A DNA stretch of 64,000 bases from a virus. Numbering within the stretch: position 1 is the stretch's first letter; every line of letters begins with the position of its first letter. Both the position numbers and the translations under genes were made by a program. Positions 1-64,000 of this stretch are shown here, piece by piece. The DNA is taken from positions 1-64,000 of the IMG/VR virus record IMGVR_UViG_3300043112_000063; one strand, written 5' to 3'. The notes beneath the pieces are model-generated. The model did no database searches and was not told where the DNA came from. It saw only the letters and a program-made list of their open reading frames with translations.

Positions 1-8
1 GTGTTGTC

Positions 9-44
<36 letters not shown>

Positions 45-81
45 TAGACCACAATAATATTCCTGACTCCCTTTTAAAAAC

Positions 82-411
82 TTATCTATTTCCGCCGCGA
101 CAAGCAAGTCTATACTTATCTCGAATAGATACTCGGTTAATACTTGGTTCAGTATAAGTAATCATCACGTAACAGTCTCTAGTCTGAGCGAACTTAAATG
201 CACTACCATCTTTTAGTCCTACGTTTATGACACGGTCTCCTGCTACATAGGCGAAATCAGCTTCTAACACGGCTTTTCTTATCTCCCTGCGGTTACTACT
301 CTTGAATCGTTGGTTAATACGTTGTCGGGCGTGTTTTGTTAGTTTGAAGTTATTACTAACAATTCTTAGGTCGTCTTTGTTAAGAACCCATAGTACTGGA
401 AAGGTATGCAT
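82..411 (-). CDS. Hypothetical protein, possibly DUF4258/RelE-like fold (LTKHARQRINQR motif)
   Basis: 109-aa ORF coupled to the upstream ORF; T-x-H-A-x-x-R motif. Confidence 0.6.
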   Translation of the reverse strand: MHTFPVLWVLNKDDLRIVSNNFKLTKHARQRINQRFKSSNRREIRKAVLEADFAYVAGDRVINVGLKDGSAFKFAQTRDCYVMITYTEPSINRVSIRDKYRLACRGGNR

Positions 412-611
412 TAGTAATCGTACTCACTTACTTCGTTGAAACTAATACTTGTTATAAACTTATCGCCCGCCTCAATACAGAATATAACAATCTCTCCGTC
501 TCTAACTTCATACCGTTGTACTTGTGCACCCCAGTTGCTTGCAACATTTCGACATATTCTCTCCATGTCCTCTTCGTGATATTGTTTACCATCAATGTCG
601 TAAACTTTCAT
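411..611 (-). CDS. Hypothetical early protein
   Basis: 66-aa ORF with GGGGT SD and a sigma-A promoter upstream. Confidence 0.7.
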   Translation of the reverse strand: MKVYDIDGKQYHEEDMERICRNVASNWGAQVQRYEVRDGEIVIFCIEAGDKFITSISFNEVSEYDY

Positions 612-656
612 TCTACTACCCCCTTTGTTTTTTACCTATTAAATAGGTTATACTTA

Positions 657-685
657 ATTATACTTGATAACAATGTAAATGTAAA
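657..685 (-). promoter_or_regulatory. Sigma-A-type promoter TTTACA-17-TATAAT
   Basis: Reverse complement of TGTAAA (680-685) and ATTATA (657-662). Confidence 0.75.
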
Positions 686-948
686 CCCCATAATTAGATA
701 AAGTGTACAAAATCCTTGATGTGACTTAGCGCAATTATCGACATAGGAGTTAGCGCAACTTTGAGGGTAGGACTTCACGCAATTGGAGTGACCGACCGAC
801 AGTATCTTTTAGTATTCTTTCAACTCACTAATACTTATCATTCACCTCACGACAAATATCCACAAAGAGAGCCTCATTTTCAAGTTTGATTGGCTCATTG
901 TCGAAAATGAAAACTTAATTGAAAAAATAAAATAATCACATTTACCCC

Positions 949-1078
949 TTGTAATTTCACCAATTATCACTTATAATGGGTATGTAAAGGTGGTAGAAGT
1001 CACGGTATTAAATAGTCAAAGATTATTTAAAACTTTTCACATTTACCCCTTGTAATTTCTTAATTATCGTGTTATAAT
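949..1078 (+). promoter_or_regulatory. Two tandem sigma-A promoters TTGTAA-17-TATAAT (949-977, 1050-1078)
   Basis: Both preceded by TCACATTTACCCC; exact 17-nt spacers. Confidence 0.8.
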
Positions 1079-1150
1079 TAAGTAACAAGGTAAGGTGGTC
1101 ACCTTAAAGTACCAACCAGACTGCAACCCAGTCACGAAAGGAGTTTCAAA

Positions 1151-1465
1151 ATGGCAAACAAGGTAAACAAAGTTAATCAAGATGTAGTAAAGGTAACGGT
1201 CAACGCTGTCAAGCCACAAATTACGTTCGTGAAACGTAAATTACACAAGTTCTTAAAATCAGAAAAGTTAGCGGCGAAATCAAGTACCCCTACCAAACCT
1301 GAAGCGGTCAAGTTAACCGAAGAACAAAGTAAAAAAGTGCAAGGCGTTATCAAAAGCGGACTTGAGGAAATGTCAACTAAATACGAACATACCACAAAAC
1401 CTCAAATCACGTACATCAAGAATCACTTCAATGTTCATACTAGTAAGTATTTAAAATCTGAGTAA
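1151..1465 (+). CDS. Small basic early protein; normal-composition paralogue of 3692-4015
   Basis: AAGGAG SD, tandem promoters, terminator; ~55% identical to 3692-4015 by manual alignment. Confidence 0.85.
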   Translation: MANKVNKVNQDVVKVTVNAVKPQITFVKRKLHKFLKSEKLAAKSSTPTKPEAVKLTEEQSKKVQGVIKSGLEEMSTKYEHTTKPQITYIKNHFNVHTSKYLKSE

Positions 1466-1474
1466 CATAAAAAA

Positions 1475-1500
1475 CGGGGTCGTAATTGACCCCTTTTTTA
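1475..1500 (+). terminator. Intrinsic terminator GGGGTC-gtaatt-GACCCC-T6
   Basis: Hairpin plus T tract after the stop codon. Confidence 0.8.
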
Positions 1501-1919
1501 TTTGTTTATTTTTGTTCACGCTTGACAAACTCATGGTCGAAAATGAAAATCGGAGTGAGACGACTCAAGGAGAAATTGAGCAAAAAGTGAGGTACGAGAT
1601 AGCGCAACGAAATGGTCACAGGGGTAGGCACTGACCGCCGACCCCGTAGGTTCCGAAGGAGATATCGTGTCAGATGTGACGTACCAGTTAGCGCAACTTC
1701 ACGGTTGTCAGTTAGCGCAATTGGTCGGACTCACCGATGAAATTATCCTTATCGAAAATGAAAACCTTGACTTCACATTAGATATAGTGGTGTTATTAGT
1801 TGCTATTTTCAAGGTCGACCCCGATGGTGTCATAGTCGAAAATGAACGTTTTTGCTACACTAAATCGTATTTTCCACCATTTTCTGTAGTGAAAACTTTA
1901 ATATTTTCACATTTACCCC

Positions 1920-1948
1920 TTGTAAAAACCCCAATAATCAATTATAAT
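1920..1948 (+). promoter_or_regulatory. Sigma-A promoter TTGTAA-17-TATAAT
   Basis: Same TCACATTTACCCC-TTGTAA context as 949 and 1050. Confidence 0.8.
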
Positions 1949-2007
1949 GGGTGTATAAGGTTGGTGGTAAACCAAAAACCACATTATCACATAAAGGAGT
2001 GTCGTAT

Positions 2008-2394
2008 ATGAAACAAGTTAACAATTTTGTAACAAGTAATCAAGTAGGTAGTAGTAAACAAGTAACAGTTGAACAAGGTGTAAACTACTTAATAAAGTGC
2101 CCATTTGACGTAAAAAGTAACACAATTTTACCCACACCTAATAACCCTGAAAGTGTAAGTTGGTTTATTAAAAACAATGGTAACATAGTCAGTTTTGAAT
2201 TTATACCTAAAGGTTTATACAATCAACAAAACCCAGTATGTGAAATTACCATAGTTGACCAACAAACACATAACAAGTTTAAAGGTGAAATTACCACATA
2301 TGACAGTTTAGGTTTCATGGATGACCTGTTATTAAATGTCAAACAAGAAACAGGGTTAGTGTTACAATATGATTGTTTTGGTAACCCACAGTAA
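2008..2394 (+). CDS. Hypothetical early protein (128 aa, no Ala or Arg)
   Basis: ATG at 2008 after AAGGAG; followed by a terminator. Confidence 0.8.
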   Translation: MKQVNNFVTSNQVGSSKQVTVEQGVNYLIKCPFDVKSNTILPTPNNPESVSWFIKNNGNIVSFEFIPKGLYNQQNPVCEITIVDQQTHNKFKGEITTYDSLGFMDDLLLNVKQETGLVLQYDCFGNPQ

Positions 2395-2401
2395 AACTGA
2401 A

Positions 2402-2431
2402 CAGGTGGTGTAAAAACCACCTTTTCTTTTT
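2402..2431 (+). terminator. Intrinsic terminator AGGTGG-tgtaaaaa-CCACCT-T tract
   Basis: Hairpin plus T tract. Confidence 0.75.
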
Positions 2432-2560
2432 TGGTAACATAGTATTCTTTTCTGAACTGACGACCTGAGCGCGCGGAGATTTAAGTAATTCTATGAGTTT
2501 AAGATAGAGAAGTGGAGATTTAGTCTAAAAAGAAAACATTAAAATAATCACTAAAAACTA

Positions 2561-2589
2561 TTTACATTTCCGTAATTATCAAGTATAAT
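2561..2589 (+). promoter_or_regulatory. Sigma-A promoter TTTACA-17-TATAAT
   Basis: Consensus spacing; followed by GGGTGTATAA as at 1943. Confidence 0.75.
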
Positions 2590-2664
2590 GGGTGTATAAA
2601 GGTGGTTAGGTTGTAGCAGATTTAAGCATTAGACCGACCACCTAAAATCAAAGGAGGAAAGATT

Positions 2665-2799
2665 ATGAAAAGTATTAGAGTATTTGTAGGAACATATCAA
2701 GATTGGAAAGACCTTATGGCTAAGGTGAAGAGACTCGGACTAGACCCGAGAGGTGTCACAGTTGGTACAATACCAGATATACTCGCATTTGAGGAGTAA
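2665..2799 (+). CDS. 44-aa protein MKSIRVFVGTYQDWKDLMAKVKRLGLDPRGVTVGTIPDILAFEE (not in the ORF track)
   Basis: AAGGAGG SD, own promoter, terminator-like hairpin at ~2803-2828. Confidence 0.75.
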   Translation: MKSIRVFVGTYQDWKDLMAKVKRLGLDPRGVTVGTIPDILAFEE

Positions 2800-3296
2800 A
2801 TAAAGGGGTCTTAGTCGACCTTTTTTTATTTATAGTTGTGTTATCGACACCGATAGACTCACAGTCGAAAATGAACACAAATGCGGATACGATTTAGCGC
2901 AACATTTTAGACCGACAAATGTCTCCACCGGAAGTGAACATATTAGTCCGTTGTTTTCAAGGTATGACTTAGCGCAACGATATGAACCGACCGATACAGA
3001 CCCACTAAATCATTGATACGAGATGGCGCAACTTTCGAGATACCAGATAGCGCAATTGTGCAAGAGTGACTTAGCGCAACGTTTTTCACCCGTCTCCACC
3101 GTCCACCCGTTCAATCAGGGTGGTGGTCTGGTCGTCATTTTCAAGTCAAAAAAAACACTACAACAGGGCCGTGTGTGTTGGTTTACTACAACGTCCCCGT
3201 GTGTGTTGGTTTTTATTTAAAAATAATTTTTAATAATGCACGTAAAATACCTAACATAACATACCCCCTATTTTGTTATGTAAATACTAAGGGGGG

Positions 3297-3626
3297 TTAA
3301 CCCCTTAATATTTTTTTAACGTTGTTATTGGTTAAATGGTTAATAATGGTTAATATTAAATAACGTTTGTATTGGTTTTTTGTAATACCGTTTAACTGTG
3401 TACTTTTTAATAAAGTGTTAACTTTTTTGTTTAAATAATTATAAATATAAATAACCTGTTTTTTTTGTGTTAACTTTTTAAGGTTGTTTGTGTGTGTGTT
3501 ATTTTTTAATGGTTTAAATAATTGGGTTAACCCTATTGTTTGGTTTATGGTTGTTTTTGTGTTTGTGTATAACTTGTTAAATTGTTTGTAATTGTTATAA
3601 TTAAAATTTTTTAAACTTACTAACAT
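3297..3626 (-). CDS. Basic 109-aa protein with no Asp, Glu or Ala
   Basis: Open frame; SD AAAGGGGGT just upstream of the ATG. Confidence 0.8.
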   Translation of the reverse strand: MLVSLKNFNYNNYKQFNKLYTNTKTTINQTIGLTQLFKPLKNNTHTNNLKKLTQKKQVIYIYNYLNKKVNTLLKSTQLNGITKNQYKRYLILTIINHLTNNNVKKILRG

Positions 3627-3691
3627 TTTTTACCCCCTTTAAAAATTAAGTTGTAAGGGGGTTTTGTGTACCCCCTTACTGTGTTACTTAA

Positions 3692-4015
3692 CTACTGTAA
3701 ATACTTAACTGTGTGTGTGTTTAAATGGTTTTTAATGTAGTTTAACTGTGGTTGTGTTGTGTGTGGGTATTTGGTTTTTAAACTATTTAAACCGTTTTTA
3801 ATAACTTTTTGTACCCCGTTTAACTGTGTTTGTGTTAAACCTTGTTTTACTTGTGGTTTTGTTGGCGTGTTGTTACTGTGTTGTAAGTTGTTACTTTTTA
3901 AATGTTTACTAATTAAACGTTTAATGTAAGTAACTTGTGGTTTTACTTGGTTAATTGTTACCTTAACCGTGTTACTATTTACCTTGTTAACCTTGTTTGT
4001 TACTGTGTTACCCAT
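3692..4015 (-). CDS. Basic 107-aa protein with no Asp, Glu or Ala; recoded paralogue of 1151-1465
   Basis: Shared blocks NKVNKVN, VKPQ, TPTKP, TKY.HTT.PQ, YIKNH; SD AAGGGGGT. Confidence 0.9.
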   Translation of the reverse strand: MGNTVTNKVNKVNSNTVKVTINQVKPQVTYIKRLISKHLKSNNLQHSNNTPTKPQVKQGLTQTQLNGVQKVIKNGLNSLKTKYPHTTQPQLNYIKNHLNTHTVKYLQ

Positions 4016-4087
4016 TATGTTACCCCCTTAAGTTGTAACCTTAACCCCCGTTTATACGGTGGGTGGTTGTTACTAACTTACATACCC

Positions 4088-4115
4088 ATTATACCAAAAA
4101 ATAGGGTTATTACAA
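4088..4115 (-). promoter_or_regulatory. Island promoter CCCCTTGTAA-16-TATAAT with extended -10 TG
   Basis: Same CCCCTTGTAA...TATAATGGGTATGTAA context as the promoter at 949. Confidence 0.75.
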
Positions 4116-4958
4116 GGGGGTATTTTACTTTTTTTTACTTTTGTTTTTTGTTTACTATTAAATACCCCGTTGTTTACACGTTTAAACGGTATAAAAAAAA
4201 TTAAAACTTTTTTTGTTTTTTATTAAATAACCCACTTTTGCGTATTTTTACCCCGTTTTTTGTACGTGGTTTATTTGGTATAAATACCCCCAAAAAGTAC
4301 CATTTACCCCGTTTAAAATGGCCCGTGTTAACGTTTTATTGGTTAACCGTTATATATACCACCGTTAACCGTTTAAACCGTTACAACGTAAATAACAACG
4401 TAATTATAAAAACATAACAAAACATTAAAATTGTTATGTATTACTTGTTACTACTACAACGGGTCCAGGTGTACCGTTAACGTGGGTACCTTTTTTTCAA
4501 AATGTAATAATACCATAAGGCAGAACCCATTAGAGCCCAATTTTTTACCCCCTACTGGATTTCAAGATATGCCCTAGATACAGGGAAGAATGGCTCACAA
4601 TGGTCTCCAAAAGCGGGAATGGTCCGCCTGGCGCCTCGGTTTTTTATCTGCAATAGTAAACACAGTAGGGTACTGGGGTATTTTTGAAATTGAAAAAAAG
4701 GACAACCCCAAGTTTTTAAAAGGCTGTCCTAATTTTTTATATAATTTTTTAGTTGTGTACTACAGATGAGCCACGTATGGATTATGTCAGGGACTATGTA
4801 CTCATCCTAAGCCACTACTTCATTTCTTCTACTATCTTTTTTAACTCTGGATTATCATCCAATAACTTTTCGTATATACTACTGGTCAAAAGAGTAAATT
4901 CTTGAAAATATAGAATACCACCACGAATATGATAATAAATAATAATTATTTATACTTA

Positions 4959-5207
4959 CTATAAATGGAAAGAGATTTTATTATAAGTTTTATCGATGTT
5001 CTCTTCAATGAAACCACTTTTTACAAAAGATTTTAAAATTGATGGTATTTTTTTTCTTAAACTAATGTCTGAAAAACTTTTATTAATTTCTTTTAGAGAT
5101 TTCTTTATCTCGCCCTCAGTAAATCTATCATTCTTAGTAAGAATTACACCATAAGTAAGAAACCCAAAATCAGCAGTCTTAGTCTTTTGATTCCCTTTTC
5201 TATCCAT
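4959..5207 (-). CDS. Hypothetical protein, possible winged-helix
   Basis: 82-aa ORF with GGGG SD. Confidence 0.55.
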   Translation of the reverse strand: MDRKGNQKTKTADFGFLTYGVILTKNDRFTEGEIKKSLKEINKSFSDISLRKKIPSILKSFVKSGFIEENIDKTYNKISFHL

Positions 5208-5309
5208 TTTTCCCCCTTTGTACTAACATTATAGCATTAATTTATATTTTTTCAATAATTAACTTGCTAATTGTTTATATTTATCGTCTTTTCTGTAAGA
5301 CTTTAATAA

Positions 5310-5675
5310 TTAATGCCGCCAATGTTTTTCTAATGTGTCCATCAAGTTTTCTTGTGGTATTTCAGTTTCTTCATCCGCCGGCTGGTAGCCTAGCCTTACG
5401 CTTACTCGTTTAACTATGTCCCAGTAAATCATAGAGCACATATGTCTGCTTCCGTGGTATATAGTAATACGCTCGCTAGGACGCATAATGTAAACCTCGT
5501 ATCCGCCATAAAAATGACTCTCAGTAAATCCTAGTATGTCCTTGTCAGTATCGAAGGGCACGAACATAGCGTCGGGCTCTGGTATTTGTAAGTGTGTTTT
5601 CATCTTTGTCTCCTTTCCGTTTTTTTCTTCAAAAAAAGAATCTTCAATTCTGGTACTGTATATAAAGTAAACCAC
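5310..5675 (-). CDS. Hypothetical protein (true start possibly ATG at ~5603)
   Basis: ORF; AAGGAG precedes the internal Met. Confidence 0.55.
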   Translation of the reverse strand: MVYFIYSTRIEDSFFEEKNGKETKMKTHLQIPEPDAMFVPFDTDKDILGFTESHFYGGYEVYIMRPSERITIYHGSRHMCSMIYWDIVKRVSVRLGYQPADEETEIPQENLMDTLEKHWRH

Positions 5676-5683
5676 GTGTTATC

Positions 5684-6037
5684 CTACGCGCCAAAAGCCC
5701 CGTCGATGATTTCTTGGGTGATTTCAACATAGAATTCCATGTGCTCTTTAAAAGGTCTCGTCTTTTTATAACCATTGTTATCTTTTATTTCTTCTTTAGG
5801 AGTAGCCTTGATAACTAAGTCTAAGACTACGTATAGAACGTTGTCTTTAAGTACAAGGTCTTTCTTAGTACTCATACTAATAACATTACGCCCGCTAAGG
5901 AAGTCTTCGTTATTATACAAACTAAAAACATAGTTACGTAATTGCTTAACAGTTTCTAAGTTAGCATTGTTAATGGTTTTTATTAACCTTTGTTCGTGAA
6001 ACTTAAAGTCTTTATAAGCATCAAAGACCCGTAACAT
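5684..6037 (-). CDS. Hypothetical protein
   Basis: ORF coupled to the upstream gene. Confidence 0.7.
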   Translation of the reverse strand: MLRVFDAYKDFKFHEQRLIKTINNANLETVKQLRNYVFSLYNNEDFLSGRNVISMSTKKDLVLKDNVLYVVLDLVIKATPKEEIKDNNGYKKTRPFKEHMEFYVEITQEIIDGAFGA

Positions 6038-6444
6038 TATTTAGCCTCTTTTTTCGCTTTCTTTTTAGGTTGTTTTTCGTTCTTTGTGGCGTCTTGTTCA
6101 AGTCTTTGGTTGATGCGTTTTTGCATATCTTCTAACAAAATCTTACTTGTAGCCACAATAGTTTTATACTCATACGTAGTAATAAGTCTTTCTAATTGGT
6201 ACTTGCCGTTAGATGAGTTGTTGATGTCCATTAAGTAATTTAAGTACGTATTTTTATTAATGTTATCTAACGCAACTTTAATCTTTTTAAGTGCGTCAAC
6301 CAAATCATTCTCTTTTCTAGCCTCTACAATGTAAAATGTTTTTCTCATTTCAAGTAATTGTAGTTCTAGTTGTAATTTTTCTAATTTTAATCCTCTGATT
6401 TCTTTCTCTAATCTTTCTAACTTTGTTAATTCATTATTCTTCAT
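6037..6444 (-). CDS. Hypothetical coiled-coil protein
   Basis: Heptad-rich N-terminus; SD present. Confidence 0.7.
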   Translation of the reverse strand: MKNNELTKLERLEKEIRGLKLEKLQLELQLLEMRKTFYIVEARKENDLVDALKKIKVALDNINKNTYLNYLMDINNSSNGKYQLERLITTYEYKTIVATSKILLEDMQKRINQRLEQDATKNEKQPKKKAKKEAK

Positions 6445-6586
6445 TTATCTTATACCTTCCTTTTCTAATAAGTCTATTAATACAGAGACAACTTCTTCAA
6501 CGTCAACATCATCGGAAAATGTTTTTTCAACAAACCGTGTAATTGTACGTTCTATAATTGTTCTCAAGTTTTCAATAATATTTTCA

Positions 6587-7132
6587 TCATACATTTCTAA
6601 TCCATCCCGTTTTATGTTTATTAAATAACTCTTTATTTGTTATATCGTACCTATAATTCCTTAGTAATCTATGGATAGTGGAATTACAAGCCGTAAACAT
6701 ATCTTTTTTAAGTCTTAACCTTTGTCTATCGGTTAATTTGTAGTCTATTTTTCCACATCTTTTAACTACTTGCATCTCGTATAATCTACAACCTAAAAAC
6801 TTACTGTGTTTTTGTTCTTGTTTAACTAATACACCAACACCCTTAGGTATTTTATCTTTAACTTTTTCATAAAGGTCTCTAGTCATAGCGTAGTAATTCC
6901 TATCGCCATATAAATTATGTCCTGTCTTACCATTAAAGTCTTGTAAACTTTGTTTAATCTCAACAAACGTAAACTTATCCTCTCTATCAACGGCGACAAA
7001 ATCAACTCTACCTCTTATTTTATGTTTCCAATCACTAAACCTTACTTCAAATGCACATCTTTGACCGTAATCAATAAAGTACTTACGAAAAACTAGGCTT
7101 TCTATTTGTTTGGTTTCTCTTGTTTTACTCAT
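6587..7132 (-). CDS. PD-(D/E)XK nuclease, MmcB-like
   Basis: RVDFVA...FVEIKQSLQDF motif. Confidence 0.65.
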   Translation of the reverse strand: MSKTRETKQIESLVFRKYFIDYGQRCAFEVRFSDWKHKIRGRVDFVAVDREDKFTFVEIKQSLQDFNGKTGHNLYGDRNYYAMTRDLYEKVKDKIPKGVGVLVKQEQKHSKFLGCRLYEMQVVKRCGKIDYKLTDRQRLRLKKDMFTACNSTIHRLLRNYRYDITNKELFNKHKTGWIRNV

Positions 7133-7649
7133 TAAACTTAGTCATTACATATCTGTGTTTTTTCTCACTCCACTTAGCAAAATGAGTTGATTTTATTTTT
7201 ACATCCGCGATTTTTTCGTAAAGACTTATTAATTCTTGTTTAGTTTTAACTACGTACATTTTTCCCCAATTAAACGTAACTATATTTCCGTTAAGTTTAA
7301 ATACGGGAACGGTGTGTGATTTTATAAGTGGTCTACAAAAATAAGTAAACAAGTAAGCGTTGTCTATATCTTCATACTGTCCTAAAACAGCACTAGCATA
7401 GTCATCACAGTCTCCTTCGTTTATTTCAGTAGAAAATGTTGGTGGCGCTATTCTGTTAACTAAACCCCACAACTTATCACTAACATAATTCCAGTTTTGT
7501 GCTTTTAGTTTAGCAAAGTATTGTAAACGGGTCATATTAAGTGTATCTGTGTACAACGGTTGCTCTAATTTATCTTTTGATTTCCTGTAAGAATGTCTTA
7601 GAATTAAATCCCAAAACAAATGTCTAATTTTACTTAACATTGATTTCAT
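7125..7649 (-). CDS. Transglutaminase-like/papain-fold protein
   Basis: GDCDDYA motif with a downstream His (SHTV). Confidence 0.55.
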   Translation of the reverse strand: MKSMLSKIRHLFWDLILRHSYRKSKDKLEQPLYTDTLNMTRLQYFAKLKAQNWNYVSDKLWGLVNRIAPPTFSTEINEGDCDDYASAVLGQYEDIDNAYLFTYFCRPLIKSHTVPVFKLNGNIVTFNWGKMYVVKTKQELISLYEKIADVKIKSTHFAKWSEKKHRYVMTKFNE

Positions 7650-7762
7650 CCTTTACAGCAACAATTTTAATATCACTACGACTTTTCATTTGTTCTAACT
7701 TAGATTCCCTTACTCTAACTGTTTGTTGGTGACCTTTAGAATCTACGTAGACAACAATCTTT

Positions 7763-7966
7763 TTACTGCTGTTTTGTAGTGTGTTTTCCATCTTCTTCAT
7801 CCTCCATATTTTTTATTTCTAAAGTTAATAGTATTTTTTGTTTACAAATTGGACAAACAATGGCTTTCGCCATTTCGGAGAATATCAAATCTCCTAAAAC
7901 TTGTACTCTATCAACAACTATCAACTGGTTACATTCTTTATTTGTACATCTAACTAAAAAGTTCAA
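7763..7966 (-). CDS. Small zinc-ribbon protein
   Basis: CxxxxC and CPIC; AAGGAG SD; promoter at 8007-8035. Confidence 0.6.
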   Translation of the reverse strand: MNFLVRCTNKECNQLIVVDRVQVLGDLIFSEMAKAIVCPICKQKILLTLEIKNMEDEEDGKHTTKQQ

Positions 7967-8077
7967 TAACTAACACTCCTTTCTTAATTTCTTGGTGTCT
8001 ATAAACATATTAACATATTTTAACTAAAATGTAAAGAGGTTAATTTTAAAAAATACTAAAAAAGTTACATTTTACCT

Positions 8078-8136
8078 TATTTACCCCTCCATTCTACAGT
8101 GGACCCCCCTCCACCGTACGATGGACCCCCCTCCAC
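8078..8136 (+). repeat. Iteron-like direct repeats TGGACCCCCCTCCAC, 22-bp period
   Basis: Exact copies at 8100 and 8122; degenerate copy at ~8078. Confidence 0.75.
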
Positions 8137-8268
8137 GCTAGCGTTACCCAGGAATAATATAGTAATACTTATAGTACTTTAAAACCATTAAAACATTGTA
8201 ACAATGGGTAAAAAGAATATCAATGGGTGTCCATAGAGAAAAAATATCAAGAAAATTAATTCTTACTC

Positions 8269-8297
8269 TTTACATTGAATGAAAAATATGGTATAAT
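8269..8297 (+). promoter_or_regulatory. Sigma-A promoter TTTACA-17-TATAAT (extended -10) for the packaging/structural operon
   Basis: Consensus match; divergent partner at 8007-8035. Confidence 0.75.
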
Positions 8298-8337
8298 ATA
8301 TGTAAGAGAAAATAGATACATCTGTGAAGACTGGTAG

Positions 8338-8937
8338 GTGACGTTAGTGGGGGAAAACAATAAAACTGAAAAAAGACAAGTAATTGATATAGAAACTAAC
8401 GAAACTATTTTAGTGGACGTAGATTCTAGTAAAATAATTTCTAAAGAAGACCAAGAGAAGAGAAGTTTAATTTATAGAAGAAAAGTAGAACCATATTTAA
8501 ACGATATTATTAAGTGGAGGCACGAAGGGAAAGGAACTACACAGATTTCAGAATTGTTAGACATTAGCCCTTCTTCTTTTTTGTTATATAGGAAAAACGT
8601 ACCAGAGTTAAAAGATGCTTGGGATTTAGGAACACAGTTATTAGGCGATTCTATTGAAAATTCTATGTTTAACGAAGCACAAGGGTACACATATCAAGAA
8701 GACGCCCTAACTAAAACAGGGAAGGTTGTTACGCTTAAGAAACACGCTAGAGGTAGTGTAACAGCGGCTAAACTTGTTTTACCAGTACTTAAACCTGCTA
8801 ATTACAAGAAAGATTACCAAGTAACAGGAGAAATTGGCGGAGTAACCTTGGAGGCTATTAAAGCCTTAACTAAAGAGGAGATAAGGAAGTTGTTAAAAGA
8901 TGGACAAGAAGAAGAGACCAAAGACGACAAAGAATAA
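8338..8937 (+). CDS. terS: Terminase small subunit
   Basis: HTH-like N-terminal region; immediately precedes terL. Confidence 0.7.
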   Translation: MTLVGENNKTEKRQVIDIETNETILVDVDSSKIISKEDQEKRSLIYRRKVEPYLNDIIKWRHEGKGTTQISELLDISPSSFLLYRKNVPELKDAWDLGTQLLGDSIENSMFNEAQGYTYQEDALTKTGKVVTLKKHARGSVTAAKLVLPVLKPANYKKDYQVTGEIGGVTLEAIKALTKEEIRKLLKDGQEEETKDDKE

Positions 8938-10852
8938 CGATATTCCTATTAACGAATTAGTAAAAAGTGAAATGTTTAAGGATTACGCCAAAACAATACT
9001 AGCAGAAAAGAGTTTAATGGACTTCACTAAACAAGCTTGGAGCATTATAGAGCCTGGCGTTGAGTTTAAAGATAACTGGCATTTACATTACTTAGAGGAA
9101 GAGTTATTACTTTTAGTAATTGATGATATAGAAAATATATTATTAGAAGAACATACACAGGAATACATAGACCATTTAAAGACAGATGTTTTTAATACAA
9201 GACTTAATATTAACATACCACCACGTACAATGAAATCATTATTTATCAATGTATTTTTCCCTTGTTGGGTTTGGATTCACAATCCATCTAAAAAATTCAT
9301 TACTGTATCTTATGCTAAAGATTTATCAATGAGTTTAAACCAAAAAAGACGGGAAATTATAGAAAGTGATTGGTATCAAAGTCGTTGGGGAGACCGTGTA
9401 AAATTAAAGGACGAACAGAACACAAAAACGTCATTTGAGAACACAAGACAGGGAATAATGTTCAGTACATCTATCGGCGGAACCTTGACTGGTAAGGGTG
9501 GAGATATTATTTTATTGGATAAGCAAAAGCTTGATTTTGGTCACTCCACAATAAATATTAAAGATTGTAAAATTGTCCCTTATATTAGAGATAATATTCG
9601 AATAACTATGTGAACGTATATAAAAACGGTGTTTCTACATAACAAAAAATAAGTAGAAGCTAACGGGGAAACCGTAATATTATAAATATCGGTAATTCCG
9701 TGCCAAGTACGAAGAATAAAACTCCGTAAAGGTGTATCGACTATTCCGAAAGGAAGTACAGTAGAGATTAATACTACTGGAAGCGCATAGCAACAGAAAT
9801 GTTGATGATATAGTCAGTACCATTAGTAATAATGGATAGATACGGATTTACAAAACCCAAAACAAGCAGAGTCAGAGGCAGATAGAAAATCAGCTATTAA
9901 CTTCTTTAGACAAACACTTCCTACACGTTTAAATGACTTTGAAAAAGGTATTATTGTTAACATACAGCAACGTTTACACTATAACGATGTTAGTGGCTTT
10001 ATTATAGAGAATTATGACCATTATAAAACCATAGTATTACCTTCCGAAACTTCAGAAGATAGATATTATGTATCACCAATTTCACAAAAAACACATAAAT
10101 ATAAATCTGGAACTGTTTTGTGGCCGAATAGAATGCCACCTAGTTGGATTAAAATGATTAAGAAAGAACAGGGTTCCAGAACATATAATGCACAGTTCTT
10201 ACAAGACCCTACACCACCTGGAGGATTCTTAATAAACACAGGTTGGTTTAGAAGATGGAAGAATTTACCTATATTTAACGAAGAATTAATGAAAAAGAGA
10301 AAAGACAAGTACAAAATAATTATGGCTTGGGATATGAACTTTAAAAAGAAAGTTGGCGCCGATAATGTTGCTTGTAGTGTTTTCTTAACAGATTTCGTTA
10401 CTACTTATCTTATAGATAAATTCGAAGAACAAGTAGGATTTATAGAAACTTTAGATGAAGTAACAAAAATGAAAGACAAATGGGAATTTATTTTGTTTAA
10501 ATCTAAAGTAAGTGTTCCTATAGAAATAATTATAGAGGACAAAGCAAACGGACCAGCAATTATGGAAGTACTTCAGTTAAAAATTCCTGGAATTCTTCCT
10601 ATTACACCAGTAGAAGATAAAGTAACTAGAATGACATCTATTACGACATTTATAGAAGCGGGAAATGTATTAGTACCGTCTTTAGATACAAGTGACGCAT
10701 TAGTAAAACATTCTTGGTTGCCTGACGCATTAGAAGAATTAGCAAAATTCCCTAATGTACAACACGATGACTTTTCGGATTCATTCTCTATTGGTTTAAG
10801 ACGTATTTATGTTGAACCATCGTCAAAAAGAAAACCTATGCGAATATTTTAA
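8900..10852 (+). CDS. terL: Terminase large subunit, join(8900..9520,9845..10852)
   Basis: Walker A PPRTMKS; splicing restores GGDIILLD/DLQNPK (Walker B); QQRLH motif; C-terminal FPNVQHDD. Confidence 0.92.
9521..9844 (+). mobile_element. Group I intron in terL (324 nt, no endonuclease ORF)
   Basis: 5' exon ends in U, intron ends in G; GCTAACGGGGAA, CGACTA and GATATAGTC core elements; removal restores the frame. Confidence 0.9.
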
Positions 10853-10890
10853 CATAAATACAAAAATTACGAATAGAAGGAGGGATAATT

Positions 10891-12201
10891 TTGGGAAAAG
10901 GACTTTTAAGTTTAACCACAGAAGCCGCATTTAGTGTTTTAAATAAATCACTTAAAAATAGCGGAGCGTTTACTAAGTACTTTGTAACAAAAAGAGCCGA
11001 ACCACCAGCAAGAAATACAAAAGAGTGGCTAAAAAGATTTACCGAAAGCCCACGTTTAAGTCCTGTTGGAAAGATGGCTATTGACATTGCTACTACAAAA
11101 GGTAAAGTAGTCAAAGTACAAAAGAACGGTGTGGTTAAAGAACAAGATAATCACCCATTGTTAGATTTATTATACAAACCAAACGAAGAATTTAATTTAA
11201 CAGGAACAACAAGTTTATACTTGTGTCAGTTATTTTATTTAATTAAAGGTGAAGCCTTCGGTATTATAGAAAGAGATTTAGAGGGTTTACCTGGAAAATT
11301 AATGTTTGTTCCGCCAAACTGGGTTACATTACCATCAAAGGAAGAAGAAAAATATAAAATAGACGTTCCTCAAGGACAAACGTTCTATGTACACCCAGAT
11401 GATATGTTTTATAGAAAAAACCCTAACCCAGCAAATCCGTCAGGACGCGGTATTGGTAGAGTAGAAGCATTATCGGACGAAATAGATACAGATGAATTCA
11501 TGGCTAAATATGCTAAAACGTTTTTCTATAACGACGCAACACCAAACTTAGTTATTACAGCACCAGATAACGCTTCAGACGAAGAGATTAAAAAATCTGA
11601 ACGTAAATGGTTTCAAAAATTCGGTGGTTTCTTAAATAGTAGTAGAGCGGCATTCCTTAATTGGGACGCAAAAATACAACTACTAAATACTTCAAATAGA
11701 GAAATGGACTTTATTGAATCCAGAAAGTTTTATAGAGATTTAGTTGGTCAGTTCTTTGGTATTCCACCAGAAATTATGGGTAATGTAGAAAACAGTAATA
11801 AAGCAACTGTTGTTGCAGCCCGTGATATTTATAGAAATGAAGTATTAAATCCAATGTTTATTGAATTTGAAGAAGCTATTACTTGGCAATTACTTAGAAA
11901 GTATCCAAATTCAGAAAACTTAATGTTTGTTTTTGAAAGAAAAGAAGAAGACAACGACGAATTCCAACTTAAAGTGCTTAATCAATCTTTTGAAAGAGGC
12001 GGATTAACAGTTGGAGAATATAGAATTGGTGTTAGTAAACTTTTAAAACACGATTTAGAACCATTTGACGACGAGTTGAACGATAGTTTAATTATACCTA
12101 GTAATAAAATGGTTATAAATACAAAAAAACCACTCAAGGAGCAATTAGAAGAACAAAGGGCTACAAGTGGTAATAATAATGGAGGTAAAGATGATGAGTA
12201 A
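10891..12201 (+). CDS. HK97-family portal protein
   Basis: HPLLDLLYKPN, FFYNDATP, FGIPPEIMG motifs; synteny. Confidence 0.9.
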   Translation: MGKGLLSLTTEAAFSVLNKSLKNSGAFTKYFVTKRAEPPARNTKEWLKRFTESPRLSPVGKMAIDIATTKGKVVKVQKNGVVKEQDNHPLLDLLYKPNEEFNLTGTTSLYLCQLFYLIKGEAFGIIERDLEGLPGKLMFVPPNWVTLPSKEEEKYKIDVPQGQTFYVHPDDMFYRKNPNPANPSGRGIGRVEALSDEIDTDEFMAKYAKTFFYNDATPNLVITAPDNASDEEIKKSERKWFQKFGGFLNSSRAAFLNWDAKIQLLNTSNREMDFIESRKFYRDLVGQFFGIPPEIMGNVENSNKATVVAARDIYRNEVLNPMFIEFEEAITWQLLRKYPNSENLMFVFERKEEDNDEFQLKVLNQSFERGGLTVGEYRIGVSKLLKHDLEPFDDELNDSLIIPSNKMVINTKKPLKEQLEEQRATSGNNNGGKDDE

Positions 12202-13300
12202 CACACCTAAAAGGTATAACGAACTCCGTAAAGGAGAGAATTATTCTTTAAATGTGAAAGCCGTTTCCGTTAATGATGCAGAATACACACTAAAGTTTGT
12301 TGGTAGTTCAGAAACTCCTGATAGACACGGTGATATTGTAAAATCAGACGGATGGAAATTAGATGCTTACAAAGCCAACCCTGTTTTCTTATGGGGACAC
12401 GACCACCGACAATTACCAATAGGTAAGGCTGTCAATGTTCAAGTCAACAGTAAAGAAAAAAGGTTAGAATTTGATATTAAGTTTGCTGTAGAAGAATATG
12501 CTTTTGCCGCAACTGTTTACAAATTGTTTAAAAGTGGTTTTTTGAATGCAACTAGTGTTGGATTTATGGTTTTAGACTATGAATATGACGAAAACGAAGA
12601 TGCTTTTATACTTAAAGAAAACGAATTACTTGAATTATCGGCTGTTACTGTACCAGCAAACCCAGATGCTTTAATATTAAACAGTGCTAAAGGATTGTTT
12701 AATGAAAGAGATGTAGAAAGATTAAAACAAGAGGGTATGTTGAAATCAGTAATTAAAGAAATTGAAGAATTAATCAAAGAAGAAAAGGAACAAGAGACAA
12801 CAACTGAGGAAGACACAGAAACACCTACTGAAAATAAAGAATCAGAAAGTAACGATTCTGAAAATGATGTAGAAGAAAACAAAGATGCCGAAACAGAAGA
12901 AACAAACGAAACAGAGGAAACAAATGATAAAGATGTTGATTCTGATGAAGGTACAGAGGAAAACAAAGATGTCGATACGGACGAAGAATTTGAAAACGAA
13001 ACGGTAGAAAACGGTGCGTCAGAACTTGCTGAATTAGAGGTAGGAGATGACGAAACTAAAGAATTAATTGAAGAAGTTAAAAGTTTAGTTGAAAAAGTAA
13101 ACGTATTAACTGATTTAGTTAAAGAAATTATTACTACTAAGGAATCGAAAGATTCTGAAAATAATAGTGATGAGGACATCACAGAAAACCAAGACGAAGA
13201 CAATACGGAAAAAGAAGTTGAAACTGATACGGAACCATCAGAAGAAGACGTAATTTCTAAATTGGCAAAAATCTTTGGTTTGAAAAAAGAAGTCGAGTAG
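12191..13300 (+). CDS. HK97-family prohead protease with long acidic C-terminal tail
   Basis: DRHGDIV, LWGHD, SVGF, ELSAVTVPANP; ATG after GGAGG. Confidence 0.9.
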   Translation: MMSNTPKRYNELRKGENYSLNVKAVSVNDAEYTLKFVGSSETPDRHGDIVKSDGWKLDAYKANPVFLWGHDHRQLPIGKAVNVQVNSKEKRLEFDIKFAVEEYAFAATVYKLFKSGFLNATSVGFMVLDYEYDENEDAFILKENELLELSAVTVPANPDALILNSAKGLFNERDVERLKQEGMLKSVIKEIEELIKEEKEQETTTEEDTETPTENKESESNDSENDVEENKDAETEETNETEETNDKDVDSDEGTEENKDVDTDEEFENETVENGASELAELEVGDDETKELIEEVKSLVEKVNVLTDLVKEIITTKESKDSENNSDEDITENQDEDNTEKEVETDTEPSEEDVISKLAKIFGLKKEVE

Positions 13301-13333
13301 AACTTCACAAAATATAGGAGGACTAAAAACAAA

Positions 13334-14512
13334 ATGGAAAAAGATGTTATGGAAAAATTACAAGTTCTTGTTGACAACGCTGTTGAAAAACACATGAACG
13401 GAAAAAATTATAGCAAACTTTTAGCGAATAAAGAAGAAGAAAATACTAACCGTTTCAATAGAAGTGGCGAAAAAGGTATTATGTTCGCTCGTTTCGCTAA
13501 AGCTGCTTTATTCACACAACGTGAAATCATGGCTGGGAACAGCAAAGCATCAGCAAATCCTGCAAAATTCCAAGAAGATTTCTTGAGAAAAGGATATGCT
13601 AAAGACGAACAATTCATTAATAAATTAGACAAAGCTTTAACTCAAGACGGAGACGGTGGATTATTAGTACCTGAGATTTATTCTGACGAATTTATTGAAT
13701 TACTATATAATAAAACTGTTGTTACTGAAATGGGAGCAACCATTATTCCAATGGAAAAAGGAAATATTAGTATTAACAAACTTATCGGTGGACTTACTGC
13801 ACAATATATTCCTGAAGGTGGAGCTGCTTCATTTACTGACATTTCTTTAGGTAGAGTTAGATTAAGTTCTAAAAAATTAATGGCATTAACTGCATTAAGT
13901 AATGATATCTTAAGAACAAACTCTTACTACGCTGACCGTATTGTGTTAAACGATATGATGGAAGCAATGGTACAAGCAATGGATTATGCAGCATTATATG
14001 GAACTGGTGGAGAAGATGCACCATTAGGTATTGCAAACACATCAGATATTCAAAAAGATACTGTAGCAGCTGCAGCAACTCGTAGCAAATTCGTTGAAAT
14101 CAAAGCTTTACTTGGTAAGAAAAATATTAACCTTTCTGACCCAACAGTTGGATGGGTAATCGGTTGGGATACTTGGGAACACCTAGTTGACGAACGCGAT
14201 AACGGAGAAGGACTTATTAACCGCGAATTATCAGAACGTGGAACAATGTTAGGACACAAAGTATTAGTTTCTAACCAAGTTAGAACTAGTGGCGGAACAA
14301 CTGACGTATTCTTCGGAAAATGGAATGACTTGTTAATTGGTGAAGAGTTTAAAGTTGAAATCGCAATGGACGGTAGTACAACATTTACCGATACTGATGG
14401 TAATAGTATTAATGCATTCACAAATGACTTTATCGTTTATAGAGCAATTATGAAACACGATATGAAACTTTCACGTGGTGTATCATTTGTTAAATACGTA
14501 TTCAACGCATAA
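13334..14512 (+). CDS. Major capsid protein (HK97 fold)
   Basis: DGGLLVPE motif, size and synteny. Confidence 0.9.
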   Translation: MEKDVMEKLQVLVDNAVEKHMNGKNYSKLLANKEEENTNRFNRSGEKGIMFARFAKAALFTQREIMAGNSKASANPAKFQEDFLRKGYAKDEQFINKLDKALTQDGDGGLLVPEIYSDEFIELLYNKTVVTEMGATIIPMEKGNISINKLIGGLTAQYIPEGGAASFTDISLGRVRLSSKKLMALTALSNDILRTNSYYADRIVLNDMMEAMVQAMDYAALYGTGGEDAPLGIANTSDIQKDTVAAAATRSKFVEIKALLGKKNINLSDPTVGWVIGWDTWEHLVDERDNGEGLINRELSERGTMLGHKVLVSNQVRTSGGTTDVFFGKWNDLLIGEEFKVEIAMDGSTTFTDTDGNSINAFTNDFIVYRAIMKHDMKLSRGVSFVKYVFNA

Positions 14513-14602
14513 GATTGAGATTTAACATTACGTTAGATTAACATAAAAAAGTTGAGCCGCCATTGAGTGGCAAACAAAAAAACATAGGAGGAAAAAACCA
14601 AA

Positions 14603-15019
14603 ATGAAAAGATTATTTAATTTAGATAGAGTAGATTTACAAGTTGGTGTAGTTGATACAACTGCAGCAGTAGGAGATGTAAATGGTTCTGCTATCGATTC
14701 ATTAAACTATAATAGTGGTATTGCATTGTTTAACCTTGTTAATACAACTGTTCAAACTGACTATTCAATTAAGTTACAACACAAAGACGCAGAAGCAGAC
14801 GATTGGGCAGATGTTGACACTGATTTAGTAGCATTGGTTACTGGTTCAATTACAGATAGCGAAGCTACAGAAAAAATCGAAATTCCTTTCAACAGTTTAA
14901 AACGTTATGTACGTGTTGTTGCTACATTAGCTGAAAACGCTGCAGATTCAGCTGTAATCGCTTATGCTCTTGGAGATAAAGATTACGTAGCGTCAGCAAC
15001 AGACTTTTTAGATAATTAA
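14603..15019 (+). CDS. Putative head decoration protein
   Basis: Follows the capsid gene; KRYVRVV beta-rich motif. Confidence 0.55.
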   Translation: MKRLFNLDRVDLQVGVVDTTAAVGDVNGSAIDSLNYNSGIALFNLVNTTVQTDYSIKLQHKDAEADDWADVDTDLVALVTGSITDSEATEKIEIPFNSLKRYVRVVATLAENAADSAVIAYALGDKDYVASATDFLDN

Positions 15020-15236
15020 TACACTTAATTGTGTACAGTGAACAAAAAATTAAAGTACTGGGCGTCTTCAACAACGCCCTAGACTTTAATAATCTGAACC
15101 TAAAACAGTTACGTGAAATAGCTGAAAAAGAGGAAATCGAAATTCCTCCAAAATATATACACGTAGACGAAATTCAAGAGTACTTATATCTTAGGTATAT
15201 GTATGGAGAACTAGGTTCTACATTTGGAGGTATAAA

Positions 15237-15878
15237 ATGGCTGAAAATCTAATTGATACAGCTTTAACAACGTTAGATAGAGTTAAAGATGAATTGGGAA
15301 TTGAATTAACAGACGATTCTTCTGATGATAAATTAATTCGTTATATCAACGAGGCTACTGCTTTTGTTGAAGACTTTACTGATAGAACTTTTGGTGAAGT
15401 TGAAGGCAAAGAAGAGTTTTTATCTGGTTCCGCAGATAATTATTTGTTATTGAACAATAGACCAATAATTAAAATTAATTCTATTACGATGAATGGCTCA
15501 GAAATAACAGATTTTTTGGTCGACCCTGATGACTACGCCAGAGGTATGATATACAGAGAGCGTGGTTGGCACAAATCAACTTATTTAGTTGGATTAGCTG
15601 GAGACCAATTTGGTGAAAAGCGTTCAATCTTAGTTAATTATGACTATGGTTATGTTTTACCAAAGGACGCCACAACAGAAAAAGCACAGACATTACCGAG
15701 AAGTCTTGAAGCAGTTGTTATTAAGCTGGTATCATTAAAACACAAAGAAAATTCTAGAGATAGTTATGGACTTAAAGAATTAAAACAAGGAAGATTAACT
15801 CTTAAGTTTAGTAACAGTATGCTAGAGGACAACGATTTGAATATACTTAATAAATATAAACAAGTAGGAGTGTGGTAA
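15237..15878 (+). CDS. Head-tail connector (gp6-like)
   Basis: LTTLDRVKDELG...DDKLIRYI; synteny. Confidence 0.75.
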   Translation: MAENLIDTALTTLDRVKDELGIELTDDSSDDKLIRYINEATAFVEDFTDRTFGEVEGKEEFLSGSADNYLLLNNRPIIKINSITMNGSEITDFLVDPDDYARGMIYRERGWHKSTYLVGLAGDQFGEKRSILVNYDYGYVLPKDATTEKAQTLPRSLEAVVIKLVSLKHKENSRDSYGLKELKQGRLTLKFSNSMLEDNDLNILNKYKQVGVW

Positions 15879-16123
15879 CAGTGAAATACATATTTATACA
15901 AGACTTGCATCTCGTTACTAAAAATAAGAATCAATACTATAAAAAAGGACAACAAGTAGAATTCACAGAAGAAGAAGCACTACCATACATTAGTATGGGA
16001 GCTTTAACTAAAAGTGTAACTACTGTTCGTTCTCTAAAAGAAGAACTAGATAATTTAGGTGTAGAATATCCAAGTAATGCCCGCAAATCAGAGTTACAAG
16101 AACTTTATGACGGTGCTCAATGA
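15872..16123 (+). CDS. Small protein with HeH/LEM-like C-terminus
   Basis: TVRSLKEELDNLGVEYPSNARKSEL. Confidence 0.6.
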   Translation: MVTVKYIFIQDLHLVTKNKNQYYKKGQQVEFTEEEALPYISMGALTKSVTTVRSLKEELDNLGVEYPSNARKSELQELYDGAQ

Positions 16124-16443
16124 TACTGGATTCAAAAGCAGATTTCTACACACCTTCCGGAAAAGAAAAAACAAGTGAAGGTAAACTAAGAACTCTTGCT
16201 CCTGTTAAATACTTAGAAGATATAAAATGTAACATACAATTTGATGATGGACATCTTACTTTTGAAAAGTTTGGCGTAACAGCAAGTAATAATGACGCAT
16301 TTCTTTATGTTGAGGACAAACGTGTTCTGGATGCAAAAAGAATGGACAACGTTATTGTTGATGGAAATGTTAAGTACGAGATAGAAAAAGTAATTCCATA
16401 CAGTACACATATAGAAATAATATTAAATGAGGTTGTTAGTTAA
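16120..16443 (+). CDS. Putative head closure protein
   Basis: Size and synteny. Confidence 0.6.
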   Translation: MILDSKADFYTPSGKEKTSEGKLRTLAPVKYLEDIKCNIQFDDGHLTFEKFGVTASNNDAFLYVEDKRVLDAKRMDNVIVDGNVKYEIEKVIPYSTHIEIILNEVVS

Positions 16444-16919
16444 TGGCTAAGCATGGGATGCGTGTTTATTCCAGAAAAACTGGAAAGCCTGGATTTAGTA
16501 ATCTATATACTAAGTTTAGTAACTACCAAAAAAATGGGGACAAAGTAGCAGTAAATGTAACCAGAGAGGTAGCAAAAAACATTAGATTAGATACTAGACG
16601 TAATATTAAGGAAAGATTAGAAAGACAATCTGGAGAATTGTATCAATCTGCTTACTTTAGAAGAAGGTATAGAATATTACCTACTTACGAAGTTGGTGTT
16701 GGTGCAGAGTACGCAGAATTTCCTGAATTTGGTACTGGTGAACATAATATTTTCGGTAGAGGAAGAAAAGAGTCTTGGGTTTATCGAAGTGAGTCAACGG
16801 GCTTATTTGTTACGACAACTGGACAGGAATCTCAAATGTTCTTCAATGATGCATTAGAAAATAATTTAGGTAGGTATCCAGACCTACTAAAAGTTGAAAT
16901 GGGGAGGATGCTTAGATGA
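16443..16919 (+). CDS. HK97 gp10-like tail/neck protein
   Basis: SGEL...YAEFPEFGT motif. Confidence 0.75.
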   Translation: MAKHGMRVYSRKTGKPGFSNLYTKFSNYQKNGDKVAVNVTREVAKNIRLDTRRNIKERLERQSGELYQSAYFRRRYRILPTYEVGVGAEYAEFPEFGTGEHNIFGRGRKESWVYRSESTGLFVTTTGQESQMFFNDALENNLGRYPDLLKVEMGRMLR

Positions 16920-17320
16920 CACCACAAGAAGAGCTTTACCAAGCACTTAGTACAAATGCTGGTGTACTTGAGTATCTACCAGCAGAAAGAATAGTTAGTG
17001 AATTTCCAACAACAGCAATGTTTGGTTCGGAAACACTAAATCAACACTTTCCAAGGTTAACTTTTACCTTGGCGGATAGGAAACATTCATTATATACGGA
17101 TAATACACCAATATTAGATACATTGCAGTTTGATGTAGACATTTGGTTAATTGACGATATACTTGTTAACTATTCATTAAACACAATTAAATTGGAAGTA
17201 GATAAAACTATGTTATCGTTAGGTTACTCGAAAGTAAGTGAAGAAGAAAGACGTGTAATTGCTGACAAAATAAGTCACCTATCATTATCATATGTTAAAG
17301 AATTTCCATCAAACTTATAG
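16916..17320 (+). CDS. Tail terminator/completion protein
   Basis: Synteny; FDVDIW motif. Confidence 0.65.
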   Translation: MTPQEELYQALSTNAGVLEYLPAERIVSEFPTTAMFGSETLNQHFPRLTFTLADRKHSLYTDNTPILDTLQFDVDIWLIDDILVNYSLNTIKLEVDKTMLSLGYSKVSEEERRVIADKISHLSLSYVKEFPSNL

Positions 17321-17333
17321 GAGGAATAAATAA

Positions 17334-18236
17334 ATGAAAGACACTCAAAAAGTAAGAATTGGGGTTAAGAATTTACATTTCGCAATCCTTAACTCAGATA
17401 CAGCGTCTGGATTGGCTTATGAAACTCCATATAAAGTTCCAGGACTTATCAAAATTGATACTACACCAGGAACAAATGTGGATACATTGTACGCAGACAA
17501 TAAACCAGCTATCGTTTACTCGACTGTTGGTAGTGTCGAAGTATCAATTGAAAAAGATAGTTTACCAGATGACCTTTTAGCACATATCTTAGGAAGACCT
17601 ACAGAAGGAGCAGTTAACTATGTAACAGGTAACAACAATGCACCTTATGTTGCTGTTATGTTTGAACAAACTTATTCAGATGGAACTTCAAGTTATGTAA
17701 AATTATTTAAAGGTAAATTCACAGAACCTGACAATTCAAACGAAACTAAAAATGGCTCTGTTAATTTCCAAACTGGAACAATTAACGGTTCATTCGTAGC
17801 AACAAACTTTGAGAAAGACTTTGGTTCTGGTAAAAATGAACCATTAGTTATGGCAACAGTTGACGAATCATCAGCAGATTATGCTGGCGAAGGTCTTACT
17901 TGGTTTGACAACGTTTATGAAGCAGAACCAGCATTAGCAATCACACCTTCTGTTTCTGACGGAGATACTGGAGTTTCGGTTAGTACTGACATTACGTTAA
18001 CATCAACAAATGAACTAATCGCTAGTATCGCAACAAATACATCTAGAGTATTTATACTTGAAGATGGTGTAGGAGTTCACGAAAGTGAATTATCAATCGA
18101 CGAAGATAAACTAGTCGTTACTGTATCACCAACTACTAATTTATCATCAACAACAAGTTATACATTAGTTTATAGCTTAAAAGACGTTTACGGACAAGAA
18201 ACTGGTTCAACAGTAGTTAATTTCACAACAGCTTAA
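17334..18236 (+). CDS. Major tail tube protein (phi13-like) with C-terminal Ig-like domain
   Basis: IGVKNLHFA, LYADN, LFKGKF motifs; Big-like C-terminus. Confidence 0.85.
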   Translation: MKDTQKVRIGVKNLHFAILNSDTASGLAYETPYKVPGLIKIDTTPGTNVDTLYADNKPAIVYSTVGSVEVSIEKDSLPDDLLAHILGRPTEGAVNYVTGNNNAPYVAVMFEQTYSDGTSSYVKLFKGKFTEPDNSNETKNGSVNFQTGTINGSFVATNFEKDFGSGKNEPLVMATVDESSADYAGEGLTWFDNVYEAEPALAITPSVSDGDTGVSVSTDITLTSTNELIASIATNTSRVFILEDGVGVHESELSIDEDKLVVTVSPTTNLSSTTSYTLVYSLKDVYGQETGSTVVNFTTA

Positions 18237-18248
18237 CAAATAAATGTT

Positions 18249-18280
18249 GGGAGGTAATATAAAACTTGCCTCCCTTATTT
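18249..18280 (+). terminator. Hairpin terminator GGGAGG...CCTCCC
   Basis: Inverted repeat plus T-rich tail. Confidence 0.6.
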
Positions 18281-18316
18281 ATAAAATAAAATATTGAATG
18301 GGGGAAAACATTTAAA

Positions 18317-19047
18317 ATGAAAGTAAAAAACTTTAAGTTTAGAGACGTACAAGTCTTATCTAAACTAGTAACAAGATTGGAACTTACTAAGGAACAAATT
18401 ACAGAATTAGTAGGTGTATTAACTGGGGCTCAAAACTCAATGCTTTTAACAGAGGCAGAGGTTGAAAAGTACTTATTAGAAAACTTAGAAGCGAAAGAAA
18501 GACGGGAATTATACGAAGAAACAGATGGAGATTTTGACAAGTTAAGAGAAGCTGCCCTTAGTCATAAGGGTGTTTCAACGAGCGCTGGGTTACTTGATGT
18601 AATCTTAAAAGTAGTTGGAATCTTGGCTGAAAAGTTCGACGTAATTATTGATTTTATGGACTACTATTTAGAAGAGTACGACAAAGAACAAATCAAAGAT
18701 ATGGACGAGGACGAATCTGTTGAAGCCTTAATGGCCGTTATAAATAACAAGGGTTTCGCAAAATTCTTCTCCAATTTCTTCAACTCGAAATAAATATTGG
18801 TTGGGACGTTATCGAGGACGTACTGAGACAACGTTATTCCGACATTAATTTTATTTTAGAACAGGAACCAGAGGTTGCAATTAAAAAGATAACTGTGGCT
18901 TATGAACAGTATAACGAAGACAGACTTTTTAATGTGTGGACGCACTCGATGAGTGGTAAATCGTATGCGGATTGGAAGAAGAGTATAAGGGAACAAAACA
19001 AAGATGGAAACAGTTCTGCTACGGGCACTGACCTAGCCCGTATGTAG
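18317..19047 (+). CDS. Tail assembly chaperone G (18317-18793) and -1 frameshift product GT (to 19047)
   Basis: In-frame slippery G GGT TTC at 18751-18757; -1 frame open to TAG at 19047; lies between tail tube and tape measure genes. Confidence 0.8.
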
Positions 19048-19069
19048 ATTACTTGCGGAGGTGTGTTAG

Positions 19070-22000
19070 TTGGCTAAAAAAACAGTTATTGAAACTTTAG
19101 TAGTTGAGCTTACAACAGACAACTCGCGTTTTAATAGGGGAATGAAATCCCTACAGAAATCATTAAACAACATAGGCGGTTCATTAGCCAACTTTGGTAA
19201 ACGATTTGGTAGATTTGCAGTGGCGGCATTTGCTGCTATTGGATTTGCTGCTGGTAGATTAGCCCAAGAATACGATATGGCGATGAACCGTGTTAAAGCG
19301 GTTACACAGTCAACAATGGAACAAATGCAAGCGTTATCGGACCAAGCTAGATACTTAGGACGTACAACTGCACGTTCTGCGAGACAAATTGCGGAAGGTA
19401 TGGAGACCTTAGGTTTGGCTGGGTTTAGTACACAAGAAATTCAAGATTCAATTGCTGCTGTAACCAGTTTAAGTATTATTTCACAACAGGAAATGGGAAA
19501 ATCAGCACAGGATGCTGCGAACATCATGGCTCAGTTTGGTATTGAGGCTGAAAACTTAACTCAAGCGGTAGATAAACTAGCCGCAACCGCAACAAGTTCA
19601 AACCAAACAGTTGAAGACCTTATTAATGGTTTAAAGTTTGCTGGACCGATTGCCAAACAAGCAGGATTGGAATTATCTGAAGCTGCTGCAGCAATGGGTA
19701 TTTTAGCGAATAATGGTATTCGTGCTGGTATTGGTGGACGTGCTTTACGTATGGGTATATTAAAACTTATTGCTCCTACTGCACAAGCCGCCGAAGAAAT
19801 AGAAAGTTTAGGTTTATCAATCTCAGATGAAGTTACTGGAGAAATATTACCATTTAACGATATATTAACAAATGTAAACGAATCCATTAAAGATTTAGGC
19901 GATGCTGAACGTATGGCTACTTTAAGAATATTATTTGGTACACGTGCACTTGGACCTATGAATATATTACTTAGAGAACAGGCTATTGCAACAGAAAATG
20001 GTGGAAACGCCTTTAAAGATTACGCAGATATGATTGCTGCAAGTTCTGAAGAAATAGAAGGATTTGAAGGTACTGCCGCTTGGATGGAACACGTTATGAT
20101 GCGTGGTTTGCCTGGAGCATTGATTTATTTAAAATCTGCGACTGAGGGTGCTTTATTATCATTACAAGATGTTTACAAAGACTTTTTAATCGATGTAATA
20201 TGGGGAATAACTAATTTACTGAACGCTTTTTCGGATTTAGAAGTTGGTAACTCTGTAATATTAGATTATATATCAAACTTTGGTCAGTTTAAGGAAGATG
20301 TAAGTACAGCAATAAATTATGTAATAGAAAAGATAGATGCCTTTATTTATAAAATAACAGGTGTAAATAATGTAATAGAAAGTATGACTGAAAAAGTCAG
20401 AAGTGCTTGGGCAAGTCTTATTGCATTCCTTGAGGATACATTTGGTTTCAACCTTACGGGAGAGATGACAAGAGGAGCAGTTGTTGATATAGCACTACTA
20501 ATTGCTGCTATTGGACCACTATTAGTAATACTTGGTACTTTAGTAAGCACACTTGGTTCTTTAGTGGGTGTGTTTCAATTAGTAACAAAAACTTTAGGTT
20601 CTGCATTAAAGATATTCTCAATGAGTATGCCGGCAGCATTATTAGCAGCATTATCAGCATTTGTAATTTTTAAAGACGATACAGGAAGATATACAGAAAA
20701 TATAAAAAACTTTATGTACGATATCTCAAATGCTTTTGTTTGGGTAAAAGATAAAATATTTGGTTTATTAACTGCATTCCTTAGCTTAGAAACCGGACGT
20801 TCTGTATTTTTAGATTATATAACAGACTTTGATAAATTAAAAGAAACAGCGGGAACAGCAATAGATACAATAATTGCTAAACTTGACGTGTGGATTTTAA
20901 AACTAACGGGAATAGAAGAAGGAACAAGCGTAATGGTCGAATACGTAAAAACAAAATTCGACGAGTTAATTGAATACTTAGAAGAAAAGTTTGGTATTGA
21001 CCTTACTGGTGAGTGGACACAGGGTATGATAGTAGATATGACTGCTTTAGGAGTAGCATTTACTGCTTTATTACCATTATTAGCACCAGTAATAGCTGCT
21101 TTAACATCTTTGTTAGCTTTAGTTGGAACTAAACTAGTAACAGCTTTTAGTTATTTAGGTGGAACAGCAATTCCGGCTTTAGGAAAATCGATAGGCGGTC
21201 TTGTTGCTACTGTTAATCCCATTGTTGGTGTAATTACAGCAATAGCTGCTTTGGCTGGTGGTATTGGAGCTTATGTTATTAAAACTGGCGAAGATATGGA
21301 CGAGTACAAAGAACGTATAAATACTGTTGTAACAGAAATAAAAACTACTTTTGGTACACTATCGTCTATTGTAGAAACAACATTATCTGGAATTGTTGGT
21401 GAATTTAAGGCTTTATGGTATGAATTAACAACTGGCGAAACTGGAGAAAAGATGGCTGAGTTCACTACAAAACTTACTGAACTATTTGGTGGTATATTAG
21501 TTGTAGTTATGGATTTAGTTGGAAACTTAATTATTCAACTTGGTAAAATATTCGACGAGATAATAAGGACAATAGGTCCAGTTATTGTCGCGGTTACATC
21601 TATTGTTGATGTGATTATGGAATTACTTAAACCAGCAATGGACGCTATTTTTTCAGAAGAAAATAGAGAAAAAATTAAACAGTACTTCAACAGAGTTACA
21701 AAAGTAATAACCGACTTAATTGGAATTATAAGAGGTCTGGTTAATTTTATTACTGTTTTAATGAAAGTCTTGAAACCAGCTATTACTTGGATAGGAGAAA
21801 ATGTATTACCTATATTAGAACCAATATTTGCAACAATTATTGATTTAGGTAAACGAGTATTTGAAATTATTGGTGGAGTTACTGGATTAATTAAAGAGTT
21901 ATTCGGTGTGTTTTCAGAGGATGGTTTTGATACAGAGGCGTTCTTGTCTGAATGGGAAGGCTTTAAAGATGGTTTTGTCGGTATTTTTACTGATTTATGG

Positions 22001-23221
22001 GATAATGTAAAAGAGATATGGGATAAAATAAAAGGATTCTTTAATGAATTTAAAGAAAAGCTAGAAGAGGCTTTTGATTTTATATTTAATACAAACTGGG
22101 GACTTGGTGAGAGTAATTCCCCCGCTGAAACATTAGATTTAATTCTTTCTGGTATAGAAGAAACGTGGACTGGTTTTAAGAATTGGTTAGACGGTCTTTG
22201 GGAAGAAATAAAAGAAGACTTATCAGAAGGTTGGGATTCTGTTACTGAACCTATAGATACAGCAATTGATGATATTAAAACTGCTTGGAGCGGTTTTAAA
22301 GATTGGATAGGCGGTATTTGGGAAGACATAAAGGAAGACGTATCAAAAGGTTTTGATACTGTAATGCAACCAGTAAAAAATGCTTTTGTTGGATTATTTG
22401 GTGGAGAAAGAACTGTAACAGAAACTTATAGAGTTTACGAAGCAGCTGGTGGTTTAGGTGAAAAACCTAAATATGTCACAAAAACTAGAGAGGTTGTTGT
22501 TAAGGAAGCTGGACTTATAGTTGATGCCTTTACAAAAGTTAAGGAAACCATTGCTGGTTTATGGGATGGTTTATGGGAAGGTGTAACTGGAATATCAGCT
22601 ACTATTGGTGACGGAGTATCAGACGCAATTTCTGGACTAAAGAATTTATTTAACGCTGTATTAGACCCAATAAAAGACGGAATAAATAGTTTTATTGATA
22701 GTGTTGAAGGTGTTATAAATAGTTTGGTAACACCAATTAACAACGCATTTGATGCTATTTCTGGGGTAGAATTAGATTTAGGATTTGCAACAATATCACC
22801 ATTTTCTTTCTTAGACGTTAATTTACCAACAGCCGATTTTGATGGATGGAAACTTGCTGAAGGTGGATATGTAAAAAGAAAACCTGGCGGAATTCTTGCT
22901 AATATTGGTGAGGGTAGTTCCGATGAGGTTGTTGCACCAGTTCCTATGTTACAGAAACTATTTAGTGAAGCAATGGAAAATGCTGCGGCAACAATGGTTA
23001 AAATATTAGACTCTAGTGAAATGGTTAGACAAGCGAATAGAAGTATTGGAACACCAATTACTCCTATGAATGCTGGTCCTAGAGGAGAAGGAGCACCACA
23101 ATATTCATTTAATACAAGTAATGAATTTAAGGTAGATGGAGATGTTGCAAATAAAATTAAAACAATACTTGACCAACAAGAAAGAGATAGAAGATTAAAA
23201 TTAAGGGGGTTTAAAACGTAA
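19070..23221 (+). CDS. Tape measure protein (TP901 family)
   Basis: 1383 aa; TMP core and W-spaced repeats. Confidence 0.92.
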   Translation: MAKKTVIETLVVELTTDNSRFNRGMKSLQKSLNNIGGSLANFGKRFGRFAVAAFAAIGFAAGRLAQEYDMAMNRVKAVTQSTMEQMQALSDQARYLGRTTARSARQIAEGMETLGLAGFSTQEIQDSIAAVTSLSIISQQEMGKSAQDAANIMAQFGIEAENLTQAVDKLAATATSSNQTVEDLINGLKFAGPIAKQAGLELSEAAAAMGILANNGIRAGIGGRALRMGILKLIAPTAQAAEEIESLGLSISDEVTGEILPFNDILTNVNESIKDLGDAERMATLRILFGTRALGPMNILLREQAIATENGGNAFKDYADMIAASSEEIEGFEGTAAWMEHVMMRGLPGALIYLKSATEGALLSLQDVYKDFLIDVIWGITNLLNAFSDLEVGNSVILDYISNFGQFKEDVSTAINYVIEKIDAFIYKITGVNNVIESMTEKVRSAWASLIAFLEDTFGFNLTGEMTRGAVVDIALLIAAIGPLLVILGTLVSTLGSLVGVFQLVTKTLGSALKIFSMSMPAALLAALSAFVIFKDDTGRYTENIKNFMYDISNAFVWVKDKIFGLLTAFLSLETGRSVFLDYITDFDKLKETAGTAIDTIIAKLDVWILKLTGIEEGTSVMVEYVKTKFDELIEYLEEKFGIDLTGEWTQGMIVDMTALGVAFTALLPLLAPVIAALTSLLALVGTKLVTAFSYLGGTAIPALGKSIGGLVATVNPIVGVITAIAALAGGIGAYVIKTGEDMDEYKERINTVVTEIKTTFGTLSSIVETTLSGIVGEFKALWYELTTGETGEKMAEFTTKLTELFGGILVVVMDLVGNLIIQLGKIFDEIIRTIGPVIVAVTSIVDVIMELLKPAMDAIFSEENREKIKQYFNRVTKVITDLIGIIRGLVNFITVLMKVLKPAITWIGENVLPILEPIFATIIDLGKRVFEIIGGVTGLIKELFGVFSEDGFDTEAFLSEWEGFKDGFVGIFTDLWDNVKEIWDKIKGFFNEFKEKLEEAFDFIFNTNWGLGESNSPAETLDLILSGIEETWTGFKNWLDGLWEEIKEDLSEGWDSVTEPIDTAIDDIKTAWSGFKDWIGGIWEDIKEDVSKGFDTVMQPVKNAFVGLFGGERTVTETYRVYEAAGGLGEKPKYVTKTREVVVKEAGLIVDAFTKVKETIAGLWDGLWEGVTGISATIGDGVSDAISGLKNLFNAVLDPIKDGINSFIDSVEGVINSLVTPINNAFDAISGVELDLGFATISPFSFLDVNLPTADFDGWKLAEGGYVKRKPGGILANIGEGSSDEVVAPVPMLQKLFSEAMENAAATMVKILDSSEMVRQANRSIGTPITPMNAGPRGEGAPQYSFNTSNEFKVDGDVANKIKTILDQQERDRRLKLRGFKT

Positions 23222-24111
23222 TGGCTAAAAAATTAGAAATAACAAACTCAGCCGGAATTAAAAAAACTTTTCAGTTATTTTATAGACGTGGCGAAGAAGA
23301 AGCCATAACCGACCTTACTGGTTTTAATCAGAATTTCGGTGTGGTACTAACCCACGAACGTTCGCCTTTTCAACAAGGTGCTACTACGGTTGCTTTACGT
23401 GGAGAAACTAGGCCTTTGTCCTTTGTTATTCACATATTAAGACCTACACAAGAAGAGTTAGAACAACGTATTACAAATATAGTAGAGTTTATGAATCCCT
23501 ATAAGGGAGAATTAACATTAGTACACGATAATGGTGTACGTAGAAGAAGAATTAAAGCGTATTACATTGGACATTCATTTGTTTCGTATGAAGATAATAG
23601 GGGTTATGGTACATTAGCGATAGACTTAATGGCAGATGATGCTTTATTTGAAGATGAGAATATGCAAGTTGTAGAAATGGGTACTGGGGTAGGAGCTTTC
23701 ATCCTACCTATGTACATACCATTTGAATTTGGTGCCGATGTAGAGCACGTATTAATAGAAAATTCTGGTGATTATTATAATCCTGTTGAAATGGTGTTAT
23801 ATGGACCACTTACTGACCCTAAATTAATACGAGATGTTTATGTAGGGGATGAGATTGTTCGTTCGGACGAGTTAGCGTTTGAGAACTTCACCTTACCTGA
23901 AGATTATAGTGTTAGAATTAGGACAGAGCAGGGTAGAGAAGAGACTACACTTATTTCGCCAGAAGGCATTGAGACAAATGTTAACAGATATTTAAGTGTA
24001 GACAGTAATTATTGGCAACTATTTGTGGGAACAAATGTTATAAGATTTGCGGCTGGTTCTGGTTATCCATATACACAAATCAAATTCAGACGTAAATACA
24101 TAGTTGCATAA
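23221..24111 (+). CDS. Distal tail protein (Dit)
   Basis: Follows the TMP; MNPYKGELTL, NSGD..P, LFVGTN motifs. Confidence 0.8.
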   Translation: MAKKLEITNSAGIKKTFQLFYRRGEEEAITDLTGFNQNFGVVLTHERSPFQQGATTVALRGETRPLSFVIHILRPTQEELEQRITNIVEFMNPYKGELTLVHDNGVRRRRIKAYYIGHSFVSYEDNRGYGTLAIDLMADDALFEDENMQVVEMGTGVGAFILPMYIPFEFGADVEHVLIENSGDYYNPVEMVLYGPLTDPKLIRDVYVGDEIVRSDELAFENFTLPEDYSVRIRTEQGREETTLISPEGIETNVNRYLSVDSNYWQLFVGTNVIRFAAGSGYPYTQIKFRRKYIVA

Positions 24112-24122
24112 GAGGTGACGAG

Positions 24123-27100
24123 ATGGCAGTAATAAAAAGATTTGAAAGTTATTTTAGAGAAAGACAATACGACGACAAAGACCTAAACAGATATATGATG
24201 CCTCTCATAAACGAGGGTGTTGTTAAAGACGACGCTAACGGTAAGTTTGATATTATATCTACAGATGGAAATGTAGTAGAATTAGACGGTGGTTCTGCTT
24301 TTATTGGTGGGGACTACGCATATTTCGTTGAGTTTAGTAAAGAATTTAGTGGGGATACTATTCCACTTACATTTACTATTCCTACAACACAAGATAGAAA
24401 AGACTCTGTTATTATTAGAGTAGATAGAGACGAGAAAAGTATTTCTGTTGTTATTAAACAAGGTTTATCAGAAGGATTAGCAGAATACCCAACATTAGTC
24501 CAAGATATTGATGGAAGTAATATGTATGAATTCTTGTTATACAATGTTGACGTACATACTAATGGAACAATAACTACAAGTGATGAGAGAACTTATGTAT
24601 CACAAAAGTGGGCAGAAGAGTTTAGTGGAGCCGTAAAAAGTACAGATGGTACGTTTGCTAGTAATAGCGACAACAAAATACCAACAGAAAAAGCCACAAA
24701 GACTTATATAACGTCTGTGGTTGGATTATTAAGTAATTTAGATACAAATACTACTACTAACATTGTAAACGCTGTAAATGAGCTTGTAACGGATATTGGA
24801 GTTATAGAAGGAGATATAACTGCTTTACAAAATGCCGCATCTGGAAATACAAACGCTATATCTGCTTTAGATACCCGAGTTGGCTTCTTAGAAGACGACA
24901 CACATACACATAGTAATAAGACAGCAATAGACGCATTTGCTGTTGGCGACAAAGCAAAATTAGACCTAATAGAAGCTGAGGCGGATAAATACATTGGTTG
25001 GACATTTAATGTTGATGGAACAGCGCACGATAAGATTACTGCCGACGACGTATTTAACTTTATTAGTGGAGAAAACGTAACAATAACAGCAGAAACAGCT
25101 GATAACACAATAAAAATTACTTCTGATAATACACAAAGAAGTAACGAAGAAATAATGGACGTTGTGAACACATTAATTGGTGCGGGTACACATACAAGAG
25201 TAACTATAACATACAACGACACAGAAGATTCGTTGTCTTTCGTTGTTGACCCTACTAACCTAAGTGGAGAGAGAACACTAGATACACTTACCATTAAATC
25301 TTCAACTGGAGATAATTATGTAATTCCAGTAGCAACTACAGAATTGGCTGGATTATTTACAGCGGCAGATAAAAGTAATTTAGAACAGGCCTTAACAGAT
25401 ATAGATTCGATTGAGGCAACATTACCAAACAAACAAGATGTAGTCAACTTAGTTACAGCTTGGCAAACAACACCGGACAACACACATTATCCTAGTGAAA
25501 AACTAGTTAAAGATAATTTAGATACCAAACAGGACAATAAATTACTTACAGCGTTCCAAAGTGGAGAAAGCACACCAGATGACGAACATTACCTTAGTGA
25601 GTTGTTTATTTATAATAACTTCTACACAAAAGAAGATTCTTATAGTAGTGAAGAAGTAGATACATTAATCGCTAGAACTTATACCTATAAAGGAAAAGTT
25701 GCGGACCTTACAGCATTAAACGCAATAACTGGAATGACAACTGGAGACACTTATTATGTAACAGCAGAAGATGCTAACTACACTTGGACTGGAACAGCTT
25801 GGGAAGAAGCACCAGGAACAGTTGAATTAGCCTCATCTGAAAATGCTGGTTTGTTAAGTGCTGCTGGTTATGATAAATTACAAAACACACCAACAAATAC
25901 AATTAGTGAACTGGCTAAAAAAGTTGACAAGATTTTAACAAGTTATACTTCTAAAAGTACTCTTGCGGGAACAGAGAGAGTATTTATTGATGACGCAGAA
26001 TCACCAAAACAAACTACAATAGGTGATATAGTTGATACGACGTATGGAGACAGTAGAGCATTTGACAAAACTGGAGACTATACAGAAGATGGCTTAAAAG
26101 CATATGCTTCGTCAGCACTTACTTATTACTTATTAGAAAAAGTAACAGATGGAAATTATAAATGTAACATAAATGCCGGAACAGAAACAGATAAGATATA
26201 CGAACTTATTATGCCTGAGGCAACAGAAGAAACATTAGTGAATATATCAACAAACAATGGAAACGACTATTATCCATTACTTTTAAACGGCGAAGAAATA
26301 CCGGCAAATACTATTAGTGAAAAACAATTAAAAGTAGGATTTGACGGTAGTAACTTCTTAACTGATGTTAACGAGCCATTATTATTTGAGGAAACTTATA
26401 CAGAAAGACTTGCCTCAACCAAAGACATAGTAACACCAATGGCTGGAGGAACTCCTAACTTTAAACAACTTAAAGGTAGAACTGAAGGTAAGGGCAAAGT
26501 TGCTTATGTGAATAAGACTATTGATGAACCGATTGCTGAACTTAACGGACTGTCGTTGAGAGAAGTTTTTGAAAGTAATAATTTAGTTTTAAATTCTTCT
26601 TTTGAAACAACTAACGGATTTATAGAGCACGGTTCTAATATGACCTTGAATAATAACGTTTTAAGTTTTGAAAGAAATTCTTTAAATACTTATTATGGTA
26701 CTGATTTTAGAACTAATTTGCCAACCTTGACGGTAGGACAAAAATTGAAATATTTTGCACTATTAAATGTAACTCAATCCTATGATGTAAGATTAAGAAC
26801 TGCTTTTGGTACAGGTGCATTAACACCTGTTGATACCACATTAACTGGAATAGAAGTGAACAAAGATTTTGTATTTACTGCTGAAAGAGAAGTTACATCA
26901 GAAGGTGTTCCAAACCATTACCTTAATCAAATAGGAACGCCAGAAACAATCTTATCCCCAGAACCTATCTTAAAAGTTAAACAACTTATTCTTATAGATA
27001 TAAATGATTTAGGTATTTCTGATACAGTCGATATGGAATACTACTACTCTCTCTACCTAGCACGCAAGAACATCACAAAGAAAGTGTTGACTTATGCTGA

Positions 27101-30100
27101 TGTGTTTGAGCAGTTTAGGGAAATCGAAAACGGTGACTTTAGTGGTGGAACTTCCAATTGGTCAAATCAAGCACCTACCAATTCAACCATGACGGTCGAG
27201 AACGGAGCCTTAAAGGTTACCGCAAACGCCGACGTAAACGCTAGCGTTACTCAATCAGGCAACATATACGGTGGAAGTCGATATTACATTTCTGGTAAAT
27301 TCAAATACTCTAGAAATTATTACTCTAACAATGATAATTTGCTTTACGTATCCACTACTTTAGGACAGGGAATCACTGGAGACTTATCAGTGCAGTGGAG
27401 TCTGAAGTCCTTCTTCAGAACTAAAGAGACGGACTACTCGGCTTACAAGTTGGCTGTATTGAGTTCGCTATCAATGCTGAGCGGAGATTCCGTATGGGTA
27501 GATGACGTTCTTATGTTAGAAACAAAACACTTCGACGAATCAATCACCAAAGAACTCTTAGACACTTTCCGTGACTACTATCTAGAACACCGAGCACACT
27601 CACTCTATCACGTAAGTAATCCTGAGATTAAGACTAATAATAAGAACTTGTTTAACGTTGGAAGTGGTTCTTTCAATGGCAACGGTTTAATTATCACAAC
27701 GGATAGTGACGGAACTATTACCATAAATGGGACTGCAACTACAACCACACGTATAAATCTATTAAATGGTATTAGTGGTTCTTATGCTTCAGCAGAAGCG
27801 GTTGTTAGTTTAGGTAATTTATTAAAACTTAATAGTTCTAAAAGTTATACTATAAAAATAAATGAAATTAGTGGAACAAAAACAGTATCACCGAACTATT
27901 TGCTTTTAAGAGAAAACGCTACACTTATTTATCAAACAGCAACAGAGGGTTCTGTTGGTTCATTTAGCGGTGAAAATATCTATGGGGCTTACTTCATAAT
28001 ATTTAGTGGAACGTTTAATAATTATAAAATATCTGTTCAACTCGAAGAAGGCTCAGTCGAAACTCCATACGTCACTAACCTCAACAACACCATCTCCTTC
28101 CCAGTCCCAAGACTCTCAGCACTAGACAATGGTGTGACAGACATGATTCATTACAAAGATGGTAAGTGGACTTATGAACAGAAGATAGGTAGGTTAGTAT
28201 TGTCAGGAACTGAAATAACGAGTGCTTCACTTACTGGTACTTATATAGATAGATTCGCAATTCCAATAACGGATAGAAAAACTTCACAGTCAAATGCGAC
28301 ATTTGAAGGATTACATTTAATTCCAGGATTCTTTGGTAAAACTTATGCTGATAGTCTTGAAAACGAATATACTACCTATGATAATATAGACAGTGATTAT
28401 ATTTGGTTAGTAGTCCCTAAAGGAACCTACGTTGATATTGCGGCAGCAAACGCTGCTTTAATAGGTACAGAAATTATCTATCAACTAGCAACTCCAGTCA
28501 TCACAGAGATAGAGCCAACAGGCGGAATCTTACAAGATACAGTCACACACGTAGAGCAACTACAAGAATTGCCTACAGAGTACACAATAGAATACACATT
28601 AAACGAAGAGCAACAAACTGTACTTAATACACAAAAAATAATCAATAACCAAAACGATATATTAGAAATTGAATCCGACATCACAGCGATACAATTAAAC
28701 ATTGACGCAATAGAAACAGACATCTTAGACTTACAAAATAACAAGTTTGACAAAACTGGCGGAACGATAAGCAGTGATGTAACGATAGATGGAGATTTAG
28801 TTGTAAATGGCTTAACCACTATAACAACAGAACCACTATTTAGTCAAGTATCTTACTCAGATAAAATAGTTAGTACAAAAGACGTACTTACTCCATTAAA
28901 AGACGGCTCACCACAACTTACAAGCGTTGAAGGTATGTTGCTTGATAGTGAGCAGTTGGTAGATAATGGAGATTTTAGTGATGGAACTACGGGGTGGGCA
29001 CCAATTAGAGCAACTGGAAGTGTTACAAACGGTATATATAGTTTAGTTGGCGATGGTTCTAATGCAAGTCCTTATTTAAGAAGTGATGGTACGTGGCTTG
29101 GTGGTAAAAATTATTTTAATGCTAAAGTTAGAGTTACTAATAGTGATTGTACAGTTATACTAATTCAAATAATTGACGGTGCAACTAATCCAACTATTAT
29201 TATAAATACACCTACAATTAACACATGGTATAATATATCAAATGTTATAACAGTTGGTGCATTTACACAAGTTAGAATACAACATACCTATGCTGACGTA
29301 ACCACAGCAAATGGAAAAGTAATGGAAATTGATTATGGCTATAATTTTTATATAGATACCCTAATCGCCAACAAACAATACTCACCACTCTACTCAACAA
29401 CATTCGATTTAATGAGTGATGCCGAAATCAAAGCACAAATGGACTTATGGGTTAATAACGGAACGTTGCCAAACGGTATTCAAGATGTAACTAATCCAAG
29501 TTATAGTGCTGTTGGGAAGAACTTGTTTGACCCTTCTTTAGATTTAACGACATTGCCTATTGCTGTATCTGGACAAACACGTATATTAGAATTAACTGTT
29601 AAACCTAATACTCAATATACGTTATCAAGCAATATAGATGAAACAAACCTAGCAAATATCTATTTTAATGGTGGCTCAACTAGTTTAAATGGGGTGTGGT
29701 TAAATAAACCTATTACTTCTACAAGCGACAGTAACGGTCTATTAGTTATATATTTTAGATATGCTAATTATGAAAGTGGAAGTCAAACCATAGAAGAATT
29801 AAATCAAGCCATAAAAGATGGCACAAACTTTATCCAACTTGAACAAGGCGACACAGCAACTGACTACGAGCCATATAAATCAGGTACTCAGTCATTCAAA
29901 CATCTAGACGGAAGCGACTTACATTTAAGAAGACTACCAAATCAAACACACGACACAGTAAAATTAATAAATGGTAAGTATTATAAGATTGAGAGAGTTA
30001 AGGCTTATACGTTGCAAGAGAGTGATATAGCGAATTTATATACATCATCTACAAACGTAGATTTAGTTAGAGTTGCAAAAACTTCACTTGTTGGTATTGA

Positions 30101-31424
30101 TGTATTAGCATTAAATTCACAAGGTACTTCTTTTGTAGATGGTTTTTTAAGCGACCCAAATGATTTGTCTGGTGGTGTATTTGATAACGATATATATATT
30201 GGTTATGCCACTACCGCAATAAGTGATAGTTGGTTAGATTTAATTGTAGATGTTGGAACATACGCTTCATTAGCCGAAGCACAAGCCGACCTTGCTGGAA
30301 CAGTCGTTTACTATGAACTCGCAACGCCTATCGAAACAGAATTAGACGTAGACGGAAGCTTAATACAAGATGAAGTAACTACTATTTACCAAGAACATAA
30401 CTTACCTACAAATTATAACATTACTTACACATTAAATAGAGCACAACAAATAGTAACAAACTTACAAGCTGTTAGGTTAGCACAAAGTCAAATAGACACC
30501 ATAGAAGAAACATTAGTAAATAAATCAAATATTGACCATACACACAATGACTTATACGAACCTAAAAATGTTAACATACAAGCTCATATTTCCGATACAG
30601 AAAATCCACACGGGGTAACGAAAGACCAAGTTGGATTAGGAGACGTAGATAACACAAGTGATGCCGATAAACCAGTATCAACAGCACAACAAGCAGCATT
30701 AGACGACAAGGTTGACAAAGTTACTGGAAAAGGTTTATCCGAAAATGATTTTACTGATACACTTAAAGGCAAACTTGATAACATAGCGGAACAGGCAACA
30801 AAAGGTTCAATAAGCGCTATATTAGAAACGTTCAAAAATACATCAAGCAGTAGCAATTATTACACAACTCCAATAAGTACATACAGCGATTATGACTTGT
30901 TATTAATTAAGTTTAAGATTGTACAGGATTCAACAGCTTATTTGGATAATGCATTAATGCCTTCAGCAACAATACTCATTAAACAAGACGATTTAACAAA
31001 CCAAACTGTATTACAAACAACATACAGTTGGGAAGTAAGTTCACAGGCTTATTGGTTAACTTATGGTACAGAGGGTGGTTCATACGATATAGAGAACGCA
31101 GCAAGCACAAGCTCTTCTCATTTACCTAGTCCTTATGAGGCTGGTATTGCTGGTAGAGTTACCACATCATTATTAGAGGTTGCTTATTATAAATCTGTTG
31201 AAGATACAACTACATACACACAAAGAGAAATTGCTAGTGTTTATTTAGAGAAAAACGAAATAAAAACTGCAGTATTAAACACTGGTTCTGACCTTGCAGA
31301 TGCCCCAGTTGAATTAGGAAGAAATATTATTTTAATCAGTGGTTCAAACTACGGAATATCACTTATGGGAACACCAGATAGTTTATTGGCTGTTGAAGTA
31401 GAAATACGAGGAATTAAATTATAA
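24123..31424 (+). CDS. Large tail fibre/receptor-binding protein (2433 aa) with duplicated carbohydrate-binding-like modules
   Basis: Baseplate-type N-terminus; NGDFS-type and KNLF...QLEeG domains; NPHGVTKDQVGLG motif. Confidence 0.8.
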   Translation: MAVIKRFESYFRERQYDDKDLNRYMMPLINEGVVKDDANGKFDIISTDGNVVELDGGSAFIGGDYAYFVEFSKEFSGDTIPLTFTIPTTQDRKDSVIIRVDRDEKSISVVIKQGLSEGLAEYPTLVQDIDGSNMYEFLLYNVDVHTNGTITTSDERTYVSQKWAEEFSGAVKSTDGTFASNSDNKIPTEKATKTYITSVVGLLSNLDTNTTTNIVNAVNELVTDIGVIEGDITALQNAASGNTNAISALDTRVGFLEDDTHTHSNKTAIDAFAVGDKAKLDLIEAEADKYIGWTFNVDGTAHDKITADDVFNFISGENVTITAETADNTIKITSDNTQRSNEEIMDVVNTLIGAGTHTRVTITYNDTEDSLSFVVDPTNLSGERTLDTLTIKSSTGDNYVIPVATTELAGLFTAADKSNLEQALTDIDSIEATLPNKQDVVNLVTAWQTTPDNTHYPSEKLVKDNLDTKQDNKLLTAFQSGESTPDDEHYLSELFIYNNFYTKEDSYSSEEVDTLIARTYTYKGKVADLTALNAITGMTTGDTYYVTAEDANYTWTGTAWEEAPGTVELASSENAGLLSAAGYDKLQNTPTNTISELAKKVDKILTSYTSKSTLAGTERVFIDDAESPKQTTIGDIVDTTYGDSRAFDKTGDYTEDGLKAYASSALTYYLLEKVTDGNYKCNINAGTETDKIYELIMPEATEETLVNISTNNGNDYYPLLLNGEEIPANTISEKQLKVGFDGSNFLTDVNEPLLFEETYTERLASTKDIVTPMAGGTPNFKQLKGRTEGKGKVAYVNKTIDEPIAELNGLSLREVFESNNLVLNSSFETTNGFIEHGSNMTLNNNVLSFERNSLNTYYGTDFRTNLPTLTVGQKLKYFALLNVTQSYDVRLRTAFGTGALTPVDTTLTGIEVNKDFVFTAEREVTSEGVPNHYLNQIGTPETILSPEPILKVKQLILIDINDLGISDTVDMEYYYSLYLARKNITKKVLTYADVFEQFREIENGDFSGGTSNWSNQAPTNSTMTVENGALKVTANADVNASVTQSGNIYGGSRYYISGKFKYSRNYYSNNDNLLYVSTTLGQGITGDLSVQWSLKSFFRTKETDYSAYKLAVLSSLSMLSGDSVWVDDVLMLETKHFDESITKELLDTFRDYYLEHRAHSLYHVSNPEIKTNNKNLFNVGSGSFNGNGLIITTDSDGTITINGTATTTTRINLLNGISGSYASAEAVVSLGNLLKLNSSKSYTIKINEISGTKTVSPNYLLLRENATLIYQTATEGSVGSFSGENIYGAYFIIFSGTFNNYKISVQLEEGSVETPYVTNLNNTISFPVPRLSALDNGVTDMIHYKDGKWTYEQKIGRLVLSGTEITSASLTGTYIDRFAIPITDRKTSQSNATFEGLHLIPGFFGKTYADSLENEYTTYDNIDSDYIWLVVPKGTYVDIAAANAALIGTEIIYQLATPVITEIEPTGGILQDTVTHVEQLQELPTEYTIEYTLNEEQQTVLNTQKIINNQNDILEIESDITAIQLNIDAIETDILDLQNNKFDKTGGTISSDVTIDGDLVVNGLTTITTEPLFSQVSYSDKIVSTKDVLTPLKDGSPQLTSVEGMLLDSEQLVDNGDFSDGTTGWAPIRATGSVTNGIYSLVGDGSNASPYLRSDGTWLGGKNYFNAKVRVTNSDCTVILIQIIDGATNPTIIINTPTINTWYNISNVITVGAFTQVRIQHTYADVTTANGKVMEIDYGYNFYIDTLIANKQYSPLYSTTFDLMSDAEIKAQMDLWVNNGTLPNGIQDVTNPSYSAVGKNLFDPSLDLTTLPIAVSGQTRILELTVKPNTQYTLSSNIDETNLANIYFNGGSTSLNGVWLNKPITSTSDSNGLLVIYFRYANYESGSQTIEELNQAIKDGTNFIQLEQGDTATDYEPYKSGTQSFKHLDGSDLHLRRLPNQTHDTVKLINGKYYKIERVKAYTLQESDIANLYTSSTNVDLVRVAKTSLVGIDVLALNSQGTSFVDGFLSDPNDLSGGVFDNDIYIGYATTAISDSWLDLIVDVGTYASLAEAQADLAGTVVYYELATPIETELDVDGSLIQDEVTTIYQEHNLPTNYNITYTLNRAQQIVTNLQAVRLAQSQIDTIEETLVNKSNIDHTHNDLYEPKNVNIQAHISDTENPHGVTKDQVGLGDVDNTSDADKPVSTAQQAALDDKVDKVTGKGLSENDFTDTLKGKLDNIAEQATKGSISAILETFKNTSSSSNYYTTPISTYSDYDLLLIKFKIVQDSTAYLDNALMPSATILIKQDDLTNQTVLQTTYSWEVSSQAYWLTYGTEGGSYDIENAASTSSSHLPSPYEAGIAGRVTTSLLEVAYYKSVEDTTTYTQREIASVYLEKNEIKTAVLNTGSDLADAPVELGRNIILISGSNYGISLMGTPDSLLAVEVEIRGIKL

Positions 31425-31481
31425 ACAGTAAGGGTGGCGTAAAAACCACCCCTACAAACATTAAGAATGGAGATTAGATAA

Positions 31482-32747
31482 ATGGGAGTAAGACAAGAAG
31501 ACAATATAATTATTCCGATAAAAATATTGGAGTACAGTTCAGAAAGAGACCAGATAGAGTTTATTCACCAAGTAACTAACTACAAATCACTTAGGTTTGC
31601 TAGTGATTGGGGAAATGTCGGTACTTTTACAATAGAAATAAACGCAGATAAGCCAAAAGCAAACGAATTTATAGTCGGAAGATTTATACAAGTAGGAAAC
31701 GAAATTGGAAGACAGGGATTTGTTTCGAAGGTAAGTAGAAGAATGGCTGTTGGTGACGATGGGATTGTGAGAAATACCTTACTTGTAAGTGGTATGCAAT
31801 TAAAAGGCTTACTTTATTTCACATTAGCAATGCCACCAGGAGGAGTTTATGCTGGTGGAGACCCAGAAACAGGAATTTGGCAATGGTTTGATGCTGATGG
31901 AGATATTGTAGATATCACAACGGTAGATTACTATGGTACGGGTATTAGTTACGACATTTATGAAAACGTGGTTACAGAAACCATTATGAAGGATATTGTT
32001 TTTAATAACAGGAAAGTTAACTTCCTACCATTTCAAAACATACCACAGTTAGAAATAGAACCAGATTATGAACGTGGTATTATACACGAATACGAATCGT
32101 TTAGATTTAAAAAAGTAAGTGATGTACTTGATTACTTATCATCAGCAAGTGGACTTGGTTGGAACATTGTTATTGATGAAGGTAAACTTTTATTTAAAAT
32201 TATAGAAGGTGTAGATAGAAGTGCCGAACAATCAGTTAACGACCGTGTTATATTTGCTTTTAATAGAGGTAATGTTAGTAGAGTAGAGTATGTAGAAGAT
32301 TCAATGGAGTCAAACAACCAAATACTAGTTGGAGGACAAGGAGAAGGAACTGAAAGACAACTACTTTTAGTTGGTCAGTTCGATAAAACTGGAATGAATT
32401 CACAATTTGGTTTTGTTGACGCTAGGGATGTTGAAACACTAGAAGGTCTTGAAACACGTGGACTCCAAAAAATAGCAGAGAGAAAAAGTACACAAGCGAT
32501 ATCCGTTACTGGATTTAGTAAAAAAGTACTTGTTAAACTTGGTACACACTACAATTTAGGTGATATCGTAACCATAAAAATAGAAGACTGGAATTTAACT
32601 TTACACGTTAGAGTAACTAGTGTTGTCGAAAGACAAACTATAGACAATGCTGGTACACTAGAATTTGAATTTGGAACAAAAAGTTTATCCTTAGAAAGTT
32701 TAATTAGGAAAAACTTTAGTGAAATAGATAACGAAGTATTAAAATAA
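31482..32747 (+). CDS. Siphovirus ReqiPepy6 gp37-like tail protein (Tal/hub)
   Basis: GQGEGTER, FVDARD, YNLGDIV motifs. Confidence 0.8.
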   Translation: MGVRQEDNIIIPIKILEYSSERDQIEFIHQVTNYKSLRFASDWGNVGTFTIEINADKPKANEFIVGRFIQVGNEIGRQGFVSKVSRRMAVGDDGIVRNTLLVSGMQLKGLLYFTLAMPPGGVYAGGDPETGIWQWFDADGDIVDITTVDYYGTGISYDIYENVVTETIMKDIVFNNRKVNFLPFQNIPQLEIEPDYERGIIHEYESFRFKKVSDVLDYLSSASGLGWNIVIDEGKLLFKIIEGVDRSAEQSVNDRVIFAFNRGNVSRVEYVEDSMESNNQILVGGQGEGTERQLLLVGQFDKTGMNSQFGFVDARDVETLEGLETRGLQKIAERKSTQAISVTGFSKKVLVKLGTHYNLGDIVTIKIEDWNLTLHVRVTSVVERQTIDNAGTLEFEFGTKSLSLESLIRKNFSEIDNEVLK

Positions 32748-32768
32748 TTTAGATAGGAGGACAACAAG

Positions 32769-33077
32769 ATGAAAAAGAAAACAAAAACAAGAGTCAAGAA
32801 AAGATTGACAAACGCAGCAGTGTGGTTATATACTATCGCTAATGCCGTTTTGGTAACAGCAGCAACAGCAACATTCCTAACGGGAAACGAAACAATTGCT
32901 TATATTTTAGTTGGCTGTGAAGTAGTAGTTAACGTATTAGCATCAATTAATAACCCAGACTTCAAAGGAATGATTAAAGACAAAGAGTATATCGTAGACA
33001 CAGCAGAAGAAGCCGCAGAAACTGCACAAAAAATCCACGAAGCTCTTGATAAAGCAAAAGATAAGTTGGGTAAATAA
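32769..33077 (+). CDS. Holin-like membrane protein
   Basis: Two hydrophobic segments, basic N-terminus, NNP motif. Confidence 0.6.
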   Translation: MKKKTKTRVKKRLTNAAVWLYTIANAVLVTAATATFLTGNETIAYILVGCEVVVNVLASINNPDFKGMIKDKEYIVDTAEEAAETAQKIHEALDKAKDKLGK

Positions 33078-33084
33078 ACGGTAA

Positions 33085-33393
33085 ATGAATTTACTGGAAA
33101 TAATCGCTATTGTTGTCAGTACTATCTTTACAGTATCGTTAATACTTGGTTGGGTGCTTAAAACTTGGTTGAAAGGAGAATTACAGACGTTAACTGTAGC
33201 AGTACAGTTGTTAAATAGTTCTGTTGACCATTTTGTTGAGCATCAGAAAGATTTAACTGGAAGGGTAGAACGACTAGATAATTTTTCACACAACAATAGG
33301 GAGCGAATCATAAAAGCAGAAACAAGAATAGATGCGGCACATAACCGATTTGACTCCATAGAGAAAAAGAAGGACACCAACGAAAATAATTAA
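33085..33393 (+). CDS. Membrane-anchored coiled-coil protein (lysis module)
   Basis: N-terminal TM helix; AHNRFD motif. Confidence 0.55.
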   Translation: MNLLEIIAIVVSTIFTVSLILGWVLKTWLKGELQTLTVAVQLLNSSVDHFVEHQKDLTGRVERLDNFSHNNRERIIKAETRIDAAHNRFDSIEKKKDTNENN

Positions 33394-33727
33394 GTTAGTT
33401 TATAAGATGGCTATGTTTGTTTACACCCCCTACAGATGTAGCCATTCTTATTTTCTATAAAATAACCTCTTTACATTTAACCATAAATATGTTATAATAT
33501 TAAGGAAGAAAATAGTTATAGTAAAAAGAGGGATATTTTTGCCAAGAAAACACACAAATAGTCAAGGTATTAATTACGATACTGAACGCTATAAAAAGAA
33601 AAAAATTCAAAATATGCTAAGAGAAGCACGTAAGAATAACAAGGAAATTAAAAAATCCAGAAAAAATAAAAAGTAACTCTTTACAAACATTATTATATAT
33701 GTTATAATATGGTTGGTAAATTGTTAT

Positions 33728-33804
33728 GGCTGTGTAGCCCAACTGGCAGAGGCGTTAGGCTTAGACCCTATACAGTGTGAGTTCGAATCTCACCACAGTC
33801 ACCA
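33728..33804 (+). tRNA. tRNA-Leu(TAG), short variable loop
   Basis: Cloverleaf, CCA encoded. Confidence 0.85.
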
Positions 33805-33824
33805 AAATAAAAAAGGAGTGTAAT

Positions 33825-34037
33825 ATGTCTAGAGAAATAGATTATGATTTAATAGAAAAGAATATTGAAACCGAAATATATTATCAAGATGATAAAATAA
33901 TTGATATTCTTTGGGATAGTCCATATGTAGGTTTTGGACATTTAACATTAGACAAGAACACAAAAGAAATAATTGATGATGAATTTATGTCTAAAGAATT
34001 TTGTGATATTGTTATTAAAAAAACGAAAGGAGTATAA
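33825..34037 (+). CDS. Hypothetical protein
   Basis: ATG after AAGGAG. Confidence 0.6.
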   Translation: MSREIDYDLIEKNIETEIYYQDDKIIDILWDSPYVGFGHLTLDKNTKEIIDDEFMSKEFCDIVIKKTKGV

Positions 34038-34145
34038 TATGGAAGATAGAACTTTATATCAATTATGTATTCAAGCCTTAAGATATGCTCGACAAAGAGA
34101 TAATCATTTAGCTCCAGCAGTCGCAGTTGATAATATAAAAGACGT

Positions 34146-34322
34146 ATGGTTGTTAGGCCCAATAAACAACAATTAGTAGAGGAAGTTCTTAGTATGGGAA
34201 TGAGCGCTACTGGTAGAAAATATGGTGTTACACTTCAATCAATAAGTAAGTGGTTATACAATTATAATTTACCACATAAATACAAAGATTTAAAAAAATT
34301 ATATATAGATACGGTGCTGTAG
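34146..34322 (+). pseudogene. Remnant HTH resembling the C-terminus of phage HNH homing endonucleases
   Basis: RPNKQQLVEEV...SATGRKYGVTLQSISKWL; no nuclease domain; stop codon falls inside tRNA-Asn. Confidence 0.45.
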
Positions 34323-34390
34323 CTAAACTGGTAAAGCGTCTGACTGTTAATCAGAAGATTCTGTGGGTTCGAGTCCCATCGGCACCGCCA
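34313..34390 (+). tRNA. tRNA-Asn(GTT)
   Basis: Cloverleaf, CCA. Confidence 0.9.
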
Positions 34391-34394
34391 ATAT

Positions 34395-34470
34395 GGTCGG
34401 GTAGCTCAGTAGGAAGAGCGGTAGGTTGAAGCCCTACGCGTCGCAAGTTCGATTCTTGTCTCGACCACCA
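34395..34470 (+). tRNA. tRNA-Phe(GAA)
   Basis: Cloverleaf, CCA. Confidence 0.9.
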
Positions 34471-34479
34471 ATAAAGGAA

Positions 34480-35256
34480 ATGATTGTTTTGAGAAAAAAA
34501 GCGTGGCAACGATTACTTAGAGAAAAAGTAAGTGAACAACTAAACGAAACAACAGAAGATAAAGCAAAACAAATACGAATAGAACCAGAGTTTGCGGAAG
34601 TTAAAGTAATAACAAACGAGTTAGCAAAAACTATTATATTACAGTATGAGTGGTTAAAGACAATGCCACCAGCGGCGTTCTTAAGTACAGGATTATTTAT
34701 TGACGGTGAGTTGGCTGGAGTAGAAGTTTTTGTTAGCGCTAAAGCTGGTGGACACTATACGTATTTAAAGGAACAAGCAACTGTTTTAGCAAGGGGAGCT
34801 TGTGTACATTGGGCTCCGAAATGGGCGAATTCCTATTTAGTTTCTAAATCATTAAAAATACTTAGGGATTATTACGAAGGAGAACCACGATATGTTCTCG
34901 CTTACAGTGATTGGGAAGCCGGAGAACTTGGTACTATTTATCAAGCAACAAACTGGACGTACACAGGACACAGAAAAGTTCCAGAATGGCGAGATAAAAA
35001 TGGTAAGCGTTATGACCAAAATAGACATAGGGATTTAGCGAAAAAATACGATAAAGACTATAAAAAAACCAAGAAACTAAACAAGAAATATGTCGATATG
35101 GTTTATCAACAATTACTAGATAAGGGATTTTATAGAAGTCATACATATAGAGGACGTTATGTTTATGTTATTGGCTATAAAGGAAAAGAAAAAAGTCGTT
35201 TACTCAAAAAATTAAACACGGTAAAAAAACCTTACCCAAAAAGTAATATTAAATAA
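34480..35256 (+). CDS. Mom-like (GNAT-fold) DNA modification protein
   Basis: NSYLVSKSL...LAYSD...GTIYQATNW motif; start moved past tRNA-Phe. Confidence 0.7.
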   Translation: MIVLRKKAWQRLLREKVSEQLNETTEDKAKQIRIEPEFAEVKVITNELAKTIILQYEWLKTMPPAAFLSTGLFIDGELAGVEVFVSAKAGGHYTYLKEQATVLARGACVHWAPKWANSYLVSKSLKILRDYYEGEPRYVLAYSDWEAGELGTIYQATNWTYTGHRKVPEWRDKNGKRYDQNRHRDLAKKYDKDYKKTKKLNKKYVDMVYQQLLDKGFYRSHTYRGRYVYVIGYKGKEKSRLLKKLNTVKKPYPKSNIK

Positions 35257-35270
35257 GAAAGGACTACACA

Positions 35271-35825
35271 ATGTTCACATCAATTACATATGGAAAATTA
35301 ACAAAAGAACAAGTGTTTATGAAGATACTTGAAAGAATAGAACAAATAAAACGAAATGGTTATGAATATGAAATTGCTGTTGGAACAGATAGTCAAACAT
35401 ATAGAAAAACTAACATTGTAAGAAGTATAGTACTATTAGAAAAAACACACGGTGGAATATACTTTAGTAGTAAGAAAAGAATAAAAAGATTTAATGACCT
35501 ACAACCTAAAATATATGCTGAGGTTTCTGAAACACTAACTTTAGCAGATGAGTTAAGAACGTTTTTAAAAGAAAAAGGTTTTTCAACCGAAGAAATAATT
35601 GATAATTTAGTTGTAGATTTAGATATTGGTAGTAATGGTTTAACTTGTGATTTTATTCAGGGAATAACTGGTTGGGTAAAGGCTTATGGATTTAAGTTTA
35701 GATTAAAACCTTCTAGTGTTGCTGCAAGTAGAGTTTCTGATAAATTAAGTAAACGTGGAGCAGATTCAACTACAATAAAACCACACATAAGACCAAAAGA
35801 TAAAAGAAAAAAGAGTAAAAAGTAG
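35271..35825 (+). CDS. RNase H-like YkuK (DUF458) family protein
   Basis: AVGTDSQ, HGGIYF, DIGSNG, KPSSVAAS motifs. Confidence 0.8.
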   Translation: MFTSITYGKLTKEQVFMKILERIEQIKRNGYEYEIAVGTDSQTYRKTNIVRSIVLLEKTHGGIYFSSKKRIKRFNDLQPKIYAEVSETLTLADELRTFLKEKGFSTEEIIDNLVVDLDIGSNGLTCDFIQGITGWVKAYGFKFRLKPSSVAASRVSDKLSKRGADSTTIKPHIRPKDKRKKSKK

Positions 35826-35862
35826 AGTACCACTTCGCGCAATTACACTACTTTTTATAGAT

Positions 35863-35936
35863 GCGGGTGTCGTCTAATGGTAGGGCCTAAGACTTCCAAT
35901 CTTAAGATAGGGGTTCGATTCCCCTCACCCGCTCCA
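35863..35936 (+). tRNA. tRNA-Gly(TCC)
   Basis: Cloverleaf, U73, CCA. Confidence 0.9.
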
Positions 35937-36136
35937 TTAACTTATAGTGTCCGATTATTCGGAATATACGTTCTACGTTAAGTAGACACATAAGACTCAC
36001 TGTCCGCCCATTTGAAAAATGAAGACAGTGCAAAAACCAAGTTGGCACAGATAGAGGTGTTGTATGTGGTTTCCGTTAATACGCGAACAACGGTTTGACA
36101 TACAAGATATGGATTCGCGCCCATATTCCACAATAG

Positions 36137-36215
36137 GCTGGAGTAGCTCAAATGGTGGCAGAGCAACTGACTTGTAATCAGTAGGTTGTAGGTTCGATTC
36201 CTATCTCCAGCACCA
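36137..36215 (+). tRNA. tRNA-Thr(TGT)
   Basis: Cloverleaf, CCA. Confidence 0.9.
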
Positions 36216-36395
36216 TTATAAAACAAGACCCGGCAGTTTACCGCTTACCTTTTGATAGCGAACGATAATGTAAACTTATTGGTGACTGTGGGCATTAATA
36301 AAAGAATTAAGCAACAAAGTAATTAGTAATAAGTAGTAACCCTATCTTATATAATTAGTTTGAAGTTTAGTAATATAGGAATAGGAGGAAATAAT

Positions 36396-36593
36396 TTGAA
36401 CGGTACAGTAAAATGGTTTAATGCAGAAAAAGGATACGGATTCATCACCGATGAAGAAGGTAACGATATTTTTGCACACTACTCTGCTATCCAAATGGAT
36501 GGATACAAAGCGTTATCTGAAGGACAAGAAGTTACATTTGATGTTGTAGAAGGACAACGTGGACCACAAGCAGATAATATTAATTTAGTTTAA
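36396..36593 (+). CDS. cspA: Cold-shock protein
   Basis: [15 protein letters not shown]; TTG start after AGGAGG. Confidence 0.92.
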
Positions 36594-36625
36594 AAGATTG
36601 GGGAGCATACTTGCCCCCTTTATAT

Positions 36626-36702
36626 GTTGACTGTACGCTAATTGGAAAGCGGCTAGATTGTGGCTCTAGTGTAAGCGAGTTCGAACCTCGTCAGTCAACC
36701 CA
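36626..36702 (+). tRNA. tRNA-His(GTG)
   Basis: G-1:C73 pair; CCA. Confidence 0.9.
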
Positions 36703-36705
36703 TAT

Positions 36706-36779
36706 TGTAGTGTAGCTCAACGGCAGAGCAGTCGGCTGATAACCGACAGATGGAAGTTCAATTCTTCTCACTACAACCA
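36706..36779 (+). tRNA. tRNA-Ile(GAT)
   Basis: Cloverleaf, CCA. Confidence 0.88.
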
Positions 36780-37048
36780 TTTTGAAAATAAAACAGGAGT
36801 ATCCCTACCTTAGTGGGAACGATAAGACGGTAGTGGTGACGACAGCCCAGCTTTGGCGACCTAGTTACTAGGTTAAAAGAAAAATAGAAGCATGTTATTC
36901 TAGGGCTTGACCCTAGAGTCACTGCTATATTAGCTCGTCTGCCACGTGTAGACAGAGATATTACTTTATCATAAAAGTAGAGTTTTATGGTTTAGTACGG
37001 GAACAGTAAGTCAAAGTGAGTCTGCAGTAAACTTTGCAATTCCCATTC

Positions 37049-37125
37049 GGACCTTTAGCTAAATTGGTCACAGCAGTCGGCTCATAACCGAAAGATTGCG
37101 AGTTCGAGTCTCGTGAGGTCCACCA
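37049..37125 (+). tRNA. tRNA-Ile2(CAT), lysidine type
   Basis: GGACCTT acceptor stem like Bacillota Ile2. Confidence 0.75.
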
Positions 37126-37268
37126 AAAAAGATGATAGATTTGAGATAACATCAAATAGTCTATATATAAAAACTGGGGACGTTGATAGCGTAGTTAAGT
37201 TCAAAGCCCATTTCACCCTAAACTTTGTTTAAAGACTAAACGGGAGGGTGCTCGTTTCCCCTAGAGAA

Positions 37269-37343
37269 CGCACAGTAGCTCAATGGCTGAGCAACACTTT
37301 CATACGGTGTAGGATGCTGGTTCGAGTCCAGTCTGTGCGACCA
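37269..37343 (+). tRNA. tRNA-Met(CAT), elongator
   Basis: Cloverleaf, CCA. Confidence 0.75.
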
Positions 37344-37422
37344 AAAGAAAAATATAAATAGGCTCTTTACTTTTAGAGCCAAATGTGGTATAATATTTAT
37401 AGTAAAAACAATTTATATGTAT

Positions 37423-37496
37423 GGGGCTGTGATGTAATGGAAACATAGGAGTGTTGCATACTTCTTATGGCGGTTCGAATCCGCTCAGCTCCACCA
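37423..37496 (+). tRNA. tRNA-Ala(TGC)
   Basis: G3:U70; CCA. Confidence 0.88.
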
Positions 37497-37520
37497 AAAA
37501 TAGAAAGTAGTTGACTATTT

Positions 37521-37994
37521 GTGCCAAAACTGTCCGTTATTTGTTACCAATGTGGTAAAGAATTCTATAGAGAACGTCGAAAAATAAAAAAGTATAATTT
37601 TTGTAGTATAGAATGTTCTGGAAAAAACAGAAGAAAAAGAATGAAAATTAATTGTTCTTATTGCGGTAAAGAATTTGAAATACTAATTAACAAGTATATA
37701 AATTCTAGAAATAAGAAATTCTTCTGTGTGAGGAAGTGTAAAGATAACGCGCAAAGACTTAATAGTGATAATCCGTGTTTAGAAATACGTCCAAAACATT
37801 ATGGTACTGGAACAAATATTAATTATCGAGATTTAGCAATAAGTAATAATGGTGCTCGATGTGAACGTTGTGGATACGAAGAAAATATAAATGGGTTAGT
37901 CGTTCATCATAGAAATAAAAATAGAGAGGATAACAACTTAGGTAATTTAGAAGTTCTATGTGGAACTTGTCACCTAATAGAGCATTATAGTTAA
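37521..37994 (+). CDS. HNH endonuclease with N-terminal zinc-finger repeats
   Basis: CxxCGKEF repeats; VHHRNKNREDNNLGNLEVLCGTCH. Confidence 0.85.
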   Translation: MPKLSVICYQCGKEFYRERRKIKKYNFCSIECSGKNRRKRMKINCSYCGKEFEILINKYINSRNKKFFCVRKCKDNAQRLNSDNPCLEIRPKHYGTGTNINYRDLAISNNGARCERCGYEENINGLVVHHRNKNREDNNLGNLEVLCGTCHLIEHYS

Positions 37995-38004
37995 TTATTT
38001 ATAC

Positions 38005-38080
38005 GGACACGTAGCTCAACTGGAAGAGCATCTGTTTTACAAGCAGAAGGTTGTAGGTTCAAGTCCTATCGTGTTCACCA
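38005..38080 (+). tRNA. tRNA-Val(TAC)
   Basis: Cloverleaf, CCA. Confidence 0.9.
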
Positions 38081-38227
38081 ACAATTAAATAAAACAAGGT
38101 TTACCCCGATTCCTTATAAAAAAATCGGGGCGTGGTGGTAACATTCAGAAGATAAGGTAAGCTTAAAGTAATTTTAAAAACTCCCTTATCTTACTAAAGA
38201 CCTAAGCTTATAGGGTCTTTAGGTTAT

Positions 38228-38303
38228 CGAGGTGTAGCTCAGTAGGAAGAGCGCCTGGTTTGGGACCAGGAGGCCGTAGGTTCGAGACCTATCACTTCGA
38301 CCA
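38228..38303 (+). tRNA. tRNA-Pro(TGG)
   Basis: Cloverleaf, CCA. Confidence 0.9.
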
Positions 38304-38349
38304 TTTATAAATTATGTTGCGCTTGTTGAAAAGCTTGTGTGACTCTCGA

Positions 38350-38425
38350 GGTTCTGAGGTGTAATTGGATGCATGTCTGGTTGTCAGCCAGGAGGAAGCG
38401 GGTTCGAACCCCGTCTGGACCGCCA
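38350..38425 (+). tRNA. tRNA-Asp(GTC)
   Basis: Cloverleaf, G73, CCA. Confidence 0.85.
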
Positions 38426-38710
38426 TTAAAAAATTACCGAGTATTACGGTTAGAATATAGTACACGAGGAAGATAATGATAGCATTAGTATTACGACAAT
38501 ATTTATATTTGAGTTCTTACTGGTTATGCTCAGAGTCTGAAAAAAGACAATCTTTTTATCGTGGGTTAATGTTGGTGTAATCACACCGATTTATTTATTA
38601 CCTACGACATTTATAATCGTAGGTTTTTTATTTTGTAGGTAGAAGGCGTATATCTACGGATATACAAGTGTTGTCACACACTTAACCACTGACGAGTGGT
38701 AGTGACATTT

Positions 38711-38795
38711 GGCGTTGAGGACGATATAGGTCGAGTCGCAGGGCTTTCAACCCTGTTCATATGTTAAGTGGGTTCGATTCCCATCAACGTCACCA
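38711..38795 (+). tRNA. tRNA-Glu(TTC), atypical with 12-nt variable region
   Basis: CAGGG-CTTTCAA-CCCTG anticodon arm; T arm; CCA. Confidence 0.75.
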
Positions 38796-38799
38796 ATAC

Positions 38800-38889
38800 G
38801 GAGGATTAGTCAAACGGTTACGACAGCGGCTTGCTAAGCCGTCAAGTCCCGAAAGGGATGTGCAGGTTCGAGTCCTGTATCCTCCGCCA
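38800..38889 (+). tRNA. tRNA-Ser(GCT)
   Basis: Class II cloverleaf, G73. Confidence 0.9.
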
Positions 38890-39025
38890 GATAGTTAACA
38901 ACAAAATATTCAAGGGATAGCACTGCTGGCCACAGGAAAGTAAACCCAAGTATAGTTGAGTAAACTCGAGATGACATCCTCATTGAATTGGGAATAGTGA
39001 ATTATTTGAATATTTTGTTTATTAT

Positions 39026-39100
39026 AGGAGTGTAGCCAAATGGAAAGGCACTTGACTTTGAATCAAGTAATTGGAGGTTCGAATCCTCTCACTCCCACCA
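39026..39100 (+). tRNA. tRNA-Gln(TTG)
   Basis: Cloverleaf with 1-72 mismatch; CCA. Confidence 0.85.
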
Positions 39101-39240
39101 AAAAATTAATAATACAAGAAGTTATCGAAACGAGTGTTTAGTAAAGTGGTCAATACTTGTACACCAAAACAAGCACACCATTTGAAAGACACGAGGAGTA
39201 AATAGTGTTGGATTGGTAATCCTGAACTTGTATTATATAT

Positions 39241-39329
39241 GGGGATGCGACAACGATGGCGTGTTGTAACAGGCTGTAACCCTGTCGCCTTAACGGGCTT
39301 AGTAGGTTCGAATCCTATCATCCTCACCA
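39241..39329 (+). tRNA. tRNA-Tyr(GTA)
   Basis: Class II cloverleaf. Confidence 0.88.
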
Positions 39330-39332
39330 TAC

Positions 39333-39408
39333 AGGAGTGTAGTTCAATTGGTAGAACGTTGGTCTCCAAAACCAAATGTTGCAGGTTCGAGTCCTGTCAT
39401 TCCTGCCA
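39333..39408 (+). tRNA. tRNA-Trp(CCA)
   Basis: Cloverleaf, G73. Confidence 0.9.
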
Positions 39409-39430
39409 TTATAATACGAAAGGAACTAAA

Positions 39431-39862
39431 ATGATAGACGAGTTTAGAAAAGAATACAGTTTTTTGAGTAACTTTTATACAGTACCGCTAGTATATAAGG
39501 GTCTTGGTTATCCAAGTGCTGAGAACGCATTCCAAGCACAAAAATCAACGGAAGAATATCATAAGTTTGCATTTACACACATTACTCCAAAAGAAGCAAA
39601 ACAATTAGGTAAGCGAGTTCCATTAAGAAGAGATTGGGAAAGAATAAAAGATACCATAATGTATGAAATATGTAAAGAAAAGTTTAAGAATAAAGAATTA
39701 AGAAAACGCCTACTCGATACTGGTAGTGAGCCTTTAAAAGAAGGAAACTACTGGCATGATACTTACTGGGGCGTATCCTTAAAAACTGGTAAGGGACTAA
39801 ATAAACTTGGGAATATTTTAATGCAGATTAGGGAGGAAATACGTGAAGGAGAGATTACGTAG
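39431..39862 (+). CDS. NADAR (YbiA-like) family protein
   Basis: FLSNFY, SAENAFQAQK, DTYWG, GLNKLGNILMQIR; start moved past the tRNAs. Confidence 0.9.
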   Translation: MIDEFRKEYSFLSNFYTVPLVYKGLGYPSAENAFQAQKSTEEYHKFAFTHITPKEAKQLGKRVPLRRDWERIKDTIMYEICKEKFKNKELRKRLLDTGSEPLKEGNYWHDTYWGVSLKTGKGLNKLGNILMQIREEIREGEIT

Positions 39863-40214
39863 AATAAAAGAATTAACTAAACATAAAGTAGCATTTTTTA
39901 AATACGAAAAGAAAATACTTGGTAAACACACTCTTAGAGGGCTAACACACGATTTAGATAAGTTACTGTTATACCTAACACCCTTACCGATAAAATACGT
40001 TAGAGCGCGACATAAAGCCCGTGCTAGACACCATAATCCAACTACAACTAGAGATTATGAGGAGAAACTTGTTGATTATGAGTGTGCTAGGTTTACAAAA
40101 AGAAATAGTAAATTAACAGCAATACAATACATAAAGAAAAAATATCCTTATGAGAAAAATATACACAGAATAACTCTGTTAGCATTAGCTCAATATTACG
40201 GACTAAAGGAGTAG
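39843..40214 (+). CDS. HD-domain-like protein
   Basis: THDLDK...RHH...DYEC. Confidence 0.55.
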   Translation: MKERLRRIKELTKHKVAFFKYEKKILGKHTLRGLTHDLDKLLLYLTPLPIKYVRARHKARARHHNPTTTRDYEEKLVDYECARFTKRNSKLTAIQYIKKKYPYEKNIHRITLLALAQYYGLKE

Positions 40215-40219
40215 ATTAG

Positions 40220-40843
40220 ATGGAATATGTGATATCAGACTTACACGGTAATCACACTAAATTACGGGAAAGAACAAGAACACAATTTAAAACTAATGAG
40301 GAAATGTCTGAACACATTGTGAGTTGTTGGAATAAAACCGTTAGTAAAAATGATATTGTCTATTTACTTGGAGATGTTGGAGATAAAAAGTTTATTGAAA
40401 AATATATACCACAATTAAGAGGAACAATAGCACTTATATTAGGTAATCATGACGGATATAGTAAAACATTTTATAGAAAACATTTCGACTATGTTTATAA
40501 TAAGCCTTTTTGGTTATCAAGAAGAATATTATTATCACACTATCCACAACCAGTAGAAGACGGGAAAATAAACATACACGGACATACTCACGACATATCA
40601 TTAAGTTTAGGTAATTATTTTAATGTTAGTGTTGATGTTGTTGATTATACTCCTGTAAAAATGAAACGTTTTTACGACGAACTTGGAAAAATAAACAAGC
40701 CGAATTGTAAGTTTATGTATGAGTGGTATGCTAAGTATCAAATTCCAGTTTTACATAGAGATAAAGTAGTGCTAAAGAAAAACGGTTTAGTAAATGTAAA
40801 TAAATCTAGACGTAAATTATACGGTACTACATACGACGTATAG
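40220..40843 (+). CDS. Calcineurin-like metallophosphoesterase
   Basis: SDLH, LGD, GNHD, HGHTH. Confidence 0.9.
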   Translation: MEYVISDLHGNHTKLRERTRTQFKTNEEMSEHIVSCWNKTVSKNDIVYLLGDVGDKKFIEKYIPQLRGTIALILGNHDGYSKTFYRKHFDYVYNKPFWLSRRILLSHYPQPVEDGKINIHGHTHDISLSLGNYFNVSVDVVDYTPVKMKRFYDELGKINKPNCKFMYEWYAKYQIPVLHRDKVVLKKNGLVNVNKSRRKLYGTTYDV

Positions 40844-40902
40844 GAGGTTCCATATGAAAAAATTAAATGCCTTGTAATTAAATAATTAAGGAGGCGTTCA
40901 AA

Positions 40903-41142
40903 TTGATTAATGGACACAATGAAACACAAAGAAGACTTGAGAAACAATACAAAACCTGCCCGAGGAATAATGTCTACTATAATGGTGAAAAAGGCTATTA
41001 TGTAGAGGAGAAATGGAAACCTAAGGCTGCTATTAAGTTTAAGAAAAAAGAAAACAATAGGAGACTTAGACGATACAAAGGAGAATTAAGTAACGGTAAT
41101 TATTATCGTAAAGTTTCGGAGATGTGGTGGGATATTTATTAA
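40903..41142 (+). CDS. Hypothetical basic protein
   Basis: GGAGG SD; ORF. Confidence 0.55.
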   Translation: MINGHNETQRRLEKQYKTCPRNNVYYNGEKGYYVEEKWKPKAAIKFKKKENNRRLRRYKGELSNGNYYRKVSEMWWDIY

Positions 41143-41195
41143 AAGAAAATAAGGGCATTCAGTAATCTTCGGACACTGTTGTTAGTCCCGTACTT

Positions 41196-41272
41196 TGCGG
41201 GGGAGTGAAACGGATAATCATATTGGGCTCATTACCCAAAGATAGCAGGTTCGACTCCTGCACCCGCAACCA
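41196..41272 (+). tRNA. tRNA-fMet(CAT), initiator
   Basis: Three consecutive G-C pairs in the anticodon stem. Confidence 0.8.
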
Positions 41273-41409
41273 TTTTAATTTTTTGGAGGAGATAATATAT
41301 GTGGAAGTATATTAAAAGAATTTTTACAGTAGATAGAGAATACAAACGTTTATTACTTATTAGAGAAATTGAAGAGAACTTAAGATTTAAGTAATCTTAG
41401 GTATCTAAT

Positions 41410-41485
41410 GTACCAGTAGCTCAACTGGATGAGCACGGTCCTTCTAAGGCCGCGGATACAGGTTCGAATCCTGTCTGGTACGCCA
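41410..41485 (+). tRNA. tRNA-Arg(TCT)
   Basis: Cloverleaf, CCA. Confidence 0.9.
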
Positions 41486-41509
41486 TTATAAGAAAGGAAT
41501 ATATTTTAT

Positions 41510-42139
41510 ATGAAGGGTTTATTTATTACGTTTGAAGGAGTAGAGGGTTCTGGAAAAACTACCATCATCTCTAATGTTTATAAACAACTTAAAGAAAAAG
41601 GTTTTGATGTTTTGGTAACAAGGGAGCCTGGAGGAATTAAAATAGCAGAACAAATAAGAAAGGTTATTTTAGATGTTACAAATACCGAGATGGACAAAAG
41701 AACCGAAGCCCTACTTTTTGCGGCGGCAAGAAGACAACACCTAGTAGAAAAGATAATACCAGCATTAAACGAGGATAAAATAGTTTTGTGCGATAGGTTT
41801 ATTGACAGCTCATTAGTTTATCAAGGTTTAGCAAGAGATTTAGGAGTAGACGCTGTATATGATGTTAATAGATTTGCTATTGGAAGTCATATGCCTAACT
41901 TAACTATATTACTTGATGTTGAGCCAGAAATAGGACTAAAAAGGATTATGAACAGTACTAGAGAAGTTAATAGATTAGATTTAGAGAAATTAGACTTTCA
42001 TAAAAAGATATATTTTGGATATAGAGATTTTGCTTTACAGTTTCCAAATAGAATTAAAACTGTTGACGCAGAACAAGAAGTAAGTAAAGTACTAGAAGAT
42101 TGTATGAAAATAATTATTAGTAAAATAAACGAAAAATAG
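41510..42139 (+). CDS. tmk: Thymidylate kinase
   Basis: FITFEGVEGSGKTT, TREPGG, LCDRFIDSS. Confidence 0.95.
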   Translation: MKGLFITFEGVEGSGKTTIISNVYKQLKEKGFDVLVTREPGGIKIAEQIRKVILDVTNTEMDKRTEALLFAAARRQHLVEKIIPALNEDKIVLCDRFIDSSLVYQGLARDLGVDAVYDVNRFAIGSHMPNLTILLDVEPEIGLKRIMNSTREVNRLDLEKLDFHKKIYFGYRDFALQFPNRIKTVDAEQEVSKVLEDCMKIIISKINEK

Positions 42140-42141
42140 TT

Positions 42142-42217
42142 GTATCCGTAGCTTAACTGGAAAAGCATTGGTCTACGGAACCAAAGGATGAAGGTTCGAC
42201 TCCTTTCGGATATGCCA
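42142..42217 (+). tRNA. tRNA-Arg(ACG)
   Basis: Cloverleaf, CCA. Confidence 0.9.
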
Positions 42218-42220
42218 TAT

Positions 42221-42350
42221 GGCGAGATGGCGGAAATACGTTAGACGTACCCTCAGGAAAGAGGGGAAGGTAATAGGATAATTAGGTGAAGTCGACTATA
42301 AACTAGTTACAAATAACTTCGTGTAGGTTCAAATCCTACTCTCGCTACCA
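42221..42350 (+). ncRNA. tRNA-Leu-like RNA with a 6-nt non-decoding loop and a ~55-nt extended variable arm
   Basis: GGCGAGA/TCTCGCT acceptor, A73-CCA, GTAGG-TTCAAAT-CCTAC T arm, CCCTC-AGGAAA-GAGGG stem. Confidence 0.75.
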
Positions 42351-42457
42351 TTAAAAATAAAGGTTAATAGTAAGTAGAGGAGATTAATTATTTACTATTG
42401 TAAAGAACTGAAAACCCGTTTAATCAATGTTTGCCGAGGCAGTTCTTCCCTTATATA

Positions 42458-42532
42458 CACGCAGTAGCCAAGAGGAAAGGCGGTAGGTTGCAAACCTGTC
42501 TATCGTGGGTTCGATTCCCATCTGCGTGTCCA
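42458..42532 (+). tRNA. tRNA-Cys(GCA)
   Basis: U73, CCA. Confidence 0.88.
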
Positions 42533-42616
42533 AAAATAAATAATTTGGAAATACATTAGTTTATAGGGATGTACAGTTAGGTTGATGGGTGTGAACGGGT
42601 TAGACTTAACATAGAT

Positions 42617-42704
42617 GGAGGAGTGCACTAATTGGTAGGTGACCTGTCTTGAAAACAGACGTGCGAGCAATCGTGTGCAGGTTCGAGTCCTGTCTCCTCC
42701 GCCA
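42617..42704 (+). tRNA. tRNA-Ser(TGA)
   Basis: Class II cloverleaf. Confidence 0.9.
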
Positions 42705-42727
42705 GATTTAATTTTAAGGGAGTAGTT

Positions 42728-42949
42728 ATGTTTAGATTAGAATATATCAATAGAAATACTACAAACAAGTGGGAGTTTATTGACAACTTTAAAACGGAAA
42801 AGGAAGCACACGATAATATGAAAGAGTTTTTTCGTAAGCATAACTTTACTTCTTACTATTTAAGAATGATGGCTGAAGACGACGAAGGTTATAAATGGTA
42901 TGATTTTGGTAGTCACAGTCAATTCTACAGAATCAAAGAAGTACAATAA
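42728..42949 (+). CDS. Hypothetical protein
   Basis: YLRM...WYDFGSHSQFY; SD present. Confidence 0.7.
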   Translation: MFRLEYINRNTTNKWEFIDNFKTEKEAHDNMKEFFRKHNFTSYYLRMMAEDDEGYKWYDFGSHSQFYRIKEVQ

Positions 42950-42954
42950 AATAT

Positions 42955-43030
42955 GTGGACGTAGCTCAGTTGGAAGAGCAGCGGACTTTTAATTCGCGGG
43001 TCGGAGGTTCGAGCCCTCTCGTCCACACCA
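42955..43030 (+). tRNA. tRNA-Lys(TTT)
   Basis: Cloverleaf, CCA. Confidence 0.9.
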
Positions 43031-43145
43031 AATTAATAAACTTTTCTAGAAGACGCTAATCCTATTAGTAAGATATTAAGTTGTCAACGTACTGAAAATA
43101 GGAAATTAAAGAATGACAGACTTGGTGTTTTCTAGAACGTTATAT

Positions 43146-43539
43146 GGGGTTGTACTGGATTCGACAGAGTAATAAGAGTATAATTAGCATAGGTTCGGTG
43201 GAACTAAAACACACGATTAAATAATCGGAAACTTATTTACAAAAGCAGTTAGTTGGGTAAAGAGTTTATTCTCTAGACCAACTGTTGCACTTTCAGTCTA
43301 AGAAGAGATTGAACGGTTTACTACAATTTTAGTTATTATTTGTAGATAAACTGACAGTAAAATAACTAGCTCTATTCGATGTCGGGAGGGTAGAGATGTA
43401 AATGGCCGATGAATTGTTGCGTGGTGTTTGTTTATTTAAAAACGTAATGGATTCTAAAATAAAAGAAAATAAACTAACTATGTAGAATATTGTATCACTG
43501 TTATTGTGGACAGGGGTTCAACTCCCCTCAACTCCACCA
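43146..43539 (+). ncRNA. ssrA: tmRNA; predicted tag (A)GNLFTKAVSWVKSLFSRPTVALSV*
   Basis: 5' GGGGTTG...GGATTCGAC; 3' GGACAGGGGTTCAACTCCCCTCAACTCCACCA; G3:U70; tag ORF 43227-43301. Confidence 0.9.
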
Positions 43540-43681
43540 AATAAAACATATAAAGAGATAACGGCCTTAAACTTTAGTGATTAAGACGGAATTCCTCAGA
43601 GGAGATATCGATAAATACTGAAACCTCTAAACGTGTAAATAAGCCATACTTGTGATTACACTTATCTCTTTATGTATATAC

Positions 43682-43768
43682 GGGTATGTGACGCAACTGG
43701 TAGACGTGATGGACTTAAAATCCATTGGTCGTAAGGCCTTGAGGGTTCGACTCCCTTCATACCCACCA
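43682..43768 (+). tRNA. tRNA-Leu(TAA)
   Basis: Class II cloverleaf. Confidence 0.9.
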
Positions 43769-43788
43769 TTAAAAGAAAGAAGGAAATT

Positions 43789-44013
43789 ATGTTTAGTTTA
43801 CAGAAACTTATATATGAAGTTATATCACCAAGATTATCGAATAAATCTAATTATATTGCTTATTTAGGAAATAGTAGAGAAAATTATTTACGTTTTAAAA
43901 AAACATTCAAATACGATAAAAAATTAGTTTTTGTTTGTGATTACTCTAATGTTGCTGGAAGAGCTTTTGTTGGCTATATAATTGATGCTGAATTATTATC
44001 GGATTTTCTATAA
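43789..44013 (+). CDS. Hypothetical protein
   Basis: ORF with SD; terminator at ~44020-44046. Confidence 0.55.
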   Translation: MFSLQKLIYEVISPRLSNKSNYIAYLGNSRENYLRFKKTFKYDKKLVFVCDYSNVAGRAFVGYIIDAELLSDFL

Positions 44014-44065
44014 TAAACAAGACAGTCACTTTGTTGACTGTTTTTAGTTTGTCAACTATTAACTC

Positions 44066-44094
44066 TTTACATTTCATACCCTTTATGGTATAAT
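44066..44094 (+). promoter_or_regulatory. Sigma-A promoter TTTACA-17-TATAAT (extended -10) for replication genes
   Basis: Same CTCTTTAC consensus at 8269, 33470, 33680, 37366. Confidence 0.75.
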
Positions 44095-44119
44095 ATTTAA
44101 AGTAGGGGAGGTTTTTTTT

Positions 44120-47020
44120 ATTAATACATTATACATAAATATAGGAAAGAAAATACATACAACAGGAAGAAGTCCTAGAGCTTTGTATTTAACCTGTGAT
44201 TTTAACCTTTCCATAATACATAAAATATTAGGACTTAAAACTAAATACTATCATCCAAACTTGGAAATGTGGGAAGTACCATTTGGAGATTTAGACTTAG
44301 TTCAGTACACATTTGCAGAGGATAATATCGTAACAAATGACGATAAGATACAAAAGAAGATAGACCAATATAAAGAATCCGTTAAACCCATAATTGAAAG
44401 TGAACCAGTAAGCACATACGTTTTTAAAACAAAACCGTTTAAGCATCAATTGGACTGTTTTTACTATGGTTTGGAACACGATAGATTTTTACTTGCGGAT
44501 GACCAAGGACTTGGAAAAGCGCAACCTTTAGATAGTATTGTGTACACTCCAGAAGGACGAACAACAATGGGAGATATTAAACTTGGGGACGATATTTTAG
44601 GTAGAGATGGTAAAACATATAAAGTTCTTGGTGTTTATCCACAAGGTAAGAAAGATATTTATAAGATAACATTTGATGACGGTAGTGTTGTCGAGACTTG
44701 TGATGAGCATTTGTGGACGGTTAAAAATACTTCGCGTAAAAAAATGGAAAATCCTTGGTTTACTACGGATTTAAAAAGTATAATGAAAACAATATCTAAA
44801 AAACAACGGTATTGGATTCCAATGACAAAACCAGTTCACTTTAAAGAAACAAGTATTCCTTTACATCCGTATTTAATTGGCGTATTATTAGGAGACGGAG
44901 GAATAACAAAGTCAGCTTTTCTAACTACAGCAGATAAGGAAATCCACGACAATGTCGTTAGTTATTTACCAAAAAACCACGAGTTGAAAAAAGTTTCTAA
45001 GTATAGTTATTGTATTGTAAATGGTGGCAGTTTTAATTCTAACAATGTTAAAATATATACACAGGATAAATCTAAGTTATTATTTTCTGGGAATATAAAC
45101 GAAGGTGCGAAGTGGCTAATAGATAATAAGTACTCAAAATCTAAATACTGTAAGAAGTATTTACATCATTCTTTATTAACACTTAGTCCTATACGATATG
45201 GACTTTATATTGAAAATGAAGAACCAAAGTATAGAGGCAATAATAAAGTAGTTAATTATCTAAAAGATTTAAGGTTACTTGGAACAAATAGTCATACAAA
45301 GTTTATTCCGGATAACTATCTATATAATAGTCTTGGTAATAGAATTGCTTTATTACAAGGACTTATTGATACTGATGGTTACGTTTCTAAAACGGGAATT
45401 TTACAATATACATCCGTTTCAAAACAGTTAATAGAGAATGTTAAAGAATTAGTTCAGTCTTTAGGTGGAAATGCTAGATTAAGTATAAAGGATAATCAAT
45501 ATTATACATTAACTATTAATTTACCAGAAGAAATACAACCTTGTAGATTAAATAGAAAACTAAAGCGATACCATAAGAGAAAGCATTATTATAAACCGAG
45601 AAGAATTATTAATAAAATTGAGTTTGTTGGTAAAAAAGAGGCTCAGTGTATTAGAACGTCTGCAAAAGATAGTTTATACCTTACCGATGAATTCATAGTT
45701 ACACACAACACAAAGCAAGTTATTGATTTAGCTGTAAATCGTAAGCATATGATAAATCACTGTCTTATTGTTTGTGGTGTTAATACCCTTAAATGGAATT
45801 GGCTAGAAGAAATACAGACGCATTCAAATGAGAGCGCAAAAGTAATCGGTAGTTATGTTAATACAAAAGGACGTCTTGTGCAAGGTGGTATGGATAAAAA
45901 GTTAGAATACTTAGATTCAGATTTTGACGATTTTTTCATTATTACAAATATGGAATCGTTAAGAAATAAAATGTTCTTGCAAAAAATGGAAAACCTTATA
46001 AGTACTGGTGAAGTAAATATGGTTGCTATTGACGAGATACATAAAATGAAATCTTCTACAAGTAAAGTAGGTAAAGCAATTCATAAATTACAAAGTTACT
46101 ATAGAGTCGGTCTCAGCGGAACACCATTAATCACAAATGCTTTAGACTTATACAATATACTTAAATGGTTAGGAGAAGAAAATGGTACATTAACTAACTT
46201 TAAATATAATTATTGTATATTTGGAGGTTTTGGCGGAAGAGAAATTGTCGGTTATAAAAATATGGAGGACCTAAGGCAACGTGTTGAAAACATACAACTT
46301 AGGCGACTAAAAGAAGACGTATTTGATTTACCACCAAAACTACATCAAAATGTTTATGTAGAATTAGAAGGTAAACAAAGAAAACTTTATAAACTAATTG
46401 AAGCGGAATTAATAGAAAAAATAAACGATATTGTTCTTAGTCCAAATCCTTTAGCGAAGTTAACTAGACTAAGACAGGTTACAAGTGCTCCTGGAATATT
46501 AGACGAAGATACTGGTTATGGGGCTAAGATAGATAGACTTGTTGAAATAGTAGATGAAGTAACTACGCAAGGACATAAAGTATTAGTTTATAGTAACTGG
46601 ACACAAGTTTTACATCAAGTTAAAAAGGCGTTGGACCACCATAATCCTTTGATGTACACAGGAGAACAAAACGAGAGTATTAGAAACCAAAATAAAAACA
46701 CTTTCCAAAACGATGAAAGTAGAAAAGTTATTGTTGGTACAGTTGGTGCTATGGGAACTGGTATTACATTAAATAAAGGTAGTTATGTTATCTTCTTAGA
46801 TGTTCCGTGGTCACCACAAGATAAAAAACAAGCGGAAGATAGAGCACATAGAATTGGAACAAATCATACAGTTAATGTACTAACATTTATTACTAGAGAT
46901 ACTGTTGATGAATATATAGAAGAAATAGTTTACAAGAAGAGTGAATTGAGTAATTATTTAGTAGACGGAAAAATTGAAAATAACGCTAAACTTCTTGTTA
47001 AATCATTACTTGGATTGTAA
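44120..47020 (+). CDS. SNF2-family helicase containing an intein (start possibly ATT at 44120)
   Basis: LADDQGLGK/T, DEIH, SGTP, QAEDRAHRIG. Confidence 0.88.
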   Translation: MNTLYINIGKKIHTTGRSPRALYLTCDFNLSIIHKILGLKTKYYHPNLEMWEVPFGDLDLVQYTFAEDNIVTNDDKIQKKIDQYKESVKPIIESEPVSTYVFKTKPFKHQLDCFYYGLEHDRFLLADDQGLGKAQPLDSIVYTPEGRTTMGDIKLGDDILGRDGKTYKVLGVYPQGKKDIYKITFDDGSVVETCDEHLWTVKNTSRKKMENPWFTTDLKSIMKTISKKQRYWIPMTKPVHFKETSIPLHPYLIGVLLGDGGITKSAFLTTADKEIHDNVVSYLPKNHELKKVSKYSYCIVNGGSFNSNNVKIYTQDKSKLLFSGNINEGAKWLIDNKYSKSKYCKKYLHHSLLTLSPIRYGLYIENEEPKYRGNNKVVNYLKDLRLLGTNSHTKFIPDNYLYNSLGNRIALLQGLIDTDGYVSKTGILQYTSVSKQLIENVKELVQSLGGNARLSIKDNQYYTLTINLPEEIQPCRLNRKLKRYHKRKHYYKPRRIINKIEFVGKKEAQCIRTSAKDSLYLTDEFIVTHNTKQVIDLAVNRKHMINHCLIVCGVNTLKWNWLEEIQTHSNESAKVIGSYVNTKGRLVQGGMDKKLEYLDSDFDDFFIITNMESLRNKMFLQKMENLISTGEVNMVAIDEIHKMKSSTSKVGKAIHKLQSYYRVGLSGTPLITNALDLYNILKWLGEENGTLTNFKYNYCIFGGFGGREIVGYKNMEDLRQRVENIQLRRLKEDVFDLPPKLHQNVYVELEGKQRKLYKLIEAELIEKINDIVLSPNPLAKLTRLRQVTSAPGILDEDTGYGAKIDRLVEIVDEVTTQGHKVLVYSNWTQVLHQVKKALDHHNPLMYTGEQNESIRNQNKNTFQNDESRKVIVGTVGAMGTGITLNKGSYVIFLDVPWSPQDKKQAEDRAHRIGTNHTVNVLTFITRDTVDEYIEEIVYKKSELSNYLVDGKIENNAKLLVKSLLGL
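44519..45709 (+). mobile_element. Class 3 intein (397 aa) with LAGLIDADG endonuclease
   Basis: Starts AQPLDS, ends VTHN/T in Walker A; W (HLW), C (AQCI), T (THN) triplet; LLGDGG and LIDTDG motifs. Confidence 0.88.
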
Positions 47021-47034
47021 AGGGGGTACAGAAA

Positions 47035-47517
47035 TTGTCTTTAGACAAAACAATTATTGATGCCTATAAGAAACTAAGTTTACAGGATATTCCAGAAGAA
47101 CCAGAGGAACAGTTGTCCGAACTTGGAGATATAGTGCAGAAGTTTTACGATGCTTCTCAAACACGTAAACAAGCAAAAAAAGTAGAAGACAAGTATAAAA
47201 AAGGAATTCTACTTAGAGTTCAGCCAGGAGAAAGTGTAAACTTATCCGACATTGGTTATAATGTAACAATAGGTACAAGAAAGACCATTGATATGGACGA
47301 ACAAAAATTGGAATACTTAGTTAGAGAGGCAATTAAAGAAAACGAAGATTTAAAAGATATACTTGTAACAAAAGAAGTTGTAACTATCGATGAGTTTAAA
47401 TTAAACAAGTATATTGAAGAGGGATTAATTGATGAAAAAGAAGTATCAAGTTGTATTACAATTAAGGAATCACCTATGGTGAAAGTTAAAAAAATTAAAG
47501 ATGGGGGTAAAAAGTAA
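47035..47517 (+). CDS. Hypothetical protein
   Basis: ORF in operon. Confidence 0.7.
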   Translation: MSLDKTIIDAYKKLSLQDIPEEPEEQLSELGDIVQKFYDASQTRKQAKKVEDKYKKGILLRVQPGESVNLSDIGYNVTIGTRKTIDMDEQKLEYLVREAIKENEDLKDILVTKEVVTIDEFKLNKYIEEGLIDEKEVSSCITIKESPMVKVKKIKDGGKK

Positions 47518-47733
47518 ATGGCTAAAGTAAAAGAAATGTCTTTTCACAAAACACTAAAGTTATCACACAGTTATAATTCTTTTGATATTGGTTTTGGTGT
47601 GACTATTGCATTAGAGGGAGACGACTACAAAGACACACAAAAAATTAAAGATATGGGCTGGAATACGGTAGATAACGAATTAGATAAGCAGTTACCTAAG
47701 GTTATTCAAGTATTAACAGAACTAGGAGAATAA
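47518..47733 (+). CDS. Hypothetical protein
   Basis: ORF in operon. Confidence 0.7.
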   Translation: MAKVKEMSFHKTLKLSHSYNSFDIGFGVTIALEGDDYKDTQKIKDMGWNTVDNELDKQLPKVIQVLTELGE

Positions 47734-47734
47734 A

Positions 47735-48415
47735 ATGAATTTTTATGCAGTAATTCCTTCGGCAATACTCACAAACAATAACCTAAGTTCTAACGAAAAA
47801 ATACTTTATGGTGTTATATCGTCTATGACCAATAAACTAGGATATTGTTATGCAACGAATAACACTCTATCTGAATACTTTAAAAAGGATGGAGATACAC
47901 CACACCCAAAAACAGTTAGTAGATGGGTGAACAATTTGGTTGGACTTGGATATTTAACAACAGAGTTATTTATGGATAAGGGAACTCAGGAAAGAAGAAT
48001 TAGATTATCAGATAAAATTGTTATTAAAAGAGTAGAAAAGCCGATAGAAAAGAAAGAAGAAACAAAAGACGAAAGTAAAAAATACGAAGGATTTGTCAGT
48101 AAAGTAATTGCTTACTTGAATAGGTTAACAGGAAAACACTTTAGTGACAAAACAAAGAAATACGAAAAATTAATTATTAAACAAGTAAGAGATAATAACA
48201 GAACAATGGACGACTTTATGAAAGTAATTGAAGCCGCTAGTATTAATGAATGGTATGTAAAAAATCCACAGTACTTTGCACCTACAACATTATTTAGACC
48301 AGAAAAATTCGAGGCTCATTTAGCTGCTTGGACACAAAAAACAAGAGAGGCTATCTTTGCGACAAGTGGAGAAAAGCCAAAAACAGAAATTGATTTAAGT
48401 GAGAAGGATTATTAA
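47735..48415 (+). CDS. Replication initiator (HTH plus phage replisome-organiser C-terminus)
   Basis: YAVIPSAIL..LSSNEKILYG..GYCYATN; PTTLFRPEKF. Confidence 0.8.
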   Translation: MNFYAVIPSAILTNNNLSSNEKILYGVISSMTNKLGYCYATNNTLSEYFKKDGDTPHPKTVSRWVNNLVGLGYLTTELFMDKGTQERRIRLSDKIVIKRVEKPIEKKEETKDESKKYEGFVSKVIAYLNRLTGKHFSDKTKKYEKLIIKQVRDNNRTMDDFMKVIEAASINEWYVKNPQYFAPTTLFRPEKFEAHLAAWTQKTREAIFATSGEKPKTEIDLSEKDY

Positions 48416-49113
48416 TGTGGTGGGATGATGTTAATGTAGAGCCTTGTAGACTTAAAGATACGTGTAAATATTATGGTAAGCCTGGATGTAAAATAAACTG
48501 TGGTAGGTATTATAGAGCTAGATTATTATACGCAAATAGTAATCTTCCAATATCGGCATACGACTTGACGAAACTTGTTCCAGAAAAACAGGACGAGAAA
48601 TCTTTTGACATATGTAAATCTTTTCAAGATAACGTTGTTAATCACGTAAAAGAAGGAAATGGTATATATCTTCATAGTAGTAATGCTGGAAATGGTAAGA
48701 CAACTTGGGCGTACAAGATATTACATAAATACGTAGAACACCTAAGTAAAACGGATGAAGAAGGAAGTGTTTATTACGTTAACGTAGCACAACTGTTCGA
48801 ATTTTTACGTGTTAATATGAATAACAAAGAAGAAGTAGCGGAAGTAGAAAAAAGAATACTTGGTTCATCTTTAGTAATATTCGATGACTTAGGTGTAGAA
48901 TCTCCTACAACTTGGGTTACAGAAAAGTTATATACCTATGTTAATAGAAGATATGTAGAAAAGAAATCTAGTATTTTCACAAGTAATCTAAGTTTAGTTG
49001 AAGTACAAAAAAGATTGGGGAACAGAATTTTTGATAGAATACTTGAAACTTGTAGACCAGTTGAATTTAAAGGAACAAGTAGGAGAGTTACGAAAGCGTG
49101 GTGGAACAAATAG
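48415..49113 (+). CDS. DnaC/IstB-like helicase loader
   Basis: GNGKTT, IFDDLG, IFTSN, RIFDRI. Confidence 0.88.
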   Translation: MWWDDVNVEPCRLKDTCKYYGKPGCKINCGRYYRARLLYANSNLPISAYDLTKLVPEKQDEKSFDICKSFQDNVVNHVKEGNGIYLHSSNAGNGKTTWAYKILHKYVEHLSKTDEEGSVYYVNVAQLFEFLRVNMNNKEEVAEVEKRILGSSLVIFDDLGVESPTTWVTEKLYTYVNRRYVEKKSSIFTSNLSLVEVQKRLGNRIFDRILETCRPVEFKGTSRRVTKAWWNK

Positions 49114-50411
49114 TGACAGAATTACAATTATTGAACTATGTAATCGCAAATAAATCATTAGATTTACTTGTTCATAACAACATAACACCAGATAAGTTTA
49201 GTGAAGCATATATGATGGAAGCCATGTTTATCTTTAACCACCACAGCGAGTACGGTAAAGTTCCTGATTATCCAACTATGTTAAACGAGTTTGAGGACTT
49301 TGAAGTAATAGAAGTACTTGAAACAGAAAAATATCTTGTTTCTAAGTTTGTTGAGTCTCTTAAACAAAGATTACAAATAGAGGCGATTAATGAGTGGGCA
49401 AAAAAACTTGGTGGAAAAGATAGTGATGAGGCTTTTGTTTCTATCAGAAGAAGAGTTGAGGATATTGAAAACATTGATGTTGGTGCTTCTGTTGCTGTTG
49501 ATATTGTTAAAGATACAAGTAGACATCAAAGATACGTTGAGGCTTTAGAAAATCCAGATGTTTCAGGAATTCCAACTAACATTAAATTACTAGATGATAT
49601 TATACACGGAATACTTGATAACGATTTGACAGTTATTGCGGCTAGAACAAATCAAGGTAAATCATTCTGGGGATTAAAGTTAGCTGCTAATATGTGGGAT
49701 TTTGGTAAACGTATTCTTTTCTATTCTGGTGAAAATAGTGTTTTAAATACTGGATATAGATTCGACACTTTAACAGAACACTTTTCTAATAGTGGACTTA
49801 TGTTTGGAGATAAGAACTTAAAGAATGGTAAGACACCAAAAATGTACGAAAACTATATTAAGTCTTTAGCAGAAAAAACAATTCCGTTTTATGTAGTTAC
49901 TCCACAGGAGATAAATGGAGAGAGATTAACTATAACAAAGTTGAAAAGTTTAGTGAGACAGTACGAACCAGAAGTCATATTTTTAGACCAACTTAGTTTA
50001 ATGTCAGACGAAAGAGCAAAACGTAATCAAGGGGAACGCTTTAGGTATAGTAACATAATGGAAGACCTTAGGCTGTTTGTTGAAAGCCATCACATACCAG
50101 TTATTATAATGAGTCAGACAAGTAGAAACAACGCTAAAAATGATGATGGATTATTAGAGCCTGCACGAATAGAACACCTATCTGAATCAGATGGAGTAGG
50201 ACAAAACGCAACTAAAGTAATAACGTTCGCTGTTAATAAAGGTGTAATGCACGTTATGGTTAGAAAGAATACCAATGGAGAAAAAGAACGTGGTTTTAAG
50301 ATGATTTGGGATATTGATACTGGTACGTTTGAACAATTTTCTGACCCAGAAGATTTTGAACAAGTACCTCCAGACGAAGACGAAGAAGACAATAGAGAGG
50401 CTGTATTCTAA
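49098..50411 (+). CDS. dnaB: DnaB-like replicative helicase
   Basis: ARTNQGKS, FLDQL, SQTSR, ESDGVGQNA. Confidence 0.85.
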   Translation: MVEQIVTELQLLNYVIANKSLDLLVHNNITPDKFSEAYMMEAMFIFNHHSEYGKVPDYPTMLNEFEDFEVIEVLETEKYLVSKFVESLKQRLQIEAINEWAKKLGGKDSDEAFVSIRRRVEDIENIDVGASVAVDIVKDTSRHQRYVEALENPDVSGIPTNIKLLDDIIHGILDNDLTVIAARTNQGKSFWGLKLAANMWDFGKRILFYSGENSVLNTGYRFDTLTEHFSNSGLMFGDKNLKNGKTPKMYENYIKSLAEKTIPFYVVTPQEINGERLTITKLKSLVRQYEPEVIFLDQLSLMSDERAKRNQGERFRYSNIMEDLRLFVESHHIPVIIMSQTSRNNAKNDDGLLEPARIEHLSESDGVGQNATKVITFAVNKGVMHVMVRKNTNGEKERGFKMIWDIDTGTFEQFSDPEDFEQVPPDEDEEDNREAVF

Positions 50412-51415
50412 TGGACAACTATGATTTACTAGTAAACTTAGATATGGAAACATTAGTAAATGACCTAAGGGAAGAAATTAGATTTGATACCGTATATTTA
50501 AGGGATGTAAAAATAGCTGGAGATAATATAATGGTTTCGTGTCCTTATCACGCTGGTGGTATGGAAGAGCACGTTTCAATGGGAATTACATTAGAAGATA
50601 ACGATAAAGCCCGTAAAGGAACTTGTCATTGTTTTATGTGTAATACAACAGTTGATTTTTTAACTATGGTTGGTTTTGTTAACGGTGTTGATGACTTTGG
50701 TGCCTATGGTAGAAAGTGGCTTTATAAAAACTATCTTGTTTTTGACGATGAAGAAAAAAGAGAACCGATAAAAATAAATATTGGTAAATTACAAGGTAAA
50801 AATGATACACAAAAGATGGTAATAGATGACGAAACTGTAGAAAAATACAGTAAACAGATTCCAAACTATGTACTTAAACGTGGAATTAATGTTGATGTAG
50901 CATCGTATTTTAATGTTGGTTATGACGAAGAAAAGAATGCTGCTGTTTTTCCTGTTTATGATGAGAATGGTGTTTGTAGATTTATACAAAGAAGAATGAT
51001 AAATTATAAGTTTTTTGAAAACACAGAGGAGGCAGACAAAGCTTCCTTGTTGTATGGATTGGATAAAGTTTATGAACAGTTAGAGTATGATTCTGGTTTA
51101 GTTGATTTAACGGAGTTGTATGTTGTAGAATCTATTATTGACGCATTGTATTTATGGAGTAATGGTAAGTTGGCTGTTGCTACATTACAAGCAGTTGTAA
51201 CAAAAGAACAATTAGAATTACTTAGACAAGTACCTATAAAAAATATTGTTGCAGCACAAGATAATGATAAGTCAGGAAATATAGGTGCTAATTTATTAAG
51301 GAAAAAATTAAAAACTAAAATAATACGTAGATTACTGTTTCCAGAGGGTTGTAAAGACGTCAACGACTTGACAGAAGATTACATACGTGAAAATCACACG
51401 ACATTGGTATTTTAA
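50411..51415 (+). CDS. dnaG: DNA primase (zinc finger plus TOPRIM)
   Basis: CPYH..CFMC, VESIIDA, DND, KDVND. Confidence 0.88.
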   Translation: MDNYDLLVNLDMETLVNDLREEIRFDTVYLRDVKIAGDNIMVSCPYHAGGMEEHVSMGITLEDNDKARKGTCHCFMCNTTVDFLTMVGFVNGVDDFGAYGRKWLYKNYLVFDDEEKREPIKINIGKLQGKNDTQKMVIDDETVEKYSKQIPNYVLKRGINVDVASYFNVGYDEEKNAAVFPVYDENGVCRFIQRRMINYKFFENTEEADKASLLYGLDKVYEQLEYDSGLVDLTELYVVESIIDALYLWSNGKLAVATLQAVVTKEQLELLRQVPIKNIVAAQDNDKSGNIGANLLRKKLKTKIIRRLLFPEGCKDVNDLTEDYIRENHTTLVF

Positions 51416-51477
51416 CCCTTGTGTTTACAGTAAAAATATGTTATAATAAGGTAGTAAAAAATATAAGGGGGTATTAG

Positions 51478-52239
51478 ATGGATAGATTACCAGTAGCAGA
51501 AACATTTGGACCTACAATCCAAGGAGAAGGAAATTACGCAGGCAAAAAAGTTTTATTTATTAGATTTGCAGGCTGTGATTTTAGGTGTAGCTGGTGTGAT
51601 AGTAAATACACACACGTTATTACCAATGAAACAGAGTGGTTAAGTACTGAGGCTTTAATAAATAGAGTTAGAGCACTTAATGGAGAAGGCGTTTTTGGAA
51701 AAGGAAGAAAATGCGACCACATTATTTTAACTGGTGGAAACCCTGCTTTGTATAACTTAGATAAGTTTATTGATGGACTTCATAAAATGAATATGTTTGT
51801 TCATATAGAAACACAAGGTACTAAGTTTCCAGAGTGGCTACATAAGGTAGATAATGTTGTATTTTCACCAAAGGCTCCAAGTAGTAAGATGGAAGTTGAC
51901 CAACAAGATGTTGCAGAAAAGATTAATGATTTTGCTAAGAATAGAGAATTAGACGAAAACAAACACGTTATTGTTAAGATTCCTATTTTTGACGACATTG
52001 ATTACGATTGGGCAAAAGAATTTCATAGGTATTTAGATATGAGATTAATCGACCATTATTTCTTATCTGTAGGTAATAGTAATTTCAAACCAACAGATAC
52101 AAAAGACGTCATTGTTAGTGGACTTTTAGATAGTTACGATTGGCTTGTTCAAAAAGTACAAAACGATAGTTACTATAAAGATGTTTCCGTGCTACCACAA
52201 ATTCACACGTTGCTATGGGGCAACAAGATAGGAGTATAA
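51478..52239 (+). CDS. queE: 7-carboxy-7-deazaguanine synthase
   Basis: TIQGEG, CDFRCSWCDS radical-SAM motif, PQIH. Confidence 0.93.
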   Translation: MDRLPVAETFGPTIQGEGNYAGKKVLFIRFAGCDFRCSWCDSKYTHVITNETEWLSTEALINRVRALNGEGVFGKGRKCDHIILTGGNPALYNLDKFIDGLHKMNMFVHIETQGTKFPEWLHKVDNVVFSPKAPSSKMEVDQQDVAEKINDFAKNRELDENKHVIVKIPIFDDIDYDWAKEFHRYLDMRLIDHYFLSVGNSNFKPTDTKDVIVSGLLDSYDWLVQKVQNDSYYKDVSVLPQIHTLLWGNKIGV

Positions 52240-52249
52240 AAAGATAAAT

Positions 52250-52933
52250 ATGGATGATGTGAAAAGAAGAATTAAGTTGGAACCAAAACAAAAAGAAAAA
52301 CTTTTAGTTGCTGGAAAAGGAAGAATTTTAGAGCAGGAACTAGAGGAAATCGAAACGGATATTTTACCGTCTATTTATAGACTTATGGAAATGTGTGGTG
52401 GAGACCCTTCCGGAAACGGACAAAAGGATACACCATATAGAGTTGCAAAAGCCTGGATGGAAATGTCTGAGGGTTACACAGAAGACCCAAGAGAACATCT
52501 CAACACTTCGTTTGATTTAGATGACGGAGATAAGGAAATTGAGAAAGACGAGGACGATTTAGTAATTGTAGAAAACATTACTATTAAAAGTGTATGTGAA
52601 CATCATATCTTACCGTTCATTGGAACAGTAGATATTGGTTACATACCAAAAACAAAGGTATTAGGACTTAGTAAGTTTGCACGTTTAGTTAGAGGGTATG
52701 CAAGTAGATTCCAAATACAAGAGAAACTTGGTGCTCAGATTGCTAAGGCGATTATGGAAGAAGCAGACGCTAAGGGCGTAATTGTAAAAATAAACGCAGT
52801 TCATACTTGTATGATAGCACGTGGTGTTAGAGAAAAAAATTCTAATACAGTTACCGTTGCTGTTAGAGGTGTGTTTAAAGAAGATAAGATGTTAGAACAA
52901 AAATTCTTAACTGCAACAGGAGGAAACAGATGA
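52250..52933 (+). CDS. folE: GTP cyclohydrolase I
   Basis: CEHHILPF, GLSKFAR, QIQE, HTCMIARG. Confidence 0.95.
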   Translation: MDDVKRRIKLEPKQKEKLLVAGKGRILEQELEEIETDILPSIYRLMEMCGGDPSGNGQKDTPYRVAKAWMEMSEGYTEDPREHLNTSFDLDDGDKEIEKDEDDLVIVENITIKSVCEHHILPFIGTVDIGYIPKTKVLGLSKFARLVRGYASRFQIQEKLGAQIAKAIMEEADAKGVIVKINAVHTCMIARGVREKNSNTVTVAVRGVFKEDKMLEQKFLTATGGNR

Positions 52934-53382
52934 TTTTTGGAAAAAGTTATGTAACAAAAGAATTTACATTTGATGCTATGCATCAGTTACCCAACCACGA
53001 CGGATTATGTAAAAACCACCACGGACACACTTACAAACTACAAGTTACCGTTACGGGTCTTATAGATACAAATGAAGGCAAGGCTTCTGAAGGTATGATT
53101 TATGATTTTGGACATTTAAAGAAACTTGTTAAAGAGTTAGTTTTAAATAAGATGGACCACGCATTTTTGGCTAAAGGCGATGAGGAAATACTTCCTGAAA
53201 TAAAAAGACTTGGAACACGTGTTTGTGTAATGGGAGTTAGAACAACAGCTGAAAATATGTCAAAGTATATTTTTGAATTATTATCACCACAATTACCGAA
53301 AAATGTTTACTTAAAAAATGTTAGATTGTATGAAACACCAACTAGCTGGGCTGACTATACTTTAAGTGACCCAACTAAATAA
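52930..53382 (+). CDS. queD: 6-carboxytetrahydropterin synthase
   Basis: FDAMH, CKNHHGHTY, TAEN, ETP. Confidence 0.95.
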   Translation: MIFGKSYVTKEFTFDAMHQLPNHDGLCKNHHGHTYKLQVTVTGLIDTNEGKASEGMIYDFGHLKKLVKELVLNKMDHAFLAKGDEEILPEIKRLGTRVCVMGVRTTAENMSKYIFELLSPQLPKNVYLKNVRLYETPTSWADYTLSDPTK

Positions 53383-53405
53383 TTATAGAAAAGGAGAAAT
53401 TAAAA

Positions 53406-54302
53406 TTGAAAGAACTTAGTGCATTAAAACAAGCGATTAAAGAAAACGCCACCACAAGTAAGGATTATTTTGTACTGGAGGATGACGGAGATAAAGCAAC
53501 GGTTGTATTCCTACACGCCTCAGAAGAAGATATCGATTGGGGAAAAGTTTACGAGGTTAAACTACCTATCGAAGGAGAAAACAAACAAATCAAAAAGTAC
53601 GTTTTATCTAAGGGAGACGATGACCCATTAGCAGGAATGTATAGAACAAAAGTAAGAGCGTTATTTCAATTGGTTGAATTAGACGAAGATGGAGAATTTA
53701 GTGATATCAAAGTTTGGGACAGAGGACCTAAACATATTACTCAGTTATTAACGTTTATGGAAACTGTTGGACCGCTTAACACGTACCCAATTACTATTGT
53801 TAGAAACGGTAAAAAAGGCTCTACACAAACAACATATCAAATGATTACTGGTAGAGAAGACATTGACCCAGAAGAAGTTGGTTTACCAAAACCAGAAAAC
53901 TTGACTAAAACAGGAAGATACATTTTAGATTTAAGTATTGAAGATATGCAAAAAGTTGCTGACGGAACTTATGAATTACCTGCTTTTGATAAGAAAGACA
54001 AAGAAGAAACTACGCAAAAGAAAAAAGGTAACGCATTTAGTAAAGGTGTAAAAATTGTCGGTAAGAAAAATAAACAAACGGAAGAAACACCTAAAGATGC
54101 ACCACCAAAACCAGTCTTTAATCCTGATACTGGAAAATACGAAGTTCCAGCAAAAGAGGAACCTAAAAAACAAACACCACCACAACCAAAATTAGTTGAC
54201 GGTGAATGGCATACACCAGTATTAAATAACGAAACTGGAGAATGGGAATTTCCTACACTAGAAGGACAGGAAGAAGACGACGAACAGACAAATATGTTTT
54301 AA
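53406..54302 (+). CDS. Putative single-stranded DNA-binding protein
   Basis: IKVWDRG..ITIVRNGKKG..TTY; acidic C-terminus ending in F. Confidence 0.6.
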   Translation: MKELSALKQAIKENATTSKDYFVLEDDGDKATVVFLHASEEDIDWGKVYEVKLPIEGENKQIKKYVLSKGDDDPLAGMYRTKVRALFQLVELDEDGEFSDIKVWDRGPKHITQLLTFMETVGPLNTYPITIVRNGKKGSTQTTYQMITGREDIDPEEVGLPKPENLTKTGRYILDLSIEDMQKVADGTYELPAFDKKDKEETTQKKKGNAFSKGVKIVGKKNKQTEETPKDAPPKPVFNPDTGKYEVPAKEEPKKQTPPQPKLVDGEWHTPVLNNETGEWEFPTLEGQEEDDEQTNMF

Positions 54303-54323
54303 TAAAAAACGGAAGGACTAACG

Positions 54324-56898
54324 ATGAAAAGAGGAGTACTATTTGATGGCTTTAAAACGCCAAAAGTAAAAGACAAAGAAAAGATAAAAAAGTTAGTCGC
54401 AAAAACTAAAAATCCAAAGTCAAGGAGAGGCTCTTCACGTAATTTAAGTATTGATGAGTGTGTAAAAAGAGTACGGGAATATTCACTTAGAGTTGCCGAA
54501 AGGTTGCCAGAGTACACTTTTGATTTAATTACGGACGAGGAGACACTTAACAATTACTTGGAAGCCTCAATTGACAATGGAGTATTATCTTTAGATACCG
54601 AAACAACAGGACTTGATAAGGACGATAAAGTTGTCGGTATTTGTATTTATACGCCAGGAATGAATCCATCATACGTACCATATAATCATCTTAATTACGA
54701 GTACAATGTAAACGTAAAGCCGTTTTTAGAAGAAGTTATGAAACTTAGTCAAGAGGAAAAGTTAATTGTACCTATGGCTAAGGCTACTTATGACCAACGA
54801 AAAATTAAAGACACATTTGAGATGGACGATTATATTCGTTGTTTGTGGGATGTTCAAATAGCTGGAAAGTTTTTAAATGAGAACTTAAGAAAATATGGTC
54901 TTAAAATATTGTGGGAATACTATGTTATGAAAACACCGTATGATAAGATAAAACCAGACGATTATAAAAGTTTGTTTGGTAGTCATAGTTTCGACGAGTT
55001 TAATCCAGAGGATGTAATTACATATCCTGCTTTAGACGGTTTGATGACACATCAAGTTTACGAATTTCAGTATGAATATTTAGGAGAAAATGGTAAATAC
55101 ACAGATAAGGTTGGTCTTAGAAGTGCTGTTGAAACACACAAAATGTGGAGCAGACTTATTGAAGTCGTTTCTGGAATGATGGACAATGGTGTAAACATTG
55201 AAGATGAGGCTATACAAGAGTTAGGAGACTTACTACAAGCACAAGCACACGAAAAACATTTGGCTTTTGATAGTGCAGTAGACGATGTAGCAGAGGAATT
55301 CTTAACACCACTTATGAACAATGACCCAGAGTTATTTAGTAAAATAGAAAGACCACTTAACCCAGCAAGTCCAGCACAACTATCAATTCTTTTTTATGAT
55401 GCTATGCATTTACATCAATATAAAAAACGTAGTGTTGACGAATCTGTTGTTGAGAGGTTACTTAAAAAATATCCACAATACGCTAAAATGTTCAACGCTT
55501 TGATGGACTATAGAAAAGTACAAAAACTATTGAGTACTTATGTTGAAGGTTTACAAAAACGTAAAAATGAAAAAACTGGTAAAATACATACACACTTTAA
55601 AATATATGGTGCGAGAACAGGAAGATATTCTAGTTCGGACCCTAACTTACAGAATATACCAGTTAGAACAGAACTTGGTAGACAAATAAGAAGAACTTTT
55701 GTTCCTAGTGAAGGACATTATTTTATAGGTTCCGATTATAGCCAACAAGAACCACGCCTTCTTGCTTTTGCATCTGGGGATAAGAATATGATTAACGCTT
55801 ACCTTAGCGGAAAAGATATTTATGCAACAACTGCAGCCTTAGTTTATAATGTACCTTACGAGCATTGTTTAGAATCTTACGGTAAAGAGGGTAAAAAGCG
55901 CCGTACAAGTATGAAGTCAGTAATACTTGGTATAATGTACTATAGAGGAGCAAACAGTATAGCGGAGGAATTAGGTATCTCTCCAGGAGCGGCAAAAAGT
56001 ATTATAAGTAAGTTTTATCAGAATTTTCCTACTATTAAACAGTACGTAGATGACTCTATAAACTTCTGCTATAAAAATGGTTATGTTAAGACCGTTTGGG
56101 GAAGAAAAATACGAATACCTGAATTACAATTACCACCTTACGAATACACAAGTAAACTTAAATTAGATGCTGAAACAAAACAACAGATTGAAGCTGATTT
56201 ATCTAATATTTGGAATAGGGATAAAAAACGTGAACGAATTAGTTGGTATAAGAAAAACTATGGTATTAAGATTAAAGATAATACAGGAAGAATTCATGCG
56301 GCAAAAAGACAAGTTGTAAATAGTATTATTCAGGGTAATTGTATTGCCCTTACATATTGAACCCTATTACTCGGGGGTGTCGTAACAATAACAAAAAATA
56401 AGTTACGGCTAACGGGGAAGCTTAAGTCGAAAGATATGGTAATCCCGTGCTAAGATTTTAATTGAAAAAGTTAACCTCTTGACATTTAGTTATATTAGAA
56501 TAAAGTGTAACGACTATTCCCGTTGTTGGGAAGTACAGCCGAGGATGAGTTACGGTTGGAAGAGGTATGAGACACACAAGTGTCTAAGAGATAGTCTGTG
56601 CTTATAGAAATATAAGAATAACACGAGTGCTGCAGATATGATTAATGAAGCATTGGTTATGGTTGGTACTAACAAAAGATTTAAAGAACTTGGTGGAAAA
56701 CTTCTTATTACTGTTCACGATGAAATTATTGGAGAAGCACCAAAAGAAACAGCTGAAGAAGCGTTACAACTTATGATTAGATTAATGATAGAAGCTTCGG
56801 CCAAAAAAGTATCTGTACCGATGAAATGTGACGGAGAGATACTAGAAAGATGGTCGGGAGAAAATATAAGGGATAGGATTGCTAATGAACAAACATAA
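54324..56898 (+). CDS. polA: Family A DNA polymerase, join(54324..56336,56626..56898)
   Basis: DTETTG, SDPNLQNIP, DYSQQE, NSIIQG/SAADM restored by splicing, VHDE. Confidence 0.93.
56337..56625 (+). mobile_element. Group I intron in polA (289 nt, no endonuclease ORF)
   Basis: P1 pairing GGGU/GCCC, GCTAACGGGGAA, CGACTA, GAGATAGTC, terminal G; frame restored. Confidence 0.9.
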
Positions 56899-57175
56899 TA
56901 AAGTAATTAAAAAGATTAAAAGTTTACATAAATTAGTTACTCCTACTTTTAGAGAATACGAAACAGAACTTAAAACCTTTATTAGTCGGTATGGATATGA
57001 TGCGGACACATTTAAAATAATGGATACTATGTGGCACATAATTGTTTATGAAAAAGAAACACGGACATTATGTGCCGTCATTAAAGTTGGCTTTAGAGGT
57101 AAGGAACATTGTACGACGTATAATGTTAAATTGTATATGAAGGAGAAGACTATTGAAAAAGATTTTATTGTATAG
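56879..57175 (+). CDS. Hypothetical protein
   Basis: ORF overlapping its neighbours. Confidence 0.55.
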   Translation: MLMNKHNKVIKKIKSLHKLVTPTFREYETELKTFISRYGYDADTFKIMDTMWHIIVYEKETRTLCAVIKVGFRGKEHCTTYNVKLYMKEKTIEKDFIV

Positions 57176-57887
57176 TGGCGGACTCGATTCTTGGCTAATT
57201 AATAAAATATGGAAACCAGATATTAAGATATATGTTGATATTAATGGTGCATATAGTAAAGAAGAGATTTCAAAGCTGCCAGAAGATGTAATTGTAGAAA
57301 AATTAGATTTAGGAAAATGGGAGCTACCTAATAAAATAATCCCAATGAGAAACTTATATTTCTTAATGGTAGCAAGCAATTACGCTAAAGACGACAAGTA
57401 CGAACAGTACGAAATATGTCTAGGGGCAACAGCTGGAGACCGTGTACTTGATAAAAGCGTTGAATTTGCAGATAAAGTAACTGATTTATTCAACTATTTA
57501 TACCAAGAACAATGGTGGACTAAACAAAAACACTTTAGAATAAATCTCGATTTTAAAGATTACACAAAAGGAGATTTATTAGAACAATACTTAACTATGA
57601 ACGGTACTTTAGAAGAGGCTTGGGAAAGTAGTTTTAGTTGTTATAATCCACAAGAAGACGGTACAGAATGCTGGTCTTGTAAACCTTGTTTCCGTAAGTT
57701 TGTTACATTTTATATGGAAGGTATGACATTCGATAAGGAAAAAGAAGTTCGTATTTTAAACTACTTAGAAAAAAATATCATTCCAAAAATAAAAAGTGGT
57801 TCTTATGGACGTGGAAAAAAAGAAGAAGGAGATATTGTGACTGTTTACGAACACTTACGTTCTAAGTATCACAATATAAAAGCGTAA
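57153..57887 (+). CDS. queC: 7-cyano-7-deazaguanine (preQ0) synthase
   Basis: LYSGGLDS, IPMRN, SCY...CWSCKPC. Confidence 0.88.
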   Translation: MKKILLYSGGLDSWLINKIWKPDIKIYVDINGAYSKEEISKLPEDVIVEKLDLGKWELPNKIIPMRNLYFLMVASNYAKDDKYEQYEICLGATAGDRVLDKSVEFADKVTDLFNYLYQEQWWTKQKHFRINLDFKDYTKGDLLEQYLTMNGTLEEAWESSFSCYNPQEDGTECWSCKPCFRKFVTFYMEGMTFDKEKEVRILNYLEKNIIPKIKSGSYGRGKKEEGDIVTVYEHLRSKYHNIKA

Positions 57888-58789
57888 TGGGAAAGTTTAA
57901 TACCTACTATGCCGGGATACAGTGTCCTGAGGCCGACGAGTATATAAACGAGCACGGCTTATTAAGGTTATTAAGTTATTGGAATGATAAAAAAATGTTT
58001 GAAAAAAGATGCAAAGAAGGTCTAAAAACATTTTTAGATAGTGGTGCGTTTACAGCGTGGACTAAGAACACAGAAGTTGATATTGATGAGTATATTGAAT
58101 ATGTTAATAAGTGGGACGATGGAATAGACCATTTTATTCAGGTCGATGAAATTCCAGGAAAAAAAGGATACACACCAACACCAAAAGAAAGACTAGCGTC
58201 TAACCAAGTTACTTGGAATAATTATCTTTATATGAGAGAACGTGTAAAAAGTCCTGACAAATTAGTTCCTGTTTTTCACGCTGGTTCAGATATTAATATA
58301 CTAAGAAGATTACTTGAGTTCGAACCAAAAATAGACATGATTGCTATTGGTAACATTGTTGGAAAAACAAAAGCGGAAAAAGAAGCTAAGTTAGAAGTTA
58401 TATTTAATGAAATAACTAGAAGTAGTAACCCAGATGTTAAGATACACGCATTGGGAGTTCAAGATTTTAAATTAAGTGAAAAGTTTCCTCTTTATAGTGC
58501 CGATGCAAGTAGTTGGATAATGGTTAGCGCAAACGGTGGAATAATGAGTGAGTTTGGACCTATATTAGTAAGTGAGAAAAGTACGGAAAAGAAAAACCAC
58601 TATGAAAACCAATCACCGCCAGTCAAAGAAAAAATAGATGAGTTCATTTCTAAATATGGTTACACATACGAAGAGTTAAGTAAGGACTATAAGAAAAGAA
58701 CCTTATTTAATATTAAGTGGTTGGACGAAAGAAGTAAAAACTATGTTTGCAAGTATCACTTACGTAAAAAGAAAAACACACTATTTTAG
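57887..58789 (+). CDS. dpdA: DpdA-like (TGT-fold) DNA guanine transglycosylase
   Basis: FLDSGAFT, VPVFH, IHALG, SADASSW; clustered with the que genes. Confidence 0.8.
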   Translation: MGKFNTYYAGIQCPEADEYINEHGLLRLLSYWNDKKMFEKRCKEGLKTFLDSGAFTAWTKNTEVDIDEYIEYVNKWDDGIDHFIQVDEIPGKKGYTPTPKERLASNQVTWNNYLYMRERVKSPDKLVPVFHAGSDINILRRLLEFEPKIDMIAIGNIVGKTKAEKEAKLEVIFNEITRSSNPDVKIHALGVQDFKLSEKFPLYSADASSWIMVSANGGIMSEFGPILVSEKSTEKKNHYENQSPPVKEKIDEFISKYGYTYEELSKDYKKRTLFNIKWLDERSKNYVCKYHLRKKKNTLF

Positions 58790-58798
58790 GAGGAAAAG

Positions 58799-59875
58799 AT
58801 GCAGGAATTTACAATAGGAACGGTTGCTTTAGCAACCATAGTTAAAAGAGTATCAAAGGGTTTGGTTAAGAATAAGTTCTTGCCTTACTCTGGATATATT
58901 ATGATTAAAGGAACAGAAGAAGAATTAAGTTTTATTGTTAATGACGGAAGTAATGTATTTGTTCATAAAATTATAAAGGATTATGGTATTACAGAAGAGT
59001 TTAATGTTAGTGTCGACGGAGAAAGATTACTACAACTAGTTAGTAAACTACAAGAAGACAAAACAAAAATTAAAGTAGACGAAAAATTAGTTACTTTATA
59101 CTGTGGCGGAACATATTCGTTCCAAATAGAAACCGAATTAGTACCATATTCAACATTTGACGAACTTATGGAAGTAGAGGAAGGCGCTACACGAGAGGAT
59201 ATACCTACTATGGTACTACCTCCAATAAATAAGTTTGTTACAGCGCAAGCTGGTTTAAGTAAACTGGTTGTTGACACACGTTTAATGGGGTATTTAGTAG
59301 ACGATAAGGTAATTAACACCACAAACAGCTCTAAACTAAGTTGTGTAGAAACAGAAAAAGAAACAGACGATTCTTTTTATTTAACAACAAGAATGGTTGA
59401 CTTATATGGAACATTTACAGACGAGGAAGCAAATATTTATTGTAACAATGGAATTAACATTATTAAAACTCCAACAAAGTTAATTTATGGTCCTGTTCAG
59501 CCTGGACACGATACATTCCCAGCTATTGCTGGTGTATTAGCAACAGAGTTTGAACATACATTAGTTATAAACCAAAACGATTTGTTATCTGCTTTAGAAA
59601 GGTTACAAGTATTTAATGAAATCACTGTTTATTTTAATGTTAAAGATGGAGAAATTACGTTATCTTTAAATCCAAAAAAGAAAACGTTTGAACCTATTGG
59701 AACAACAGATGATACAGAACTAGAATACAGTAAACAATTTGATGCCGGAGATTTGAAAGAGTTGGTAGGTAAACACCAAGAAGATATTACTGTTCATTTT
59801 GGTAGCGATGATTTAGAAGCTATAAAATTAACTTCAGATGGATTGACACAATTATTAGCAAGTATGGAGGACTAA
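58799..59875 (+). CDS. DNA sliding clamp (DnaN-like)
   Basis: 358 aa, beta-clamp-like; LLSALERL; synteny. Confidence 0.65.
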   Translation: MQEFTIGTVALATIVKRVSKGLVKNKFLPYSGYIMIKGTEEELSFIVNDGSNVFVHKIIKDYGITEEFNVSVDGERLLQLVSKLQEDKTKIKVDEKLVTLYCGGTYSFQIETELVPYSTFDELMEVEEGATREDIPTMVLPPINKFVTAQAGLSKLVVDTRLMGYLVDDKVINTTNSSKLSCVETEKETDDSFYLTTRMVDLYGTFTDEEANIYCNNGINIIKTPTKLIYGPVQPGHDTFPAIAGVLATEFEHTLVINQNDLLSALERLQVFNEITVYFNVKDGEITLSLNPKKKTFEPIGTTDDTELEYSKQFDAGDLKELVGKHQEDITVHFGSDDLEAIKLTSDGLTQLLASMED

Positions 59876-59876
59876 A

Positions 59877-60722
59877 ATGGGATTAAAAGATTTAGCAAAG
59901 AAAATTGTATTATCGCAGTCAGAAAAAACACTTGGTCAAGAATTTGAAATGTACTATTATAAAACGGTGCTTTTACAACACCCACCAAGAGAACCAAAAG
60001 TAGATATGTTTAGTCCCAGCTCATTAAATAAATGTAGTAGAGAGATTTATTATATGATTAATGGTATTAAACCAGAACCAAATCTTAGTACACCAGAACA
60101 TTTATTAGGTAGTTGGGCTGCAATTACTGATGCGGGAACAGATAGACACGAAAGAATACAAACAACGTTAACAGAGATGAAAAAGACAGGTTTAGATATT
60201 GAATGGATAGACGTAGAGGAATACGTTAAGGAACATAAACCAGTTGGAACATCTGTTATTGAAAAAAGTGGTATGGAAACTAAACTATTTTCTGAATTAC
60301 TATCTGCTAGATTTCTTTGTGATGGAATAGTAAAATTAAAAGGTAAGTTTTATATTATTGAAATTAAAACTATGAATAGTAGAAAGTACGCTATTGCCGA
60401 AAATAAGAACTCTATGTTACCAGAACACTTAATGCAGGCAGCTGCTTACAGTACGGCATTAGGTATAGATGATGTGTTGTATATCTACGAAAATAGGGAA
60501 AATAACCAGATACGTGTTTATGAGAGACACGTTAGAGAAGAACACAAAAAAGCCGTTCTAAATAAGATTTTTGCAATTCAATCTTATAAAGAAAAAGGTG
60601 CAGTACCACCTAAATGTACTGACGATAAAAGATGTATGTATTGTAGTTATAAACAAAGATGTCAAGAAGATGGTTATACACCCAATTTATTTCCCGATTT
60701 GAAGATTGATATAGATGAATAG
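59877..60722 (+). CDS. Cas4-like/PD-(D/E)XK exonuclease
   Basis: SPSSLNKC, CDG..IEIKT, QAAAY, C-terminal CxxCxYxxxC. Confidence 0.8.
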   Translation: MGLKDLAKKIVLSQSEKTLGQEFEMYYYKTVLLQHPPREPKVDMFSPSSLNKCSREIYYMINGIKPEPNLSTPEHLLGSWAAITDAGTDRHERIQTTLTEMKKTGLDIEWIDVEEYVKEHKPVGTSVIEKSGMETKLFSELLSARFLCDGIVKLKGKFYIIEIKTMNSRKYAIAENKNSMLPEHLMQAAAYSTALGIDDVLYIYENRENNQIRVYERHVREEHKKAVLNKIFAIQSYKEKGAVPPKCTDDKRCMYCSYKQRCQEDGYTPNLFPDLKIDIDE

Positions 60723-61197
60723 TGGAAAATTATTTGAAGAGGACTTTAGACTATCGTGTAAGGATGAAGTAGCCATAACAAGATTATATGATGCCGTTGG
60801 GGGAATGAGTGGCGTTAAAAATATATGTGATTTTATTATTGGTTACTTCCCTTATACATTTTACTTAGAATTAAAATCTACAAGCACGGGAACATTACCA
60901 CTAAGAAACATTAGTGATAATCAGTATAAAGGACTTTTACAAATGTCTCAGTATAAAAATCAAGTGTGTGGTCTATTAATTAAGTACGCTAAGTTCGGGG
61001 AACATTATTTTGTACCGATTGAAGAAGTAAAACGTCTTAAATACAGCGATTTAAAATCAATATCTAGAGCACATATAAAAGCGGGAAAAGTTAAACACGT
61101 AGATTTTTGGTCTAGCATTAGACGAACAAGATTTGATTATAATTTTCATAAGTTTGTAAAAGAATACAATAAGGTTATGGTGAATAAAGATGGCTAA
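60715..61197 (+). CDS. recU: RecU-like Holliday junction resolvase
   Basis: GKLFEE, CDF, LELKST, NQY. Confidence 0.75.
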   Translation: MNSGKLFEEDFRLSCKDEVAITRLYDAVGGMSGVKNICDFIIGYFPYTFYLELKSTSTGTLPLRNISDNQYKGLLQMSQYKNQVCGLLIKYAKFGEHYFVPIEEVKRLKYSDLKSISRAHIKAGKVKHVDFWSSIRRTRFDYNFHKFVKEYNKVMVNKDG

Positions 61198-61660
61198 TAC
61201 GTATAATTTAGACCCTATATCAATACAATTATATGATACACAAAAGTTAACCGACATAATTATAGAATTAAGTAAAGAAGCCGCAGCACTTGTTTCTGAT
61301 AACAGTATAGAGTTAGCAAACAAAGTAGTTATTCTTAGTGATGTACAAACAATTATTGTAGAGTTACTTAGTAGGTATGAACTTAATTACGAAAATGCTA
61401 AGTTAAAAGCTGATGCAAAACAAGCAGTTGCTGCAAAGAAACATAGAGAAGATTGGGAAGCCGAACATCCTGGAGAAGGTAAGTTTCCAGCAAGTAAATA
61501 TTTTGAGGACTTAGCCAAAGACGATACATTAGAATTGTGGACGGATGTAAACGAAAGTAAAACTATGATGTCTAAGTTTAAAGGTTTTAGAAATAACTAC
61601 GAAACAAAAATTAATGCACTCAAAAAACTACTGTCTTCTTTAGAAGCAATTAGATATTAG
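61190..61660 (+). CDS. Hypothetical helical protein (possible recombination mediator)
   Basis: Coiled-coil; precedes recA. Confidence 0.55.
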   Translation: MANTYNLDPISIQLYDTQKLTDIIIELSKEAAALVSDNSIELANKVVILSDVQTIIVELLSRYELNYENAKLKADAKQAVAAKKHREDWEAEHPGEGKFPASKYFEDLAKDDTLELWTDVNESKTMMSKFKGFRNNYETKINALKKLLSSLEAIRY

Positions 61661-61668
61661 GAGGAAAG

Positions 61669-62670
61669 ATGGCTAAAAAAGATAAAGAACATATACAAGA
61701 AACACTTAAAGACATCAATAAGAGATTTGGTGAAGGAAGTGCTATGGTATTGGGAGACGGTAAATCTCTTGATGTAGAAAGGATATCTTCCGGAAGTTTA
61801 AATATAGACCGAATAACTGGTGGCGGATTGCCTATGGGAAGAGTAATTGAAATATATGGACCAGAGTCTAGTGGTAAAACAACACTAACACTTCACGCAA
61901 TAGTAGAGGCTCAAAAAGCCTACCCAGATATGTACGCAGCATTCATTGACGCAGAACACGCATTAGACCCTAAATATGCTAAGTCCATAGGTGTAGATTT
62001 TGAAAGGTTAATTATTACACAGCCGGATAGTGGAGAACAAGCACTTGAAATTGCCGAGGCTTACATTAGAAGTGGCGATGTTAGTATTGTTGTTATTGAT
62101 AGTGTAGACGCACTTACACCAGAAGCAACTTTACGTGGAGAAATGGGCGATACAAATATTGCTAGATTGGCTAGATTAATGTCTCAAGGCTTACGTAAAT
62201 TAACGGCTGCAATTAACAGAACGAAAACATTGGTTGTCTTTGTTAATCAAGTAAGGGAAAAAGTTGGTGTTATGTTTGGAAACCCAGAAACAACGCCAGG
62301 AGGAAGAGCCCTTAAATTCTATGCTACACAAAGACTTAGAATACAGAAACAGAATGACCCTAAAAATAAACTTGACAAACAAGGAGAAAAAGTTTCTGCT
62401 AAAGTCAAATGTATTAAAAACAAAGTTTCTAGACCATTTTTGGAGACTTTTATTACGATTGAGTTTGGTAAAGGAATTAATGTGGTTGGAGAAGTTTTAG
62501 ATTTAGCGATAGAATACGGAATTGTCGAAAGAAAAGGTTCTTGGTTTAGTTTAAATGGAGATAATATAGCCCAAGGACGCTCTTCTGTAATAGAACTTTT
62601 AGAAGAAGATAGTAAGTTGTACGACTACTTGCACAAGGAAGTTGAAAAACACATAAACAAACAGGAATAA
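61669..62670 (+). CDS. recA: Recombinase RecA
   Basis: GPESSGKTT, DAEHALDP, PETTPGGRALKFY. Confidence 0.97.
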   Translation: MAKKDKEHIQETLKDINKRFGEGSAMVLGDGKSLDVERISSGSLNIDRITGGGLPMGRVIEIYGPESSGKTTLTLHAIVEAQKAYPDMYAAFIDAEHALDPKYAKSIGVDFERLIITQPDSGEQALEIAEAYIRSGDVSIVVIDSVDALTPEATLRGEMGDTNIARLARLMSQGLRKLTAAINRTKTLVVFVNQVREKVGVMFGNPETTPGGRALKFYATQRLRIQKQNDPKNKLDKQGEKVSAKVKCIKNKVSRPFLETFITIEFGKGINVVGEVLDLAIEYGIVERKGSWFSLNGDNIAQGRSSVIELLEEDSKLYDYLHKEVEKHINKQE

Positions 62671-62772
62671 AGTAAATTATACCCTATACATTAACTGTAA
62701 AATATGGTATAATATAGGTATGTTAGGCGCTTTTTGGTTTAACAAATACTTAAATACGAAAAGGAGAATTAG

Positions 62773-63441
62773 ATGGAACAACAGGACATGAATATGGCGA
62801 CATTTAGCCCACAACCGCAAGTAGATGAGGACGGCTCAGTAATACTATTTTTATATGGAGGATTAACCGCCGAGTCTTCAAGTAAATTAATTAGTGAAAT
62901 ACTTGCATATGGTAATGCACCAAACATACAACTAAGAATTAAGACAAACGGTGGAGATATGGACGAGGCATTTGCGTTGTGGGATATTATACAAGAATAT
63001 AATATTAACACACATTTAGATGGATTTGGATTTAGTGGTGGCTTTATTGTTTTCTTAGCGGGAATCAATAGGACAATGGGTAAAAACGCTAAAATTATGC
63101 ACCACGAGATGAGATACCAACATAGTGGTACACTAACAAACCACCAACAATCAGCACAAGAATTTAGAAGAAGACAAGATAAAATTGACGAACTTATTAT
63201 GAGTAAAATAAATATTAGAAAAGATGCTTTAGAGGAATGGTACGAAAGAAGTGGAGATTGGTATATTGATTATGATTTAGCAGTTTCTCTTGGTATTGTT
63301 ACTCATGTTTTACAAATAGAAACACACAACGAAATGGTTGAAATAGACGGTATTGAAATGGAGATGCCTGTACGTTACTCAGAATATGTTCCTGTGGAGG
63401 ATGTATATGCAGTACACAAAAACGAGTCAGTTGAAGAGTAA
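62773..63441 (+). CDS. ClpP-like protease subunit
   Basis: IKTNGG, GFGFSGG (Ser), IMHHE (His), DWYI..AVSLGIV. Confidence 0.8.
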   Translation: MEQQDMNMATFSPQPQVDEDGSVILFLYGGLTAESSSKLISEILAYGNAPNIQLRIKTNGGDMDEAFALWDIIQEYNINTHLDGFGFSGGFIVFLAGINRTMGKNAKIMHHEMRYQHSGTLTNHQQSAQEFRRRQDKIDELIMSKINIRKDALEEWYERSGDWYIDYDLAVSLGIVTHVLQIETHNEMVEIDGIEMEMPVRYSEYVPVEDVYAVHKNESVEE

Positions 63442-63784
63442 ACGGAGAAAAAAGAAACAAAAAGATTTAGGTAAAATAACTGATGCAGTATATAAAAAAG
63501 TATTTAATAGGGACAAAAGACGTTGCGTTGTTTGTGGTGGTACTCGTGGATTAGAGTGTCATCACATTGTTCCGAGAAGTCGAGGGGGTATTGGAGAGCC
63601 TAGTAACTTGTGTATGTTATGTAAAGATTGTCATTATAACAAACTACACGGACAAGGAGACTACGATACGAAGTCACAAGTTTTTAGGTATATGATTAAA
63701 CTTGGATATAGTAAGTACTCTAATGATTTAGAAATACTAACCAAGAAACACAATCAATTGAGTACTGGGAGGAATAGTAAATGA
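63353..63784 (+). CDS. HNH endonuclease (true start probably ~63410)
   Basis: RDKRRCVVCG..HHIVPRSRGG..NLCMLCKDCH. Confidence 0.8.
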   Translation: MKWRCLYVTQNMFLWRMYMQYTKTSQLKSKRRKKKQKDLGKITDAVYKKVFNRDKRRCVVCGGTRGLECHHIVPRSRGGIGEPSNLCMLCKDCHYNKLHGQGDYDTKSQVFRYMIKLGYSKYSNDLEILTKKHNQLSTGRNSK

Positions 63785-64000
63785 ATTATAGAAAACTAAT
63801 AAGAGATAGTAATTTAACACAAGGCGAAGTTGCGGATATGATTGACATTAATAGGTCAACTTTATACAGATTTTTAAAAGACCCAGATAACCCAGCGAGA
63901 CATTACATTAAGGAGAAAATTGACCGATTATTTAGTGTAAAACCAACACCAAAAAAAGAGGTTGAAGAAGAACAGATTGATGAATTACCACCAGGAACTT
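63781..64000 (+). CDS. XRE/HTH transcription regulator (runs off the window end)
   Basis: MNYRKLIRDSNLTQGEVADMIDINRSTLYRFL; GGGAGG SD. Confidence 0.7.
   Translation, partial: MNYRKLIRDSNLTQGEVADMIDINRSTLYRFLKDPDNPARHYIKEKIDRLFSVKPTPKKEVEEEQIDELPPGT

Follow-up and report, generated by a model that had tools for sequence, protein, structure and literature searches.

The window analysed here comprises 64,000 nucleotides, corresponding to bases 1–64000 of one 102,045-bp contig from an uncultured phage. Its relevant features are listed in Table 1. The central one is an island of 1270 bp (T 565, A 343, G 196, C 166) from which GA and TC have been erased and GC nearly so: 52.9 GA, 73.9 TC and 25.6 GC are expected from base composition, against 0, 0 and 4 observed. 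Apart from the four GC, every G is followed by G (46 times) or T (146 times), and every C is preceded by A (92 times) or C (69 times). The residual GC are at positions 3238, 3865, 4240 and 4321, two of the four within GGC. The steps AC/GT, AA/TT and CC/GG are enriched. Since GA is missing together with its complement TC, and GC is almost lost, the purge acts on both strands and at the level of dinucleotides.

No other GA/TC-free run in the 102,045-bp genome comes near the island in length, the next being 93 bp, and at the genome's own GA/TC rate the expected number of such 1270-bp gaps is 10^-56. GA is at expectation genome-wide (4547 observed, 4580 expected). The edges of the island are sharp, with 22 GA/TC in positions 3001–3200, 11 in 4401–4600 and none between, and the flanking, largely non-coding DNA (2395–3194 and 4465–4960) has a normal GA/TC density. 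The purge extends over two open reading frames and over non-coding DNA alike. The counts thus bear out what a first-pass annotation of the sequence had described, namely a sharply bounded segment of about 1270 bp, coding and non-coding, with no GA or TC and only four GC. Comparison of positions 2500–5200 with GenBank phages found no DNA similarity, Rfam matched no family within the island, and a scan of viral contigs with the promoter pattern of the island gave four chance matches only, all of them without islands. The annotation had added that it knew of no described system of this kind; in agreement with this, our literature search found no published precedent for a cassette purged of GA, TC and GC.

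Table 1. Features of the window, of the remainder of its contig and of related islands. Positions are those of the contig unless another genome is named; a dot marks features given without a strand.
Feature	Position	Strand	Remarks
Two tandem promoters of the ordinary twin gene	949–977, 1050–1078	+	Same type as the island promoter
Ordinary paralog (twin) of the island gene, 104 aa	1151–1465	+	8 Glu, 1 Asp, 5 Ala
Promoter of the semi-purged gene	1920–1948	+	Island type
Semi-purged gene	2003–2394	+	Promoter 1920–1948
Two tandem 28-nt ACTACAAC... repeats	3157–3212	+	Left island edge
Island	3195–4464 (1270 bp)	.	0 GA, 0 TC, 4 GC (dinucleotide counts)
GGGGTTAACCCC hairpin and T run	3288–3307	.	Predicted terminator at the 3' end of the cassette
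109-aa orphan gene	3297–3626	-	
Ribosome binding site of the 109-aa gene	3631–3639	-	GA-free, AAGGGGGTAA type
10-bp hairpin between the two genes	3653–3679	-	Terminator- or attenuator-like
107-aa gene	3692–4015	-	Recoded paralog of the 1151–1465 gene
Ribosome binding site AAGGGGGTAA of the 107-aa gene	4020–4029	-	GA-free
Promoter TTGTAA-N16-(TG)TATAAT	4088–4115	-	ACCCCC before, GGGTATGTAA after; one of 8 early-promoter copies
Upstream non-coding GA/TC-free stretch (about 350 bp)	4116–4464	-	Repeated AACGGGGTA and TTTTTTGTTT..TATTAAATA..CCC motifs
queE, folE, queD	51478–53382	+	preQ0 synthesis; Pfam
queC and dpdA	57153–58789	+	DNA guanine transglycosylase; candidate writer of the mark
Further island-type promoters	94331, 94921, 96436, 99782	-	
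Island in the complete 108-kb genome G001	93461–94400		
Island in L004 (the same stretch as L001, L006 and L017)			1.96 kb, one exception
Islands in L003, L005 and L016			Same dinucleotide rules
Island in L008			Several segments, with other orphan genes inside

The island is a self-contained early expression cassette on the minus strand, with a predicted promoter, two genes, a hairpin and a terminator. That two open reading frames of at least 107 amino acids should arise by chance was not seen in any of 2000 Markov simulations using the island's own di- or trinucleotide statistics. The two encoded proteins contain no Asp, Glu or Ala and are rich in Asn, Lys and Thr, and Ser is encoded by AGT only. 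The 107-residue protein is small and basic, and AlphaFold2 models it as a three-helix structure (pLDDT 84), which gave no significant fold match in the PDB or BFVD. Neither island protein has a match in PHROG, and the protein atlas held nothing usable on their function. The ACTACAAC repeats at the left edge have a third, weaker counterpart at the right edge (4453–4480). We considered these edge repeats as a conserved recombination site and rejected the idea, as they are absent from the island edges of the relatives.

The 107-residue protein is 56% identical (E 8e-36) to the product of an ordinary paralog elsewhere in the window, which we describe as its twin. In a codon alignment, the island gene differs from the twin by synonymous changes that remove the banned steps, such as TCA to AGT, ATC to ATT, GGA to GGT and GTC to GTA, and in place of Glu in the twin the island gene encodes Gln, Asn, Thr or Pro. 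Substitutions form a mixed spectrum (G>A 24, T>A 16, C>A 16, A>G 14, and others), which neither a deaminase nor another single mutational process accounts for. Because the recoding includes changes such as TCA to AGT, ATC to ATT and GGA to GGT, it does not carry a deamination signature. This bears on a mutational origin of the island, by hypermutation through a cytosine deaminase acting at TC and GC, or by erosion of a mutagenic modified G in a weakly constrained region. The enrichment of AC/GT, AA/TT and CC/GG and the abundance of Asn, Lys and Thr in the proteins would fit such an origin. Against it stand the mixed spectrum and the multi-step synonymous switches, the intact and selectively constrained reading frames (below), the normal GA/TC content of adjacent non-coding DNA with its sharp boundary, and a genome-wide GA count at expectation. 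A mutational origin is largely refuted, and we regard it as hardly credible. The mixed recoding, the ratios of non-synonymous to synonymous change given below and the normal GA/TC in adjacent non-coding DNA show that the purge was made by selection and not by mutation.

The promoters of the twin are of the same type as that of the island, and a difference in the timing of expression between the two genes is therefore not evident. Early promoters in this genome comprise eight with a TTGTAA -35 element and one with TTGACA. The first 103 nt of the contig match its last 109 nt, from which we conclude that the assembly is circular; with the ends overlapping, the TTGTAA promoters mark one early region that starts near 94 kb, crosses the junction and extends to about 4.5 kb. 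This region also contains an anti-restriction-like gene. The first-pass annotation had suggested that the segment lacks targets of the phage's own modification so that host RNA polymerase can use it straight after injection. A need of the polymerase for unmodified DNA is weakened by the twin and other early genes, which use the same promoter type in GA-containing DNA, and by the phages CAjan, iggy and Flasso, which manage without islands.

We then consider relatives, whose DNA was drawn from viral and metagenome collections. Islands following the same rule (GA, TC and GC near zero; AC/GT and CC/GG enriched) occur in eight related stretches, which represent at least five distinct relatives. Because these are independent assemblies of related phages, an assembly artefact is ruled out. 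Members of the gene family are rare (18 cluster representatives in 1.8 billion proteins), and about one third of the versions contain none of Asp, Glu and Ala. For the island copies, dN/dS is 0.18–0.5, which indicates purifying selection on the reading frames; synonymous sites are saturated (dS at least 1), and despite this no banned step has newly arisen. The flanks of L003 and L005 are 100% identical over 2.3 kb, and their islands are mosaic, diverged by 8–10% and with indels, while both remain purged. In a maximum-likelihood tree nine recoded copies form one clade. In G001 an ordinary twin adjoins the island gene, and the recoded copy of G001 is sister to this ordinary copy with support of 96/93, against the direction of compositional attraction. 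This placement implies that recoding, or conversion followed by renewed purging, took place at least twice. The island is a real, conserved and selected feature, for which we have found no published counterpart.

Outside this group the picture is different. In 918 kb of contigs around related terminases, such runs occur in close relatives only. CAjan, Flasso and the first 50 kb of Dp-1 contain no GA/TC-free run longer than 92 bp. iggy has runs of 157–171 bp, which lie in low-complexity coding DNA of 70–74% GC encoding Gln/Ala/Pro-rich sequence; they were rejected as the same phenomenon, since such GC-rich DNA is full of GC steps. A search for the gene family in the genome-contig collection and a search for P0009 in viral contigs both gave no match, and for this reason provide no clue to the host.

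The extent of the purge argues about the molecule on which selection acts. A constraint on RNA, by which the transcript avoids an endoribonuclease (RegB-like, GGAG) or a Rho loading signal, would agree with Shine–Dalgarno sequences that read GGGGG instead of GGAGG and with a messenger free of GA and UC. Yet the complement TC is absent as well as GA, and self-complementary GC has gone too; the purge also takes in some 350 bp on the upstream side of the promoter as well as DNA past the terminator, and CC pairs persist, so that YC sites of the Rho type have not been removed. We consider an origin at the RNA level very unlikely. The total, strand-symmetric loss of GA/TC, with the near-total loss of GC, points instead to a two-base-specific reader of double-stranded DNA.

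The genome encodes a candidate for the enzyme behind such a reading. The first-pass annotation had listed folE, queD, queE, queC and dpdA. The first four are identified by Pfam, and dpdA (57887–58789) by a match to phrog_887 (E 8e-51) and by comparison with the characterised DpdA of CAjan (29% identity, E 5e-33); identity to Flasso DpdA is 43%, and no Pfam TGT match was obtained for the window DpdA. Six-frame searches of the genome found neither a ThyA-like enzyme nor a methyltransferase of the C5, N6/N4 or Dam kind, and they gave no genuine QueF, a weak QueF match falling inside FolE. As judged from its genes, the preQ0 pathway with DpdA is the sole recognisable DNA-modification system of this phage. 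The two complete genomes with an island (the window phage and G001) both encode DpdA, at 65% identity to each other, and the sample that yielded the island contig L017 also yielded, on a separate contig, a DpdA at 69% identity. The DpdA of CAjan modifies GA and GGC (PMC7544227) and that of iggy strictly GA (PMC10484667), and the steps purged here, GA and GC, belong to the class of these motifs. Insertion of deazaguanine is reported to be post-replicative (PMC10516641). The glycosylases Dag1 and Dag2 fragment preQ0 DNA to a degree that scales with modification density (preprint 10.1101/2025.10.29.685425).

The best available explanation, unproven but in our view quite possibly correct, is that the cassette is written free of the target of the phage's own DpdA. 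On the evidence of the island itself, DpdA would replace a G that stands directly before A or C. This motif would be chemically coherent, because A and C both expose a major-groove amino group. The cassette would then stay ordinary DNA, and elsewhere in the genome about 40% of G would carry dPreQ0. It would be invisible to readers of the mark, since it neither bears the mark nor shows its lack. The readers evaded could be host enzymes directed against deazaguanine DNA, whether glycosylases or type IV nucleases; they could also be proteins blocked by the mark, or phage weapons directed against unmarked GA/GC. In the version that we prefer, a basic three-helix early protein would still be expressed when host defence nicks or blocks marked DNA, and the protein spared in this way would be one that also has an ordinary twin gene. 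The whole unit would need to be purged on both strands if harm strikes wherever the mark sits. We infer the unmodified state of the island, the motif of DpdA and the benefit. More broadly, and more tentatively, partly modified phages may keep a mark-free safe haven, an early cassette recoded into a reduced amino-acid alphabet that would remain workable despite hosts attacking or reading modified DNA.

Further information on the reader comes from the semi-purged gene, in which a run of 317 bp lacks VGA and TCB (log10 of the expected number -6.9). TGA/TCA make up 16 of its 18 GA/TC, compared with 27% genome-wide, and it contains one GC. The pattern recurs in the L003 and L005 homologs. The survival of TGA/TCA implies that the reader seems less sensitive to GA preceded by T.

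Several observations count against DpdA as the reader. Two of the residual GC of the island lie in GGC. Islands are missing from CAjan and iggy, whose GA motifs are known, from Flasso and from the first 50 kb of Dp-1, so the link between DpdA and islands is neither general nor necessary. The third concerns palindromes. GATC occurs twice in the genome against 202 expected, and GTATAC, AAATTT, GGTACC and CATG are also avoided. If GA were reliably marked, this avoidance of GATC would be unnecessary, and it therefore counts against the DpdA reading. A protective mark predicts that markable palindromes are less avoided, and this was seen neither in the window genome, where the median observed/expected ratio is 0.76 for palindromes containing GA, TC or GC and 0.85 for unmarkable ones (p 0.82), nor in G001 (0.83 and 0.88, p 0.87). 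The genome thus gives no sign of relief from restriction at GA/GC. The earlier proposal of a segment free of modification targets accordingly stands in part: the purge is held by selection and its steps match the DpdA motif class, but the palindromes give no sign of a protective mark.

These observations make a reader other than DpdA a serious rival, given the palindrome result and the existence of GA-marking phages without islands. Such a reader (a nuclease, a glycosylase, an Alc-type terminator or another DNA-binding weapon) would act at G followed by A or C, and the cassette would escape it; it could be a host or a phage factor, with or without involvement of deazaguanine. Any factor that reads two-base steps in double-stranded DNA would suffice for the purge, and such a reader accords with the strong avoidance of GATC and further markable palindromes, with the dpdA-positive phages that lack islands, and with the gene at 2003–2394, whose tolerance of TGA/TCA but not of VGA/TCB amounts to a three-base preference not reported for DpdA. 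On the other side, no candidate factor emerged, the genome searches gave no further modification enzyme, and the match to the DpdA motif class would be a coincidence. On balance we judge a non-DpdA reader rather improbable, and retain DpdA as the preferred reader.

Avoidance of restriction sites was examined as the cause of the island and rejected, since short palindromes are not depleted within it. GTTAAC occurs 8 times against 2.6 expected, TTTAAA 12 times and TTAA 51 times; AACGTT is among the abundant palindromes of the island, and one of the two AAATTT of the genome lies within it. The island is therefore not generally restriction-proof. Palindrome avoidance operates across the genome as a distinct layer, to which the island does not conform particularly closely. 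The same data bear on the alternative raised in the first-pass annotation, that the segment is unmodified or exposed DNA (first-entering or terminal-repeat) which must lack defence targets containing GA, TC or GC. In the form considered here, it would be first-entering or otherwise unprotected DNA, comparable to the first-step-transfer region of T5 or the leading end of T7, that has to survive until protection is in place and so avoids restriction sites or CRISPR PAMs built on GA, TC or GC, such as TTC. Its position in an early region with strong host-type promoters and an anti-restriction-like gene nearby would suit this alternative, as would the hypervariability of the island between the near-identical L003 and L005, which fits an arms-race locus. 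Avoidance of sites, however, needs no erasure of dinucleotides, and the island is rich in GTTAAC, TTTAAA and AACGTT and carries AAATTT, which the genome otherwise avoids. Its distance from terS is 4 kb in the window and 10 kb in G001, and the circular assembly does not allow the physical ends to be read from the contig. We regard this alternative as unlikely.

If the explanation by DpdA is true, the island represents a new principle of counter-defence, in which a phage exempts part of its genome locally from its own DNA modification, and does so by what is written in the sequence and not by the action of a protein. It would explain how protection against classical restriction is balanced against exposure to modification-dependent immunity. 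The specificity of DpdA (G followed by A or C, weaker after T) would be readable from sequence alone, and the motifs of DNA-modifying enzymes could be predicted in the same way in uncultured viruses. Should the reader be something other than DpdA, a ban on two dinucleotides that is conserved and spans a whole transcription unit still demands a two-base-specific factor. The islands also provide natural proteins without Asp, Glu and Ala that are under purifying selection, each with an ordinary twin for comparison, and the recurrent, independent recoding marks the small basic protein as a key early function.

Among known systems, Dag1 and Dag2 document a selective pressure against carrying dPreQ0, and the sole escape reported in that preprint is loss of DpdA function, with no local, motif-free escape described (10.1101/2025.10.29.685425). 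A close likeness is to the dPreQ0 systems of CAjan and iggy, which share homologous DpdA, FolE, QueD, QueE and QueC and the same class of motif. The genomes of CAjan and iggy contain no motif-free island, and no motif-free cassette has been described for either; the DpdA of the window phage is only 29% identical to that of CAjan, and its modification is a predicted one. The first-step-transfer region of T5 lacks EcoRI sites, and the leading DNA of T7 is likewise free of sites. In these phages, as here, selection leaves an enzyme without targets and affects a region of early genes. The erased word in the window phage, in contrast, is two bases long, and it has been erased completely, forcing amino acids out of the proteins, and in a single cassette. 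The Ugi protein of PBS2 acts against the uracil-DNA glycosylase of the host, and Alc and the endonucleases of T4 discriminate C-containing from hmC-containing DNA. There, too, enzymes read the chemistry of DNA and some functions must work regardless. We know of no system of the PBS2/T4 type that uses a stretch of the genome written without the modifiable context. PBS2 and T4 rely on proteins for this purpose, whereas the window phage would use the stretch of genome itself.

The island region in L003, L004 and L005, three related contigs that carry islands written to the same rules, is a recombination mosaic. Comparison of L003 (1–1040) with L005 (1–1569) and L004 (9103–11085) showed the left flank of L003 to be common to L004, and its right flank to be common to L005. 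We note that the end of L004 matches the start of L005, which suggests two islands in tandem within one phage, each carrying a recoded version of the family gene (the family of the 107-aa island gene and its ordinary paralog). TATAACTTTTT arrays in tandem are also present in L005. Purged segments occur in the more distant relative L008 as well, where they terminate at copies of GTTGAAA(C/T). The family gene of L008 is not recoded; the purged segments there hold three further orphan genes, of 162, 88 and 124 aa, preceded by GA-free ribosome sites.

The early promoter family of the phage contig, ACCCCTTGTAA-N16/17-TATAAT-GGGTATGTAA, has eight near-identical copies, which are grouped around the contig junction. 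TTGACA-N17-TATAAT occurs at a single site in the whole genome. Immediately left of the island there are runs of TTAGCGCAA-type boxes with a spacing of 24 bp, possibly arrays of operators or iterons that belong to the early region. The two contig ends overlap, but a (TA)n microsatellite is longer in one than in the other; this indicates that the assembly is circular or terminally redundant, with repeat-length heterogeneity.

Coordinates of features in the phage contig and in L008
Feature	Coordinates	Strand
Purged segments/GTTGAAA(C/T), L008	5852, 5886, 6685, 7250, 7863	
Early promoters, window	949, 1050, 1920	
Early promoter, window	4115	-
Early promoters, genome beyond window	94331, 94921, 96436, 99782	-
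TTAGCGCAA-type boxes, window	726–3079	
Box copies nearest island	2969, 3023–3079	
Overlapping contig ends	window 1–103, genome 101937–102045	
Large terminase ORFs, window	8900–9613, 10118–10852	
tRNA and tmRNA genes, window	33728–43768	
RNA ligases and kinase plus HD phosphatase protein, genome beyond window	66143–69942	
DenV-like glycosylase, genome	88792–89280	-

The large terminase is in two ORFs with approximately 500 bp between them. The split is also found in the relatives L016, L017 and G001, so the gene may either be interrupted by an intervening element or truly consist of two parts.

Classical site avoidance is strong across the whole genome: GTATAC is absent (22 expected), and GATC (2 vs. 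202 expected), AAATTT (2 vs. 56, one of the two inside the island, at 3604), GGTACC (1 vs. 11) and CATG (30 vs. 237) are all depleted. The set avoided in G001, the complete 108-kb relative, is partly different (GGTACC, GGCC and ACATGT, with GATC not strongly avoided), suggesting different hosts or different R-M exposure.

The leftward gene block contains a DenV-like pyrimidine-dimer DNA glycosylase (PF03013). The window contains 25 tRNA genes and one tmRNA; beyond it, the genome encodes a pair of RNA ligases and a kinase/HD phosphatase protein, which make up a T4-like set for tRNA repair. These features suggest pressure from anticodon nucleases.

What the first reader, a model, noticed from the sequence alone, without database searches (positions are those of the whole stretch)
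3692..4015. Recoded twin: the same protein in a normal and a D/E/A-free version
3692-4015 (-) aligns end to end with 1151-1465 (+), about 55% identity by hand. All Asp, Glu and Ala residues of the normal copy are replaced, e.g. QD>SN, NA>NQ, SEK>SNN, PE>PQ, TEE>TQT, LEE>LNS, YE>YP. Both copies use near-identical promoters (CCCCTTGTAA...TATAATGGGTATGTAA). This shows the island encodes real protein. It suggests a two-stage design: the constrained copy works from incoming virion DNA and the unconstrained copy works later.
Basis: partly seen in the sequence, partly recalled or inferred. Interest (0 to 1): 0.85.

Follow-up and report, generated by a model that had tools for sequence, protein, structure and literature searches.

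The report
Recoded phage gene twin lacking D/E/A
An uncultured 102-kb phage that appears to put modified guanine into its DNA keeps two old copies of one small basic early protein. One copy is written normally. The other is written, control signals included, without the DNA steps GA, TC and GC, so it cannot encode Asp, Glu or Ala and probably stays ordinary, unmodified DNA.

Summary
3692-4015(-) and 1151-1465(+) are paralogues (56% identity, E 5e-40). The minus-strand copy has no Asp, Glu or Ala.

The cause lies in the DNA. The copy sits in a unique 1270-nt stretch (3195-4464) with no GA or TC on either strand and only 4 GC. Banning those steps from codons removes exactly D, E and A. Promoter, leader, ribosome-binding site (GGGGG instead of GGAGG) and terminator obey the same rule.

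The phage encodes FolE, QueD, QueE, a QueC-like protein and DpdA. Published DpdA target motifs are GA (phage iggy) and GA plus GGC (CAjan). The cassette is therefore most likely a zone free of 7-deazaguanine.

Three other sequences carry an acid-free copy inside their own GA/TC-free stretch: a related 108-kb phage and two short contigs. The 108-kb phage also has a normal copy beside it. Flasso, CAjan and Dp-1 have neither the island nor the family.

Both copies model as three-helix bundles with no informative match. Their function is unknown.

I found no description of this in the papers searched. Unchecked notes from this scan report similar recoded twins in other phage genomes.

The parts
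3692..4015 (-). Constrained copy (P2): 107 aa, no D/E/A, all five Ser codons AGT, net charge about +16
   Evidence: fold model pLDDT 85, three helices
1151..1465 (+). Normal copy (P1): 104 aa, 14 D/E/A, 13 GA + 17 TC + 9 GC in the gene
   Evidence: fold model pLDDT 86, three helices
3195..4464 (.). Island with no GA/TC on either strand and only 4 GC. It holds the whole P2 transcription unit, about 350 nt of non-coding DNA upstream of the P2 promoter, and ORF2
4088..4115 (-). P2 promoter TTGTAA-N16-(TG)TATAAT, followed by GGGTATGTAA
4023..4029 (-). P2 ribosome-binding site AAGGGGG (GGAGG rewritten without GA), 7 nt before the ATG
3653..3679 (-). Terminator-like hairpin built from G5/C5 arms just after the P2 stop codon; reads as a hairpin on both strands
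945..1078 (+). Two tandem TTGTAA-N17-TATAAT promoters before P1. The distal one shares TATAATGGGTATGTAA with the P2 promoter
1476..1493 (+). Terminator after P1
3297..3626 (-). Island ORF2 (109 aa, also without D/E/A, GGGGG ribosome-binding site). No paralogue or homologue found. Missing from related strains
   Evidence: contigs that skip 3250-3630 and 3341-3644
51478..53382 (+). QueE-like, FolE and QueD genes of the 7-deazaguanine pathway
57153..58789 (+). QueC-like gene and DpdA-like DNA transglycosylase gene

Best explanation
P2 (3692-4015, minus strand) is an old duplicate of the early gene P1 (1151-1465). Its entire transcription unit has been rewritten so that it contains none of the steps in which this phage's DpdA enzyme is expected to place 7-deazaguanine: GA on either strand, and apparently GC. 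Loss of Asp, Glu and Ala is the direct coding cost of that rule.

The cassette therefore stays ordinary DNA inside an otherwise modified virion genome. Host RNA polymerase can read it from a sigma-A-type promoter whatever happens at modified sites. Two things could go wrong at those sites: poor reading by the host polymerase, or attack by host defences that recognise modified guanine. The normal copy supplies the unconstrained version of the same small, very basic three-helix protein, including semi-conserved acidic residues that the constrained copy has had to give up.

Shown here: the paralogy, the DNA rule and its coding consequence, the pathway genes, and conservation of the arrangement. 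Inferred: that GA and GC are this DpdA's targets, that the island is unmodified, and why that matters. The protein's biochemical role is unknown; its charge suggests nucleic-acid binding.
For: 1. Paralogy: 56% identity, E 5e-40. Synonymous sites are saturated, with 32 of 59 identical residues using different codons and dN 0.40, so the duplication is old and both copies are maintained.
2. The rule is in the DNA. Non-coding parts, the promoter, the GGGGG ribosome-binding site and the G5/C5 terminator also lack GA/TC/GC. Excluding GA, TC and GC from codons removes exactly D, E and A.
3. The genome encodes FolE, QueD, QueE, a QueC-like protein and DpdA (phrog_887, E 8e-51).
4. Published DpdA motifs are GA+GGC in CAjan (PMC7544227) and GA in iggy (PMC10484667).
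5. Conservation. In phage G001 (DpdA 65% identical) an acid-free copy sits at 93785-94219 inside a GA/TC-free stretch (93461-94400) and a GC-free stretch (93463-94654). A normal copy lies 660 nt downstream. L012/L013 and L020 each hold an acid-free copy in GA/TC-free runs of 652 and 679+349 nt.
6. The family is bimodal: 0-1% D+E+A in one group and 9-18% in the other.
7. Fixed neutral replacements occur at conserved positions: E51 to Q in 7 of 7 constrained copies, A42 to H in 6 of 7.
8. DpdA phages without this family (Flasso, CAjan, Dp-1) have no such island.
9. The island's extent follows the P2 transcription unit. ORF2 is deleted in related strains while P2 is kept.
10. Literature. 7-substituted 7-deazaG (vinyl, ethynyl, phenyl) nearly abolishes sigma-A/sigma-70 transcription, and the G of the -35 element TTGACA is critical (PMC4838386). 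Dag1/Dag2 glycosylases attack deazaguanine-modified phage DNA in proportion to modification density (bioRxiv 10.1101/2025.10.29.685425).
11. The phage's early promoters use TTGTAA (8 copies) and only one uses TTGACA, so they avoid GA in the -35 element.
Against: - No chemical evidence exists that this phage's DNA is modified, or at which motif.
- The curated TGT Pfam model does not hit the DpdA-like gene; only the PHROG family and tblastn do.
- GC as a whole, not just GGC, is depleted, which exceeds any published DpdA motif. Two of the four GC left in the island are GGC.
- Other early genes behind the same promoter type, P1 included, are full of GA/TC, so modified gene bodies are evidently tolerated. 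CAjan, Flasso and Dp-1 manage without any island.
- No expression data exist.
- The tree cannot resolve whether the constrained copies share a single origin.
- Two of the four islands come from short contigs where the presence of DpdA cannot be checked.
Confidence: 0.6

Rival explanations
1. First reader's timing model in its strict form. Modified template blocks host polymerase on gene bodies, so only P2 is made from incoming DNA. P1 is made later from newly replicated DNA that is not yet modified.
For: The whole P2 unit, not just its promoter, is purged. In vitro, bulky 7-substituents on deazaG inhibit bacterial RNA polymerases.
Against: In that study the inhibition appeared to act at initiation, and no shortened transcripts were seen. 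P1 and at least six other units share the same early promoter type yet have GA/TC-rich bodies. CAjan, Flasso and Dp-1 express early genes with no island. No RNA data are available.
Confidence: 0.2
2. The island is a DNA-level element that must stay unmodified for protein recognition, such as a packaging, replication or regulator binding site. P2 is a passenger gene that had to adapt.
For: About 350 nt of non-coding DNA upstream of the P2 promoter (4116-4464) is also purged and is rich in AACGG/ACGTT-like repeats. Short ACTACAAC direct repeats sit at both edges. The small terminase gene lies about 4 kb away.
Against: In four lineages the same gene family lies inside the purged stretch, while flank lengths and other contents differ. 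Related strains delete ORF2 but keep P2. Each island carries a full promoter-to-terminator unit for this gene.
Confidence: 0.12
3. This is ordinary avoidance of host restriction sites, or of another host DNA-targeting enzyme, in an early region and is unrelated to the phage's own DpdA.
For: Many type II sites contain GA, TC or GC. The genome does show classical site avoidance: GATC 2 against about 217 expected, CATG 30 against 255.
Against: That avoidance is genome-wide and specific to 4-mers, whereas the island bans a dinucleotide totally and locally. Palindromes lacking GA/TC/GC are at or above expectation in the island: TTAA 51 against 14.6, ACGT 9 against 4.7, GTAC 5 against 4.1. The banned step equals the published DpdA motif, and both complete genomes that carry the island also carry DpdA.
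Confidence: 0.08
4. Selection acts on the protein or the mRNA. An acid-free, more basic version has a distinct target or is a partner subunit, or the mRNA avoids a ribonuclease. The DNA composition is a by-product.
For: Constrained copies are more basic, at +14 to +20 against mostly +8 to +13. Both copies are retained over long times.
Against: Non-coding DNA, the promoter, the ribosome-binding site and the terminator obey the same rule. The rule is reverse-complement symmetric (GA and TC both absent on both strands), which points to duplex DNA rather than protein or RNA. An acid-free protein would not require the loss of Ala or of the TCN and AGC Ser codons.
Confidence: 0.05

Closest known systems
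DpdA-dependent 7-deazaguanine modification of phage DNA (Escherichia phage CAjan: dPreQ0 at GA and GGC, PMC7544227; Pseudomonas phage iggy: GA only, PMC10484667)
   Same: The genome carries FolE, QueD, QueE, a QueC-like protein and a DpdA-like transglycosylase next to polA and dnaN. The step banned from the island (GA, with most GC) matches the published target motifs.
   Different: Neither paper, as far as I read them (term searches only), mentions a motif-free zone. CAjan itself has none: its longest GA/TC-free run is 81 nt, which is the chance expectation. The modified base and the motif of this phage are unmeasured, and the GC depletion is broader than GGC.
Restriction-site avoidance in phage genomes, including early-entering regions (own knowledge: T7 and T5 early regions, GATC-free Staphylococcus phage K)
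   Same: A short DNA word is purged by selection because an enzyme reads it, and early-expressed DNA is involved. This genome also shows the classical form: GATC 2 against about 217 expected.
   Different: Here the purged word is a dinucleotide, the purge is total, and it is confined to one transcription unit. It changes the amino-acid alphabet. The enzyme being avoided is most likely the phage's own modifying enzyme rather than a host nuclease.
Host defences against deazaguanine DNA (Dag1/Dag2 glycosylases, bioRxiv 10.1101/2025.10.29.685425) and effects of 7-substituted deazaG on bacterial transcription (PMC4838386)
   Same: Both give concrete reasons why a stretch free of modified G could be useful: it would be immune to modification-directed attack, and host sigma-A polymerase could read it fully.
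   Different: Neither work describes a phage counter-design of this kind. Nothing links P1/P2 to these enzymes.
Bacillus phage Flasso (MZ357961), the closest cultured relative by DpdA (43% identity)
   Same: Similar genome size (108 kb) and the same replication and deazaguanine gene neighbourhood (polA, queC/D/E, folE, DpdA, dnaN, Cas4-like nuclease).
   Different: Flasso has QueF, no member of the P1/P2 family and no GA/TC-free island; its longest run is 92 nt.

Membership tests
Phage 7-deazaguanine DNA modification system (DpdA type) | preQ0 synthesis genes FolE, QueD, QueE and QueC in the genome | tested here: met
   Pfam: GTP_cyclohydroI 1e-60, PTPS 8e-35, Radical_SAM 1e-9, QueC 3e-16. PHROG families for QueE, FolE, QueD and QueC-like
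Phage 7-deazaguanine DNA modification system (DpdA type) | DpdA, a TGT-like DNA transglycosylase | tested here: met
   phrog_887, E 8e-51. tblastn matches genes annotated queuine/queuosine tRNA-ribosyltransferase in 134 phage records, including Dp-1 and Flasso. The curated Pfam TGT model gives no hit, so the match rests on phage-specific profiles
Phage 7-deazaguanine DNA modification system (DpdA type) | 7-deazaguanine present in virion DNA at a defined motif | not testable with these tools
   Uncultured phage from oil-field metagenomes. The motif is inferred only from what the island lacks
Classical restriction-site avoidance | Depletion of specific 4-6-bp, mostly palindromic, sites rather than of a dinucleotide | tested here: not met
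   The island bans GA/TC totally but keeps TTAA, ACGT and GTAC at or above expectation. Genome-wide GATC and CATG avoidance is a separate layer
Any named protein family for P1/P2 | Significant match to Pfam, PHROGs, PDB, BFVD or ESM Atlas clusters | tested here: inconclusive
   No Pfam or PHROG hit. Foldseek E above 1 in PDB and BFVD. VIA-align best Z 6.8, within the noise for helical bundles. No usable ESM Atlas hit. The exhaustive HMMER search found only 16 representatives, all unnamed

The most novel reading that the evidence does not exclude
The purged cassette is a 'safe-mode' gene. It is a stretch of ordinary DNA that survives and is read even when a host enzyme is destroying or blocking the phage's modified DNA. 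Its basic three-helix product shields modified DNA or neutralises a modification-dependent defence such as a Dag-like glycosylase or a type IV nuclease. If so, recoded twins would be a general counter-counter-defence design of base-modified phages, and the purged words would read out each phage's modification motif from sequence alone.
Probability: 0.25. Interest if true: 0.9.

Novelty: new variant of a known kind. Interest (0 to 1): 0.8.

Why it matters
- It gives a sequence-only way to read the target motif of a DNA-modifying enzyme in uncultured phages: whatever the purged cassette lacks.
- It shows that a phage can pay a visible protein-level price, a 17-letter amino-acid alphabet, to keep one gene free of its own DNA modification. 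That implies modified DNA carries a cost or a risk early in infection, and the point is directly testable with transcription assays and with modification-dependent defences.
- The acid-free and normal twins are a natural experiment on how far a fold tolerates removal of Asp, Glu and Ala.
- The unknown P1/P2 family is marked as a priority early function in this phage clade.

Tried and rejected
- DNA search of the island against GenBank phages (blastn): no match. tblastn of P1: no match.
- Pattern scans of IMG/VR with single proteins found nothing. The 18-sequence alignment was too diverse for the tool. The neighbour-gene scan only re-found the same 11-kb contig.
- Fold searches (PDB and BFVD by Foldseek, VIA-align wide) and the ESM Atlas gave only generic helical-bundle rows.
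- Rfam on 1-8000 gave only a sub-threshold L20-leader row.
- The tree of 18 family members is unresolved. One clade for the constrained copies is neither shown nor rejected (p-AU 0.33).
- dN/dS is uninformative because dS is saturated.
- Sequencing runs: no RNA holder is listed, so nothing can be said on expression.
- Variant contigs are short. Of 8 listed substitutions in the island, 7 create no GA/TC/GC against about 42% expected to, which is too few to test.
- One 21-nt-sided joint that would remove the whole island (3167 to 4455) is too weak to count.
- No sigma-factor domain and no QueF were found in the genome.
DNA for homologues P0002, P0008 and P0018 could therefore not be fetched, and P1-P2 pairing was not tested.
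- Two literature searches for motif-free zones in modified phage genomes found no such report.

Full report
**What is there**

The window is the first 64 kb of a 102,045-bp viral record whose ends overlap, so the assembly is circular. It is a tailed phage with portal, HK97-type capsid, small terminase, family A polymerase, DnaB, primase, a clamp, 25 tRNAs and a tmRNA. The runs that hold it fully are oil-field metagenomes. Partial holders are wastewater and subsurface samples.

BLASTP gives 56% identity over 103 residues with one gap, E 5e-40. The plus-strand product (P1, 104 aa) has 14 Asp+Glu+Ala and the minus-strand product (P2, 107 aa) has none. Every aligned D/E/A of P1 is N, Q, T, H, V, S or P in P2.

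**Why P2 lacks D, E and A**

P2 lies in a stretch (3195-4464) with no GA and no TC on either strand for 1270 nt. The next-longest such run in the genome is 93 nt, and about 89 nt is the expected longest run. GC occurs only 4 times where about 28 are expected.

If GA, TC and GC are banned from codons, 40 codons remain, and the only amino acids lost are D, E and A. Ser keeps only AGT, and all five Ser codons of P2 are AGT.

The rule is not a by-product of protein composition, because the non-coding parts obey it too:
- The P2 promoter is TTGTAA-N16-TATAAT.
- The ribosome-binding site is AAGGGGG, where P1 has AAAGGAG.
- The terminator hairpin is built from G5 and C5 arms.
- About 350 nt upstream of the promoter is also purged.

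The rule is reverse-complement symmetric, which points to something that reads duplex DNA. The island is not depleted of G as such. Palindromes without the banned steps are at or above expectation: TTAA 51 against 14.6, ACGT 9 against 4.7, GTAC 5 against 4.1. The genome also shows classical site avoidance, with GATC 2 against about 217 expected and CATG 30 against 255. That avoidance is genome-wide, so it is a different layer.

**What reads GA**

The genome encodes QueE-like, FolE and QueD proteins at 51478-53382, and a QueC-like protein and a DpdA-like transglycosylase at 57153-58789. The curated Pfam TGT model misses the DpdA gene. PHROG 887 matches at E 8e-51, and tblastn finds the genes annotated queuine/queuosine tRNA-ribosyltransferase in 134 phage records.

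Published mapping places dPreQ0 at GA and GGC in phage CAjan, and at GA alone in phage iggy, with nearly all sites modified (PMC7544227 and PMC10484667). The island is therefore best read as a stretch that DpdA cannot modify. This is an inference, since no chemistry exists for this phage. The depletion of GC in general goes beyond the published GGC motif.

**Is the twin arrangement selected?**

Yes. An exhaustive HMMER search of 1.8 billion representatives found only 16 family members, and a second search added two. Their D+E+A content is bimodal. It is 0-1% in P2 and six homologues (P0002, P0008, P0011, P0015, P0018, P0019), 3% in one, and 9-18% in the rest.

The comparative evidence is as follows:
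- **G001**, a complete 108-kb relative whose DpdA is 65% identical, has an acid-free copy at 93785-94219. It sits inside a GA/TC-free stretch (93461-94400, one exception) and a GC-free stretch (93463-94654). A normal copy follows 660 nt downstream, and there is a third, distant copy.
- **An 11-kb viral contig** with syntenic neighbours holds an acid-free copy in a 652-nt GA/TC-free run.
- **A 3.9-kb metagenome contig** holds an acid-free copy in GA/TC-free runs of 679+349 nt and a 944-nt GC-free run.
- **Related strains** delete island ORF2 but keep P2.
- **Bacillus phage Flasso** (the closest cultured DpdA, 43%), **CAjan** and **Dp-1** have no run beyond chance, and Flasso has no family member.

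So the island and the family go together and are specific to this clade.

P2 is closer to other constrained copies (70-75%) than to P1 (57%). P1 is closest to a normal homologue (63%). Synonymous sites between P1 and P2 are saturated. The duplication is therefore old and both copies have been kept. The tree cannot say whether recoding happened once.

**The protein**

With the family alignment, AlphaFold2 gives confident three-helix models for both copies (pLDDT 86 and 85), with helices at matching positions. The same alignment content was used for both, so the two models are not independent.

No database gives an informative match. All members are very basic, with pI 9.5-10.6 and net charge +8 to +20. 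K21, K28, Y78, H96 and Y100 are invariant in both classes.

At the three most conserved acidic or Ala columns of the normal copies, the constrained copies carry neutral replacements:
- E51 becomes Q in 7 of 7.
- A42 becomes H in 6 of 7.
- D19 becomes mostly Q, with single M, T and N.

This is what purifying selection under a restricted alphabet should look like. It also suggests a functional cost that could explain why a normal copy is kept. Nucleic-acid binding is a guess from the charge.

**How it most likely works**

P2 is a monocistronic early unit (promoter 4115-4088, terminator 3679-3653) read by host sigma-A polymerase. Eight TTGTAA-type promoters exist in the genome against one TTGACA type. 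They avoid GA in the -35 hexamer, whose G is critical for sigma binding.

Because the unit carries no target step, it should be the one gene-sized piece of the virion genome without modified G. Two published facts make that useful:
- 7-substituted 7-deazaguanines, including ethynyl, nearly abolish transcription by E. coli and B. subtilis polymerases in vitro (PMC4838386). By my own comparison, ethynyl is close in shape to the cyano group of preQ0.
- Bacterial glycosylases Dag1/Dag2 fragment deazaguanine phage DNA in proportion to modification density (bioRxiv 10.1101/2025.10.29.685425).

I cannot tell which pressure applies. The symmetric, promoter-to-terminator purge fits 'no modified base anywhere in the unit' better than a promoter-only effect. 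It is weakened by the shared early promoter type, by GA/TC-rich bodies in other early genes, and by DpdA phages that lack islands. It is not refuted.

**Novelty**

Two literature searches found no report of a motif-free zone or a recoded paralogue in a modified phage genome. The CAjan and iggy papers, as far as I read them (term searches only), describe none.

Notes from this scan report similar purged early cassettes, and in some cases recoded twins, in unrelated phage genomes. I did not check those, and they are not independent evidence.

I class the finding as a new variant of motif avoidance. The avoided reader is probably the phage's own modifying enzyme, and the purge reaches into the protein alphabet.

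Noticed in passing
whole genome (window 1-64000 and beyond): Classical restriction-site avoidance across the genome: GATC 2 copies against about 217 expected, CATG 30 against 255, GGCC 21 against 75. The relative G001 instead nearly lacks GGCC (2 against 71). GATC is avoided even though its G lies in a GA step.
   Followed up: partly
window 1500-1860 and 2830-3090: Clusters of short repeats (TAGCGCAA(C/T) and GTCGAAAATGAA) fill the spacers between the early transcription units on both sides of the 2008-2799 genes. Their function is unknown.
   Followed up: no
window 1979-2502 (ORF 2008-2391): Related strains in four other metagenomes keep the promoter at 1916-1948 but not this gene. One contig continues with a different ORF directly behind it. 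Early genes seem to be swapped as cassettes behind conserved promoters. This ORF is also GC-free for 370 nt and has a homologue next to the acid-free copy in L020.
   Followed up: partly
window 3157-3192 and 4448-4458: ACTACAAC(G) direct repeats lie at both edges of the island. One short contig joint (3167 to 4455, only 21 nt on one side) hints at a form without the island, but it is too weak to count.
   Followed up: partly
window 3297-3626 (-): The second island ORF (109 aa, N/K/T-rich, GGGGG ribosome-binding site) has no homologue or paralogue. Variant contigs skip it precisely (3250 to 3630 in two runs, 3341 to 3644 in one).
   Followed up: partly
genome 90139-90513 (-), outside the window; G001 106704-106991: A third, distant and non-basic paralogue of the family shares mainly the C-terminal helix motif Y-I-x-x-H-x-x-x-H-x-x-Y.
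   Followed up: no
window 44183-47020: The SNF2-type helicase ORF contains a LAGLIDADG/Hint-like insert, probably an intein.
   Followed up: no
window 33728-43768: 25 tRNA genes and a tmRNA gene (43146-43539) form one array.
   Followed up: no
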